In this document: piece after piece, positions 1 through 59,770 of the stretch
Numbering within the stretch: the stretch's first letter is position 1
How the letters are laid out: every line of letters begins with the position of its first letter
DNA from: Guillardia theta CCMP2712
Lineage: Eukaryota; Protista; Cryptophyta
DNA: 59,770 bases
Direction: 5' to 3'
Assembly: GCF_000315625.1 (NCBI RefSeq)
Contig: NW_005434628.1
Location: forward strand, 103,003 to 162,772
The notes under the pieces: model-generated
The model's database searches: none
Seen by the model: the letters and a program-made list of their open reading frames with translations, nothing else
Told to the model about the DNA's origin: nothing
Program-made: the position numbers and the translations under genes

Positions 1-1496
1 GTGGTACAACCCTCCTGACCACCTCGATCCAGCCCTTCAGCCGTTTCGATCAAGACGTCCTCCCCTTCCCCGTCGCTGCTGCTGCTGCTGCTGCACTGCT
101 CCTCCTCCTCCTCCTCCTCCTCCTCCTCCTCCTCCTCCTCCTCCTCCTACTCGTCCTCATCCTCACGCGCCTCGATCCTCTGCCTCCTGGCCTTCCTACC
201 CCACCTTCCTTCCTGCTGCTCTCCTCGCCCCACCTCTCTCCCTCCTGCTCCTCCCTCCCCCAACCTTGTCATGCGAGTCCACCAGCGGATGCCCGGGCTG
301 CAGTCCGAACTCCACGAGCCAGTCGGGTGCTCGGTCGAGCGCAGGGTCATGAGACTCCATGAAGTCAAGGTAGTCTGACATCTCCATCCCCACGCTCTCC
401 TTCCTCCCTCCCTTCTGTCGGAATACCTTCCCACCCTCGTCAGCACCTCCCCCTCCTCCTCTCCCTTCACTCCCACACCCTCAACCCTCCCCCTCCTTGC
501 TCCCCCCTCCCCCTCTTCCTCTTCATCCCCTCCCCTCCCACTTCCCCGCCACCACTGCCCCTTACCCGTCCTACCTCTCCCCCTTTCCCTCCCCCTCACT
601 TTCATCTCGAATTCCTCCCTCCTCCCCCCTCCCTCTCTTTCTCCTCCTCCCCTTCTTACCTTGAACTTCCCAAGCTCGCCGCTTGCTGCTCGCAGCCCCT
701 CCTTGCTCCAGATCTTTCGCAGACTCTCTTCGTCCTCGTCCCGCCACACCCCAGTGATGCGAAGGGGACGATGCATGAGAGAATGATGGCGCAGCACCTG
801 AGCAAACCACTGTCAGCCTAGTCTCTCTTCCTCGTCCTCGTCCTCCTCTTCCTCTCTCCTCTCCCTCCCTCCCTCCCTCTCCCTCCCTCCTCTTCCTCCC
901 TCCCTCCTCTCCCTCGCTCCCTCCGCTCCCCTCCCTCTCCCCTCCCCTCCCCTCCCTCTCGCTCCCCTCCCTCCCTCCCTCACCTCTTCGAAGGCAGGAT
1001 CCGACACATCGATGGACGAGATGTCGCAGAAGTCGATCTCAACCTCCGGCAGGCATCCCCTCCTCCACCCTCCGCTCCTCCCTCCCTCCGCTACCTCGCA
1101 GATCGCACTATCCTTCCTCCTCCCCGCCGTCCTGCTCGTCGTCCCACGGAGAGGAGAAGGAGGGAGCTCTCCTCGCATCCTCTTGTTCCACGTCGAGAAG
1201 TTCAGCAGCTGCTCCCCGTCCCTCGTCGCTGCCGCTGCCAGGTAGGCAGGGCTGTCGAGGGAGGAAGAGTGATATCCCAGCAGGAGCTCAGCTACCTCGA
1301 AGAAGCCGTTCTGCACAGCTCGGTCAGCTGGCAGCATCCCCTTAAGGTTCTTCTGGTCCGCTCTTGCTCCCTCCTCCAGCAGCAGCCTGCACGTGACCAG
1401 ATCCCCCGACGAGGCAGCGACATGCAGGGGCGAGTCGCCGTTGTGATCGCTAGCATGCTGCTGGTTAGCGGATAGCGCAGGAGGAGGAGGAAAGGG

Positions 1497-1538
<42 letters not shown>

Positions 1539-2751
1539 CGAGCAGGAGGATCTCACAGGACTTGATGAGAGATCCCGGCGTTGAGAAGCTTTTTGACGAA
1601 CTTCGAGTTCCACTTGGAAAGCAGACGACCCAAGTCGGTACGGTCGTAGGTGGTGCGATTGCTGCGAGAAGTCAGGAGGAGGACGGGGATGGCGGAAGAG
1701 GAAGAGGAAGAGGAAGAGGAAGAGGAAGAGGAAGAGGAAGAGGAATAGCAGAAAGTAGACAGAAAGGAGAGGGGAAGGGGAAGGGGAGAGAAGACGGGGG
1801 AGGGGATGGCAGTGATGGTTGGGGCGGAAGCAGAGGAAGGAGGGCGAGAGTTTGAATCACCTCCTGAGGATATCAGGTGATATCTTAATGCCAAGCTCAG
1901 CAAATGAATCATAAAAATGTTTGCGATCCTGAACACAAATCAGTTGAACGAACCCGCCCCTTTCCCTCCTCCCTCCTCCCTCCTCCCTCCTCCCCCCTGC
2001 TCCTGCTCCTCCTGCTCCTCTTACTACTTCTACTACTCCGTTTGATGCTCCTCACGTTTTCTCGGAGCATCTCGCGAGTGAGAATTCCTTGCTCGTGCAT
2101 GTTTCGGTTTACATGTCTGCAACAGCATCAGCTAAGAACAACCCTGCTGCCCTCCCCCCTCCTTCTCTCCCCCCCCCACCCCCTTCCATTGCCTTCTAAC
2201 CACCACCCCCTCTTCCTTCCTCACCCCTTGCCTTCTATCCCCCCCCGCCCTCCCCCCCCCTTCCTTGCATAATCCCTATCAACCTCCCCGTCCTCGTCCT
2301 CGTCCTCCTCACCCAGCTCCTGGGTGGCCGGTGATAATCTTGGAGAGGCCGATGTACCAGTTGTGCAGGTTGGTCGCGTAGTGGAGGATGGAGCCTCCCC
2401 CGGGCGCGTGCGGGTTTCGTGCAGTCGTCCCGTCAAGGAGGATGTCATCAAGCTTCGCCTCGCCGAACCTCGAGCGAAAACTCTTGATACTGTGACGTCA
2501 AGTCAGCGCTCCCTCCCTGCTCTCCTCCCCTCTCCTCCTCCCCTTTCCTGCCTTCTTCTCCTCCCCTTTCCTCCCTTCTCCCCCCCCTTCCTCCTTCTCC
2601 CTTCCACCCCAGTTCCTCCTCCTGCTCCTCCTGTCCTCTTACATCTCCTTGATAGCAGGCATGCATCTGGAGATGGTCGCATAGTGCAAGGCCGTCAACC
2701 CATCGCATGCGTGGAAGAGATCCGCTCCCTCCGCGATCTGTCAAACAGGTT

Positions 2752-2794
<43 letters not shown>

Positions 2795-3114
2795 ACTCCT
2801 CCCTCACCAGTATCCTGGCCACCTCCGCGAAGTTTCGATTCTCTCTCAAGTTGAGGTGGTTCCCAAAGTTCCACGTCTCGAACTGAGCGAGCAGCACAAG
2901 GGCAGTCAGTCAGCCGCAGCTCCCGCCAGCTCACCCCCACCTGGATCAGCGCGATGTGCAGCGGGGTGCAGTATCCTTCCTGAGCGCTGCCGTCGACGGA
3001 GTAGGAGTGGTCGATGACGTACTTCAACCGATCCACCCGCCCTTGCCTCGCCAGCTCGTAGAGCTCTCTTGGGGGGAGCAGATCTGCTGGCTGCTCCTGA
3101 GCGTCGCTCACGTC
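1..3114 (-). CDS. Multi-exon ankyrin-repeat protein with possible C-terminal JmjC/cupin-like domain; runs off the left edge; probably exons 2+ of the EF-hand gene at 3200-3844
   Basis: Ankyrin motifs in successive exons: EGYCTPLHIAL, DGLTALHYA, GGSILHYA, GDSPLHVAASSGDLVTCRLLLEEGA, GMLPADRAVQNGFFEVAELLL. Downstream exons RPLRITGVW..LRKIWSKEGL..GKFK and MEMSDYLDFMES resemble the pre-JmjC segment of JMJD8/JMJD6-like proteins (weaker call). Exons are separated by GT-AG introns filled with GGA/CCT repeats. Confidence 0.7.
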
Positions 3115-3199
3115 CTGCGATCATCCCGCTCAGGAGCTAGGCGGTGACGGTACAGAAGTGGATGAATGTCTCAGGGATGGAAGAGGAGGAGGAAGAGAC

Positions 3200-3844
3200 C
3201 CTGGAAGGCTCTTGTCCCTGCCCCGTCAGCCCCAGCAGCAGCTCGCTGAAGTCCAGCTTCCCGTCATGGTCCTTATCCCACGCGGTGAACCCCCTCTCCA
3301 TCTCCTCCTCCGTGTCCCCGTCCTCCATCATGAGCTCCTTAAACTCTGAGAAGCCGATCTTCCCGTCCCCATCCTTGTCATACTGCAGGGCATACCGAGC
3401 AGGCTCGTCGGCATCCGAGTATGCCCCATCCTTCCCCTCCCCTCCATCTCTCTCTCCTTTCTCTCCATCCTGTCCCCCCTCCTGAGCACCGCAGCTGCCC
3501 CCCTGCTCCATGAGGCCTATCATTGCGGTGGAGAACTCTTGGAAGTCTAGCCTCCCGTCCCCTGATGTGTCTGACTTGACGAAGAAGCTCTTCCAGCCCT
3601 CATCTCCTCCCGTCCTATCGCGGTTTTCAGACAGCATCCGTTCGTACTCCTTCATGTTCAGGGCTCCATCGCCGTCCTCATCGAACTTGATGAAGTCTAC
3701 CTCGGCATCGTCGCTCGCTCCAGGCAGTCCTTGATCTCCTTCCCTCGCCAGGGCTGAAGCAAACGAAAGGCTCGTGACGAAAAGAATCGCCAGCCAGACA
3801 AGCATTGTCGTCCGAAGGGTCATGTTCCTCTCGCCCATCATCAT
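3200..3844 (-). CDS. Signal peptide plus four EF-hand calcium-binding motifs (exon 1; the unspliced ORF ends at 3137)
   Basis: Hydrophobic N-terminus MLVWLAILFVTSLSFASALA. Four canonical EF loops: DEDGDGALNMKE, DTSGDGRLDFQE, DKDGDGKIGFSE, DKDHDGKLDFSE. An in-frame GT-AG intron at 3199-3115 joins it to the ankyrin exon. Confidence 0.88.
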
Positions 3845-3946
3845 CGTCTCACTCTCCCGTGTCTTTGTCCCTCGTCCCTTCTCCTCCTCCTCTACTTGCT
3901 TCTCTCCTTCTCCTTCTCCTTCTCCTTCTCCTTCTCCTCTGGTTCT

Positions 3947-4035
3947 CCTCTCCTCTCCTCTCCTCTCCTCTCCTCTCCTCTCCTCTCCTCTCCTCTCCTC
4001 TCCTCTCCTCTCCTCTCCTCTCCTCTCCTCTCCTC
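3947..4035. repeat. (CTCCT)n pentanucleotide microsatellite
   Basis: Perfect tandem CTCCT run upstream of the EF-hand gene. Confidence 0.95.
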
Positions 4036-4109
4036 TACTTTCCTCGTGTCATCGATCGTCCTCGATCTGATCTACTCGTCATTGCACTGCCTGGTCGCCT
4101 ATTCGGTTT

Positions 4110-4860
4110 CATCACCCCTACCCCCCCTTGTTCCAGTAAATCCCCTACACCCCCATACCAAATGCGAACCGAAGTGTGTTGTAGAGTCTTCAAGTCGGAG
4201 CCTCGGAGCGTGACTCAGCCGCATGATGCGGCGGCCCGGCCGGACCGGGCCGCCGGGCACCGCCCCCGGCCTCACTGAGTAGTAGGCTGCCGCCTTATGA
4301 TCCGGCGAGCCTGAGGCTCGTTCTGAAACTGAATAAGCGCGGCCCGCAGTGTCAACACAGGTCTCCGGCCCGGTGAGTCCGATCATGATCGGCGGGGGCG
4401 ACTCATCGGCCGGCCCCCGGGTTCAGCGATGATTCACTGCCGTGACCGTGCCGACCGTCTGAGTCGGACTCTCTCGCAGCCATCGGCCCGGGCCCCGGGC
4501 CGGTCCTCAGGCCTCAGTGGCAAAGAAACAGTTTCAATTTCGTCGCCCCCCCCCTTAAATGGTCAGGCCCGCCGCCCTCAGGGATTCCTGGGCTCAAGAC
4601 GGGGGGTAGAAAGAGGGGAAACTGAGGGTACGGAGAGGTTCTGAGGGGGGTGGGGTAGGATTAAAGGGAGGGTACGCCCCTTATATGAGCTTTTTGTCTG
4701 GGGGTGCAAAACAAAGGGGTGTTAGGGGTAAGGACGAAAGGTGGGGTGAAATGATGGTAATTGAGGGGTAGGTCTGACTATGAGTGGGTGGACTGAAGGG
4801 GGTAGTTGGATCCATCATGGCAGGAAACGAAATGGAATCAGGGGATGGCGGGCGAGGGAA
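4110..4860. promoter_or_regulatory. Putative bidirectional promoter: C-rich tract / CG- and GACTC-rich island / G-rich tract
   Basis: Lies between divergent starts at 3844(-) and 5263(+). ACCCC-rich 4110-4160, CCGG/GGCC/TGACTC-rich core ~4190-4560, GGGGT-rich 4600-4860. The same architecture recurs at other divergent gene pairs. Confidence 0.5.
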
Positions 4861-5262
4861 GGAGGGAGAGAGGGAGGGAGGGAGGGAGGGAGATGGAGCT
4901 AAGGCAAGGATTGGACCGATACATGAGATCATGAGACAAGGTCAGATGCTGGCGTCTAAGTTAGGGAGGTACTGTTCGAAGAGCAAAATTGGAGTACGAT
5001 GAGGGGCAGGAGCAGGCGGGTAAGGAGTAAGAGGAGGAGAGGGAGAGAAGTGGAGGAGGAGAGCAGGGAAACCTAAGATGGATCCTGGACTGACATCGTT
5101 TGCAAAGGGCGTAAACGGAAGTCATAGTTTCTTGTTGATCCATTACATGCAAGGTGGGAGGGATTTGCTGTGGCTCAACTGAGAACTCGTGAGCAGCGAG
5201 TGATCGCAGAGGCAGAGCGTCGTTGTGAGGTTGTCCGGCCCTGATATAAGTTGAACGGAAAC

Positions 5263-7907
5263 ATGTGGATGAGCAAGGGAGCGCGCTGGAGTGCCATCAT
5301 GCTGGGCCTCCAGGTCGCCTCCTGCATGTCGATCGAGCTGTCCGTCAGGTCAGCAGGTGATAGCTCCCCTGCTTTTGCTCGGATTTTCACTCACACGCCC
5401 TCCTCTTCCTCCTTCCAGGTCACATGCAGCAGCAGCCGATGCGGCTCAAGGGAGGAAGCTCGTACTTCAGCAAGGAAGGGGGAGGAAGTGGTGTGACTAG
5501 GAACGTGAGTTTACTTGCTCTAGCTCTCCCTCTCCTCCCTCTCACCCCCTGAGCAGGCGACCAAGCCGTCTGCCCCCGCAGGCTGGACGAGCGGGAAAGG
5601 TCAGGCTCCGGTGGGTGCCCTCCTTGTCTCCTGTGCGGCTGTTGCCTGAGGAAGAGTTTCAGCAGCCCAAGGGCCAAGGAGGAGGGACGAAGGCTGCGCA
5701 GGTGAATGGAACATCCTCGATCTGCTCTGCAACGGGACGTCTCAAGTCTCTCAGCTGACTGTCATGCTTGTAGGCTGACGTGGCGTCCAAGGCCGGGCAG
5801 AAGCAGGAGGAGGAGGCTGCGGCTCCTCCTCCTCCTGCTATGAAGCCAGTGATCCCCCGGATGAGCCAGACGGTGACGAGGATGGAGAGTTACTCCATGC
5901 TCGACGAGGACAAGATCACGTCGAAGCTGAGAGATGAGGCTGAGGTGACAGTGATGCTGCTCTTGTCGTCCTCTGACGATTCCCTCTCCTCCTCCACCTC
6001 CACCTCCACCTCCACCTCCACCTTCTCCTCCACCTTCTCTTCCTCCGTTTCTTCCCTCTCCTCGCCTTCCTTTCGCCACTCCAACATCGCAGGTTGCTCC
6101 TTCGGCACACCCCATTCCTCTTCCGACAGGAAAGACAAAAGCCCAGCCCAAGCCCGAGCCCCCCAAGGAGGTAACGGACGCCTGGCTGCGCGTCCTCGAC
6201 CAGGCTGTGGGAGGCAAGACGGTGCTGAAGGCTGAGAGGCCCGAGGAAGTTATCCAAGAAGTCTCCAGGATCTCTGCTGCCGCCAAGGCCGAGCAAGTTG
6301 CCGCCAAGGCCGCAGAGACTGCAGAGGTGGCGGAGGAGCAGGAGCAGCCGGAGGAAGACGGCAGGCAAGCATGATGGGGAGGGAAGGAGGGGGTGGGGAG
6401 GGAGGGGGTCGATCAAGGAAGGAGACTCGTGGGGTGAGGGAGGAGGCGGGGAAATGAGGAACGAGGAACGAGGAGGAGGCGGAAGGAGAGCTGACGGGGG
6501 GAGGAGCAGGTTGCGGATCGTTATCATATCATCGGAGCTAACTCCCTACTCAAAGTCCGGGGGGCTGGCTGACGTGGCCTCGAAGCTCTCGATCTCGCTC
6601 AGTCAGATGGGTCACCGGGTCATGACGGTGGCCCCAGCCTACAAGTGGTACGAGGGGGCAGTAGGGACTGACGTCCGCCGAACCTTCACGCTGTACGGGG
6701 GGGGGCACGACGTACATTATCTCCACCAGTGGTGCCCCACGGACCCCAGGGAGGATGGAGACCCCAAGATGGGGGTGGATCGGATCTTCGTGCAGAACGC
6801 CAACGCGTTCGAGCGGGCTGGGATGTACGGGGACCCCGGAGGGCACGACTACTTCGACAACTTGTTCCGGTTCGCGCTGTTCTCCTGGGCTGCGCTTGAA
6901 GGTCTGAGGAGAAAAGGGAGGAAAGAAGCGATGGAGGGAGGATGAGAGGGAGGGGAGGAGAAGGAGGGGAGGGGGAGGAGAANNNNNNNNNNNNNNNNNN
7001 NNNNNNNNNNNNNNNNNNNNNNNNNNNNNNNNNNNNNNNNNNNNNNNNNNNNNNNNNNNNNNNNNNNNNNNNNNNNNNNNNNAAAAAAAAAAAACCCCCT
7101 CCCCCCAAAAAAAAGAGGAAGGACCCAGGGAGGGAGGGAGGGAGGGAGGAAGAGAAGTAGGGAGGGAGGGAGGGAGGGAGGGAAGGCTCTTATGATAGAA
7201 CAGATGTACAACTATGATCTTCCGGATCCACGAGAGACTCCCAAGTGGTCGTTCTGCGACATCGGTAAACGAGAAGCGACGCGGGGGGTGTGAGCGAGAG
7301 GAGGGAGGAGGAGGGAGAAGAAGCGAAAGTGTGAAGGGGAGGAGGAGGAGATGTTTTTGGTGGTAGTTGTACTGGTTGATGGGCAGGGAAAGGAAGAGGA
7401 CGAGGGAAGAGGGAAAAAAGAGGAGGAGGAGGAGGAGGAGGAAAAGATGAAGGAAGGAAGGAAGGAGGAAGAGGAGGTGAAGGGAGGACGAGGAGGAGGA
7501 GGATGGAGAAAGATGAGGAGGAGGAGGAGGAGGAGGGTAACAAGGCTTCAGGTCTAGCGGACAACTCCTATTACGACAACTACAAGTGGGTATTCCCACC
7601 GCAGGAGCGAGGAGACGGAGGCGTTGTGGACGACGGAGAATGCGCGAAGTTGCTGCTGGGAGGGATCAACATGGCGGATCGAGTCGTGACGGTCTCCCCG
7701 TCCTACAAGGAGGAGATCATGACGGATGGAGGAGGATGGGGCCTTCAGCATAATGTGCGCGCGCGCAGCGACCGACTGGACGGTAGGCGAGGAGGAGGAG
7801 AGGGGAGGAAAGAGAGGGGAAGCAGGGGAGGAAGACGTGGTGGTGCTGATGTTGGAGGAAATGTTGAGATGAAAAGAGTCAGCGAGTGAGAGAGGATCGT
7901 AGGCAGT

Positions 7908-7940
<33 letters not shown>

Positions 7941-9454
7941 CGAGCGAGTGAGGAACAGAGAGAGGGGAGCAAGACTTCAGGTGTTTTCCTGATTCAGCTG
8001 CTCCCCCAGGTATCTTGAACGGCATCGACACGGAGGAGTGGGACCCGGAGACCAGCAAGGCTCTTCCTGCTCAATTCAGCAAGAGCGACTTATCAGGCAA
8101 GGCGATCTGCAAGGAGAAGCTGCAGGAGGCTCTCGGCCTGCAGAAGAACCCCAACGCTCCCATCATCGCCTTCATTGGACGTCTAGGTGAGAACAGAGGA
8201 GGAGGAGGGAGGGAGGGGAGTCGGGAGAAGGGAAGAGGAGGAAGGAAGAGCAGGAGCAGGAAAGCATAGAGTCTAAGCCTAGACTAGCATGCTTCCTCCG
8301 CCGTCTCGTTCTCCTTCCCTTTAGTTTTAATCTCTCCTCTTGTTTCATCCCCGCATTGGTCCTCTCATGCTCCCTCCTCCCTCCTCCCTCCTCCCTCCTC
8401 CCTCCTCCCTCCTCCCTCCTCCCTCCTCCCTCCTCCCTCCTCCCTCCTCCCTCCTCCCTCCTCCCTCCTCCCTCCTCCTTCCGTCCTCCCCCTCTCTCTC
8501 TCCTCTTCCTCCTCCCTCGTCTCCTCCTCCTCTCCCCTCCTCTCCCTCCTCGCTCTGACCGCACCCCCAGCTCCGCAGAAGGGCATCGACGTGCTGCAAG
8601 AGTGCTTTCACTGGCTCATGGGAGGAGACGACCAGGGAGTCCTCGGAGACGCGCAACTCATCATGATGGGGAATGGGCAGGCGGAGTACGCAAACTTCAT
8701 GAGGGCGGCGGAAGGACAGTACAAGGGAAGGATCTGTGGGTACGTGGGTTTCAGCTCGGAGATGGAGCAGAGGATTATCGCTGGAGCTGACATCCTCATC
8801 ATGCCCTCCCGGTATGAGCCCTGCGGCCTCCCGCAGATGTACGCGCAGCGGTACGGGACGATACCCGTGGTGCATGCTACAGGAGGGCTCAAAGATTCGG
8901 TTCAGCAGTTCGAGTGGCGGGAAGGAGGAGAGACGGTGGGGACGGGGTGGAAGTTTGGGAACTGCGACGCCAATGGCCTGAAGGTAAAGCAGTGGAGGAG
9001 AGGGAAGGAGAGGAGAAGGAGGAAGAGGGAGGGAGGGAGAAGAGGGAGAAGGAGGGAGAGGTTGGAGGAGGAGGGAGGGAAGGAGGAGGGGGAGGGAGGG
9101 AGGGAGGAGGGAGGGGGAGGAGGAGGAGGATTAGGAGGAGGAGGAGGAGGGAGATGGATCTCATTCAAGGTGGCAGTGGGGTCTTTGGAATGCTCTAGAG
9201 ATCTACAAGAAGAAGCCGGAGGTCTGGGACAACCTGAGAAAACGATGCATGGAGCAAGACTTCAGCTGGATCGCAAGCGCCAAGAAGTACATCCAGGTAC
9301 CCACCCACCCACCCTCACTCCCTCACTGAATGCCTGCCTTTCCTCCTCCTCCTCTCCCCCCATCTTCGCTGGTAAAGGCAACTGACTTTACCTGCAGCTC
9401 ATGGAGTGGGCCACCATGGACCCTCCCAAGCACGAGCCCTGGCCCTTCCGGTGA
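5263..9454 (+). CDS. Starch/glycogen synthase, glycosyltransferase family 5 (SSI-like), multi-exon, with N-terminal targeting leader
   Basis: IVIISSELTPYSKSGGLADVA (KxGGL), HRVMTVAPAY, DNLFRFALFSWAALE, ADRVVTVSPSY, NGIDTEEWDP, PIIAFIGRL, QKGID, ADILIMPSRYEPCGLPQMYAQRYGTIPVVHATGGLKDSV. C-terminus MEWATMDPP..WPFR stop at 9452-9454. One N-gap inside. Confidence 0.95.
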
Positions 9455-9474
9455 TCAACTGGACAGCTGACCGC

Positions 9475-9549
9475 GAGGAGGAGGAGGAGGAGGAGGAGGA
9501 GGAGGAGGAGGAGGAGGAGGAGGAGGAGGAGGAGGAGGAGGAGGAGGAA
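9475..9549. repeat. (GGA)n microsatellite in the starch synthase 3' flank
   Basis: Perfect GGA run of ~75 bp. Confidence 0.95.
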
Positions 9550-9718
9550 CCTAGGGGAGAGGTTGATGCCTTTCGGAAGAAGAGACTATGCCATGACTAT
9601 TTAGAATTTCTTGAAGAGATTTCACAAAGCCAAACATTCAACGACATTACTAGCAGATTTCTTACGTTCCCTCCTTATTAGCCCAGTCATTATCCTTGAC
9701 TCCCCCTCCCCCTCTTCG

Positions 9719-12209
9719 CTATCCACTCGCCGCCTGCCTCTGCAACATCCCAAACTGAACTTGGTTCGCAAGAGCTTCTGAGTTGGACTTGCCCTGACTC
9801 TCCTTGTACTCCGGCAGTCGCTTCCCCTGCCGCAAACATTCCTCGCACGCGATCAAGTACTGTTGCTGAGGCCCGATGATGCTCCCAGGCCTCACGATCC
9901 TTAGCCATGCCATCGTATCCCTTGCGGTCCAGCCAAAGTTGAACATGATCCACAGAGCGATCATCGTCCCGGTCCTCCCGAGCCCTGCCAGGCAGTGAAC
10001 GGCAACCACACCAGGTTCATGGTCGCAGATCGCCAGGAAGCGCTCGACGAGCTTGAAGGAGGGAGTCGTGCAGTCCTCGAAGAAAAGGTCGTAGTGTCGT
10101 ATCCCTGCCTCCTCGAACCCTCGCGCGTCGTAAGTGTCTTGCTCGTTAAGGCGCACGACGGCCGAGACTTTGAGCTTCTTGAAGACCATGACGTACTCCC
10201 CCGGCGTCCGCATGTTCTCGTCGCTGTCGTTGGGCCCTCTGAAGGCAATCAGCTTCGGGCAGATCTGGTGAACGTCGAAGTTGGCGGGGTTGTCGAGCCA
10301 GAGGTACCGGTTGACGTCGAAGCTGCGGTAGTCGAACCAGCCCACCTGCAGCGCGCACTTGAGCCCCCTAAAGCAGTCGAGGAGCGACAGGCCGAAGTCA
10401 GGCTGCTCGTACGTGGCGTCACGGAAGGGCATGAAGAGTTTGTATCCCATGTCGGAGAAGGCAGCGCTCGCCTCCTCTGGCGACCAGCCCTGCGTGATGA
10501 CCAGGAACGCTCCGAGCAAGAAAGCAGCGTTAGTTCGCAGAGCTGCGTCCTTCTCTGCGTAGTAGACCAGAGTGCGATTGTAGAGCCGTTGATCCGACAG
10601 CTTCTGATGAATGTAAGAGCAAAACTGGTGAACTTCGGACAGGTTGACAGGCCCGAAGTCTGAGCAGAAGGGCAGGTAGGATTCATGGTGGGTGCTCGAG
10701 AAGAAGAAGATGTGGCGATTGTTCATGATCTCAAGCTTTGTTTGCCCTTCATCTCGGTGAATCACAAACCCCAGCCGCTTCGGGATCAGCTCCATGATCC
10801 TCCCATACTCAATCTGTGATTCGTCGCAGACTGTTGGACTGGACGGAGGGGTGCACGCAGCGCTGTGCTCTGAGTCGAGACCTTGCGAGTCATAGTACTT
10901 CTTCCTTACCTCCATGATCGAGTCCAACCCAGCTCTTCGCTTGTTCGCTGTCTTGGAGAGCATCTTCAGCACGTCTCGATTGCCAGCAAGGTCCTCCTTG
11001 ACAACCGACAGGAAGTCGAACGCACTCAGCTCCCAGCAGGTGCAATGAACATCCGCTACCACATCGCACGTTCGCAGCTGGTTGTCATCAGTTCCACTTG
11101 GAGAGTCATCAAGGTGTATGAATTTGCGGCATGTTGCGACAAACGCCATCTCACCAAAGAAATCGCCATCCTTCAACCGACTGACAGTCTGGCCGTCGGC
11201 CATCACAAGAGCCTGACCAGTTTCGATGAAGAACAAGGTTGTCCCGACCTCCCCCTTCTTGACGATCATCTTTCCAGCTTCATACTGCCTCAGGCTCATC
11301 CGAGAGAAGCATGCCATCCTGCTTTTATCCACCATGATGTCGAAAAGTTCGCAGTTGGAACCGCAACTCGCGTAAGTCCTGCAGAAGTCCTCATTCGCCT
11401 CTGTCTCACTCCCTGAGCGATCTTCTGTTTCTAGCTGCTTGTTCATCTCAGCAAAGTCCAGCAGTGGACCCTTCTTCCCTCTCATGAATGCTCCCTTGGG
11501 TGAAACCAAACTTTGAACCGTCGAGCTTCCAATCGTTATGTCCCTTCCCGAGTTCGATTTCTTCAACGCCGTCAGAGCGTTGTCGTCCTCGTGTCCTCGA
11601 CGAGGGGAGTTCTTGCTCCCCTCGCCCACAACGGTGTCAATGGATTTTGTATCGGCATTTCGAACCTGAGTGCTGTTTGCAAGGATTCTGCAGGAAGCAA
11701 TCAAGAGAAACTTGAGGGAGTTCACAACAAGTACCTTAGCACCGCCTGCAAGCTGACATCATCGTCAGAAAAGCAGGTCAGGAAATGTTTCACGCTCAAT
11801 TCAAGGCATCGGCAGGCTTCTGATGCGATAATAGAGGCAGTCCGCTTCCTGTTCAGTACATTCGCAGGGAAGTGCTTGGTTTGGTTTTTGAAAGTGGCCA
11901 CCGTAGCAATAAACGACCCTTCCCCAAAGAAATCACCAGCATATAGATCGTTGACGTGCAATCCTTTCTTGATGACCCGCGCTGCTCCTACATCCAAGAA
12001 ATACTGCAAGACGTGTCAGACGAACCACCAACAGCAGCTCGTTGCCTTACCATGGACGTCCCAATTGTTCCCTCCTCCAAAATCGTCTCCCCTGACTCGA
12101 AAGTTCTCAAAACCATCCCGGAGATAGCCACGCTCCTGTTGCTCGGACCCATCGCCTCGAAAAGTTGGCAGCTTGCCATGCTCTTCTTGAAATCACAGTC
12201 CATGCTCAT
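9719..12209 (-). CDS. Cdc14-family dual-specificity phosphatase with two N-terminal cyclic-nucleotide-binding domains (three exons)
   Basis: cNMP domain 1: FESGETILEEGTIGTSM|YFLDVG..GDFFGE..RTASIIA. cNMP domain 2: YEAGKMIVKKGEVGTTLFFIETG..GDFFGE..RTCDVVA. Cdc14 N-domain: YLPFCSDFGPVNL, RTNAAFLLGAFLV, PFRDA. Catalytic domain: KLIAFRGP, VVRLN, DLFFEDCTTP, AVHCLAGLGRTGT, WLRIVRPGSIIGPQQQYL. Confidence 0.93.
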
Positions 12210-12547
12210 GTTGAAAACCACGGCAACGGATTTCTGAGCCCGAGATTTGTAGGTTGTACTGGACAGCTCAGCAAAGACACCAAGTCATCTAAGAGGAGGT
12301 CAGTAGGGGAACACTTCAACTGTTCTCTTTGTTCCATAACCAGCAACAACAAGCTTGTCACGCTCTAAAATGCCTATCATAATTCGAGGGGAGCATGCAG
12401 ACACCAGCGATTAACACCGCCATTTTCTCACTCTCACATTCCCCCCTCCCACAGCATCTCTCACGCATGCAGCTTAACCACTTCGACACGTCTTCGTCCA
12501 ATCTTCTCTCTCCGGTTCTCAATACTATACATGCCACGATGTCTTTC

Positions 12548-12670
12548 TGCCCTGCCCTGCCCTGCCCTGCCCTGCCCTGCCCTGCCCTGCCCTGCCCTGC
12601 CCTGCCCTGCCCTGCCCTGCCCTGCCCTGCCCTGCCATGCCATGCCCTGCCCTGCCCTGCCCTGCCCTGC
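12548..12670. repeat. (CCCTG)n microsatellite
   Basis: Tandem CCCTG with two CCATG variants. Confidence 0.95.
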
Positions 12671-12759
12671 TGTCACCATTTTCACTGCGCCATTCTCACA
12701 TTCTGTTCCATCGCACGACCTCCTTTCATTTCTTCATGGAGCAAACCATGTTGGTTTAT

Positions 12760-13760
12760 TCAGACCACCCTACCTCCCTCAGACATATCGCAATTCACCC
12801 ACCCCAAATCGAGGGAAAATTTATCCCTACCCCCCTTTTCACCCAATATTAATTGGAAAATACCCCTCTATATGACTGCCACACCACCCCCTACATCCGA
12901 CACCACCCTTATCTTGACTCCGGCTCCTCAAGAGTTCCAAATGGAACCCGCATCCTCCCTTACGACCTTCTGCGACCACCCCTACCCCCAAATACTTTCA
13001 TCACCCCACTTTTATATGAGAATTTGACCCCTCCATTTCCATTAAGCACTCTAGACCACCCCCTTCCTGAGAATACCTTATCGCCCCCACTCAAACCGGT
13101 TCTGAAGATGGCGGGATAGGGATAATAACTATAAAGGGCGGAGGAAACTGACCACCCCCACCCCCTTGTATCCACTAGATTTAAGGGTACTAGAGGAAAT
13201 GTTTATGTATAATGTATGTTTTTCTAGCAATTTGTTATATCCCTTATAACAATGTACCCCCACCACTAGTTTTGTATGCCATGTTGACCCTACCCCCTAG
13301 GATGGTCATCCGAACACCCAGATATTTGAAGGGGGTTCTAGTGAAGAGGGGTACTTTGATAGGAGATGTGGGGGTAGTATCTGGTATATGTGGGTGGTTA
13401 GTTCGAGGGGAGGTAGGGGAGCTCCTCCAGTCAGTAGCATATACAATTATTTTAGACACAAAATGTGAGTAGTAAAATCGAAATAGAATATTTTCGATTT
13501 CAACAGGAAAGAGGACCGTGACATGGTGATCGGTCGGTTCAGTCCGATGGGCTCAAATATACCAGTAGATATTCAAATTTACTTCTAACATTTGAAAAAA
13601 GTTCAATATCCCTGCGACTTCCAAACCCAATCAAGTGCCATGACTGTCCGGGCCCCGCACCAGGTAAATTTGAATTTATTTGATTCAAATCAATCAAGAT
13701 TCGGTTTGAATCGATCTGGCCGCTAGGACGGCAGTTGGTCGGATTTGACCATCTGCTCGT
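12760..13760. promoter_or_regulatory. Putative bidirectional promoter region with a C-rich to G-rich skew switch
   Basis: Between divergent starts 12209(-) and 14122(+). C-run-rich 12760-13175, AT-rich centre, G-run-rich ~13330-13430, then a short AT/CG core. Confidence 0.45.
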
Positions 13761-14121
13761 CGACAAGCCATGGCATCGGCGAATCGCCGGAGATGAAGGC
13801 GCCGGGAGCAGGAGCAGGAGAAGGAGCAGGAGAAGGAGAAGGAACAGGAGAAGGAGCATGAGCAGGAGTCACAGGAGCATGAGCAGGAGTCACAGGAGCA
13901 CGAGAGCTTGAGGAGCAGCCCAGAAGTCGGAGCAGTCGCCGGGACTCGCCGACGACCGTCCCGGACGGTACGGTAGTCCGATCAGCCTGAGCAGTCGGAG
14001 CAGTCGGAGCAGTCGGAGCAGTCGGAGCAGGAGCAGAAGCAGGAGCAGGAACAGAGAGGGCCCGAGCAACGCCGGTGGAGCTCCCCGGGAGCGAGCCCGG
14101 AGGACGAGGGAGGGAGGAGGG

Positions 14122-16059
14122 ATGACGGTAGCCCCCCGCCCTCAGACAGCCCCGCACTCGTCCTCGCCATCGTTCGAGGACCCCCAAGAGTTCCAGAGCG
14201 CACTGGTATGCCCCATCACCAACAGGGTCTTCGACGATCCCGTGCTCTGCACGGCGGACGGGCGGACGTACGAGAAAAAGGCGATAGAGAAGTGGATCAG
14301 GGAGAAGCGCAGTACCCCCTTCACCCACCCGAGCATGGTCGTCAAGCTGGACTCCATAGTCCCTCACCGCTTCCTAAAGTCTGTGCTGAGGAGGAACAGG
14401 AAGCAGCTCTTCATCAAGTCTCTCCAGCTCGCGTACGGGGACAAGTGGGAAAGTTTCTTAGACGACGCAAAGGGAGACAGCAAGGAGGAGGAGGCCGAGT
14501 ACGAGCCAGGAGCCCCTCCCCTCACTGGTGTCAAGTGTTGCATCGTCGTAGAGCTCGAGGAGAGCGCGAGGGGGTCGCCGGACTCCTGTCTCTTCCTCGA
14601 CCTCCTCCGATGTCTGTCCTGCCAGCGACTGCCTGTCAGCGCGACAGTGGTCAAGTGCCCGGGCCCTCCGGGCTCGTTTGAGATCAGCATCCTTCATCTG
14701 CCCAAGGACGCAACGGATAGGACGATGCGGGTGGAGCGATGCTACTCCAAGACGAACAGCTACTGTGCCCTCCCCACCGTGCAGCTGCTGTGCAAGACGG
14801 TCATCTCCGCCCTGCGCGAGCAGAAGTACAAGGACGGGAGGTGGTTGGAGGGTCCACACCTGCTGCCGGAGCAATGGAGAAGGCACGTGGACGAGTCGAG
14901 CTTCTGCGTGGACTGCAGGAGGACGAGGAAGGGGGGTAAATTGATGCTGCCCTCCATGCTGGTGTGGAACACAGACGACATGGACGGGACTGTCGTTCCT
15001 CCCGATCGCAGGCCCCCGATGACGAGGCCAATGCAACTGTGCATGATCGTCCCCGATGCGAGAGTCCAGGGGGTGGAGCTGGAGAGCCTGCGGCTGAGCT
15101 TCCATCATGCAGTCGAGCTCTGCGCCTTCATCGCCAACAACAGGACGGTAAGAAAAGTCTCCTTGAGGAAACTCGGACTCGACCAGGAAGTCGCTTCCCT
15201 CCTCGCCCAGTCGCTGGGCGTGAACACCAAGGTCACCTCGCTCGACCTGCGAGAGAACAACATCGGTGAACCACCCCGCTCCTCTCATCATCTCCTCTTC
15301 TTCTTCCTCCTCGTCCTGCGCCCTCGTCTCCTCTGGCTCCTCTCCTGCCCGCATCCCTTGGCTTCCCTGCCCTCCTCCTCCCCCTCTTCTCGTTCTCACT
15401 GCCCAGCAGGCCCCGAAGGAGCCAAGGCGCTCTCCGCAGTCCTCCGGTCGAGGTGCAGCCTCAAGACCCTCAGCCTCTACGGCAACGCCATCACAACGGT
15501 CGGGGCCTGCGAGCTCGCCAGGGCTCTCGAGCACAACTCGACCCTCTCCCAGCTGGACTTGGGTGACAACCTCATCGAGGACGAGGGCCTGGTCCGCATC
15601 TCCAAGGCGCTCGTAAAGACCACCTCCCTCACCTCTCTCCAGCTGCAGCCCACCGGACCCAGGGACAAGAGCCGAGGAGCGATCCTGGGGAGCCTCGGGG
15701 AGGTGTCAGGGTCAGTCGCGCTGTTCCAGGCGGTGGACAAGAACTCCTCCCTCGTCGCCCTCAACGTTGGGGCTAACGCGATCCTCTCCAAGTTCGACCC
15801 GAAGCTCCGCTCCTTCCGCCATGTCCCCAACCTCCTCCCGCTGCGTCCCAGCAGCGCTGTAGACCAGCTCAAGAGCTCGGGGAGGAGGAAGCCCAAGGCG
15901 CTCCCGGGGACGAAGAAGGGGAGGAGAGGAGCAGAGATCGACACCTCCGAGTTCCGGGAGGTCTTCGATCGCTGTACGATGGGCAACTTCACTGACTCGC
16001 CAAGGAAGAGGATGGAGAGGCTGCTGTCGGACGAGATCAAGAAACTGACGAGAAGCTGA
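14122..16059 (+). CDS. U-box domain plus ribonuclease-inhibitor-type LRR protein (putative E3 ubiquitin ligase)
   Basis: U-box LVCPITNRVFDDPVLCTADGRTYEKKAIEKWI..STPFT. LRRs VTSLDLRENNIG, LKTLSLYGNAITTVGACELARAL, LSQLDLGDNLIEDEGLVRISKAL. A CT-rich in-frame intron lies at ~15267-15409. Confidence 0.9.
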   Translation: MTVAPRPQTAPHSSSPSFEDPQEFQSALVCPITNRVFDDPVLCTADGRTYEKKAIEKWIREKRSTPFTHPSMVVKLDSIVPHRFLKSVLRRNRKQLFIKSLQLAYGDKWESFLDDAKGDSKEEEAEYEPGAPPLTGVKCCIVVELEESARGSPDSCLFLDLLRCLSCQRLPVSATVVKCPGPPGSFEISILHLPKDATDRTMRVERCYSKTNSYCALPTVQLLCKTVISALREQKYKDGRWLEGPHLLPEQWRRHVDESSFCVDCRRTRKGGKLMLPSMLVWNTDDMDGTVVPPDRRPPMTRPMQLCMIVPDARVQGVELESLRLSFHHAVELCAFIANNRTVRKVSLRKLGLDQEVASLLAQSLGVNTKVTSLDLRENNIGEPPRSSHHLLFFFLLVLRPRLLWLLSCPHPLASLPSSSPSSRSHCPAGPEGAKALSAVLRSRCSLKTLSLYGNAITTVGACELARALEHNSTLSQLDLGDNLIEDEGLVRISKALVKTTSLTSLQLQPTGPRDKSRGAILGSLGEVSGSVALFQAVDKNSSLVALNVGANAILSKFDPKLRSFRHVPNLLPLRPSSAVDQLKSSGRRKPKALPGTKKGRRGAEIDTSEFREVFDRCTMGNFTDSPRKRMERLLSDEIKKLTRS

Positions 16060-16146
16060 TGCGATGCTGCCGGCGCCTCTGGACGAGACTCAAGGGACGC
16101 GGATGAGAGTGGATCCCTTAATGACAATGATACGAACAAGCCTGAA

Positions 16147-16187
16147 GATAAGCCTAAAGATAAGCCTAAAGATAAGCCTAAAGATAA
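16147..16187. repeat. 12-bp tandem repeat GATAAGCCTAAA (~3.5 copies)
   Basis: Visible directly between convergent 3' ends. Confidence 0.85.
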
Positions 16188-16245
16188 TCAATAACGGATG
16201 TCACGTGAATGAAGTGAGTTATGTGAAGCTGCTCGTCGCTTGACC

Positions 16246-18488
16246 TCATGCTGCTCTGGTATCTCGGTCTCTGTCGCTGTCGCTGTCGCTGTCGCTGTCT
16301 GCATCAGCCCACAAGTCGATCTTCGCCTCCTCCACTTGATTCCCTTTGGCAGACGTTGCCACATCCTCTTCCTTCTCTGCCTCCTCCACAGGAAGAGGCG
16401 TGCGAACATTTGCTCGGTTGACCATACTGTGAAGTGTCAGAGGAGCTGCAGGGAGGAAGAGAAGAGGAGGCACCTGGCGAGAGAGCGAGCTAACCTCGAG
16501 CTCTCCTGCTCTTTCTTCTCCTCGGGGTTGAACTTGGCGATCCCTGACGCTGTCATCGTGTTACCAAGGCTGCAGCCCTCGAGGCCTCAAGGTGTCACAA
16601 ACCTCTCTTGGCCAGCTTGACCTGCGCTGCCTGACTGCAGAGAAGACACTCGTGAGAGGAGGAAGACTGGGAGGAAGGGAAGAAGGGAGCTGGGGGGGAG
16701 GGAGGGGAGGGAGGGAGGGAGGGAGGGAGGGGAGGGAGGGGAAGGCAGCAGCTTACAGCTTGTGAGGAGGCGTTGGTGACGTTGAAGGAGAGTGAGCCTT
16801 GCACCGGATGTCCAGGAGGAAGGGGCACTCTTCAAGCTGTAGAGCCCAGGAGTCACTTGCGACTGTCACGGTCACCAGAGTCTTCTCAACTCACACTAAC
16901 GCGTTTGCGGATCCCAGCTGTTGGCCTGACGAGCTGGAAGCTGAAGGAGTGTCATCTAGTCAGCGCCTCGACCCTCCAGCTCATGCCCCACCTGTCGCTC
17001 AAGTCGTAGAGACTGTGGGAAGAGCTCAGATGCATCCCCACGGAAGATCTCCGACGAGCGATGGCTGCGACAGCCGCTCAGGAGGAGCCGCGAGGATGAA
17101 GAGCAGTCGACACGGTCGAGTCAGGTTCACCTGGAAGAGAATGCGCATGCTGGACAGCAGCTGACAGCAGAGAGTCAGAGAGAGCGAGCAAGACGGCAGG
17201 GTAAGCAAATGCAGGAAGAGCAAGAGCAAGAGCAAGAGCAAGAGCAAGAGCAAGAGCAAGAGCAAGAGCAAGAGCAAGAGCAAGAGCAAGAGCAAGAGCA
17301 AGAGCAAGAGCAAGAGCAAGAACAATCACCTGCTTGATTGTCTTCGTTCAGCTGATCACCTGCCGTACATTGTCACATCTAACGCATCACATCCTCCATC
17401 CTTTCACCTTTAGGGGAGCTAGATTGCTTCCTCTTGAAGGAAGCTGCAAGGGACATTTGAGGTGTAAACTATGGACAACGCTTTCCCCCAGCTCTCACCC
17501 AGCAGATTACTCGTGAGGAGCACAGTAGAGCTCTGACGCCAGTTCAGTCGGATCAACTACAATTCGACGCAGAAGGAAGTACCTTCTTTCTCAGCAGCAT
17601 AGCGTTCTTTCCCTCCGCTGCGGCGAGGGAGACAGGCAGGAGGTCAGGAGTTCACACTTGCAGGGCTCGGAGCTCTTCTCACCAGAGGACAGCCGAAGCC
17701 TTCGCGAGAACTGCTCGTGCTCAATCTCGTGCCTCAGGTCTCCTAGGACCACTACGACTCATCGTCAGCAAGCGACTGCCGGGGGGTAGGAAAAGACTTT
17801 CACCATCCAGATGTGACTTCTTGCTCTCAGCGCTGGCGTCCGAGTAGACTCTTCCAAACTCTCTCATCCCATCTGCCCCCTTCAAGTCAACAGCAGCAAC
17901 TCAGTGTGACGGCATCCTCACCCTCTCCCTCTTGCGCCATGTCAACGGGAGACCTCTCTGCAGGCCTCTCGTCCACCAGGCTCGGGTCAGAGTTGCGCCT
18001 CGCCTCGAGCCGCATCGAGACTTTCTTGCAGTCCTTCCTCAGCCACCTGATCTCGTCCAGCCGCCTCTTGCTGCTCGACTGATAGTCTCGGATCATCCCC
18101 GCATGCACCTTCACTCCTGCTTGCCCCTGCATCCTGCAAGCTGAACAGCCGCATGTCAGACTCCTTGAAGACCGCATGCCTCACAAGGCCTTCAGCCCTC
18201 CGTGCCTTCAAGTCACATCCGCTCTTGGCGATCATCTATCTCTGAGGTTCGAGGTCTACCCTTGGCGTCATTTACATTGTCTTGGTTCCTCAGATGGGTG
18301 CCTTGCCTCACTAGTCCTGCCATCCTCCCCTCCCCTCCACCCCTCCCTTCACTGCTGTCCTCTTTCTCGCCTTCAAACTGGGTTCCCTCCTTGTCTTATC
18401 CTCCTCTTCCCTTCCCTCCCCATCTCTTGACCTTTATCTCTCCTTCTTCAACTGCTCTTGCTCTCTGATTCATCATCCTTGCTACCAT
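16246..18488 (-). CDS. Multi-exon hypothetical protein with charged/coiled-coil segments
   Basis: Coding-like segments bounded by GT/AG, e.g. RRLDEIRWLRKDCKKVSMRLEARR, LGDLRHEIEHEQFSRR, ASGIAKFNPEEKKEQE, and acidic C-terminus DADSDSDSDSDRDR. No family recognised; start uncertain. Confidence 0.45.
17215..17320. repeat. (GCAAGA)n hexanucleotide microsatellite, intronic
   Basis: Perfect tandem hexamer. Confidence 0.95.
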
Positions 18489-18855
18489 GGCCAGGTTCAG
18501 TTCATATCTAAACAATCATTTCTGCCATTTCACGCACTTTCCTTATTACTCCTTCCTACCACCCCAACCTCACTCTTTGACAATAACTCGGAGTCGATGA
18601 TACTCCACCTTCTCCAGAGAGCATCGTTCTTTTTCTCTCTATCCCTTTTCTCTCCGTATCCTCATACTCGCGCTTCCTCTCTCTCGTACCACGTTGTGGT
18701 TGTCTCCCTGCTACTCCCTCCTCCTTCCCGGCCCTCTCTCCCTCCTCTCCCTCCCCAGGCTCCCTCCTCCATCGCCCCATCTGATCCCTTCGACCTCCTC
18801 CGACAACTGCTTCAGTACCCCTTCTCACCCGTTCACTCGGAGTTCCGAACCCCAC

Positions 18856-19078
18856 CCGGTACCCCCCGGTAGCCCCCGGTAGCCCCCGGTACCCCCGGTA
18901 GCCCCCGGTAGCCGCCGGTAGCCGCCGGTAGCCCACAACCCCCTGATCACCCCCACTTGTAATATGACCCCAGTAGTTCCGTCACCCACCCACCCTCCCT
19001 CCGGCCCTCCGAGCGTCCCCCCGAGTCGTAGTACCACCCCCATCGTAGTACCACCCCCATCGTAGTACCACCCCCATT
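18856..19078. repeat. Two minisatellites in a C-rich tract: ~10-bp CCCCGGTAGC (~8 copies) and 17-bp TCGTAGTACCACCCCCA (3 copies)
   Basis: Direct reading of 18856-18933 and 19026-19078. Confidence 0.85.
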
Positions 19079-19119
19079 GTCGATCAAAATTATCAGTTCA
19101 AGGGAAGGAAGTTCCTTCC

Positions 19120-19640
19120 TCCTTCTGGCCAGACCGGCGGGCCCGGGGGTCACGGGGGGCCGTCCGAGCTCGGAGGGGCCGGGCCGCGGGCGTCCGTCGG
19201 ACCGTCACTGCCGGTACCCGCCGTTCACCGTGGAACTGCCGCTCAGCGGCTGTCGGAGTGCGTTGAACGGTGAGACTGGCTGAAACCGCCGCCGGGCGGG
19301 CCCGGGCTCAGCCCGCCACCGCACTCCGGCTGGCCCACCACAGTGAGTGACTTCATAGCGTTCACGGCCGGGCCCGTTGAGTCGCCGCCCGGGGCTGCGC
19401 GGCACTGCGGCACCGGCACTGCCGCAGCGGCTCTCAGTGCCATTACAAGTTACCGTAGTACCCGGCCGCATCGTACTCAGTGTGACGAGGCCGCGCCGCG
19501 GCGCGCTCAACTTATCAATAATTGACTGAGTCAGGAGATAGTTGAGTGACTAGGCTACCGGGACTGGGAGGCCCCCGTTGGCCCCGCCTGTACAGTACCG
19601 TACGGTCATCAGGCCCGGCCCGGCTGTACTAGTAAATTGA
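19120..19640. promoter_or_regulatory. CG/GACTC-rich island upstream of GDPD copy 1
   Basis: Dense CCGG, GGCC, GTAC and GAGTC words, between divergent genes and preceded by a C-rich tract. Confidence 0.45.
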
Positions 19641-19685
19641 TTAGAGCCAGAGGAGGGTTGGCCCGCACTTGCCCTCCCAGTCTCC

Positions 19686-21667
19686 ATGCCGACAGACCAT
19701 GGCAGGGAACTGGAGGCGCTGGTGGCTGCGGCGAGGGAGGAGGGAGGAGCAGAAGAGGTAGGTTGGAAGGATGTTGACGTGGAACGAGCGATGCCGGAGA
19801 AGAGAGACGCGAGGAGGACCTCTCTCTCATTCTGCACACTCTTCCTTTTCTTCTCCTCGTCGGTCACCCTTGCTTTCCTGTTGGGCTGGAAGCTTCGTGC
19901 CTACGTGTTCAACTACCACCGGGCAGACGTTGGAGCTCGTGCCTGGTACCTTGCAGACAGGCTTCTGGACGAGTCCTCAGTCTCGGCAGCAGAGCTGCAG
20001 TCAGAAAGCTACCAGGGACGACTATGGAGGCTAAGGAGCCTGAGCAGTAAACTGACATGGGACAAGTGCCTGAGCCCAATGAAGCGAGATGAGCGCTCGA
20101 TCGCTCATCGTGGCGCGCCTCTCATGTTCCCAGAGCACACGCTTGAAGGATACACCAGCGCTGTAAGGATGGGTGCTGGTGAGATTGGGCATGGGGCGTG
20201 GGGCAGTCGTTGACGGTGCGAGCAGGGATGCTGGAGTGCGATGCTGTGTTCACAAGGGACAGAGTTGCTGTCTGTCGCCATTCGGCCTGTGACCTCCACT
20301 ATACGACCAACATCCTGAGGGTGCCGGCGCTCGCGGACAAGTGCGACAAGAAGGTGAGGCATTCCAAAACCCCCGACGGCTGTTGAAGGTGGGAGACAGT
20401 TCCAACCCGGAGAGGGAGCGCGGTGCTGCACCACCGATCTGCTTGCATCGGAGTACAAGCAGCTGTGCGGGACCATGGAGGTGACCCTGCCTGCTCCTGC
20501 CTGCTCCTGCCTGCTCCTGCCTGCTCCTGCCTGCTCTGTGACGCCAATTAGATGATGACAAACGTCGGCGCCCGTACGGTGGACGAGTACCTGTCCGTCC
20601 CTTCCTGGCGGACGACTCTCTATCAGGTCTGCGTGTGGCACCAATCGACCTTGTCCTCGTGATCGCCGCTCAGGACGGAGGATGTGCCACTGTGATGACG
20701 CAGAAGGAATACATCCAACTCTCCATGTGAACCTGTCTTGTCTTGTGTCTTGGTTGTTGCAGTCTGACAGGCAAGGGGAAGGGAGATGAAGGTCAAGATG
20801 ATCCCGGAGCTGAAGGAGCACGACTACTCCAAGATAGACATACGTGAAAGCTGCCATCTGCCGTCTTTCCGTTGTGAGAGACTCTTCAGACTCCCAAGAT
20901 GAGGCGGCGGATCGTTTCATCCAAGACTACCTTGACCTTGGGGTCCCACCTTCTTTGCTGTTCCCTCAGACTTTCAGCAAGCAGCATGCGACAAGGTTCT
21001 CTGCTGACTCTGAGCAAGCGTCCTCCAGCTCATCTGCTGTAGGTGGCTGTCCAAGTATCCCATAGCAAAGAACACGGTTCTGTTGTATAGTCCCGGGGGG
21101 CAGGTGGAACTCTCGGTAGTTCCTCGATCTCGCTCCATCTTACATGTTAGGAGCAGAACGGGAAAGACACCTGGGAGACGACGTACAAGGGATGGTTTGA
21201 AGAGCTGCAGCGCCTGGGTCAGCCCATCAAGTTCGCCGGACTTCCGCTCAACGAGGTCATATCGGCCAATGACGCGCTTGGGGGCTCTTTCTCTCCCACA
21301 GAGCCGGTCAGGTACGCCTGCTGCGGGTGTTTGCGATCGCCGTACTGACCAAGAGCAGGTACCTCAAGGAGCAAGGGATAGAGATCATCGTGTGGACGCT
21401 GGAGAGGTCGGGAGCCGTTCCTAGTGGGTGGTACCTCGGTGTCCAACAGGGGAACGCCAGCACGGGAACGCACGGGAACGTTCAGAGTGCGGTGAGGAAG
21501 GATGCGGACATCTACTTGCTTCTCGATGTACTCTTCAAGGTTTGTGCATCCTAGCTGTCTACCTCTCCCGTCCCCGACTGAGTGCTCTTCAGGAGGTGGG
21601 AGTCTATGGGGTCTTCTCGGATTGGCCTGGGACCGTGACCCACTACCTCAACTGCGCCCTCCCCTAA
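19686..21667 (+). CDS. Glycerophosphodiester phosphodiesterase (GDPD), intact copy 1, with N-terminal membrane anchor; multi-exon
   Basis: [27 protein letters not shown]|[64 protein letters not shown] segment [22 protein letters not shown]. Confidence 0.93.
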
Positions 21668-23614
21668 GGAAAGCACACAGGCTGACTTGGGACATTCTCA
21701 CATCCCCTGTACTACGTGACTTTATCTGCCACTCAGTGTGAGGCAACTCATGGTGGTATGAACTGAGTCGAGATCATGAGCTTAAACTTGGACTCTTCAC
21801 CGTGACTTGCAACCGTCTGGGAACTCACTCGCTGTGACTCCATCATGACGGTATTAGCAACTCAGACGGTCGGAGTGCCACGGTGACTGATACGTACTGA
21901 TACTTTGATCATATGGTCCTACGGTAAACTTGGCAGACGGTGAGGCCGCCCACTGGGCCAGGCTGGGCCCGCCCCCGGGCGCCGCAAGCGCCGCCGGCCC
22001 CGAGGCTTTCAACTGGCAAGTGTACTACGGTAGTCGGCTCTCGGATCCGATGATGAAGGCTAATCACTCGGCAATGTACCGCGGTGATCGGACCGTTGCC
22101 GGGGCGGCCCAGGCCGCCACGTTGCCATCTGATTACACTTAACACCTCCACTGAGTTGCGGCCTCGGAGGCTGCTGCTGCTGCGGCGGCTACGCGTGACC
22201 CAGTGACTCAGCCGTGCCACGAGCCTGCCGGGGGCTGGACAGCTTCTGACTTGCCACGTGACTATGCACGACTCATCTCAGTCTGACTCTCTGAGGTGAT
22301 CGGATAGTAAGTTCATCCAGAAGAGTCTGCGACTCAGTGACTCGCTGGGCCCTCGGTCTGACCGTCTGTTCGAGGCCGGTGGCTTGACCTGCAGCCGCGT
22401 GACTAGTCACAGAGTCAGTGGTCTTACTAAGACCTGAGGCCCTCGGACGGTCGCTCCGGATCTCTCACTCCGGTTCAACGGTTAGTCACGGCTGAGACTC
22501 TGACCGGGGCTCCATCGTGACCTGCCAACCCACCCTCAGTACCGTAACGGGTACGGTCACCCTGGTGCCACGGTGAGTCATCATGTCAACTTGGTCACAA
22601 GGCACCCCTGTGACTCGGAGATCTTGCGGAACTTGAAAGGCTTCCCTTTCAATCCCTGAGACGAGAGTCCGATCCCCTTCAACGTACCGGTCATGATCTC
22701 AAAACGAGACTCAGACATAAAAAGGTTAGGTCAGGGCCATGGTACAGGAGGGACCGGGCTAAGGCTTTCGCACTAGTACTTGTATTATAAGATCTTAGCT
22801 GTAGAGGCGGGGGGAGCTAAGGCAGAAGGAGAGCCGCCCGTGACCTGGAGAGGAGGAAAACCGACCAGCCTTTTGAGGCCCTTGTGACTGTTAAGAAGGG
22901 GGTCCTTTCGAGTGGGAAAAGGGGGGGTAGAGGATCACAAGGATCTGTATCGGTCTTATCTCACCACGAGTATGGGAGGGTTTTTAGCGCAAGGCAGGTA
23001 GAAGGGGAGGGGGTAGGGGTAGATGGATCTGATTGGGGGTAGAGTCCTGGGGGGTGGTACACCATGGGTCAAAGAGGTGGGTATTTCATGCGACAGCAGG
23101 GGATGATAGTTCGATCCCTTTCAGAGGTGGGGTGGCTATCTGGGTGGCTATGGAACGTTCTGGTTCGTCGGTGTAGGTAGGGGTGGTGATTTGTCTCTGA
23201 GGCGGACTGGAGACCCCCTTATACCGCTTAACTCCTGCCTGCGCCTGCTTTAACTGAGACCTCGTCTCCCTCCCCTCACCTTTATCTCCCCTGCCTGCAC
23301 ACAAACCTACCCACTCCACACCCTCCTCCTCCTCCTCCTCGTCCTCCTCCTCGTCCTCCTCCTCGTCCTCCTTCTTGTTGATTGATTGTTTCCTTCTTGG
23401 TATGACCGCCAACCTCCTCACCCCTAGCGAGAACAACATGCACCGTCAGTGTACTCTTCCTTGCTCCCAACCGGCTTCCCGCTCGTTCTGCCTTGAGCAG
23501 CAGAGACAGCGCCGCAAGAGCTGGATGAGAGGAGCGTTTTCCACTAGCTGTGCCAGCATGGCAGTCACGGAGGGAGATAACGGGCCCATAATCACGCTCA
23601 CCAATCAGGCATGC

Positions 23615-23821
23615 TGTTAGGGATTGACAATCCTGATGATGCTCTTTGACTCTGTGAACTTGAACCACCTTGTTAACTGGTTTAACAAGCAAACAAGAAC
23701 CTCAACACAACCGCGCTCTCTGAACGTGTGGAAAGTTAGGATAGCTTTTTATTGTCCAACCGATAGGATAAAGTAAGCTAGTTAACTGAAGTATACGTAA
23801 CCGCTTAGGTAACTCCTATCA
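23615..23821 (-). repeat. 3' LTR (207 bp)
   Basis: TGTTAGGG...CTCCTATCA on the + strand, identical to 29160-29366; AATAAA on the minus strand. Confidence 0.97.
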
Positions 23822-23875
23822 TTACGCTCCCAAGCGCACCATCATCTGAGAAACATCTCGATGAACTTCGCTGCG

Positions 23876-26800
23876 TCAGGAATTAGTATTAGTCAAATTA
23901 AACTCACGAATCAATTGACGAAGAAACGGCGTCGTCAATTCACGAAACGACAACCAAGAATCAGACGCAGGATTATCATAACCCTTCCATCTGATCAAGT
24001 ACTGCACACGACGACCTTTCCCACGACGAGCCAAGATTCGATCCACTTCGTAAAACTCACCATCCGAACGCACGATGGGATCAGGCGGTGCAACCTTTGT
24101 GTTGAAACACTCATCACGAATATGATACGGTCGAAGCTTCGAAACGTTGAACACGGTGTTCTTCAAACGCTGAAACCTGGATGTCAACTCCAACTTGACT
24201 GTGCTGTCAGAAACCTTCTCCACAATTGTGAAGGGACCCACAAAACGCAACATCATCTTGGGTACTGTCTCTGGCAACTTCAAGTCCTTCGTAGACAACA
24301 TCACCTTGTCTCCAACCTTGTATTCGTAAGATCTTCGCTGTTTTGACAACCTTCTTTCTGTATCAATCGCTGCAATAGTCATCGAATCTCGAGCAACGTC
24401 AAGTGCCGTCATGATATTTTCACGAATAGAATCAACGTCCTCGCACAAATCCATGACAGAAAAATCAACCACAGTCCTAATCTCACGACCATAAATGATC
24501 TCGAATGGAGTTAAGCCTGAAGCATTGCGTACTGTAGAATTCCAAACAGTCTCTAAATGAGTCAGATAAACATCCCATGTCTTGTGAGGATACTTCATGC
24601 AGAAGATTCGTAACGCGTCCACAATCACGCTGTTGAATTTTTCAACTCTGCCATTCGATTGGGGATAGTACACACTGGAATGTCGAATATCAATTCCCAT
24701 TAAGCTGAAAACTTCGTCCCAAAATGTTGAATTGAAAATGCTTCCATTGTCAGACAAGATTTGCTTGCAAATCCCCTGGTTTCTGTACACAGTCTCGAAA
24801 AACCCACGCGCTGCTTGTTTCGACGTGATAGACTTCTTACACGGGTACAAGAAGACTCTTCCTGAAAAATGATCAAGAAACACCAAGACGGAGTCATTGC
24901 CCTTCTTGGACACCGGCAATCCTGACAAAAGATCAACGCTGATCTTCTCAAAACGCTCCTTTGGAATCGCATGACTATGGGGAACTGCAACAGAACGTTG
25001 TTTGAAACTCTTGGCTTGCAAGCATTCCTCACAAGAATTGACGTATGCGAGAATGTCTGCGTTCATCCTTGGCCAAAATGCGAGTCTTGTTGCTCTCAAG
25101 ATAGTCTTTGATTTGCCCCCATGACATGAGTGATCATGTACCAGTTCAAGGAATTTTCCTCTAGCGTCTTCTGGTATGCAAACTCGTTCTCTTCCTAAAG
25201 TATCATGAAAAATCAACACGCCATCTTTCAAATAGAACGATTTGCTCTCCATGTGAGTTCGACGATTCTGTCGTATCCCTTCGAGAATTGACTTGAAGTA
25301 CGTTGACTTCTCGTATCCTTCACGAACAAGGTCCAACATTGCGTTCTTGTTGAAACCAATGTCCATTGTTGCTTCATTCCTGACCATCTCTGTGCTTGTT
25401 GTACAAACACACAACACTGATGGATCGAGATTGAGAAGGTCCGCACGCTCTTCAAATTCTTTCTCGAGCTCCTCATGATTCTGAACTTCACTGTTCTCGT
25501 TAGGTCGAGACATGAAATCAGCAATTTTGTTGTCTTCGCCTGGTATGTATTTCACCTCCGCCAACTGGAAATCTGCCAAGATTTGAACCCATCGAAAGAG
25601 ACGACCTTGCAAATTCTTCTGCGACAACAAATATTGCAAGCTGTTGTGATCCGTATGAACAGTCACTTTGTGCCCATAGGTGTAATACTGGAAATACAGC
25701 AAGGCACTGATTAATCCAAGACATTCCTTCTCACGTGTACTGTAATTCAGTTGAGCTGAAGACAATCGTTTGCTAAAATACGCGACAGGAAGATAATCAT
25801 CTGCATGCTTTTGCGTCAACGCTGCGCCAATACAAGTTTGAGAAGCGTCCACGAACAAATGTGTCTCTTTCGACGAATCGAAGTACGCCAACACAGGTGC
25901 GGAGCTCAAACACTTTTTAAGTTGTTCAAAAGCTGTCTGATGTACCGTCAACCATTCAAACCTTGCATTCTTGCGTAGCAAATCCAGCAAAGGTAGGACA
26001 ACGCTCGTATATCCTGGTACAAACTTCCTATAAAAATTCGTTACTCCTAGAAACGATTTCAACTCTTTCACAGTAGTGGGCGCTGGACGAGCTAACATCG
26101 CGTCCACCTTGTCAATTTGTACAGTGATGCCTTGTTCATTGATTCTGAAACCCAAGAAATCGATCTCTTGTGCAAAGAAATTACATTTCTTCTTTTTCAC
26201 GAACAATTTCTCCTCTCTGAAGCGCGTGAGCAAGCGACGAATCAATTGTTCATGTTGCTCCAATGTACCATATGAAACTATCACGACGTCGTCCACGTAG
26301 CAGAAACAATTATCTATTCCAGTCAACACACTCTCTAAGAACTTTTGAAACTGATTGCCTGAATGTATCAAGCCGAATGGAAGTCTCGTAAACTCGAACT
26401 TGCCCAACTTTGTTATGAAACATGTAATATGTCGATGATCAGGGTTCACTTCAAGCTGCCAAAAAGAACGAGCCAAATCCGCGTTGCTGATAAATAATCG
26501 CGCATTCTTCACATTCGAATACTTTTGTCGTTCTCGTTGAATAGTACGACCGATCTTCTCTGCTAGCTCTGAAATTAACGGAAGTGGGAAATTGTCATGC
26601 CGCACTAGGTCATTCACAAAGCGTAAATCAGTACAAAATCTCAGGCTGCCATCGCTCTTCCTTGTGAAGATGATCGGAGACGCGAACTCGGAACTGCTCG
26701 GTTGAATGATACCACGTTCGAGCAGGTACGTGATCGTCTCCTTCAGAGGCTCTTCAAGAGACAACGGCAAGGGATATGGTTTCTTTTGTACCGGTTTTGC

Positions 26801-27493
26801 CCCTTCCTTCAAGGCTATCTGAGCTTTAAACTTGCGGTTTAATTCCACCCCAATAGGTATCTCGTCCACCAAGACGTCCTGAAATTGTTGCATAATATTT
26901 TCGACCCTCTGCTGGATCAAATCATCAGGCGAAGAGGAATCCTGCACTGCAGATTGTATCACGACCTGATACCATTCTCCCCCCTGCCGAATATCATGCT
27001 CCACTTCTTTTGAAGTCACCATTTGACACAAATTCGTCACGCTTTCGTCATGACTTCCTTTCTTTCGCAAGCATGTAGGCAAATTTACCACACTGTCATT
27101 GTATCGTGCGTAAACGCGAAAAGTCTCCGTGTCAAGATGAATCTTGTTCCTGTGCATCCAATCGTAGCTTAAAATCACGTCTGCATGTTTGATATCCAGA
27201 ACGTGAAGCGTTGTTTTGCTGCGAAATGTACTACCAATCCGAAATTTTGTGCCGAGTATCTCTGTGGAATATTTGATGGTCCCATCTGCCATGCTGACGG
27301 AAAGAACATGATCCTTTGCCTGCTGGCTCTGCAAACCAACGCGTCTCATACATTCCGCTGAGATGAAATTCGCTTCTGCCCCACTGTCCAACAGCGCAAT
27401 TAAAGTAAACGTCCTCCCCATTACATCAATCTCAATCGGTACGCACGGCAACTCGTACGTTTGAACTGTACTTGTCATCTTGCACACCACCAC
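23876..27493 (-). CDS. pol: Retrotransposon Pol: aspartic protease, reverse transcriptase, RNase H, integrase, chromodomain
   Basis: LLDSGA (PR); LPFGL and YVDD (RT); VDAS..YSTREKE..TDH (RH); HSCH..CEEC, SVDL, SDNG, NGRVE (IN); GPF; YEVDRILARR..QYLIRWKGY (chromo). The frame stays open upstream to ~27646. Confidence 0.97.
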   Translation of the reverse strand: MVVCKMTSTVQTYELPCVPIEIDVMGRTFTLIALLDSGAEANFISAECMRRVGLQSQQAKDHVLSVSMADGTIKYSTEILGTKFRIGSTFRSKTTLHVLDIKHADVILSYDWMHRNKIHLDTETFRVYARYNDSVVNLPTCLRKKGSHDESVTNLCQMVTSKEVEHDIRQGGEWYQVVIQSAVQDSSSPDDLIQQRVENIMQQFQDVLVDEIPIGVELNRKFKAQIALKEGAKPVQKKPYPLPLSLEEPLKETITYLLERGIIQPSSSEFASPIIFTRKSDGSLRFCTDLRFVNDLVRHDNFPLPLISELAEKIGRTIQRERQKYSNVKNARLFISNADLARSFWQLEVNPDHRHITCFITKLGKFEFTRLPFGLIHSGNQFQKFLESVLTGIDNCFCYVDDVVIVSYGTLEQHEQLIRRLLTRFREEKLFVKKKKCNFFAQEIDFLGFRINEQGITVQIDKVDAMLARPAPTTVKELKSFLGVTNFYRKFVPGYTSVVLPLLDLLRKNARFEWLTVHQTAFEQLKKCLSSAPVLAYFDSSKETHLFVDASQTCIGAALTQKHADDYLPVAYFSKRLSSAQLNYSTREKECLGLISALLYFQYYTYGHKVTVHTDHNSLQYLLSQKNLQGRLFRWVQILADFQLAEVKYIPGEDNKIADFMSRPNENSEVQNHEELEKEFEERADLLNLDPSVLCVCTTSTEMVRNEATMDIGFNKNAMLDLVREGYEKSTYFKSILEGIRQNRRTHMESKSFYLKDGVLIFHDTLGRERVCIPEDARGKFLELVHDHSCHGGKSKTILRATRLAFWPRMNADILAYVNSCEECLQAKSFKQRSVAVPHSHAIPKERFEKISVDLLSGLPVSKKGNDSVLVFLDHFSGRVFLYPCKKSITSKQAARGFFETVYRNQGICKQILSDNGSIFNSTFWDEVFSLMGIDIRHSSVYYPQSNGRVEKFNSVIVDALRIFCMKYPHKTWDVYLTHLETVWNSTVRNASGLTPFEIIYGREIRTVVDFSVMDLCEDVDSIRENIMTALDVARDSMTIAAIDTERRLSKQRRSYEYKVGDKVMLSTKDLKLPETVPKMMLRFVGPFTIVEKVSDSTVKLELTSRFQRLKNTVFNVSKLRPYHIRDECFNTKVAPPDPIVRSDGEFYEVDRILARRGKGRRVQYLIRWKGYDNPASDSWLSFRELTTPFLRQLIREFNLTNTNS

Positions 27494-27585
27494 TTCTCTT
27501 TTTTCTATTTCTGGAGGTACTTCTGAATCAAATATAGTTGATTCTGAAGGATCTCGGTCGCCCGTCCCCTCCGCGAGAGACGACC

Positions 27586-29061
27586 TCAGGGGTTTGACTT
27601 CTTGCTTTCGGTAGCCAACGGACAGACCTTTTTGAAATGCCCGTACTTACCACAAAGAAAACACTTCGGTCCCCTATCAGATTTCTTCTCCTCAGGACCT
27701 TTTTGTCCCGGTTTTGCGTCTTTACCATTAATCGCATTCACTGTCTTATGTCCGACATGGCTTCGTTCTTGTGAAGACGAGGTGAATGATCGTACCACGC
27801 TCAAAGCTTTCGCTTCTCGATAAAGCTCAGGCAGGAAACTACCGACGTTGATTGACGATCCAGCATTTTCTTTTTCAAGCGAGAGTAACAACTTCCTCGC
27901 AAAACTCGCGGTTACCTCATTCGATAAGTTCTGCACGAAGTGTCGTTCTAACCCAAATTTGGTACACGCGGTGCTTACATATTCCGCCTCGTTCTCCGCC
28001 GTCATGCAACAGGCAATGTAATGATTTGCCAACGAAGAGAATCGGTCAACGAAGTTGTTGATCTTCTCTTTGCTTCCTTGCCTCGTGTACGAAATCTGAT
28101 TCAAGATACTCTGAACCTGGGAGTACGGAAGATATTCTGCGACCATGATTTTCTTAAATTCCTTCCATGGACCATGCTCAACCGCTTCTTTGTCGTCCCC
28201 TCTTAAGGTCAACATCCAATTCCGCACTCTGTTTCCTACCAATGTGGTGGCAATATCTACCTGTTGGTCACTAGGAACCCTTTGTCGTTGAAATTGAAAC
28301 TCAAGTTCTCCAAACCAACTGGCAACGGAATACTCTAGAGTCATTTCTCCATTAAATCGAGAAATATCCGTGGAATGAAACTTCACTAAGGGAGTTGGCT
28401 TGACAAAACGATTTGACACATCAACATGTAACGTCGTCGACATGCTCGAATCACCGTTTTGCATGCATGCTGTATCGGCCCCTCCTGCTGCCTTGACCGG
28501 AAGGCGTTGAATTGCATCTGGTTCACTTGATCTGAACATTTGCCTCATTTCCTCGAACATTTTTCTACTTTCTTCCTTGAAGGCGGAAAATGCTTCCTTT
28601 GTCTCTGAGAGCTCCCTTGCTTCACGAGACCTCTCTTCCTTAACGGAAGCTTCATACTTTCCTTTCATGTCCATTGCGAGTTGCAGTTCTTCTCGCAATT
28701 TCTTGTTTGCAGTGATCAATTCTTCAAACTGCTGTGATTCGAACCTCAGGGTCGAACCTGCCGGAGACGCGATCCTTGAAATTTCAAAGTCTACTGCGTC
28801 ATCCCCGTCGCGCACTGGTTGCGTGACCGATCCATCATAAGAAGGTATATTAATCCTCGAAAATCCCGCGACGTCTCGCTGATTTCCGTTCGGGTCCTCT
28901 TCTGAGGTAGAAGGTACCGTCGTAACTTCCCTCATCGTCTTGTCTTCAGACGTTTCCTCATCGAAACTCCTTCTAAAGTTGTCAAGCATGACTGCCAAGC
29001 CTGAACTTCCAAGAGGACCATCTCCAGGAGACCTTCTTATCCTTTCTACATCCGATTGCAT
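27586..29061 (-). CDS. gag: Retrotransposon Gag with CCHC zinc knuckle
   Basis: 491-aa ORF with capsid-like WKEFKK..QGSKEKINNFVDRF and zinc knuckle CFLCGKYGHFKKVC. Confidence 0.93.
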   Translation of the reverse strand: MQSDVERIRRSPGDGPLGSSGLAVMLDNFRRSFDEETSEDKTMREVTTVPSTSEEDPNGNQRDVAGFSRINIPSYDGSVTQPVRDGDDAVDFEISRIASPAGSTLRFESQQFEELITANKKLREELQLAMDMKGKYEASVKEERSREARELSETKEAFSAFKEESRKMFEEMRQMFRSSEPDAIQRLPVKAAGGADTACMQNGDSSMSTTLHVDVSNRFVKPTPLVKFHSTDISRFNGEMTLEYSVASWFGELEFQFQRQRVPSDQQVDIATTLVGNRVRNWMLTLRGDDKEAVEHGPWKEFKKIMVAEYLPYSQVQSILNQISYTRQGSKEKINNFVDRFSSLANHYIACCMTAENEAEYVSTACTKFGLERHFVQNLSNEVTASFARKLLLSLEKENAGSSINVGSFLPELYREAKALSVVRSFTSSSQERSHVGHKTVNAINGKDAKPGQKGPEEKKSDRGPKCFLCGKYGHFKKVCPLATESKKSNP

Positions 29062-29147
29062 ATCCAGAGGTTACCGTTCAAGTTCCTTTTCGATCAAATC
29101 AAATCAAATTGTCGCAATCCGCAATTTCTTCAAACAAAAACCAAACC

Positions 29148-29159
29148 TTACGCTACCAA
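29148..29159 (-). other. Primer-binding site, TTGGTAGCGTAA (tRNA-iMet-like TGGTAGCG)
   Basis: Immediately internal to the 5' LTR. TGG is complementary to the tRNA CCA end, and TGGTAGCG equals the 8-nt yeast Ty3 PBS. Confidence 0.75.
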
Positions 29160-29366
29160 TGTTAGGGATTGACAATCCTGATGATGCTCTTTGACTCTGT
29201 GAACTTGAACCACCTTGTTAACTGGTTTAACAAGCAAACAAGAACCTCAACACAACCGCGCTCTCTGAACGTGTGGAAAGTTAGGATAGCTTTTTATTGT
29301 CCAACCGATAGGATAAAGTAAGCTAGTTAACTGAAGTATACGTAACCGCTTAGGTAACTCCTATCA
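29160..29366 (-). repeat. 5' LTR (207 bp)
   Basis: Identical to 23615-23821. Confidence 0.97.
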
Positions 29367-29954
29367 CATGCCCAGCATGGCTCCTCGGCGTGGTATGCAA
29401 GGGACCTCAGTTCCGCTCCATCGACCAGCAAGGAAATCTTACTGCTGGTGGAGCATACGAGAGGCTCGGAAAGAACGCCCGGGCCTCACTCCACAAGTCT
29501 ATCGGCCCTGATGGGAACTTTACCAACATCAAATTCCCCATGTTCCATCGTAAGACAGGCGGCGGTGAAATGCAGCAAAGCGACCTGCACGGAGAGGAGA
29601 TCAGCGAGGACACCTTGGCATACGACGAGGCATATGAAGACGAGCTGTCAGGCCGGTTCTACTTAGAGTAGAGAATGGATGCTTGCGATCCGGTTGCGTG
29701 TAGTGCTTGTTCTTGCCAAGTTGGTGTAGATTCTTGTTTGTAATGTAATGAAGTTCAAAACTACCTGATGTTCGAGAACGCAGTGCAAGCGCACCAACGG
29801 TGAAGAGAACACGCAGTCTACCATTCCAGTACCTATGCGCATACTAACAATGACGCCTAGCATTACCGTAGTGGCCTGCCCTCTACCGTGAGTCCGAGTG
29901 ATCCTATCAACGGTCAGATAGGCTTCACCGTGCTGCCACAGCGGTTGACGCGTT

Positions 29955-31811
29955 GAGGTAGGTTGGAAGGATGTTGACGTGGAACGAGCGATGCCGGAGA
30001 AGAGAGACGCGAGGAGGACCTCTCTCTCATTCTGCACACTCTTCCTTTTCTGGAAGCTTCGCGCCTACGTGTTCAACTACCACCGGGCAGACGTTGGAGC
30101 TCGTGCCTGGTACCTTGCAGACAGGCTTCTGGACGAGTCCTCAGTCTCGGCAGCAGAGCTGCAGTCAGAAAGCTACCAGGGACGACTATGGAGGCTAAGG
30201 AGCCTGAGCAGTAAACTGACATGGGACAAGTGCCTGAGCCCAATGAAGCGAGATGAGCGCTCGATCGCTCATCGTGGCGCGCCTCTCATGTTCCCAGAGC
30301 ACACGCTTGAAGGATACACCAGCGCTGTAAGGATGGGTGCTGGTGAGATTGGGCATGGGGCGTGGGGCAGTCGTTGACGGTGCGAGCAGGGATGCTGGAG
30401 TGCGATGCCGTGTTCACAAGGGACAGAGTTGCTGTCTGTCGCCATTCGGCCTGTGACCTCCACTATACGACCAACATCCTGAGGGTGCCGGCGCTCGCGG
30501 ACAAGTGCGACAAGAAGGTGAGGCATTCCAAACCCCCCGACGGCTGTTGAAGGTGGGAGACAGTTCCAACCCGGAGAGGGAGCGCGGTGCTGCACCACCG
30601 ATCTGCTTGCATCGGAGTACAAGCAGCTGTGCGGGACCATGGAGGTGACCCTGCCTGCTCCTGCCTGCTCCTGCCTGCTCTGTGACGCCAATTAGATGAT
30701 GACAAACGTCGGCGCCCGTACGGTGGACGAGTACCTGTCCGTCCCTTCCTGGCGGACGACTCTCTATCAGGTCTGCGTGTGGCACCAATCGACCTTGTCC
30801 TCGTGATCGCCGCTCAGGACGGAGGATGTGCCACTGTGATGACGCAGAAGGAATACATCCAACTCTCCATGTGAACCTGTCTTGTCTTGTGTCTTGGTTG
30901 TTGCAGTCTGACAGGCAAGGGGAAGGGAGATGAAGGTTAAGATGATCCCGGAGCTGAAGGAGCACGACTACTCCAAGATAGGCATACGTGAAAGCTGCCA
31001 TCTGCCGTCTTTCCGTTGTGAGAGACTCTTCAGACTCCCAAGATGAGGCGGCGGATCGTTTCATCCAAGACTACCTTGACCTGGGGGTCCCACCTGCTTT
31101 GCTGTTCCCTCAGACTTTCAGCAAGCAGCATGCGACAAGGTTCTCTGCTGACTCTGAGCAAGCGTCCTCCAGCTCATCTGCTGTAGGTGGCTGTCCAAGT
31201 ATCCCATAGCAAAGAACACGGTTCTGTTGTATAGTCCCGGGGGGCAGGTGGAACTCTCGGTAGTTCCTCGATCTCGCTCCATCTTACATGTTAGGAGCAG
31301 AACGGGAAAGACACCTGGGAGACGACGTACAAGGGATGGTTTGAAGAGCTGCAGCGCCTGGGTCAGCCCATCAAGTTCGCCGGACTTCCGCTCAACGAGG
31401 TCATATCGGCCAATGACGCGCTTGGGGGCTCTTTCTCTCCCACAGAGCCGGTCAGGTACGCCTGCTGCGGGTGTTTGCGATCGCCGTACTGACCAAGAGC
31501 AGGTACCTCAAGGAGCAAGGGATAGAGATCATCGTGTGGACGCTGGAGAGGTCGGGAGCCGTTCCTAGTGGGTGGTACCTCGGTGTCCATCAGGGGAACG
31601 CCAGCACGGGAACGCACGGGAACGTTCAGAGTGCGGTGAGGAAGGATGCGGACATCTACTTGCTTCTCGATGTACTCTTCAAGGTTTGTGCATCCTAGCT
31701 GTCTACCTCTCCCGTCCCCGACTGAGTGCTCTGCAGGAGGTGGGAGTCTATGGGGTCTTCTCGGATTGGCCTGGGACCGTGACCCACTACCTCAACTGCG
31801 CCCTCCCCTAA
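29955..31811 (+). pseudogene. GDPD copy 2: 5'-truncated, with an in-frame 36-nt deletion in the TM segment; catalytic exons intact
   Basis: Lacks the copy-1 promoter and first codons. [17 protein letters not shown] becomes FLFWK. The remainder is near-identical and could start at ATG 29991. Confidence 0.75.
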
Positions 31812-33583
31812 GGAAAGCACACAGGCTGACTTGGGACACCCTCACATCCCCTGTACTTTACCTGCCACTCAGTGTGAGAAGCTCATGGTGGTATGAACTG
31901 AGTCGAGATCATGAGCTTAAACTTGGACTCTTCACCGTGACTTGCAACCGTCTGGGAACTCACTCGCTGTGACTCCATCATGACGGTATTAGCAACTCAG
32001 ACGGTCGGAGTGCCACGGTGACTGATACGTACTGATACTTTGATCATATGGTCCTACCGGCGGTAAACTTGGCAGACGGTGAGGCCGCCCAGTCCGGGCC
32101 CGCGCCCGGGCGCACTGCGCGGCACACTGAGCGCCGCCGGCCCCGAGGCTTTCAACTGGCAAGCGTACTACGGTAGTCGGCTCTCGGATCCGCTGATCAT
32201 TGTGAAGGCTAATCACTCGGCAATGTACCGCGGTGATCGGACCGTTGCCGGGGCGGCCCAGGCCGCCACGTTGCCATCGGATTACACTGTGACTTAACAC
32301 CTCCACTGAGTTGCGGCCTCGGAGGCTGCTGCTGCTCAGTGCTGCCGGGCGGCGCCCGGCCGGGCGGCGGCGGCGGCGGCTACGCGTGACCCAGTGACGC
32401 AGCCGTGCCACGAGCCTGCCGGGGGCTGGACAGCTTCTGACTTGCCACGTGACTATGCACGAAGTCTGACTCTCTGAGGATCATCCAGCCTTGAAGAGAC
32501 CGTACCCCGGGTGGCTCGGACCTCGGCCCGGCTGACCGTCTGTTCGAGCTCAAGTTGCCACGGTTGACTCCCAGGCTGTTCGCCTTGGGGGGCCGCTTGA
32601 CCTGCTGCCGCGTGACCGACTAGTCACAGAGTCCTCAGAGCCACAGATTCAGTGGTCTTAAGAGACCTGAGGCCCTCGGACGGTCGCTCCGAGTCCGGAT
32701 CTCTTACTCTGTTAGTCACCGGGCCAAGACTCTGCCACGGTGACCGGGGCCGCCCGGCTCCATCGTGACCTGTCAACCCTCAGTACTGTCACGTCACCCT
32801 GGTGAGTCATCATGTCAACTTGGTCACAAGGCAGCTACGGTGAGTCATCATGTCAACTTGGTCACAAGGCACCCCTGTGACTCGGAGATCTTGCGGAACT
32901 TGAAAGGCTTCCCTTTCAATCCCTGACGAGAGTCCGATCCCCTTCAACGTACCGGTCATGATCTCAAAACGAGACTCAGACATAAAAAGGTTAGGTCAGG
33001 GCCATGGTACAGGAGGGACCGGGCTAAGGCTTTCGCACTAGTACTTGCCAGTATTATAAGATCTTAGCTGTAGAGGCGGGGGGAGCTAAGGCAGAAGGAG
33101 AGCCGCCCGTGACCTGGAGAGGAGGAAAACCGACCAGCCTTTTGAGGCCCTTGTGACTGTTAAGAAGGGGGTCCTTCGAGTGGGAAAAGGGGGGGTAGAG
33201 GGTCACAAGGATCTGTATCGGTCTTATCTCACCACGAGTTGAGAGGGTTTTTAGCGCAAGGCAGGTAGAAGGGGAGGGGGTAGGGGTAGATGGATCTGAT
33301 TAGGGGTAGAGTCCTGGGGGGTGGTACACCATGGGTCAAAGAGGTGGGTATTTCATGGGACAGCAGGGGATGATTGTTAGATCCCTTTTAGAGGTGGGGT
33401 GGCTATGGAACGTTCTGGTTCGTCGGTGTAGGTAGGGGTGGTGATTTGTCTCTGAGGCGGACTGGAGACCCCCTTGTACCGCTTAACTCCTGCCTGCGCC
33501 TGCTTTAACTGAGACCTCGTCTCCCTCCCCTCACCTTTATCTCCCCTGCCTGCACTCAAACCTACCCACTCCACACCCTCCTC

Positions 33584-33618
<35 letters not shown>

Positions 33619-33668
33619 GGTCCTCGTCCTGGTCCTCCATCTCGTTGATTGATTGTTTCCTTCTTGGC

Positions 33669-34181
33669 ATGACCGCCAACCTCCTCACCCCTAGCGAGAA
33701 CAACATGCACCGTCAGTGTACTCTTCCTTGCTCCCAACCGGCTTCCCGCTCGTTCTGCCTTGAGCAGCAGAGACAGCGCCGCAAGAGCTGGATGAGAGGA
33801 GCGTTTTCCACTAGCTGTGCCAGCATGGCAGTCACGGAGGGAGATAACGGGCCCATAATCACGCTCACCAATCAGGCATGCCCAGCATGGCTCCTCGGCG
33901 TGGTATGCAAGGGACCTCAGTTCCGCTCCATCGACCAGCAAGGAAATCTTACTGCTGGTGGAGCATACGAGAGGCTCGGAAAGAACGCCCGGGCCTCACT
34001 CCACAAGTCTATCGGCCCTGATGGGAACTTTACCAACATCAAATTCCCCATGTTCCATCGTAAGACAGGCGGCGGTGAAATGCAGCAAAGCGACCTGCAC
34101 GGAGAGGAGATCAGCGAGGACACCTTGACATACGACGAGGCATATGAAGACGAGCTGTCAGGCCGGTTCTACTTGGAGTAG
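33669..34181 (+). CDS. Orphan 170-aa hypothetical protein, copy 2
   Basis: ORF MTANLL...GRFYLE kept open in the uninterrupted copies and located downstream of an island plus G-tract. No family recognised; a short intron in the 5' part is possible. Confidence 0.55.
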   Translation: MTANLLTPSENNMHRQCTLPCSQPASRSFCLEQQRQRRKSWMRGAFSTSCASMAVTEGDNGPIITLTNQACPAWLLGVVCKGPQFRSIDQQGNLTAGGAYERLGKNARASLHKSIGPDGNFTNIKFPMFHRKTGGGEMQQSDLHGEEISEDTLTYDEAYEDELSGRFYLE

Positions 34182-34469
34182 AGAAAGGATGCTTGCGATC
34201 CGGTTGCGTGTACTCGTGCTTGTTCTTGCCGAGTTGGTGTAGATTCTTGTTTGTAATGTAATGAAGTTCAAAACTACCCGATATTCGAGAACGCAGTGCA
34301 AGCGCACCAACGGTGAAGAGAACACATGCACTCCACCATTGAAGTTCCTGTGCACATACTAATAATGATGCGCAGCATTACCGTAGTGGCCTTCCCTCTA
34401 CCGTGAGTCCGAATGATCCTAACATCGGTCAGATAGGCTTCACCGTACTGCCACGGCGGTTGACGCGTT

Positions 34470-35072
34470 GAGGTAGGTTTGAAGGATGTTGACGTGGAAC
34501 GAGCGATGCCGGAGAAGAGAGACGCGAGGAGGACCTCTCTCTCATTCTGCACACTCTTCCTTTTCTTCTCCTCGTCAGTCACCCTTGCTTTCCTGTTGGG
34601 CTGGAAGCTTCGTGCCTACGTGTTCAACTACCACCGGGCAGACGTTGGAGCTCGTGCCTGGTACCTTGCAGACAGGCTTCTGGACGAGTCCTCAGTCTCG
34701 GCAGCAGAGCTGCAGTCAGAAAGCTACCAGGGACGACTATGGAGGCTAAGGAGCCTGAGCAGTAAACTGACATGGGACAAGTGCCTGAGCCCAATGAAGC
34801 GAGATGGAGAGGTCGGGAGCTGTTCCTAGTGGGTGGTACCTCGGTGTCCAACAGGGGAACGCCAGCACGGCAACGCACGGGAACGTACAGAGTGCGGTGA
34901 GGAAGGATGCGGACATCTACTTGCTTCTCGATGTACTCTTCAAGGTTTGTGCATCCTAGCTGTCTACCTCTCCCGTCCCCGACTGAGTGCCCTGCAGGAG
35001 GTGGGAGTCTATGGGGTCTTCTCGGATTGGCCTGGGACCGTGACCCACTACCTCAACTGCGCCCTCCCCTAA
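34470..35072 (+). pseudogene. GDPD copy 3 with a ~1.3-kb internal deletion
   Basis: AAGCGAGATG is joined directly to GAGAGGTCGGG at ~34806, removing the HRG and ExD catalytic exons; the junction ORF stops at 34829. Confidence 0.9.
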
Positions 35073-37101
35073 GGAAAGCACACAGGCTGACTTGGGACAC
35101 CCTCACATCCCCTGTACTACGTGACTTTATCTGCCACTCAGTGTGAGGCAACTCATGGTGGTATGAACTGAGTCGAGATCATGAGCTTAAACTTGGACTC
35201 TTCACCGTGACTTGCAACCGTCCGGGAACTCACTCTCTGTGACTCCATCATGACGGTAGACTCCGATGGTCGGAGTGACTGATACGTACTGATTCTATGA
35301 ACATCCGATAGTACGGTACTACCGTGTACGGTAAATCAATCAGACGGACGGCCCGGGGTGCGGCCGGCGGGGGCCAGGCCGCCGCCGGCGGGGGCCAGGC
35401 CGGGCCCGGGGCCGCACCAGCGCCGCAGGCCTGTGGCTTTCGCACGGGCTAAGTCAGGCTCGGAATCGCCATGATGATCTGATCACTGCAGCAACGCCGT
35501 ACGGTAGTACGATCATTGCATCCGATCACACTTTACACCTCCAGTGGCGCCGGGCCCCGGCCCCCAGTGCCTGAGGCTGCTGCTGTTGCAGCAGCTACGC
35601 GTGACTCCGCAGTGGCTCGGACTCAGTAGCTGACTCAGCCGTGCCACGAGCCTGCCGACTCAGGGCTGGACAGCTTCTGACTTGCCACGTGACTATGCAC
35701 GAAGTCTGAGGCATCCAGACTATGCACGAAGTCTGAGGCATCTGCGACTCGCTTGCTGACTCTGATCGGAGCCTCCCCCGGCGGCCGGACGGCGGCGGAT
35801 CATCGTACCGTGGCTCGGACCGCGGCTGACGGGTCTGCCCGGTGCCAGTTCGAGTTCAAGTTGACTGGTCAGAAGTGCGAAGTTAGAGCGGCCGCCGGGC
35901 GGCGGGGCACGGACTCCACAGAGGATGGGGTAACGGATTGGGCTTCCGAGTGGCCCCCGCCGGGGGGCGCTTAACTCAGAGCTGCAGCCGCGTGACTATT
36001 CAGTGGTCTTAAGAGTGTCGCTCGATATCTCCGACTCTGCCGCCGCTGCCATGATTGGACGGTTATAACAGACCCAGAGACCCGGGGCTCGGACATCGTG
36101 ATCGGAGGCTTCGGTCACAAGGCCGACCCCCTTGCGTACCCGGTGGTATGGCGCCTGTACCGGACTCAGGCTCCGGGTCCCTCGAACCATGATCTCAAAA
36201 CGTGCCTCCGAGCCTCGGGAGTCAGGCATTAAAAGGTTCCAGCGTCGCTTTTGCAGGTTGGGCTGAGCCATGGCACAGGAGAGACCAGGCTAAGGCATTT
36301 GCACTAGTACTTGTATTATAAGATCTCAGCTGTAGAGGTGGGGGGGTCGAGGCCACCCCGGATAGAAGGAGAGCCGCCCGTGACCGTCGAAAATTGTTGG
36401 AGAGGAGGAAAACCAACCAGCCTTTTGAGGCCCTTGTGACTGTTAAGAAGGGGGTCCTTTCGAGTGGGAAAAGGGGGGGTAGAGGATCACAAGGATCTGT
36501 ATCGGTCTTATCTCACCACGAGTTGGGAGGGTTTTTAGCGCAAGGCAGGTACCAAGGGGAGGTAGGGGTAGATGGATCTGATTGGGGGTAGAGTCCTTGG
36601 GGGTGGTACACCATGGGTCAAGTAGGTGGGTATTTCATGGGAGAGCAGGGGATGATAGTCAAGATCCCTTTCAGAGGTGGGGTGGCTATGGAACGTTCTG
36701 GTTCGTCGATGTAGGTAGGGGTGGTAATGGATTAGGAGTACTCAGGGGGCAGCAGATCTGTTCTGTAATGATCCTTTCGAGACGTACGTAAAACTCCATT
36801 ACTGTCTTCCTTCTAGATAGATGGTATTGTCTGAGGCGGACTGGAACACCCCTTGTACCGCTTAACTCCTGCCCCGCGTGACCTGCTGACACTAAACCCA
36901 GCTTCGTCGTTTAATCCCTCGTCTCTCGCCTACTTAAAAACTGAGATCTCTTCCTTCCTCCCCTCACCTTCATCTCCCCTGCCTGCACACAAACCTACCC
37001 ACTCCTCCTCGTCCTCCTCCTCCTCCTCGTCCTCGTCCTCCTCCTCGTCCTCGTCCTCGTCCTCGTCCTCCTTCTTGTTGATTGATTGTTTCCTTCTTGG
37101 T

Positions 37102-37614
37102 ATGACCGCCAACCTCCTCACCCCTAGCGAGAACAACATGCACCGTCAGTGTACTCTTCCTTGCTCCCAACCGGCTTCCCGCTCGTTCTGCCTTGAGCAG
37201 CAGAGACAGCGCCGCAAGAGCTGGATGAGAGGAGCGTTTTCCACTAGCTGTGCCAGCATGGCAGTCACGGAGGGAGATAACGGGCCCATAATCACGCTCA
37301 CCAATCAGGCATGCCCAGCATGGCTCCTCGGCGTGGTATGCAAGGGACCTCAGTTCCGCTCCATCGACCAGCAAGGAAATCTTACTGCTGGTGGAGCATA
37401 CGAGAGGCTCGGAAAGAACGCCCGGGCCTCACTCCACAAGTCTATCGGCCCTGATGGGAATTTTACCAACATCAAATTCCCCATGTTCCATCGTAAGACA
37501 GGCGGCGGTGAAATGCAGCAAAGCGACCTGCACGGAGAGGAGATCAGCGAGGACACCTTGGCATATGACGAGGCATATGAAGACGAGCTGTCAGGCCGGT
37601 TCTACTTGGAGTAG
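37102..37614 (+). CDS. Orphan 170-aa hypothetical protein, copy 3
   Basis: Same 513-nt ORF as copy 2. Confidence 0.55.
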   Translation: MTANLLTPSENNMHRQCTLPCSQPASRSFCLEQQRQRRKSWMRGAFSTSCASMAVTEGDNGPIITLTNQACPAWLLGVVCKGPQFRSIDQQGNLTAGGAYERLGKNARASLHKSIGPDGNFTNIKFPMFHRKTGGGEMQQSDLHGEEISEDTLAYDEAYEDELSGRFYLE

Positions 37615-38896
37615 AGAATGGATGCTTGCGATCCGGTTGCGTGTAGTGCTGGTTCTTGCCAGTTGGTGTAGATTCTTGTTTGTAATGTAATGAAGTTCAA
37701 AACTACCTGATGTTCGAGAACGAAGTGCAAGCCTGAGCGCACCAACGGTGAAGAGAACACGCACTCTACCATTCCAGTACCTATGCGCATACTAACAATG
37801 ATGCCTAGCATTAGTACCGTACCGTATTGGCCCGGCCTGCCCTCTACCGTACCGTACAGTGAGTCCGAGTGATCCTATCAGCGGTCAGATAGGCTTCACC
37901 GTACTGCCACAGCGGTTGACGCGTTACGGCAGAAGATTCTTCTACCGTACGGTCAGCAAGCAACATTGACCGTGCCATGACCGTCCGACTCAGTGTTGCA
38001 CCGCGCGGCGCGGCCGCGGTTGGCCGGGCGATCATAGTAGTCTGAGGGTGTGCGAGGACAATAATGAGAGTCGAGGATGTCGTTTTTGCCCACTTCCACC
38101 CTGACGGACGGCCGGGCCCGGCCACCGGGCCCCGCCCCGCCGGTCCGACTCAGTCGGTGGCTCCCAACTTGCAAGCCGGCGGGCCCGGCTGCCAGTCTCA
38201 CAGTCCTTCTTTTCTCAAAGTTAAGTTAAAGATCAGTACGAGGACAATCAGGAGAGACGAGGAGGCTTGACCCTGACACTGTCGCACAGGCCAAACGGCG
38301 AGAAGAGAAAAGACAGCGAGAACCAAACTTGAAACCCAATCCTGCCGACTGCAGTGTCCCCCAAACTTAACTGACAGTCAGGGGAGTCGCGGCCCGCTCC
38401 GACTCGGCCGCGTGAAGTGACCGGACTTTCAAGTTGCTGAGTCGGGACTCCGAGGGTTAACTGAAATTCCGTGTCAAGTTTTGACCTATTGGTGTCACCC
38501 GAGGCACGCGAAGCGAGGGAGACTGACGGGGAGGACGAGGAGAATCTTGAGCGTGCGACGAGCGAGGCTGAGCTGGTGACGTTCATGGCCATGGAGGGAG
38601 AGCAACAAGAAGCAGTGACCGTCGGACTGTGCTCGTCCCCATGAACTGACGGGGTCAACAGCCGACGGACCGTCGACCAAGTGGGTCCACTTGGCAAAGG
38701 CCGGGCAGCAGCAGACGTGGAAGCGGGCCCGGGACTAGTTTAGAGAGGACAACTTGTGGGAGAAGCATCCTCTTGTGAGGTTTCAAGCCTGGGAGGGAGC
38801 AATTAGTTGAGTTGTGAAGAATTCTGATCCTGTGCAGCCTTGCATTCATTGCAAGTGGTCCAGAAGCCCTACAACTGAGGACGATAGGAAAGAAGA

Positions 38897-39778
38897 ATGC
38901 ACGGGGATACGGAAGACAAGGACAAGCCGCCAAGCAAGGAAGAAGAGCTCCGGGTAGATGTCATGAAGATGAAGGAGGAGGCAGACTTCTGGAGGCAGTC
39001 TGAGAAGGTCAGCCGGCAGTGCCTACGTGCACTACTCAAGGAGAAACTTTTCTTTGGCGTGGAAGGCACGGATGAGGTCCCAGCGCAGGAGCAAGAGAAC
39101 GAGCAGGTGAAGGAGTGCCTCGATCTCCTGGATCAGAACGAGAAGCTCTCAGCCGAGCTGAGCGCCATGTCCAACGAAGGCAAGCTGCTTCGCCTCATCG
39201 CGGCAAGGGCTCACCGCCTCCCAGGGAGGCCGGCAGAGGAGCGCAGCAAGGGAGCACAAGGGAAGGAGGACTCGGCAGCAGGAAAGTCACCAGCATCGAG
39301 CTCCCTACACTCGTCGACTGCCAGCGCAGCACGCGGCACATCCAGGAGGCAGGAGGAGGTGGAGCTAGAGATGTGGAACACGCTGAAGAAGAGCCATGAC
39401 AGGATGGCGTTGCTCGAGAGCACCATCGAGAGCTTGCAGCAGCGGGCTGACGAGAAGAACTCAAGCTTCTCCTCCAGTCGCGCCCTGGACTCCAGCCAGA
39501 GGTCCTTCTACCCCCTCCTGTTCACGGCCGCCCCCCCACTGGCGGAAGACTCCGAGCTCGCCACTAGGATCAGGAGGTTGGAGCTGATCGTGCAAAACCT
39601 TGAGAAGAACCCGCAGCAGGGGCTGGTGCATGCTCCTGCTCAACCTGCGGGCCTGGTCAACGGGAGTGCCAAGGGGGAGGACACTGGCCTCAGGACGTTG
39701 GCAAGCGCGACCAAGAACAAGACGGCGGACCTCGTTGAAAGGATTTTAAGAGTGGAGGAGAGGTTGAGCTCGAGGTGA
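38897..39778 (+). CDS. Hypothetical coiled-coil protein (may have an upstream exon)
   Basis: 293-aa ORF with host-like codon usage and heptad-like segments (LLESTIESLQQR, LATRIRRLELIVQNLE, LVERILRVEERL). Confidence 0.7.
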   Translation: MHGDTEDKDKPPSKEEELRVDVMKMKEEADFWRQSEKVSRQCLRALLKEKLFFGVEGTDEVPAQEQENEQVKECLDLLDQNEKLSAELSAMSNEGKLLRLIAARAHRLPGRPAEERSKGAQGKEDSAAGKSPASSSLHSSTASAARGTSRRQEEVELEMWNTLKKSHDRMALLESTIESLQQRADEKNSSFSSSRALDSSQRSFYPLLFTAAPPLAEDSELATRIRRLELIVQNLEKNPQQGLVHAPAQPAGLVNGSAKGEDTGLRTLASATKNKTADLVERILRVEERLSSR

Positions 39779-40197
39779 CGGGAGGGGGGGATGGGCGAAG
39801 GCAAGCTTGATGACAGATAATAAGTTTGACAAGATGAAGTAACGAAGCGTTAGTCTGCCTGCTTGCCTCCTGATCTCCTCTTCTCCTAACACTGCCGTAC
39901 GGCTGAAGGTTTTCACAAGTCGTCTTGCCTTCTGTGCGGTGGTTTCGACATCTCGTGAGGAAGGTAACGAGCTCCTACCACAGGAGATGCGCTGGAAGCA
40001 TGGTCGATGGGTCGCAAATGCGAATGGTCGCCATGCCTGTGTAAGGTTCTGCATGTCATGTGGAGCCAAAAGACAGAAAGGCAGATGTGGAGGAGTTTCA
40101 GGCAGGGAGGCAAAGGTGAAGATGGGGAAGTAGAGAAGGCGGTAGGGAAGCAACATGCATGTTGGAAAGAGAAATGGAAGCGATGAAAGGGAAGTGC

Positions 40198-41834
40198 CTA
40201 CGGCATGGCAGAGCATGTGACGTACCGAGTCTTCATGAGGGAGGCGAGGGCTATTGGCTTCCAGACATCGCTTCCTATTCCACTGTCTGACATCTCCCTG
40301 CGGATTCGATCGTTCCTCGATGCTCGGATCTGCTTCTCAGTTTTTGACCTCCCCGTCCTCGTCTGCTCCCTGAGCTGCTTCTGCGCGAACTGATGTGCGA
40401 GCATGGCAACCACATCGACACCTTGGTCAGTCTCATCCAAGATCTCTTCTTGTATCAGCTCCTCTATCACGTCCTCTAGCGTTACAATCCCCGTGATGCA
40501 GCCATCGTCTGATCCCTTCCCCTCCTGCTTCTCACGACACACGAGGGCCAACCTGGAGGTTCCCTTCCTGAAAAGATGGAGGAGGTCGAAGAGCGGGAGC
40601 GACTCTGGAACCCTTCGGATGCCTCTCACTAGTCCCCGCTCCGACCAGGCGACAGAGACGGCGTCGTCGGGATTCACCAGCAGCAGATCCTTCACCAGCA
40701 GCATTCCGATCACGTTCTGGACGTCGTTGTGGTACACGGGGATACGGCTAAAGCCAGTCGCCATGATGTTGCGAAGGGTGGTTCGATCGAGAGGTGAAGA
40801 GGCTTCGATCATGTACACGTCTTTCAACGGCCTCATCGCGTCCTTCGCCTGCTTGCCCGCCATGTCTAACGTCCCGTTAAGAATGCGCACTTCGTCCTGC
40901 TCGCAACCAAGATCACAGGGAGCAGGGAGGGGGCAGCGGGGCCAAGACAGCATCACCTTAGTCAAAGTCCCGTGCCCGTCCTCATCCATCAAGTGCTGAG
41001 CCGTGAGCTCCTGTCAGGGCATCGCCGGCAGCGTCAGCGCAAGGCAGTGAGCAGGAGGAGGAGGAGAAGGAAGGACGGTTCTGACCTTCAGTTCTGCTCT
41101 CCTGTAGATCATGGCATGATCGTCTCCAAGAACATGGTCCAGCAGCTGCAGAAAACTCGTTCAGACCTCGATCAACGTCACGCCCGATGAGCCTTCACCT
41201 TGCCGATGGGCCATGAAAGAAAGCAGAAGAGGATCATGAGGGTTTGGACGAGGCCCGCAAACTTGGCGCCCAGCATCAGTTTGTACTTGGTGAACAGCGC
41301 CTGCATCCCTCATCACTTCACTTCGTCCCCTCCCTTGGCACGAAGTCGACCTGAGGAATGATCTCCGAGCAGCCCAACACCAGCGTCACAGAGAGGATGA
41401 TGGCAAGGTGAGTGTCACAGATCATGTCCATGTAGATCGGGAGAGCCTCTGCTGCCACTGCGTTGCCAAGGAGGAGGGTAACCAGAAGGAGGTGCCTTCG
41501 AGAGTATCATCCCTCCTGCCTCTGCTCATACACTCCTCCCCAACTCGCACCTGTTCTCAATGAGCGGAGCGATGGCAGCGGCGTATCGCTTCTCACTAGA
41601 AGTTCCGCTCTCCATGATGATGGACAGGTTCATCGGATCGAGGCTCATCAGCGAGATCGTCAGCCCTGACATGATGGCGGCGAAGAGCACCAAGAAGGCG
41701 CATATCCCCACGTACATCCAGAACTCCGCACCACAACCTACCAGCTAGGTCAGGGCCAGAGGGCCACGCACGCATGGCGATCACGGACATGGGATGTTGG
41801 GGGCCTCGTCGCCCGGCGTCGTGAAGTTCGACAT
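40198..41834 (-). CDS. CNNM/DUF21 transmembrane domain plus CBS pair (MAM3-like Mg2+/metal homeostasis protein), multi-exon
   Basis: LVLFAAIMSGLTISLMSLD, HLLLVTLLLGNAVAAEALPI, SEIIPQA, WPIGK, GFSRIPVY, IGMLLVKDL, GIVTLEDVIEELIQEEILDETD. The 3' end may extend through a further intron. Confidence 0.93.
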
Positions 41835-42154
41835 GTCGTACCGCAAGAGCTCACTGCTTCTCTCGATCAACTTCAGCTTCCAGCCCGCCCAGCAGTGAAC
41901 CCTTCATTCTCTGAAAAGTCTGACGACCCCAGCAGGGGAAGGGGCGGCCGGGCAGTTAACTTTCAGGGTTGAGAGTCCTCCCTTTCTCCTGTAGAGGCGC
42001 AGGAGAGCAAGCTTCAAATATAGAACAACCTCAAACCACATCATCTTTGCCTCTCTCTGATCTGAACATACAAAGACAAGTCGTAGGCTTGCCAACCCTA
42101 CCGACTTGTACATTCTTACACGTGGACATGATCAATTGTCCAATACTTTTCTTG

Positions 42155-42202
<48 letters not shown>

Positions 42203-42639
42203 CACGAGCACTCTACTCTCTTTAGTTTTTCTCCTTTTGGCCCAATTCAAACTAACCTGACACAAGATGGTCGCCGCAGTTTCTGTGACGCCCTTCCCTC
42301 GCATGCAATCTGCTCGTAATCTCATCTTGACTCCTATCATAACTTACGGCTGGTTTTTGCATCCTTGTCCATCTTTTGACCTTCGGCCTCTACCTCCTCT
42401 CCACCTGTCCTCTCCCTTCCGTCTATTTGCAGATTATCATCCCCACAAACACTATCTTCTTGCATCGCCTTGCCTTACATCATCTTCCGGGCTGTCATCG
42501 ACACACTCCTCTGTCCATTATCTCTCTCTTCCTCTCCGTGATACCAGCTGTCTCTCTCCCTTCCCCCTCCCTCTCATTCTTGTTCAATTCCATTCCTCGC
42601 CTTCTGCATTTTCTCGCAGCTACGCCTCGTCGAACCCCC

Positions 42640-43380
42640 CGAACCCCATCATCCTCATACCCCGTCCTATAACCCACCCTGACACCAGTTAGCTGTCCAT
42701 TCCTTCAAGTACCCCTAAGTAAGACCTTCTAGTACCCCTAAATTTACCATACTTCATGAATTATACCCCTGCATAGACCACCCCACCCTCAAAATGGAAA
42801 GTCCTTGGCAAAGTGAACTGAGAGTCCCGGTGCCGGACCCCGGCCGAAGTTTTTCGGCCCGGACCTTTCGCAGTTGCGGTCGCGCGCAGACGCCATGCAC
42901 ACCAGATAGCAACAAGTCCCTGGATGGGGTGGTGGGTCATACTGGTGTGTTGTGACAGGGTCCAAGGGGTAGTATTGCTATTGAAAATTTGTGACTGCAG
43001 GGTGGGGTAATCCGTGACAGCACCGGTGGTGGTTCTTAAGACTGTTGGGGTCAGGTTCTTGAAAGGGTCGGTCATTCGATAGGGGGGTGGGGTGGCACCA
43101 GATACCCTCAAAATGTCGGGGTGAAAGCCTGATGAAAGTAGGGGTGGTGTTTTCCCACCAATTAGTTGTTGGGGTGGGGATGTGTGTGACTTGTAAAGGT
43201 AGGGTGATTGAAAAGGTTGAGTTCCTCTCCAGTACTGGGTGGGGTACTTTGCAAGGGTGGGTACTTTCTTAAATGACAGGGGTGAAGGGATATCGAAAAG
43301 GGGGGTAGTTGAAATTGAATCTGTAGGGTGCCATGGGGGCAGGGGTACCTGTGAGGTAGGGTGGGGCGAGAGGGCGGCGC
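42640..43380. promoter_or_regulatory. Putative bidirectional promoter: C-tract / CG core / G-tract
   Basis: Between the divergent CNNM(-) and PWWP-BAH(+) genes. C-rich 42640-42790, CCGG-rich core 42820-42900, GGGGT-rich 42920-43370. Confidence 0.5.
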
Positions 43381-44153
43381 CTTAGCAAAAGTGATGCTGA
43401 GTAGCGAAAAAGCGAGCGAGAGAAGGAGCGGGAGAAGGAGCGGAGGAAGAGCGTTGGAGAAGGGAGGATGAGATTGAGAGGTGTGAAGTCAAGATGATGG
43501 AAAGATCACCGGAGAGCAAAGACAAGAGCAGATAGATGAAGACGAGGAGTGCAGGAGGCAGGAAAGCGTGGGAGAAGGTAACAGGGAGCTTGGATCGAGG
43601 GAGGAGAGATAGGCGGGATTCGAGATTGACGGACGGACGGACGGAATGATGGATGGATGGACGGATGGAGCTAGGCAGAAGACGGGTATATCTGGCTTTG
43701 ACCGAGGACAAGGAGGGGTGGGGTCAGATCGAGGAGGCTGCATGCGAGTTTTGAGAGTGAGCTTGATGTGGGGCACCAAGAGGCTCATGGACATGCATGG
43801 CCTCGTGATCTTGCTCCCTCGAACGTGTTTCCCTGAAGCATTTCATGTCGGCCTGTCTTTGTCGGATCGGTCATGACAAGTTCCATGTAACAGTGATCCT
43901 GATGTAGTTGGAATCCCTTCATGCTGTCTGGGACTGTCTCCCCATGCTCAATCATGGCGCATCACCAGCTCTACCGATGCCTGTGATCTGACGTCTTGAC
44001 GCAGGGTCTCCCTCACGTCAATGGCGATGAACTAAGGGGACCAGTGATTGATGCTTGTAGAAATGCTTCAAGATTCATTTCTCGGTGACATTCATTGCTG
44101 TACAGGTTTTCGTTCTTCCTTGATGAGTTTGCCCTGATCCCTCTTGTTCTAGA

Positions 44154-46982
44154 ATGAGCGAATCCCACCTACTGATAGCAAAGGTGAAAGGTTTTCCTTG
44201 GTGGCCAGCTAAAGTAAGGCGAGGACAGTATAGCTGGCGAGGTTGGTGATGGATTGGACCAGGTTGCAAATCCTGCGAATCAGGGGTTCGAAGAAAGGAA
44301 GGTGAGATCGGCCTGACTACCCTGCCTGCCGCTGAAGGCTCGTGTTCGCTGCTTGCTGTAGGACGGGAGCAAGACATTCGTTTACTTCTTCGGGACGAGA
44401 AAGTATGCATGGGTCCCTTCAACGTGCGCAGTCCCTTTCTTTGAGAATTTGAACCTGGTAGAGCCCGCTTCCCTTGTTCCAGTTCGATCAGCAACCTTAT
44501 CTGTGCCGTCAGATTCTCCGGGGGAAGCTGGATAAGATAGATCAGGTGATGCGTACGGCAAGGCGGAGCAGTCTTGACGTTGTTGCAGGCACTAGTGGAG
44601 CTGCAGCAGCATCTCTCCGAAGGATCCCAAGCAGACCGGGAGAAGTTTGACAAGTTGTTCAGATTTGAGAACGTAAAGCACATGCCCCCTGGAGCTGCGA
44701 GATGATGCACTGATCGTTGCCCGGATCAGGGAAGTTACCTATACATCGGCCCACCTACATCCTCTGCCACCTCGAACGAGACATCTTCCTTGGTGAGTCT
44801 GATGCCAGCTGCTTGTTTCAGCCCTCAAGTCGATCCTTCCATCTTCCTTCTCTCATGCTCTTGATCGGGAGGCTGAGCTCCAATCCGCGCGATGTTCAGA
44901 ATCATTGAGGCAATACCTGCAGGATCGTGGGTCGGATCGAAACTTCAAGAGCGAGGAGAGCGAACGGAAAGGCGTCCAGGCAGGAGAGATGCAGAAGAAC
45001 ATAGGAGTGAAACGCAAGTCGTCGTCTTCGCCGCCCAGGTCGCATGGCCCTGAGAAATCCTCGAGCAAGCAGGTGTAGCTGTCAGGTTTCCCTGTCAAAG
45101 TGTGACTCTTGCTGTTCCCGAATGCTCAGCCGCAAGGGGACCGGCAATCGAAACAGAAATGGGTGGGGGATCCAACATTTGTTGACTCTGATGGAAACAA
45201 GGTGCTGCGAAATGTTGAGAACGCTCTTCACCTTACTTTGAGCTCCGTAGCATTTCCGCGCTTTCAGCAAGCAAGGAGTTCTGTTTCAGAAGCTAGACTG
45301 TGCTTTTCTCAAGCCAGAGCAAGACCATGACCTGTATGTTGTTCGCATCGATGACATGTGGGAAGAGCCTTCGGGAGATATGATGTTCAAAGGCTTTTGG
45401 TTCTACAGACACAACGAGGTGGTTGCATGCTGGCTCGATTCAATCCGACTGATTTGTTTCGGCCTGGAATAGGTCAAGAGGGCTCCTACCAACATGATTG
45501 ACTCAGAATTGCTGCTTTCTGATTGGGCAGACACCAATCCTATCGAGAGCGTGATGGGCAAGGTGAACCCTCAACCTATCTGGTGAACCTCCTTTGAAGC
45601 TGTCCTCCCTTTCCCTTTTCCCAGGCTGTCATCCTGTTTGCCAAGAACTTATTGCCACGAGAGGCTTGGACGGCCAAAGTGAACGGAGGAATCCTGTACG
45701 ACGGTCGGGAGTACGATCACTTCTGCTGCAGACATCTGGTGGTTAGGAGCAACAAGATCTCCTTCCTAACCGAGAAGAAGCTGGGGCAAGCCATCGAGGT
45801 GAACGGTCACGGAGGGGACGCGGCAGACTCTCAGGGTCAGGAGCAGCCGCATGACTCGCACAAGGTTCCATCCAGCCGAGAAGCCGAGAGGTCTCGACCG
45901 GAGGCCCCTGTGACCCTAAAGCTGAACCCCGAGCACTGGATCCCCAGCGAGCAGTACAAGGCCGAGTGGAACGGAGTTCAGTTCATCAACCGAGGCAGCG
46001 TCCTGACCCGCGACCCATCGCCCATGACGCCCGAGAAGGGAGCGCAGAGGGTGACTGGGCTCGCCATCTCCCCGACCGGCGACACCCTGGTGGCCGTCAA
46101 CCTCCCTGCCTTCCTAGGGATCTGGAAGTTCAAATTCACCGACTCGGCCGGGCTGGACGTGAAGGGGGAGCCGACGTTCGACTACGTGCTGCACGTCAAC
46201 GGCAGGACGCAGGACGAGGAGAGCGCCAAGTGCGAGTTCCTGGCTGTAAGCATGATCCACAACGGAAGCCGTTGCGTGGTGGGAGGGACGATGGGGCAGA
46301 TGCGAAGGTTCACCAGCGACCCGGCCACCAAGGACAACTTTGGATTTCTCCGGGTGTATGAGGTCACAACGGGGACAGTCCTCCAGCATCTGAACCTTTT
46401 GGAGCATCCTCCGATCGTCACTATCAAGACAGGATGGACTTACAGCAACGGAGAGAAGGGGCTTGTGTTTGCGCTAGGCAGTCACAGATACAAGGAGGGG
46501 GAGCCGGAGGAGTGTGGCGGAGAGCACGGGAACCCAGCGGATGCGAAGAAGACGAGCACTTGTGTCCTCTCGCAGTTCGTGGTGAACGCGTATCAGGTGA
46601 AGGCGAGAAGTGCGGTCAATATCAGTCGATGATCATGTTGTTGCCCAGGGTGAATTGAAGCATGACAAGCAGGTCGAGGTTGAGTCGTACCGCTCGATCA
46701 CGATTGTTTACCCCCCCAGCATGGACATGGCGAAAGAATCCCCTCTCGATGCCGTGCTGGTGGTTGCTTCAGGCAGAGGGTTTCGCATGTATAATGCCGG
46801 GTCGATGGAGGAGATTGGGGTAGTGCCTGGTCTTGTTCTCCTCGATTTGGTTGATTCTGTCTCACAGAGTAGCCTCGAAGAGTACAACCAGACGTGCTCT
46901 GATGTCGTTGCCATCCCCAAGAACGTTCTGGTGTACCCTCTCTCCTCTTTCCTCTCTCCTGCTCCTCCTTCCCCTCCCCCTC

Positions 46983-47013
<31 letters not shown>

Positions 47014-47847
47014 CTCGTGCTGCTCCTGCTCCTGCCTCTCACTTTCTATGCCAGCCTTTGCCTGAGCCAGGACTTGTGGAGGTTAGCTTCTTCTTGTCAT
47101 GCGGAGAAGACATCCAGGTATGCCTGCCATCTGTCTGCGCTTGCGTGAGAGGATCGTGAGGGATGCGGAGCTGCTGCCAAGTTGCATGCGATCCATTGGA
47201 ACAAGAGCAAAGGCAACAACGACCAGGAGCTCTACGACTCTGTCACCGTTCAGGTGAGGCTCCGACAGCGTGCCCTTCCCTCTTCTCCCTTCCTTCCTTC
47301 CTCTCACTCGCACCCTACTCTCCTTCCCTCCCTCCTCTCCTTCCCTCCCTCCTCTCACTCCCTCCTCTCTCCTCTTTCTTCCTCTCATTCGCTCCCTCCC
47401 AGTTCCTCCGCCTGTACAGGCTGGGAGAGAACATGTACGACAGCTACGCTCCTCTCAGCAACTTCTCGGGCTCCATCTGCTCCAACGGCAGATACGCCAT
47501 CCGAGCCGTGGTGGGCCTGAGCTGACTTGACAGCTGCCGCCTCCTGACGGTTGTATCCTTCACCAGAGGCAGCAGGTCTTCGTCTGGAACCTCGACACTA
47601 CCCAGCTCACTGCAGTCATCCAGCACGACCTCGGCTACGACTTCAGGTGACGACTAGTTGACGGTCTGGTTGAAAGCCGTTGACACCCTCTTGCCAGCTG
47701 TCTGCTTTTCCACCCCTCGCAGAAGTGGCTGTTCATGGGGACCGTCGACAAGATGATCGAGTAGCTCGGCTGCAGCTGGGGATGGCGAGGGAGTCTGACA
47801 AAGTGTGCAGGTGTTACTTCCAGCCGAAGTCCAGCTCGGCACACTGA
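44154..47847 (+). CDS. PWWP + BAH + WD40-like beta-propeller protein, multi-exon
   Basis: PWWP: LIAKVKGFPWWPAK|..|KTFVYFFGTRKYAWV. Basic NLS-like VKRKS. BAH: YVVRIDDMWEEPSGDMMFKGFWFYRHNE|..ELLLSDWADTNPIESVMGK. Propeller-like blades: VTGLAISPTGDTLVA, FLRVYEVTTG, FRMYNAGS, VFVWNLDT, KWLFMGTVDKMIE. Confidence 0.78.
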
Positions 47848-48046
47848 GATGACAAGGTGCGGTGACGTCCCCAGCAAGACTGAGGGCAGGAGCCTCTCGA
47901 TCCCTGGGCTGGGGCCCAGCACAGTTGGGAAAAAGAACTTTAAAATTTCTATTGTAGTGAAGAAGAGTCGTCAAAAAGGATGTCAAAGAATAAGGTTGAG
48001 GCCCCGGGGGCGGAGGAGGTGCGTGTTACGACTGTGCCAAGGGTGG

Positions 48047-50469
48047 TCAGGTCGACATGTCGCTGATCATGGTGTCATCCTTCTCGATGTCATCCTGGTC
48101 CAAGAGGTCAGCAGGAGGTCAAACGCGTTTGACCACTCGCCTTCTCCTTGTCAATCTTGTGGCGGAGGATGTTGAGCTCTTTGAAGGCCTGCCTGCTCCT
48201 TCGTCACTCTCACACCATCACCAGCAGCTGCTCTCTCCTCCTCCTCTCTTTCCCCCCCCACCGCCCCCTTGGTCTTCGTCCTCGTCCTCGTCCTCCCTCT
48301 CCTCGTCTTTCTCCCTCCCCTCCTCCCTCCTCCTTCATCACCACATTCTTGTCCCCTCCTCTTCCTCTTACTTGTCAGCTCGAATGTCTCGCGCTGCCTT
48401 CTCCTTCTCTCCACTCCCTGTCTTCTTCTCGCTCGACTTCTCCGCCAGCAGCTCCTTTGCCAGGCGCTTGTCCTTGGCTGCCTCCCCCGTGAGCTTCTTG
48501 CTCAGCCTCATCGCCGCGTTGTAGGCAGGGAAGTTCTTCAGCCGCGCGATCGCCTGCTGCTCCTGCGACTTGAGCACGTTGAGCACGAGCTTCGCTTGCT
48601 GCGCCTTCACTTGCAGGGCGGGGAGTCGCGACTCCACTGCCCTGGCGGCCCGGAGGTCGTCGGTGCCCTTGTGGGAGAGCCGGCGGGACTCGAGCATGGT
48701 GTGGACGGCCTTCTCGGTCAGATCCTCGCTCTTCTTCTGCAGCTTCGTCATCTCCTTGCTGCTCATCTTGGAGCCGGTCGCGTGCGCCTGCGAGGAAGCG
48801 AATGAGCGGAGCGAAGGAGGGAGAGAGTTAGGGGTGGGTGGGTGGGCGGGCTTAGGGGGGGGGGGGGGGAGAGGGGGAGGGAAGGGGGAACAGGAGAGGG
48901 AGGGAGAAAGGAGGGAGGGGAGGGAACNNNNNNNNNNNNNNNNNNNNNNNNNNNNNNNNNNNNNNNNNNNNNNNNNNNNNNNNNNNNNNNNNNNNNNNNN
49001 NNNNNNNNNNNNNNNNNNNNNNNNNNNAGGGAGAGGGAGAGAGGGAGGGAGAGGAAGGGAGAGGGAGGGAGGGGAGGGAGGGGAGAGAGGGAGGGAGAGG
49101 GAGAGAGGGAGGGAGAGGGTGAATGAAGAGGGGAAAGAGGATGCCTGCTTTATGAGTTGCCCCGCCAGCTTCAGCTCCTGGATGCTCTTGGAGGAGAGTT
49201 GCTTTGCGCGCCTGAAGGGGAGTGAGGAGGAGAAGGCAGGAGGGAAGGGCGAGGAGGATGAAAGAAGAGGAAGAGGAGGGAGGAAAGGGGAGCGAGAAGC
49301 CAGAGGAAGTGCAGGACCTGAGCTCTGATTTCGCAGCCTCTTTCTGGTTGACAACATTGTCCTCCTGAACAGGAGTAGAGTGAGAGAGCAGAGATAGAGT
49401 CGGATGATTGAGAAGATAGACGATGGATGGATGGATGGAGAAAAAGACAAGGAGGGGGGGGGAGTGGAATTCATTAGAGGAGGAGAAGGAGGAGGAGACC
49501 TTCTTCAACTTGTTCAGTATCTTCTTCTGCTTGTCCATCGCTGACTCGAAGTTGGATGACTTGGGCCACTCCTTGGCAATGGCCTTGCGGCGGATGCTCT
49601 CAGCCTGACGACATCGTAAGAGGAGGAGAGAAGTGGAAGGAGGAGGCAGGAGACATGGAAGGAAGTAAGGAGAAGAGAAGGGAGTTGACTGTGAGATAGA
49701 TTGGGGTGAGGTGGGGAGAGGGTGAGAGGGAGAGAAGATTGAGAGAAGAGAGTGGGAGATGGACAGGAGGAGGATAGGAGGAGCTTCACCTTAGCCTTGA
49801 GCTCTGCTGCTTTCTCCAGCAGCTTCTTAGCTGTTGCTACGTGCAGTTTGTGCTGGGACGAAGAGCTCTGTTGGTCTGATGGGGACCTTGACTTCTCCTG
49901 TTCGCTCCTCCTCTCGGCCTGTCGGAGCTCGTCAGCTTCAGCAGCGAGTCAGGAGCAAGTTCCTTCTTCCTTAAAAGTGACACTCGAGCCAGGCTGATGG
50001 CCAGCGCTTGCATCTGCCGCTTCCTGTCCCTCCTGATCACCGCGATGACGTCATCAATGTCAACGTTGGGCAGCTTGATCGAAGCCTGGCCCTTGGTCGC
50101 CTTTCCCCCCTCCTCCGCCTCTTGCTTCCTTTCCTGCTTCTCCTTCCTTGCCACCTTGTCGGGCTGCGACGCCTCCTTCTCGATGTTCTTGAGCATGAGA
50201 TCGTCTCCCGCCTGCATGTTCTCGAGCTTCCTCTTCAGTCCACCTGTCAACGTCGCTGCTAGGCTGTCCTTGTCGTCCAGCGCCTTGAGACCCGCCACTG
50301 TCGCGTCGTTCTCCACGTTCCTCCTCGCCTCCTGCTCCAGCTGCCGCACCATCTTCGGGGTGGAGCGCAGGGCTGAGCGGGAAGGAGGAGGGGACCATGA
50401 AATCGCCGTGAGGAGGAGGAGGAGGGTGAGGGAGACGGCGGCGAGGGCGCTATACCATGACGCTCCCAT
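48047..50469 (-). CDS. Signal-peptide/anchor coiled-coil protein, multi-exon, unknown function
   Basis: N-terminal hydrophobic ALAAVSLTLLLLLTAISW followed by K/E/A/Q-rich helical exons separated by CT-rich introns; one N-gap. Confidence 0.65.
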
Positions 50470-50846
50470 CGACGAGAACGACTGGAAACGAGAGAAGTCA
50501 GAGTGAAGCGTTCACTTCCTCGCGTCCTTCGATCTCCTCTGCTCTCCTCAGATCGTTACTTTTGCTATTTCTTTCCTCCCTCCCTTCTCCCCTCCTCCTC
50601 CTGTCTCCTCCCGTTCAGCCCGCTCCTCTGCGACGAATGCATTGCAGATGATACTGATTCATAGCGATCTGGTACATGGAAGTCTCAATCGTTTCCTTCT
50701 TCTCTTCCCTCCCCCACTTTCCCTGACTCACTTTTTGTGCTCCTCCACCGCCTCCTTCCGCTCTTCCACTGCATGTTCTCCTCTCCTTCCCTCCCCTCCC
50801 CTCCCTTCCCCTCCCTCCTCTCCCTCCCTCCTCTCCCTCCCTCCTC

Positions 50847-51068
50847 CCTCCTCCTCCTCCTCCTCCTCCTCCTCCTCCTCCTCCTCCTCCTCCTCCTCCT
50901 CCTCCTCCTCCTCCTCCTCCTCCTCCTCCTCCTCCTCCTCCTCCTCCTCCTCCTCCTCCTCCTCCTCCTCCTCCTCCTCCTCCTCCTCCTCCTCCTCCTC
51001 CTCCTCCTCCTCCTCCTCCTCCTCCTCCTCCTCCTCCTCCTCCTCCTCCTCCTCCTCCTCCTCCTCCT
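50847..51068. repeat. (CCT)n microsatellite, ~220 bp
   Basis: Uninterrupted trinucleotide run. Confidence 0.97.
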
Positions 51069-51159
51069 CTTCATCTTCTTCGCTCACTCTTGTAGTTCTT
51101 CTCGTGACGGCAGTCCAAACTCCTTGGCAAACTCCCCGAGGTCACCCATCGACTGCATA

Positions 51160-51300
51160 AAAGTCAGACAAGTCAGACAAGTCAGACAAGTCAGACAAGT
51201 CAGACAAGTCAGACAAGTCAGACAAGTCAGACAAGTTAGACAAGTTAGACAAGTCAGACAAGTCAGACAAGTCAGACAAGTCAGACAAGTCAGACAAGTC
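51160..51300. repeat. 9-bp minisatellite (AAGTCAGAC)n, ~15 copies
   Basis: Tandem 9-mer with two adjacent AAGTTAGAC variants and no spacers. Confidence 0.95.
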
Positions 51301-52021
51301 CCTTGACTTGTCCCTCAACATCCCGTTCCTCCTCCTTTCCTTCCCTCCTCGCTTCCCTTCCCCTCCTCTCCTCTCCTCCTCTTCGATCTCCTCTCCCCTG
51401 CTCTCCTCCTCTCTCATCTCTTCTCATCTCATCTCATCTCATTCCCCACCGCCTCACCTGCATGGCCAGTAGACGGGGAACAGAGACGCGCAGGAGAATC
51501 AAGAGAAAAGCTGCGTTGAACACCTACAGCAGGTTGATACCACAGCCTCTTGATCCTCCTCCCCCTCCCTCCTCCTCCTCCTCCTCCTCCACCACCACCA
51601 CCACCACCTCCTCCTCCTCCTCCTCCTCCTCCTCCTCCTCCTTCCTCCCTCATCATCATCATCATCATCATCATCTCCATCATCNNNNNNNNNNNNNNNN
51701 NNNNNNNNNNNNNNNNNNNNNNNNNNNNNNNNNNNNNNNNNNNNNNNNNNNNNNNNNNNNNNNNNNNNNNNNNNNNNNNNNNNNGGGGGGGAGATGAGGA
51801 AGAAGAAGAGGAGAGAGCAGGACAGAACATAGTCTGATCTGAAGTTTGTCAAATGAGCATCAGCACAGGCTGATTGCAAAGACGATTGCAGCATGTGGCC
51901 TGGAATCTAGCAGGGAGGGAGAGGGGAAGGGGAGGGAGGGGCATGGGTGGGCTGCATGATGATGTTTCGCTGCCATGGGAGCGCATGGTTATCTTGAGGG
52001 CATGCTAACATCGAGCGACAG

Positions 52022-55000
52022 ATGCCGCGGTTCGACTTCGACGAGCTCGTGAAAGAAACTCTCGAGCAGGTGAGAAGCTGGAGGTGGGTGGCGGGGAGGA
52101 GCTGAGAGCGTTCAGACGGAGGTTCAAATCGTTGAGCCGGACAAGAAGGATGAAGCAGAAGAGACTCAAGTCACCAGCATCTTCGAGATCTCCCAGCAGG
52201 TGAGCGCATGGCGCCCGTTGGCACGGCGACCAACGGCGGCCCGCAGGTCATGACGAGGAGCCGGGATAGCATGTCGCTCTTCCACTCGGCGCTTCCTGTG
52301 CAAGTCGCCAAGACGCCAAATCGAAAGTAGAGCTGAGATCTCCATCTTGATCCTCCCCTGACGCGATCCTACGAAACTCTGTAGAGTTCCTGCTCCTCAG
52401 GCGAAGAAACGCACGTCCTCCATCCTCAAGTCCATCCAGGTGACGATTGCGCGTCCTCACAACATGCTTGCTGAGGGTTCAACTGCTCCCTCAGATCTCT
52501 AGCAGCCCAGTGCAGAAGTCCTCTCAAGCTCCTCCGCCGCATATGGAGGAGTGGAGATCGCAGCATGCCCCCCTCGAGCCGGTTCCCGTCCAGTACCCGT
52601 CCAAGCCGTCAATCCCGTTGGATGTGAGAGCTCTACACTCCTCTGTCCTACCTGCCTGATGATGTTAAAGGCCGGAGATCTGTGGCGGAATGACATGGGC
52701 TTGTTTATGGGACGTTCTTTCCGCGCATGCTTCAGCCCCTCGGGTACTGCCGCCTTGTTGGGAAGGATGGTACTGACCTGATCACCTTGACCGCAGGGAA
52801 GATCTACATCCCAAGACAGAACTACGGGAGTGATGACTTCGGTCACAAGGTTGATGTTCGAGACGTCCGCAGCTCATTGCACGACACATCAGAAGGTGCG
52901 CGAGAGCGTGGGGCACTTGGTTTCCTCTCACGCTGTCGCGCTGCAACAGGAAGAAGATCGTATGTAGAGCTCATGAAGGCGCATCATGAGAAGTTGGGTG
53001 TTGGAGGTGAGAGATGAGTGCTGTGCTCTTGCATCTTTCTCATGCTCTCTCTCCAGACTCTTCCAACATCCAGCAATGTCTGGATCACTACTGCTCGGTC
53101 ACAGCCAAGGACAGGAACCTGCAGAGCAAGTACAGCTCCTTCTTTGCTTTCATCCGATGCCTGCTGGTGGATAGCTCAAGGTGATTTTCCACCCTCCGTG
53201 CTCCTGCGCTCCTGCTTACCAGCTCTGGTCTGCAGCGGTCTGCTGGATTCGTTCTCGGATTGGCTGCAGGGGGACTTGAAGTGCGTATCTTGTGTGACAT
53301 GAGGGAGGGTTGATGTGGGGCTCAGACAAGAGATTGCGACGTACCTGCAAACCGGCGGCAAGGAGCAAAGATTGAACGACAGCCTGAGCGATTACGACCG
53401 CATCTTCGTCCACCTGACAGGCCGTCAGATCGACCATGCTTGCACGGTGAGTTGGTCAGATACCTCATGACGATCGGTGCTGAAGCCCAAACACAACCCG
53501 ACTACATCTTCGATGAGACCTACTAACAACTGATTGTCTCGGCATGTCTGCTTTCCCTGAACTTCATGGCAGGTTGCGATGGATATGGGTGACTTCGAGC
53601 TGGCGTTGTTGGTTGCCCAGGTGAGGGGTCATAAGTGCCCCTGTGCTCGGCTGATTCATCCCAATCCAGCTGGGAGAGAGCACAAACATGGCACATGACA
53701 TGATCAAACAAGTGAGATCGCCTGCTGACTTGCTCCTTCTTCCGCGACCTTGTCTTGCTGAAGGGATCGAACGCTAACTGACGGAGCAGGTGGAGTGGAT
53801 GGAGGTCACTCATAGCTCCTACCTTAGCAACCAACGGGAGTACATTGAGTCCAAGAAGCTGTTGCAGATCTACAGGTGTGCCCGAGTTGTTGGCAGACCT
53901 CGTCCGTGAGAAGTTGAAAACGCAGGCTGCTGGCCGGCGATATCGATGCGCTCCTAGCGACGATGTGCAGCGACTATGAGCAGGACTTGAAGGATCCTAG
54001 CAGGTTGAGCTGACGTGACCACGGAGGTTGTTCTGAGTCGAAAGTCCCAGGCGAAGGTTGATCGGAGGTCAAATGCTGGACTGGAGGAGATGTTTTGGAT
54101 TGTACCTCTGGTACAACCCTTGCAGTGTGCGCGCGTGCTTCGCTGGGAGTGATTGAGATGCCAGGTATGCATATCCCAACCAAGACATCATGAAGTTGCC
54201 GCCTGAAGGCATGAGATCGCATAAGATGGTCAGCCCTTGTCTTCCTCTTCCCTCTCAGTTTCCTGATCAAACTGCTCAGGATTTGTTCTCAGACAAGAGA
54301 AAGGTATTCCGTCTTGTCCTGCTCCTGCTCCTGCTCCTGCTCCACTTGCTCCTGCCGAACAACCTAGTTTTGTCCCCTTTGCATGACTTGCTCTCTTAGC
54401 TTCACTTCTCCCTCCAAGGAGCGTTTCAATACTTCATCGGACTGCAGTGGCAGACCTCTTCAGACAGGACACGTCAGATCGTTCCACATCCTTGGCCCGC
54501 GTTCCTGCAGACATCCAGCAGCCGCCAGGTCGAGCCCCTCTCCTCATGCACCAGCAGACTTTTAGGCTGACTGAGCTTGCAGAGGGTGCCGAAACAACTT
54601 GTTCGCAAGATGATGCTGGTTCGCTCCATTACCCTGCCCCCCATCCCTCTTCTCTTACTCTTCTCCTACTCTCCCTCTACTCTTTCCCCAATCACCCCCT
54701 ACTCTTCCCCTACTGCCCCCCTCGCTTTCCCGGTCCACTGCTCCTCCTGCTATTCTGGGAGCTTCCAATGTCGTCTGCCTCTTGTCTGCCTCTTCCTCCT
54801 CCCCTCCGACTTTCTCAGTCTGACATGGCGGCAGGATGGTCCGTCAAGAACCTGTGCCTTCCTCCCTGACTACATCCAACGGTCCCTTGGACTCAACCAA
54901 AACTCTTCCCTCCTCCCTGCTCGTCTCGTCCTCCTCGACTCCTCCTCCCCCTCCTCCTCCTGGCCGGTCGACATGCGCCTCCAGCTCCTCCACCTCATGT

Positions 55001-58000
55001 ACTCGGACTTATGCGGTCAGTTGTGACCTTGTTTGAGGTGTTCAGCTGACGTCGAGCAGGGAAGGAAGCCTCTCTGTCCTGCTTGCTCGACCCCCAGTCG
55101 TCTCTCCCACACGTGCGTGCTCCTTGCTGCTTGGATCTGCTGACGGAGGAGCAGGAGATGGACTGGGAGCTTTCCTGGCATGTGTGTGAGATCTTCTCCC
55201 GCTGCAAGAACAAAGACAGCGCACGTGAGGAAACACAAGCATGAAGGGGGAGGAGAAACATGATAATCATGATGGAGATGATGGAGATGATCACGATGAT
55301 TACGATGATCACGATGATGATCCTGATGGAGATGATAATCATGATGGAGATGATCACGATGATCACGATGATGATCCTGATGGAGATGATAATCATGATG
55401 GAGATGATGATGGTAATGATGATGGTGGTGATGATTGAAAATTGAAGTTTATAGTGGAGTTGTGGTCCAGGAGGAATAGCACCGATTTTGACTCTGGTGT
55501 GCGACAGAGAAATCAAGTTTGCTAGGAAGGATGATGTCGAAATTCGTGGGGTCGGAGGAGTTTTCTCTCCTAAGACTCAAGATCGCTCTCAACTTCGCGT
55601 CACAGGTAGGATATCGAAAAGATGCAGATGGGGAGGGGGAAACATTTGGGGCTGGGGGAGGGGGAATGTGGCAAGGGAGGAGAGGGAGGGAAGAGGAGGA
55701 AGGGGCAAGGAGGAGGTCAGGGACGAACGATGACTGTTGGCTGCGCAGCTCGAAATGTCAGGTCAGTGGGAGATGTCGGCGTACGTCCTGCTAGCATGCA
55801 TCGATGCAAGCATGAAGATGGAAACGTTGCAAGTGAGAGAAGGATGAGGAAGTGAAGGGACGGGAGGGTTGAGTATCGCTGACAGGACGAGGCGGCTGAG
55901 CAGTGGGAGGCACTTTACCGCAGCTCAATCACCAGCGCCTTCCGCTCCCTCCTCGCTCGTCACAGTGAGCACATGGAGCAGCGAGGGTATGACATCACCG
56001 TCAAGGGCGTCTGCGTGTTGCAAGAGAGCGAGATGCTGCAGGTGCGGAGGGAGGGAGGGAGGGAGGGAGGCGATGCTTGTGCAGTTATGTTGAGGACGAG
56101 TCTGACTTTCTCTCAGAAACTTTGTGATGGAGTAGAAGTGAGGAACTGGTTCACGCAAGCTCAGGCTTGGAGCAGTCGACAAGAGATGGAGACGGTGAGT
56201 CTAGAGGTGTGGATGAGACGAATTGAAATCTTGTCGCAGAGTTTGGGGCATCGGAGGTTGCATCATGATAGGTGATGAAGAGAAGAGAGTAGATGGGGCG
56301 AGGATGGGGAATACATACCCTGAGGAGATGAGAGGAGATGAGAAACGTTTAGATGAGATGAGATGAGATGATAAACAATGTTGTGAGAGTTGAGGTATGC
56401 CTTAGCCTCGTCGATCTCACTTACTGTCTTAGGGAGTTGTCGCTCTGCCTGGAGTGCCATGAGGGTGGAAGGGCACACGAGCTCGGTGAGAGATCAAGTT
56501 TGGAGACTGTTACCCTTATCTTCAATCTCCTCCTGTCCTATCTCCCTTCTTCCTCCCGCCTCTTCCCCTCGTTCCTTTCTCCATTTTCTCTCGCATTCCT
56601 CACTCCCTCCTCTTGCTTCTTCCTCCCTCCTCCCTCCTCGCTACTCTTGCTGTGGCCATGACGCTTTTTCCCAGTCCTTCAACTCCTTCATCACGAAGAT
56701 CTTCTCAGCGAGGACTCAAAGGTGATCCTGTCGCGTCCTGAAATGCTGAGTCTTGCCATTGACACGATGCCAGCTGAATGAGAAGACCATTCTGCTCCTC
56801 CGCAGACTTGAAAACGAAATGTCGAGATGGTCCGCTACCCCTTTGCTCCCTGCTCCTCTCCCCATCCTCCTGCCCTGTCCTCTGCGCTCCCTTCTACAGC
56901 TTCTCTTCATCGTCCCTTCCCAGCTCTCCTTCAGGCTGACCAGTGAGTGTCTAGGAGGAGGGAGTGGGTCAATGGGGCAGCCGCGATTCTTGCACTGTTG
57001 GAAGTGATGGAGACGGTAAGAAGGGATGGGGATGGGGATGGGGAGGGAGAATGGGGAAGAGGAGGAAAAGAAGAGGGAGGAGGGAGGGAGAGGGAGGAAG
57101 GGGAGGGAGAGAAGGGAGGGAGGGAGGAGAGGGAGGGGAAGAGCAACAGGAGCAGCAGGAGGAGAGGATCGAAGTTTGGAATGAGTTCTCTCACATGGGA
57201 TATTCCAGATTCAAAACTTGGAGAAGAACAACTACGACTTACAGCCTGAGGATGTCATGCAATACCTCCTTCAGGTGAGACAGTCTTGACCTCATGATGA
57301 GGCTGCAAGGACGGGTTGAGGAGGAGCAGGAGGAGCAGGAGACAGCAGCGGGGGCGGTGCGTTTGATACCAGGTTGACCAGGTTCAAGGATGTGCAAAGA
57401 TCATTGCCAGCTTGTCGTTCAATGTGCAGAGAGCATGCGAGGGTCTTCTAACCAAGGTATCCTCCTCCCGCTGCTCATCCCCATCACCATCACCATCCTC
57501 ATCCTCCTCTTTCTCCTCCTCTTTCTCCTCCTCCTTCTCCTCTTTCCCTCCCTTTGCCTCCGTTCCCTGCTACCTTTTTCCTTGCCTCTCGTCCCTTCCT
57601 CTTCGCTTGTCGCCTCTTACCCCCCACAGGTTGCTGTTGCTCTCTGGCAATTCTCAACGGATCGAGCGGGATCGATGGGCAGCAGCTACAAGGTAACTCT
57701 CCTTCCCATGCTCCCCTGCTCGTCCTCGTCCTCCTCCTTTCCACCACCACACCTCCTCATCATCTCCATCATCATCATCACTACCACCACCATCACCTCC
57801 TCATCCCCCTCCTCGTCATCATCATCATCATCTCCATCATCATCATCACCGCTGACAAGCTCTCGCGATCAGGTCACGCCCCTCCGGCAGCTCAACCTTC
57901 CTCCTGGCAAGCAGCTGGGGCTCGTCCAGCAGTTGGCAGTGTCGAGCTTCAGGTGGGAGGAGGTGATCGCTTGTCCGCGTGTTGACGGAGGAGCAGGATG

Positions 58001-58001
58001 A
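52022..58001 (+). CDS. NUP96: Nuclear pore complex protein Nup96-like, many short exons; ends approximate
   Basis: DMGLFMGRSFRACFSP, FSDWLQ, IFVHLTGRQIDHAC, GDFELALLVAQ, IYR|LLAG, LDWRRCFGLYLW, DMRLQLLHL and MDWELSWHVCEI match Nup96 conserved blocks in the expected order. Confidence 0.82.
55240..55436. repeat. Compound (GAT)-derived minisatellite inside a Nup96 intron
   Basis: GAT triplets with recurring higher-order blocks AATCATGATGGAGATGAT and GATCACGAT. Confidence 0.85.
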
Positions 58002-58239
58002 TGAGCGAGAGAGGACGGAGAACCGACCAGCAGCTCATGGTAAGGAGGAGGGGGAGGAGGAAGAGGAGAGAGGGGAGGGTGAGCGGAAAATGATAAAGGG
58101 GAGGAGGATATGAAGGAGAGGGAGGGGAGAATGAAAAAATGACGTCATTGCAGGAGGAGGACGAGGAGATGATGGAAAGGGAGACTGAAGAATGTTGAAG
58201 TTTCCGTTTGTTCTACATTCCTTTTGTACATTTTCAAGC

Positions 58240-59770
58240 TCACCCCTCCTGTTTTCCCCACCCTCCCCCTTCCGTCGTTGGTGAACCCACCGCCTCCTCC
58301 CCTCTCGCCAGCTCCTCCACCTCCCATCCTCCCTCCTCGTCGAAGAGCAGCAGGTGCTTGTGAAACTTCTTGAGTGATGCCCTGCGGATTCATACGGGTG
58401 AGGGAAGTGTAATAGGGGGAGAGGAGGAGGAGGAGGAGGAGGAGTTTGCAAGATCAAGGGGTGATGAAGAAAAAACAAAGCGGGAGTTACAGGAGGGAGA
58501 GCACAGGGGCGAGGGAGGGTGAGGGAGTCAGGGGAGGGAGAGAGGAATCGTCAGAGGGGAGAGGAGGAAGGAGCAAAGGAGGGATACCTGTGTCCTATGC
58601 TCATCAGGGTGATGGAGGCGTCGCAACAAGCCTGGTAAAGTTTCTCTTCCACCTGATCCCCCAGGGCTCAAGGCGCTGCCGCAGCTCCTTCCCTCCCCTT
58701 CTCGCCCTCCTCTCTCATCTCTCCCCACCCTCGTTCCCATCTCTTTCTCTAAGTCTCTCCATGTAAATTTTCTGCCTCCCTCGCCTCTGCCGCTTTCCCC
58801 TCCTCTCCCTCACCTTCTCGGGCAAGGCGCTAGTGGCCTCGTCGAGGAGCGCGAAGAGAGGTCGGTGATAGAGCAGCCTGGCACCAGTGAGAGCAGGACA
58901 GGGAGGAGGAACAGCAGGAAGCAGGAAGCAGGAAGCAGGAAGCAGGAAGCAGGCGGGAAGGGGGAGAGAAGGGAAGGACAGGGGAATGAGTGAAGAAAGG
59001 GGGGTAGAGGGAAAGCGGAGGGGAGGGCAGGGGAAGGAGGGAGGAAGAAAGGAAGGCGGAGGGAGGGAGTAGAGGAGATATGAGTGAAGGAGTGCGGAAG
59101 GGATGGGATGGGGTAGGAGCATCAGGAAGTCGGCACAACCTCGCAAACATGATCCTTTGCTGCTCTCCCGGTGAAAGAATAGAATTCCTGCAGATGACGA
59201 TGAGTGAGGGTGACGCAGGAGTGTAGGAGGGAAGAGGGGGAGAGAGAGGAGGAGGAGGAGATGCAGGAGGAGGAGGAGGAGGAGGGATGAAGACGGCTGG
59301 GAGAGGAGAGGGGAGGACAAGCTACCAATCAGATCGAATCTCTGTAGACGAGAAGCGGAGGAGGAGATACTCGATGCCTGCGACCTCAAGACACCTGGCT
59401 CTCGTCAGTCTCTCCTCATCCTCCCCTTCCCCGTCCTCTCCCTCCCCCAACTCTCTTCCTTTGCTTTCCCTCGTCCTCCTCTCCCCACCACCACACCAAA
59501 ATCTCTTCTTCTCTTTTCCTACCTGTCCAAGTCCGCCTTCCGAACGTCCTTCCTGCTTGACAACTATCATTTCTCTGTTTCACGAGACGCCGCCTCCCCT
59601 CTCCCTCTCTCTTCTTTTTTCCCTCTCCCCCTCCCTCTCCCTCTCCCTCCCTCCCTTCCCTCCCTCGCTCTACTTGAGCTGGTCCTCGACACGATTGTCT
59701 GTTACCCAGCACTTACGTATCGGCACGTATCCCTAGTTTTCCCTTAATCTCCTTCCTCCTCTGCGCATTA
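58240..59770 (-). CDS. ABC transporter subfamily D, C-terminal nucleotide-binding domain exons; 5' part outside the window
   Basis: VAGIEYLLLRF..DW|NSILSPGEQQRIMFAR|LLYHRPLFALLDEATSAL..|VEEKLYQAC..ITLMSIGHR|ASLKKFHKHLLLFDEEGGW. Confidence 0.9.

What the first reader, a model, noticed from the sequence alone, without database searches (positions are those of the whole stretch)
9719..12209. Cyclic-nucleotide-sensing Cdc14 phosphatase with matching expanded phosphate-binding cassettes
Seen: two cNMP-binding domains are spliced in frame to a complete Cdc14 tandem phosphatase. In both domains exactly 25 residues separate FFGE from the RT[A/C] arginine, against 8 in PKA RI (GE-LALIYGTP-RAA). The catalytic loop is HCLAGLGRTG rather than the usual Cdc14 HCKAGLGRTG. 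Established: yeast and animal Cdc14 lack cNMP domains, and Thr after the cassette Arg is typical of cGMP-preferring PKG domains. Inference: a phosphatase directly gated by cGMP/cAMP or a bulkier nucleotide, possibly linking second-messenger signalling to cell-cycle or flagellar control.
Basis: partly seen in the sequence, partly recalled or inferred. Interest (0 to 1): 0.75.

Follow-up and report, generated by a model that had tools for sequence, protein, structure and literature searches.

The report
Cyclic-nucleotide-sensor domains fused to Cdc14 phosphatase
The cryptophyte alga Guillardia theta expresses a gene that joins two cyclic-nucleotide-sensor domains, each with an unusually enlarged ligand-binding loop, to a complete Cdc14 cell-cycle phosphatase, a combination found in the papers searched nowhere and so a candidate new kind of cAMP/cGMP effector.

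Summary
On the minus strand, 12209..9719, lies a three-exon gene with two 47-nt GT..AG introns. Spliced transcript contigs and a poly(A) site at about 9592 support the model. It encodes 798 aa: CNB-A, a ~70-aa disordered linker, CNB-B, then a complete Cdc14 (DSPn + DSPc). CNB-B and Cdc14 share one open exon, so the fusion does not depend on splicing.

The window is Guillardia theta. A stored transcript-derived protein (P0079, UniRef A0A7S4L934) matches all three exons exactly. The NCBI model starts at M464 and hides the sensor domains.

Both phosphate-binding cassettes have 25 residues between FFGE and the Arg, against 8 in ordinary CNBs. The equal length is coincidence, because paralogs range from 22 to 32. 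The insert itself is shared by the aligned full-length fused proteins and absent from every solved CNB examined.

HCLAG is the commonest loop among G. theta's 14 Cdc14 paralogs, so it is not special. Thr after the Arg is not conserved, so a cGMP preference is unsupported.

G. theta has four such fusions, and this scan noted the other three elsewhere in the genome. Orthologs exist in Hanusia, Teleaulax and marine metagenomes, in one clade.

Ligand binding and the direction of regulation are untested. No paper found describes this architecture. Verdict: a new variant of a known kind, of moderate interest.

The parts
12051..12209 (-). Exon 1: start codon and the N-terminal third of CNB-A (53 aa)
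   Evidence: Translation. Identical to P0079 residues 1-53. Spliced in contigs X1 and X2.
12004..12050 (-). Intron 1, 47 nt, GT..AG, phase 0. It splits CNB-A at the same profile position in all four G. theta paralogs.
   Evidence: Joint 12003/12051. Conserved split at profile position 44/45.
11735..12003 (-). Exon 2: the rest of the CNB-A beta barrel, including its enlarged phosphate-binding cassette
   Evidence: Translation. Pfam cNMP_binding fragment.
11836..11931 (-). CNB-A phosphate-binding cassette: FFGE (78-81), 25 residues, then R107-T-A
   Evidence: Translation. The model has a helix at residues 81-91 with pLDDT 83-91.
11688..11734 (-). Intron 2, 47 nt, GT..AG. It splits the Arg143 codon (phase 2).
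   Evidence: Joint 11687/11735. Sequence read.
9719..11687 (-). Exon 3, including the stop codon. It holds the CNB-A C-helix, the linker, CNB-B and the whole Cdc14 in one open frame.
   Evidence: ORF. 655/655 identical to P0079.
11411..11617 (-). Disordered Ser/Pro/Lys-rich linker (residues 167-235) with SPRR (170) and SPKG (205)
   Evidence: pLDDT below 50 over 167-220. Motif positions.
10880..11407 (-). CNB-B domain (residues 237-412), ending in a long C-helix (376-411)
   Evidence: Pfam 52.9 bits. Domain model pLDDT 89.6. Z 17.1 to PKG II CNB-B bound to cGMP.
11066..11161 (-). CNB-B phosphate-binding cassette: FFGE (319-322), 25 residues, then R348-T-C
   Evidence: Translation. The model has a helix at residues 322-332.
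10346..10807 (-). Cdc14 A-domain (DSPn, residues 437-590)
   Evidence: Pfam PF14671 at 2.3e-36. Own-genome hit at C46:113357-113794.
9821..10318 (-). Cdc14 B-domain (DSPc, residues 600-765) with the general acid D681
   Evidence: Pfam. Alignment to Cdc14B and yeast Cdc14. Foldseek TMt 0.87.
9968..9997 (-). Catalytic P-loop HCLAGLGRTG (C708, R714)
   Evidence: Translation.
9592..9718 (-). 3' UTR up to the poly(A) site
   Evidence: Raw RNA reads of run X22 pile up here. Loose T-runs lie before 9591/9592.

Best explanation
This is an expressed nuclear gene of the cryptophyte Guillardia theta. It is one of four paralogs. It encodes a Cdc14-type proline-directed phosphatase whose N-terminus carries two PKG/PKA-like cyclic-nucleotide-binding (CNB) domains.

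Shown here:
- the gene structure and its expression;
- the domain order, CNB-A, a disordered linker of about 70 aa, CNB-B, a long helix, then Cdc14;
- an intact catalytic Cys, Arg and Asp in a Cdc14 fold;
- canonical CNB folds that keep the ribose-binding Glu and the phosphate-binding Arg in both domains;
- an insert of 14 to 24 extra residues in the phosphate-binding cassette, shared by the aligned fused proteins. It lengthens the cassette helix to about 11 residues and adds a variable loop.

Inferred, not shown:
- cAMP or cGMP made by the alga's many class III cyclases binds one or both CNB domains;
- as in PKG, PKA-R and Epac, binding moves the cassette, hinge and C-helix and so changes how the sensor module sits against the phosphatase, switching its activity. 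Release of autoinhibition is the likelier direction.
- the enlarged cassette may double as the surface that contacts the catalytic domain. The cassette of PKA RI-alpha does this with the kinase subunit.

Which nucleotide is bound, the direction of the switch and the substrates are all unknown.
For: Gene and expression. Spliced contigs from two runs carry both 47-nt introns removed, and there is a poly(A) site. The stored transcript protein P0079 is 100% identical. The Hanusia phi transcript shows the same junctions.

Fusion. CNB-B and Cdc14 lie in one 668-codon ORF. Pfam gives cNMP_binding twice plus DSPn and DSPc.

Cdc14 half. Human Cdc14B matches at E 1.6e-73. Foldseek gives TMt 0.87, rmsd 2.1 A, to Cdc14A. 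C708, R714, D681 and Y569 (yeast Y132) are kept.

Sensor half. The domain model has pLDDT 89.6. Its best match is PKG II CNB-B with cGMP, at Z 17.1, rmsd 2.5 A and 143 aligned residues, tied with other ligand-binding CNBs. G65, G86 and L128 are invariant, and G56, G82, F85, E87, R113 and F133 nearly invariant, across 30 CNB segments, although the loop between them varies freely. That pattern is what continued ligand binding would predict.

Family. There are four paralogs with the same architecture and the same intron position. All 24 fused rows fall in one clade with SH-aLRT 99.

Messenger supply. The genome holds at least 81 cyclase-domain matches and 27 PDE matches.

Domain contact. The full-length model has pTM 0.70. 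The three-chain test gave only weak support, with score 0.36 against a best control of 0.00. The runs agreed in at least 35% of contacts, and the partner's pLDDT was at least 84. By the tool's own calibration the mark was reached by 51 of 78 solved complexes and 2 of 108 mismatched pairs, but a pass at 0.60 or under is more often wrong than right unless the guess was already likely.
Against: No ligand binding or activity has been measured.

The cassette insert lies exactly where the nucleotide's phosphate sits. It could occlude or reshape the pocket.

Some family members have lost the Glu or Arg in CNB-B (P0130, P0007 and P0010 have FGV; P0008, P0009 and P0014 lack the Arg). At least that domain can therefore drift to a ligand-free role.

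The two CNB domains are separated by a disordered linker. They are not packed in tandem as in PKA-R or PKG, so the known tandem mechanism cannot simply be transferred.

The acidic groove that gives Cdc14 its preference for a basic residue at +3 is only two-thirds kept (L605, D608, D614 against yeast E168, E171, D177).

The contact prediction is weak.
Confidence: 0.55

Rival explanations
1. The CNB domains are ligand-free 'CNB-homology' modules, as in KCNH channels or PDZ-GEF. They would serve as a fixed regulatory, dimerising or targeting scaffold. The enlarged cassette would fill or cover its own pocket.
For: The insert of 14 to 24 residues sits in the cassette in every aligned fused family member. 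No solved ligand-binding CNB examined has it; all show a 14-position gap there. Several relatives have lost the Glu or Arg of CNB-B. KCNH CNBHDs are also good structural matches, at Z 13 to 15.
Against: Both domains of this protein, and CNB-A of all the aligned full-length relatives, keep FGE and the Arg despite free variation of the loop between them. That is hard to explain without a phosphate or ribose ligand. The top structural matches are nucleotide-bound domains.
Confidence: 0.2
2. The domains bind a different small molecule. Candidates are a nucleoside (as in trypanosome PKA), a pyrimidine cyclic nucleotide or a cyclic dinucleotide. The remodelled cassette would provide the new specificity.
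For: The cassette geometry is changed. CNB domains are known to have been retuned to nucleosides (PMC10959531, abstract listed). A cUMP-binding CNB is among the structural matches (8jsk, Z 14.6).
Against: The Arg and Glu that hold a cyclic phosphate and ribose are kept. By my reading of the title of entry 6h4g (an E311A, T318R, V319A mutant), trypanosome PKA lacks that Arg; I did not check this against the paper. The genome has a large cAMP/cGMP cyclase and PDE set. There is no direct evidence for any other ligand.
Confidence: 0.12
3. The fusion is a gene-model or assembly artefact that joins a CNB gene to a neighbouring Cdc14 gene.
For: The NCBI reference model covers the Cdc14 part only (P0080, 335 aa).
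Against: CNB-B and Cdc14 share one uninterrupted ORF. Spliced contigs from independent runs span all three exons. The same architecture occurs in three more loci of this genome, in Hanusia and Teleaulax transcripts, and in intron-free metagenome ORFs.
Confidence: 0.01

Closest known systems
Cdc14 phosphatases (human CDC14A/B, yeast Cdc14)
   Same: Both have the tandem DSPn + DSPc fold (TMt 0.87, rmsd 2.1 A). Identity over the structural alignment is 37-39% to animal Cdc14A/B and about 30% to yeast Cdc14. Both have an HCxAGLGRTG loop with the catalytic Cys and Arg, the general acid Asp, and the Tyr cap over the +1 Pro pocket.
   Different: By general knowledge, animal and yeast Cdc14 carry no sensor domain and are controlled by sequestration (Net1) and phosphorylation. 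This protein has two N-terminal CNB domains. The first residue of the acidic +3 groove is Leu rather than Glu. The loop has Leu where animals and yeast have Lys, which is common among G. theta paralogs.
cGMP-dependent protein kinase (PKG) and the PKA regulatory subunit
   Same: These are the nearest sequence and structure relatives of the CNB domains: Plasmodium PKG, and PKG II CNB-B at Z 17.1. They also have two CNB domains N-terminal to, or acting on, a catalytic domain that works on phosphoproteins. Autoinhibition relieved by nucleotide is the obvious analogy.
   Different: The output here is a phosphatase, not a kinase. The two CNBs are separated by about 70 disordered residues instead of being packed through a shared B/C helix. 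The cassette has 25 residues between Glu and Arg rather than 8.
CNB-PP2C(-kinase) fusions of plants, oomycetes and other protists
   Same: These are the only previously described CNB + protein-phosphatase combinations that I found (PMC2246266; PMC10925823).
   Different: Their phosphatase fold is unrelated (metal-dependent PPM, against the Cys-based dual-specificity Cdc14). They usually carry a kinase domain as well. No enlarged cassette is reported for them.
Epac (cAMP-regulated GEF)
   Same: A CNB domain sterically autoinhibits a covalently attached catalytic region and releases it when cAMP binds. This is the mechanism proposed here by analogy. Epac2 is among the structural matches.
   Different: The catalytic domain is different, and the cassette is canonical.

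Membership tests
Cdc14 phosphatase family | Tandem DSPn (A) and DSPc (B) domains | tested here: met
   Pfam PF14671 at 125.7 bits and PF00782 at 49.6 bits.
Cdc14 phosphatase family | CX5R P-loop (HCxAGxGRTG) with the catalytic Cys and Arg, plus the general-acid Asp | tested here: met
   HCLAGLGRTG. C708, R714 and D681 align with yeast C283, R289 and D253 and with the human Cdc14B loop.
Cdc14 phosphatase family | Cdc14 three-dimensional fold | tested here: met
   Foldseek against 9rib and 1ohe gives E about 5e-27, TMt 0.87, rmsd 2.1-2.9 A.
Cdc14 phosphatase family | Substrate groove for pSer-Pro-x-Lys/Arg: a Tyr cap over +1 Pro and three acidic residues for the +3 basic residue | tested here: inconclusive
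   The Tyr cap is kept (Y569). The acidic triad, yeast E168/E171/D177, aligns with L605/D608/D614, so two of three are kept.
Cdc14 phosphatase family | Proline-directed phosphoserine phosphatase activity | not testable with these tools
   This needs an enzyme assay.
Cyclic-nucleotide-binding (CNB, PF00027) domain | Eight-stranded beta barrel with flanking helices | tested here: met
   Pfam hits. Domain model pLDDT 89.6, with Z 16-17 to PKG, PKA-R, HCN and MloK1 CNBs.
Cyclic-nucleotide-binding (CNB, PF00027) domain | Cassette Gly-Glu (ribose 2'-OH) and Arg (cyclic phosphate) | tested here: met
   G80-E81 with R107, and G321-E322 with R348. Nearly invariant in the A3 alignment.
Cyclic-nucleotide-binding (CNB, PF00027) domain | Canonical cassette length (about 8 residues between Glu and Arg) | tested here: not met
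   25 residues in both domains. Ordinary CNBs retrieved here have 8. Solved CNBs show a 14-position gap there.
Cyclic-nucleotide-binding (CNB, PF00027) domain | Binds cAMP or cGMP | not testable with these tools
   This needs a binding assay.
PKA-R / PKG type tandem CNB module | CNB-A and CNB-B contiguous and packed through the A-domain B/C helix | tested here: not met
   Residues 167-235 are disordered (pLDDT below 50 over 167-220). Superposition on tandem CNB structures gives rmsd 13-24 A.

The most novel reading that the evidence does not exclude
CNB-Cdc14 proteins are a so far unrecognised class of eukaryotic cyclic-nucleotide effector. In this reading, cAMP or cGMP directly switches a CDK-site phosphatase with no kinase in between. 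The enlarged phosphate-binding cassette is the element that couples ligand occupancy to docking on the catalytic domain. Cryptophytes would then have a one-protein route from a second messenger, for example light- or chemo-sensory cyclases, to the dephosphorylation of proline-directed sites in the cell cycle or the flagellar apparatus.
Probability: 0.4. Interest if true: 0.7.

Novelty: new variant of a known kind. Interest (0 to 1): 0.55.

Why it matters
By general knowledge, the list of direct cyclic-nucleotide effectors in eukaryotes is short: PKA, PKG, Epac, CNG/HCN channels, Popdc, SLC9C1 and a few others. A nucleotide-gated Cdc14 would add a phosphatase of the Cys-based class to that list.

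It would also be the first Cdc14 with a built-in small-molecule sensor. That would offer a natural, ligand-switchable Cdc14 for studying this phosphatase.

The enlarged cassette is a natural experiment on the most conserved element of the CNB fold.

In practice, the reference annotation of G. theta truncates at least two of the four genes to the Cdc14 part. Surveys that counted '16 Cdc14 homologs' in this alga (PMC7374715) could therefore not see the sensor domains.

Tried and rejected
(1) Matching 25-residue cassettes as a designed feature: rejected. Paralogs and orthologs have 22 to 32 residues.

(2) HCL against HCK as a functional mark of the fusion: rejected. HCL is the commonest state among the 14 G. 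theta Cdc14 loci.

(3) cGMP preference from R-T: rejected as unsupported. The residue after the Arg is T, A, V, Y, F or L in the family.

(4) A pseudo-substrate in the linker (SPRR at 170, which fits the Ser-Pro-x-Arg consensus): considered. It is conserved only in the close ortholog Hanusia and does not align in the paralogs. I keep it as a low-odds idea only.

(5) Intramolecular docking of the sensor domains on Cdc14 (complex prediction, three chains): 'weak support' only. The score was 0.36 against a best control of 0.00. By the tool's calibration such a low pass is more often wrong than right. I do not use it as evidence.

(6) Literature: five searches combined Cdc14 with cyclic-nucleotide or cryptophyte terms, Guillardia with cyclic-nucleotide, phosphatase and domain-architecture terms, or CNB-domain, cassette and insertion terms. 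They found no description of this architecture or of such a cassette insert. This covers the held open-access library only.

(7) The third word search, with the family profile, saturated at 8000 candidates and added little.

(8) The large representative search was not run, because the claim does not rest on an absence of relatives. The taxonomic range beyond cryptophytes therefore stays open.

(9) Exons were not joined by hand. Every full-length analysis used the stored natural protein P0079, which equals the spliced product.
Full report
**What is in the sequence**

A gene lies on the minus strand between 12209 and 9719. It has three exons.

- Exon 1 (12209..12051) encodes 53 aa starting MSMDCDF.
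- Exon 2 (12003..11735) encodes 89 aa plus two bases of an Arg codon.
- Exon 3 (11687..9719) is the 3' part of a 668-codon ORF.

Both introns are 47 nt with GT..AG ends, and the frames join correctly (read).

**Expression and splicing**

Assembled contigs of two runs (X1, X2), from different studies, cover 9592..12290 or further. They skip exactly 11688-11734 and 12004-12050. The contig of run X15, whose library type is not on record, is contiguous across both.

Raw RNA reads of run X22 form a 3' tag pile between about 9600 and 10000. They carry loose T-runs before 9591/9592. This marks a poly(A) site and gives a 3' UTR of about 127 nt.

**Identity of the organism and the protein**

The closest database proteins are from cryptophytes. 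Cluster look-up produced P0079, a 798-aa protein from a Guillardia theta transcriptome (UniRef A0A7S4L934_GUITH).

P0079 is 655/655 identical to exon 3. Its first 145 residues equal exons 1 and 2 plus the split Arg and the start of exon 3. The window lies on a 583,384-bp contig of the own genome. The stored G. theta CCMP2712 proteins are recorded on a contig of the same length.

All full-length work used the stored protein P0079.

The NCBI model of this gene (P0080, 335 aa) starts at Met464, so it shows only the phosphatase.

**Architecture**

Pfam finds cNMP_binding twice, then DSPn and DSPc. The AlphaFold2 model of P0079, built on an 83-sequence alignment, has pLDDT 84.2 and pTM 0.70. It gives the following layout.

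| Part | Residues | Notes |
|---|---|---|
| CNB-A | about 10-165 | |
| Linker | 167-235 | disordered; pLDDT below 50 over 167-220 |
| CNB-B | 237-412 | ends in a 36-residue helix |
| Cdc14 A-domain | 437-590 | |
| Cdc14 B-domain | 600-765 | |
| C-terminal helix | 776-797 | |

CNB-B and the whole Cdc14 lie in one exon. The fusion is therefore independent of any splicing call.

**The phosphatase half**

- The best solved relative is human Cdc14B, at E 1.6e-73.
- Foldseek gives TMt 0.87 and rmsd 2.1 A to mouse Cdc14A.
- C708, R714 and the general acid D681 are in place. So is Y569, the equivalent of the yeast Tyr132 cap over the +1 proline pocket (the role of Tyr132 is from PMC7374715).
- The acidic triad that holds the +3 basic residue is yeast E168/E171/D177 by my own knowledge. 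It aligns with L605/D608/D614. Proline-directed specificity is likely, but the +3 preference may be weaker.

The Leu in HCLAGLGRTG is not special. Among the 14 strong Cdc14 loci of this genome the loop reads HCL in seven, HCK in two, HCF in two, HCS in two and HCR in one.

**The sensor half**

A model of CNB-B alone has pLDDT 89.6 and pTM 0.84. It superposes on PKG II CNB-B bound to cGMP at Z 17.1, rmsd 2.5 A, with 143 of 177 residues aligned. Yeast Bcy1, PfPKG CNB-D, MloK1, PKA RI-alpha CNB-B, SpIH and SthK score within one Z unit. The fold is therefore canonical.

The cassette is not canonical. Both domains read FFGE, then 25 residues, then R-T-A or R-T-C. A profile of the family aligned to solved CNBs always opens a 14-position gap there.

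In the models, the short cassette helix becomes an 11-12-residue helix (81-91 and 322-332). A loop follows, with lower but mostly fair confidence.

Across the family, the motif FGE-x-x-F-x-A-T/C and the Arg are kept, while the loop between them varies freely in sequence and length.

| Protein or locus | CNB-A insert | CNB-B insert |
|---|---|---|
| P0003 / L022 | 32 | 22 |
| L023 | 24 | not read |
| L030 | 31 | 26 |
| P0004, P0005 | not present in these models | 23 |

The equality 25 = 25 is an accident, but the enlarged cassette is a family trait.

The residue after the Arg is T, A, V, Y, F or L. It says nothing reliable about cGMP against cAMP.

A few relatives have lost the Glu in CNB-B (P0130, P0007 and P0010 read FGV). 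Others have lost the Arg there (P0008, P0009, P0014). CNB-A keeps both in all the aligned full-length members.

**Family and distribution**

I built HMMs from the family and ran them on 9.5 kb around each of the other 13 Cdc14 loci and on the window. Four loci show two CNB domains followed by Cdc14 on one strand:

- this gene;
- C6 at about 888 kb (P0003);
- C46 at about 255 kb, whose NCBI model GUITHDRAFT_73143 is also cut down to the Cdc14 part (P0011 is identical to it in the Cdc14 columns);
- C214 at about 34 kb, which has a divergent P-loop, HCSNGGRRSAT.

All four have the intron at the same position inside CNB-A. The scan's first readers had noted the other three loci independently.

The same architecture occurs in Hanusia phi (84-85% identical) and in two Teleaulax amphioxeia proteins. 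It also occurs in several clusters from marine metagenomes and transcriptomes.

A quick maximum-likelihood tree was built from the Cdc14 domain of 90 rows. All 24 fused rows fall in one clade of 33 with SH-aLRT 99. At least one 'unfused' row inside that clade is a truncated model of a fused gene. A single origin is therefore compatible with the data, although the label needs five changes as scored.

I cannot say whether the fusion exists outside cryptophytes. The environmental members carry no taxon names.

**Mechanism**

The genome encodes many class III cyclase domains (81 matches) and PDEs (27 matches). The messengers are therefore plausibly abundant.

By analogy with PKG, PKA and Epac, I propose the following. 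Nucleotide binding to one or both CNB domains re-sets the cassette, hinge and C-helix. This alters how the sensor module sits on the phosphatase.

In the PKA holoenzyme, by general knowledge, the cassette of CNB-A is part of the interface with the catalytic subunit. An enlarged cassette here could be the docking element. This step is inference.

The one computational test of a contact gave only weak support. It used CNB-A, CNB-B and Cdc14 as three chains. The score was 0.36 against a best control of 0.00. The runs agreed in at least 35% of contacts, and the partner's pLDDT was at least 84. The tool's calibration warns that passes at 0.60 or under are more often wrong than right unless the guess was already likely.

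The main rival is that the domains no longer bind a nucleotide, or bind another ligand.

**Novelty**

CNB fusions to PP2C phosphatases are described (PMC2246266; PMC10925823). The expansion of Cdc14 in G. theta is also noted: '16 database entries' (PMC7374715).

Five literature searches found nothing on a CNB-Cdc14 protein or on a cassette insert of this kind. The sequences themselves are public under automatic names such as 'protein-tyrosine-phosphatase', 'cell division cycle 14' and 'CRP-like cAMP-binding protein'.

I rate it a new variant of a known kind. The sensor domain and the catalytic domain are both known. Their combination and the remodelled cassette have not been described. No biochemistry exists yet.

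Noticed in passing
window 12545-12680: A (GGGCAG)n microsatellite of about 135 bp lies just upstream of the start codon. The spliced transcript contig X1 runs into it, so it appears to lie in the 5' UTR.
   Followed up: partly
window 8591-9385 (+): The C-terminal exon of a GT1 glycosyltransferase (Glycos_transf_1, E 5.8e-08; starch/glycogen-synthase-like by its motifs) converges on the 3' end of the CNB-Cdc14 gene. The same ORF runs on into Glu/Gly/Arg low-complexity sequence.
   Followed up: partly
P0080 (NCBI model of this gene); P0011 = GUITHDRAFT_73143 (paralog at G000:C46, about 255 kb, locus L023): The reference annotation truncates at least two of the four CNB-Cdc14 genes to the phosphatase part. 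P0080 starts at Met464. The architecture is therefore invisible in the genome's protein set.
   Followed up: yes
L030 (G000:C214, about 34 kb): The fourth CNB-Cdc14 paralog has a divergent P-loop, HCSNGGRRSAT. CX5R is kept but GLGRTG is lost. It also sits on a long branch in the tree. It may be a changed-specificity or weakly active copy.
   Followed up: partly
P0065 (environmental, 500 aa): A PAS-domain + Cdc14 fusion (PAS_9 at 28 bits, DSPn, DSPc). It suggests that Cdc14 has been wired to other small-molecule or light sensors in protists.
   Followed up: no
P0178 (environmental, 1227 aa): Pfam finds four cNMP_binding stretches in a protein whose Cdc14 lies at residues 440-752. The sensor domains apparently lie on both sides of the phosphatase.
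   Followed up: no
P0014 cluster (P0143, P0144; loci L032-L034): Two short pieces of a 1050-aa CNB-Cdc14 protein are filed in NCBI as proteins of a 'Promethearchaeia archaeon' MAG. The full gene sits on contigs of about 4.3 kb from metagenome assemblies, one of them a TARA scaffold, and nests inside the clade of fused proteins. Misbinned eukaryotic DNA is more likely than an Asgard Cdc14.
   Followed up: partly
G000, whole genome: The cyclic-nucleotide toolkit is very large: at least 81 class III cyclase domain matches and 27 PDE matches. Many of the cyclase matches are paired in ORFs of about 900-1300 codons.
   Followed up: no

Follow-up and report, generated by a model that had tools for sequence, protein, structure and literature searches.

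Palindrome-dense, indel-prone intergenic islands in a nuclear tandem array of Guillardia theta

The closest published analogue of the DNA considered here is the plastome of the green alga Chlorosarcinopsis eremi, in which palindromic repeats were reported to be indel hotspots under error-prone repair (Smith 2020, PMC7043297). In this plastome, as in the 'Jekyll and Hyde' plant mitogenomes, genes are near-identical and the non-coding DNA is riddled with indels. The changes in such organelle hotspots lie mostly in or next to short palindromes, which are hairpins with A/T stems and 3-nt loops, and the elements are not transposons. Breaks at palindromes followed by error-prone repair, which would expand the palindrome-rich DNA, have been proposed as the cause. 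Palindromes as indel hotspots under error-prone repair also have a precedent in work associating small non-slippage insertions of the FoSTeS type in humans with pseudo-palindromes (PMC3638132). In template switching and quasi-palindrome correction, one complex event can generate reverse-complement arms or make imperfect ones perfect (PMC7954356, PMC8794818). Moreover, Pol theta can perform snap-back synthesis (PMC4912351), and Pol theta or SD-MMEJ scars include deletions, direct and inverted templated insertions, and iterative snap-back (PMC4912351, PMC5728401, PMC2943611).

The window, i.e., the whole stretch of 59,770 nucleotides of Guillardia theta CCMP2712 that was analysed, contains three tandem units of one gene block, all on the plus strand. 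The left part of unit 1 (19755-23614, defined by self-BLAST) comprises a GDPD-like gene, an island and the 5' part of an 'orphan' open reading frame, and it aligns with 29955-33881 (91% identity, 39 gap openings). Its right part, the unit end (29360-29954), belongs to a self-BLAST alignment between 29360-30263 and 33868-34815 at 92% identity. The unit is split by a Ty3/gypsy chromovirus on the minus strand (23615-29366), which was recognised by its pair of 100% identical LTRs of 207 bp each (23615-23821 and 29160-29366) and by Pfam domains (protease, RT, RNase H, integrase, chromodomain and gag). Self-comparison of the window delimited a complete unit 2 (29955-34469), in which the GDPD signal consists of two consecutive open frames (29949-30374 and 30347-30547) with weak Pfam GDPD matches covering profile positions 1-24 and 24-55, respectively. 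Unit 3 (34470-37932), delimited in the same way, has no counterpart of 20099-21353, which is most of the GDPD-like gene. The locus is nuclear, since spliced genes and an LTR retrotransposon are present. Three 100-N gaps occur in the scaffold.

Each unit carries, 3' of the GDPD-like gene, an island of approximately 1.2 kb. Bounded by the density of odd palindromes with a G or C centre, these islands extend over 21602-22816 in unit 1, 31774-33083 in unit 2 and 35007-36290 in unit 3 (originally placed at 21850-22700, 31990-32960 and 35250-36240). The same palindrome grammar was found, again by palindrome density, in an island upstream of unit 1 (18726-19753), the edge of which is the site of the array's left breakpoint, in another where the array ends on the right (37664-38592), and in an unrelated one elsewhere in the window (4038-4691). 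In total, six to nine such islands of 0.4-1.3 kb could be counted between the genes of the window. Their GC content is 0.58-0.66 against about 0.55 in the flanks, CpG is likewise higher, and some adjoin gene starts, such as 18726-19753 ahead of an ATG at 19686. In being intergenic, richer in GC and CpG than their flanks and near gene starts, they resemble promoter islands of the CpG-island type; unlike in CpG islands, however, the defining trait is dyad symmetry at a single G or C and not CpG content. They may have a promoter or origin function. The core of the unit 2 island (32100-32950) was not found in presumed RNA contigs, and the island cores are apparently not transcribed.

The islands consist largely of short odd palindromes around a single G or C. 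The unit 1 island contains 143 palindromes with such a centre and arms of at least 2 nt, or 0.205 per G/C position compared with 0.066 window-wide (z 9 against dinucleotide shuffles). One rule, XY-S-Y'X', in which the centre S is G or C, describes these 5-mers: all 16 of its classes were enriched (573 observed, 185 expected; 3.1-fold overall), whereas the classes with an A or T centre showed a ratio of 1.0. Among inverted repeats, a spacer of one with a G/C centre was the only enriched geometry (4.1-fold, z 17). Arm lengths decayed in a geometric-like manner, and zigzag chains of the form A-S-A'-S-A were also more frequent than expected (17 vs. 8.4, p 0.005). No such enrichment was present in the genes, introns and retroelement of the window. 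It had been suggested that inserted words belong to the island's own vocabulary (CCGG, GTGACT, GAGTC, ACCGT). This vocabulary proved to be no word list; it obeys the single palindrome rule.

The locus shares some features with organelle hotspots and lacks others. As in organelles, most of the changes are located within or beside short palindromes, and genes are nearly unchanged. On the other hand, the locus is nuclear and includes a Ty3/gypsy element as well as ordinary spliced genes, the islands lie between genes, and the palindromes are very short with one central G or C. An organelle-type palindrome repeat family was rejected as an explanation, with all 16 arm classes enriched and no shared sequence or repeat family among the island palindromes.

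The original observation was that the islands differ by dense short indels, unlike the genic parts, and alignment of the units bears this out. Between units 1 and 2, the island at 31774-33083 contains 41 indels in 1310 bp (31.3 per kb, one per 32 bp) and 22 substitutions (16.8 per kb), the indel count being 28-42 over every gap cost tried and the substitution count 22-91 depending on gap cost. The GDPD part shows 2 indels in 1819 bp (1 per kb) and 4.9 substitutions per kb. The adjacent segment 33084-33512, which is non-coding, has no long open reading frame and is not palindrome-dense, contains 3 indels in 429 bp (7.0 per kb) and 18.6 substitutions per kb, about the same as the island; a further 6 indels occur in the 739 bp of 33513-34251. 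Thus, per base, indels in the island are roughly four to five times as frequent as in neighbouring non-coding DNA of equal substitution age (4.5 times against 33084-33512, p 0.002). The contrast was also evident among clean events, defined by at least 5 matches on either side and independent of alignment choice. There were 10-12 indels and 6 substitutions in the island (about 2:1), compared with 7-8 and 27 elsewhere (about 1:3.5), a roughly six-fold difference that was robust to gap cost (Fisher p 0.002-0.011), although the reference DNA is probably partly coding, with indels mostly in multiples of 3, which lowers its indel count. The local indel excess is thus confirmed at equal substitution divergence, for one locus in three copies with a few dozen events in all. 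Substitutions in the island are somewhat elevated too. Outside the islands, the 20-bp and 3-bp indels are unit changes in (CCTGCCTGCT)n and a (TCCTCG)n-type array. The left side of the unit 3 island aligns with those of units 1 and 2 at 77-78% identity with 23-35 gap openings, and BLAST of its core (35702-36255) against the unit 1 core (22271-22723) gave no alignment.

Differential homogenisation could also make the islands appear unusual: conversion or unequal crossing-over would keep the genic parts alike, while a heterologous island would escape and show older divergence with an ordinary mutation spectrum. Gene conversion has indeed acted, as the branch lengths are mosaic; those of the segments are not clock-like, and at the unit end the unit 2 branch (17) exceeds that of unit 3 (9). 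The GDPD part has 4.9 substitutions per kb but the DNA downstream of it 12-19 per kb, and the edges of the unit 1 and unit 2 islands pass sharply into the diverged core, after approximately 170 bp of 100% identity on the left and from approximately 180 nearly identical bp with one 2-bp indel on the right. However, older divergence does not account for an island that matches its neighbour in substitutions and exceeds it so strongly in indels, nor for the shifted ratio of clean events. The diverged, unconverted zone coincides with the palindrome-dense zone both between units 1 and 2 and in the comparison with unit 3, and exact duplications of 21-38 bp inside the islands are very recent. Homogenisation as the whole explanation is therefore improbable. 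A gene-conversion cold spot was rejected as well, since island substitutions are not raised above the flank in proportion to indels.

A similarly small chance is given to relaxed constraint alone, according to which mutation is uniform, selection purges indels from exons, UTRs and introns, and the island simply tolerates them. Most indels of the 'orphan' part have a length divisible by 3 (12, 3, 3, 3, 3, 12 and 3), as in coding DNA, and the absence of the island core from RNA contigs would free it of transcript constraint. Yet the palindrome-poor segment 33084-33512, without a long open reading frame, has far fewer indels at equal substitutions, and exons and introns of the GDPD-like gene together show very few differences between units 1 and 2. 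Moreover, tolerance alone does not predict that extra segments should be enriched in palindromes.

The islands change in both directions, mainly through short indels (1-36 bp), deletions, complex fold-backs and exact tandem duplications whose periods are 21-38 bp. The examples originally listed for units 1 and 2 were all found as placed, including CCGG at 32057, a 6-bp insertion at 32286 and a 17-bp extra segment at 32632, the last being more simply a deletion in unit 1. Two duplications indicated earlier proved exact. That at 32801-32871, derived in unit 2, consists of two 33-bp tandem copies 38 bp apart from start to start, with a single copy in unit 1 (22572-22604) and one diverged copy in unit 3 according to the three-way alignment; that at 35691-35742, derived in unit 3, has a 27-bp period. 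A third exact tandem duplication, with a 21-bp period, was detected in the unit 3 island (35363-35402). Small tandem duplications are a product of Pol theta.

Several individual events are change clusters that correspond to one reverse-complement copy of adjacent DNA, as in short-range template switching. These include a perfect 15-bp odd palindrome with a C centre (22420-22434, centre 22427) derived in unit 1, whose counterpart in units 2 and 3 is an imperfect 14-bp form, and a fold-back after GTGACT (22398-22409) common to units 1 and 2 relative to unit 3. The third is a 36-bp insertion derived in unit 2 (32337-32372; absent from units 1 and 3), a fold-back zigzag in which a 17-bp odd palindrome (centre 32352) precedes an even one of 14 bp, which looks like repeated snap-back. 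At 32055-32065 all three units differ and each form is palindromic: 7-bp TAC-G-GTA in unit 1, 11-bp TACCG-G-CGGTA in unit 2, and about 15 bp more in unit 3. In the three-way alignment, the end of unit 3 adjoining the next island (37797-37932) contains ACCGT-type micro-duplications of 13 bp and 10 bp that the same sequence in units 1 and 2 does not have, and a further 6-bp insertion lies near 37730, about 70 bp upstream.

With unit 3 as the outgroup, and polarity read by eye on the three-way alignment, about 6 insertions and 5-7 deletions could be polarised. The islands are thus indel-prone rather than insertion-hypermutable, as they had been called on unpolarised differences. Extra segments lie in palindromes more often than shuffled inserts (265 vs. 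222 +/- 16, p 0.003) and match nearby sequence directly (184 vs. 118 +/- 12, p < 0.003), whereas inverted templating from the flanks was not significant (138 vs. 121 +/- 12, p 0.09). Extra segments of 13, 17 and 27 bp had no donor of at least 12 nt in the window, and polarised substitutions showed no trend to creating palindromes, unlike in quasi-palindrome correction. Junction microhomology was not raised over random placement (34 vs. 27 +/- 6, p 0.16), with 9 events having at least 2 nt of homology (6.7 +/- 2.3 expected, p 0.21). Microsatellite or minisatellite slippage was rejected: an overlay placed only about 6 of the 41 island indels inside Tandem Repeats Finder arrays and about 35 outside, and slide homology did not exceed random placement.

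Footprints of cut-and-paste transposons, in which repeated insertion into and excision from open intergenic DNA with hairpin-ended flanks would give short palindromic scars and small duplications, are a less probable source still. In hAT-type excision the nick falls one base inside the flank, which would give a one-base hairpin tip; a single central base agrees with such a tip, and many island events are short, complex and palindromic. However, neither DNA transposons nor terminal inverted repeats nor target-site duplications of a regular length were found in or near the islands, the duplication periods are 21, 27 and 38 bp instead of a fixed 8 bp, and a G/C-only centre would demand a strict target preference.

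Independent sequence data cover both forms of the island. The unit 2 form (32440-32830) was matched without a single difference by contigs from X1 (2011) and X4 (2021), the unit 1 form was present in other contigs from X1, X4 and X6 that showed the expected differences of 8, 4, 6 and 6 bp, and parts of the island were also present in a 2023 aquatic metagenome. Error of assembly or consensus in GC-rich repeated sequence, although invited by the scaffold gaps and by near-identical units prone to collapse or mis-polishing, is largely refuted and almost certainly wrong, since both island forms recur unchanged in contigs of two independent studies, the joint of the unit 3 deletion (30253 to 31544) is present in an X4 contig, and the indels are up to 36 bp long and complex in sequence. 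The 2011, 2021 and 2023 data revealed no change at strain level; therefore, the rate is high on an evolutionary and not a laboratory scale.

On balance, it is probable, though only slightly so, that indel turnover is driven by palindrome-rich island DNA that is restored by error-prone, template-switching synthesis. Such DNA would be prone to stalling or breakage, and its restoration might proceed by alternative end joining of the Pol theta/SD-MMEJ type or by replication-associated short-range template switching. This synthesis would both delete sequence and write new direct and inverted copies, and the islands would therefore renew their palindromic make-up without conserving their exact sequence. 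The greater similarity of the genic flanks is partly due to recent homogenisation in the GDPD part and constraint in the 'orphan' coding part. The deletions, duplications and fold-backs resemble Pol theta/SD-MMEJ scars, and single events resemble template switches; unlike template-switch mutations, which are rare and scattered genome-wide, they are concentrated 3-4-fold in the islands and have a strict one-base G/C centre. Several points weigh against the mechanism, among them the restriction to one locus, the partly coding reference DNA, the mosaic branch lengths, the longer extra segments with no donor in the window, polarised substitutions that do not build palindromes, and the constancy from 2011 to 2023. 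Unraised junction microhomology is unexpected for classical microhomology-mediated joining, with inverted flank templating only a trend, in contrast to Pol theta scars, and the mechanism does not account for a G/C-only centre.

A more tentative and rather unlikely possibility is a dedicated, region-specific nuclear process that writes short fold-back copies, linked by one G or C, into open DNA between genes, such that promoter-side islands are made and continually rewritten by repair synthesis and not by point mutation and selection. If true, the palindrome proliferation of organelles would have a counterpart in the nucleus, with distinct enzymology at the fold-back turn.

The strict one-base G/C centre provides a sharp signature at the sequence level that any mechanism must account for and for which other genomes can be screened. 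The notion that palindromes create mutational hotspots of their own is extended here from organelle genomes to a nuclear genome. If the pattern is genome-wide, the regulatory and intergenic islands of this lineage would evolve by indels and fold-back copying, unlike the rest of the genome, with consequences for the alignment, dating and comparison of promoters, and they would offer a natural system in which mutagenesis by template switching or alternative end joining could be studied at defined sites.

Self-comparison of the window revealed three tandem units on the forward strand, U1 (19755-23614 plus 29360-29954), U2 (29955-34469), and U3 (34470-37932), with the internal order GDPD-like gene, intergenic island, 'orphan' ORF. 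U1 is interrupted by a Ty3/gypsy chromovirus on the reverse strand (23615-29366, 5.7 kb; Pfam matches to protease, RT, RNase H, integrase, chromodomain, and gag), which was inserted very recently, since its 207-bp LTR pair is 100% identical; the 'orphan' ORF of U1 is split by this element. In the first gene (U2 copy from ~29950 to ~31810, forward strand), two exons in succession give matches to the Pfam GDPD profile, at positions 1-24 and 24-55, neither of which reaches the curated cut-off by itself. U3 has no equivalent of 20099-21353 (~1.25 kb) and thus lacks the greater part of the GDPD-like gene; the deletion joint at 34815/34757, equivalent to 30253>31544 in U2, was also found in independent contigs of a 2021 sequencing run. 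The 8-mer GCAGAAGA is present at both original flanks of the array (19749-19756 and 37929-37936). Elsewhere in the window, a 645-aa ORF (14122-16059) has one close relative, a JGI protein with 73% identity and LRR and U-box type Pfam domains, its other matches being distant LRR only; three 100-N scaffold gaps occur at 6983-7082, 48928-49027, and 51685-51784.

Gap-tolerant alignment of the U1 island with that of U2 yielded long perfect blocks interrupted by numerous short gaps, and every example quoted in the original prediction could be located in the sequence. The palindrome-defined island (31774-33083, 1310 bp) contained 41 indels between U1 and U2 (31.3 indels/kb and 16.8 substitutions/kb), compared with 3 in the next non-coding, non-island segment (33084-33512, 429 bp; 7.0 and 18.6 per kb), 6 in the 'orphan' part (33513-34251, 739 bp; 8.1 and 12.2 per kb), and 2 in the GDPD part (29955-31773, 1819 bp; 1.1 and 4.9 per kb). 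The claimed richness of the island in short indels relative to the rest of the unit thus holds against the adjacent non-coding segment (p 0.002), with no difference in substitution density between the two (p 0.69). Under five gap-cost settings, island indels varied from 28 to 42 and island substitutions from 22 to 91. Because the substitution counts depended on gap cost, a separate count was limited to clean events with at least 5 matches at either side, which gave 10-12 indels to 6 substitutions in the island versus 7-8 indels to 27 substitutions elsewhere (Fisher p 0.002-0.011). Against U3, the left side of the island was 77-78% identical with 23-35 gap openings, versus 91-99% identity in the flanks, and no alignment was obtained for the island core.

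Such differences could have been consensus errors in GC-rich sequence. Four data sets supplied contigs for comparison over 29900-34500: two runs of separate studies (2011 and 2021), an aquatic metagenome of 2023, and an RNA run of 2026. Across 32440-32830, where the U2 island is richest in indels, the 2011 and 2021 contigs showed 0 differences, the U1 form was recovered in separate contigs with exactly the expected 8-, 4-, 6-, and 6-bp differences, and both island forms were present in the 2023 metagenome. Assembly error is therefore rejected as their source. No strain-level variation was seen in the islands, as both the 2021 run and the 2023 metagenome carried the window forms; thus, the instability is evolutionary and not visible between cultures. 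Scanning metagenome contigs for exact 24-mers detected no orthologous or population copies. Words from 31800-32100 were present in the presumed RNA contigs and none from the island core, which is weak evidence on transcription; with ~6% of the RNA run read, thin cover was observed at 31748-32055.

Gene conversion, which would keep the genic parts alike, has acted in this array: branch lengths are mosaic by segment, and the GDPD part has diverged about three times less than the downstream part. However, the indel density of the island is 4.5 times that of its non-coding neighbour at the same substitution density, and conversion alone therefore fails to explain the island. Constraint against indels outside the island also contributes. 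In the 'orphan' region (33513-34251, 23322-23372), the units differ by indels that are mostly multiples of three and lie in (TCCTCG)n/(CCT)n arrays, which suggests that the 'orphan' ORF (33513-34178 in U2, forward strand, with no family matches) is probably genuinely coding and includes a Ser/Asp/Glu-rich low-complexity stretch. Constraint alone, however, predicts neither palindrome-rich inserts nor the exact recent duplications with a 21-38 bp period.

Behind the recurrent island words of the original prediction stands a geometry and not a word list: GACTC/GAGTC, GTGAC/GTCAC, ACGGT/ACCGT, and CCSGG all fit XY-S-Y'X', the pattern of an odd palindrome with G or C at its centre. All 16 arm classes were enriched in six islands of the window (573 versus 185 expected from dinucleotide-preserving shuffles, z between 4.7 and 10.6), while the A/T-centred classes in the same islands were not (115 versus 115 expected). 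Among inverted repeats with 3-bp arms, enrichment was confined to a spacer of 1 with a G/C centre (4.1-fold, z 17), compared with 1.3-fold at spacer 0, 1.08-fold for an A/T centre, and values of ~1 at spacers 2-12 save for small excesses (1.5-fold at 4, 1.3-fold at 9 and 11). Arm lengths follow a geometric decay in which the probability of extension is ~0.4-0.5 per step, versus 0.25 at random. Genes, introns, and the retroelement showed no enrichment of G/C-centred palindromes, and a density scan for these palindromes alone found all three unit islands as well as further ones at 4038-4691, 13763-14171, 18726-19753, and 37664-38592. Specific transcription-factor words (such as AP-1-like TGA-S-TCA) were rejected as the principal cause, since the enrichment extends to all 16 arm classes. 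Another stretch dense in G/C-centred odd palindromes, 55171-55593, differs from the other islands in its GC content of only 44%; a short tandem repeat near 55260-55408 overlaps it. Long, extremely strand-skewed microsatellite tracts of the CT/GA type flank several islands (3868-4040, 8360-8555, and 50778-51089, among others).

The palindrome signature is partly present in the differences between units. Compared with shuffled inserts, the extra segments overlapped palindromes more often (265 versus 222 +/- 16, p 0.003) and had more direct-orientation matches to nearby sequence (184 versus 118 +/- 12). Zigzag chains were about twice as common as expected (17 versus 8.4, p 0.005). Single derived events are clear fold-backs: a 36-bp insertion in U2 is a forward-reverse-forward zigzag containing a 17-bp odd palindrome, a perfect 15-bp odd palindrome in U1 derives from an imperfect 14-mer retained by U2 and U3, and one site has 7-bp, 11-bp, and still longer palindromic forms across the three units. 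The end of U3 adjoining the next island carries ACCGT-type micro-duplications that are missing from its U1 and U2 counterparts. In the three units, ATC-N-GAT (22130/32279/35523) has T, G, and C, respectively, as its centre base. Palindrome centres may be substitution hotspots. Of the localised process with templated micro-insertions that had been proposed, the local indel excess and the direct-orientation matches stand, whereas inverted templating from the flanks was a trend only (p 0.09). Junction microhomology was at random level. For the 13-, 17-, 27-, and 36-bp segments, no donors of at least 12 nt were found elsewhere in the window, save the segments' own palindromes; among the self-BLAST matches listed, only microsatellite-type ones lay outside the array, none of them a duplicate usable as a replicate.

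Transposon footprints would fit the odd palindrome geometry; however, neither an element nor a terminal repeat nor duplications of one fixed length were seen. Substitutions that perfect palindromes are rejected by the absence of signal in 18 polarised substitutions (-25 versus -29 expected), and simple slippage by the location of most indels outside tandem arrays and the random level of junction homology.

The direction of change was read by inspection of the alignment, with U3 as outgroup wherever its flanks align. Insertions in U2 were assigned at 32286 (6 bp), 32337 (36 bp), 32614 (4 bp), and 33047 (4 bp), together with a tandem duplication gained at 32801-32871, and an 8-bp insertion in U1 at 22272. 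Deletions comprised 8 bp in U2 at 31855 and the loss from U1 of segments common to U2 and U3 (about 6-11, 8, 6, and probably 17 and 27 bp). With about 6 insertions versus 5-7 deletions, the islands are indel-prone rather than insertion-prone, contrary to the original prediction. They have remained similar in length (851, 971, and 991 bp by the narrower coordinates first proposed).

Among published cases, the plastome of Chlorosarcinopsis eremi comes closest: its genes are nearly constant, most non-coding indels and substitutions lie in or beside short palindromic repeats, and these repeats have been proposed to provoke breaks with inaccurate repair (PMC7043297). In human non-repetitive DNA, indels are 16-19 times rarer than SNPs, and non-slippage insertions are tied to pseudo-palindromes (PMC3638132). 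Template-switch mutation (PMC7954356, PMC8794818) and Pol theta snap-back synthesis (PMC4912351, PMC5728401) are known routes to inverted copies. Literature searches returned no account of islands of G/C-centred odd palindromes in nuclear genomes, algal ones included, an absence that is not proof of novelty.

The observation of indel-rich islands is thus confirmed and made sharper, and its interpretation as a whole is partly supported; we lean slightly towards a local indel-prone process at the islands. Each end of the tandem array lies at the edge of a palindrome-dense island (18726-19753 and 37664-38592), the former ending shortly past position 19686, where the U1 GDPD-like ORF has its ATG. 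A break in such islands, joined through microhomology, may have given rise to the segmental duplication itself.
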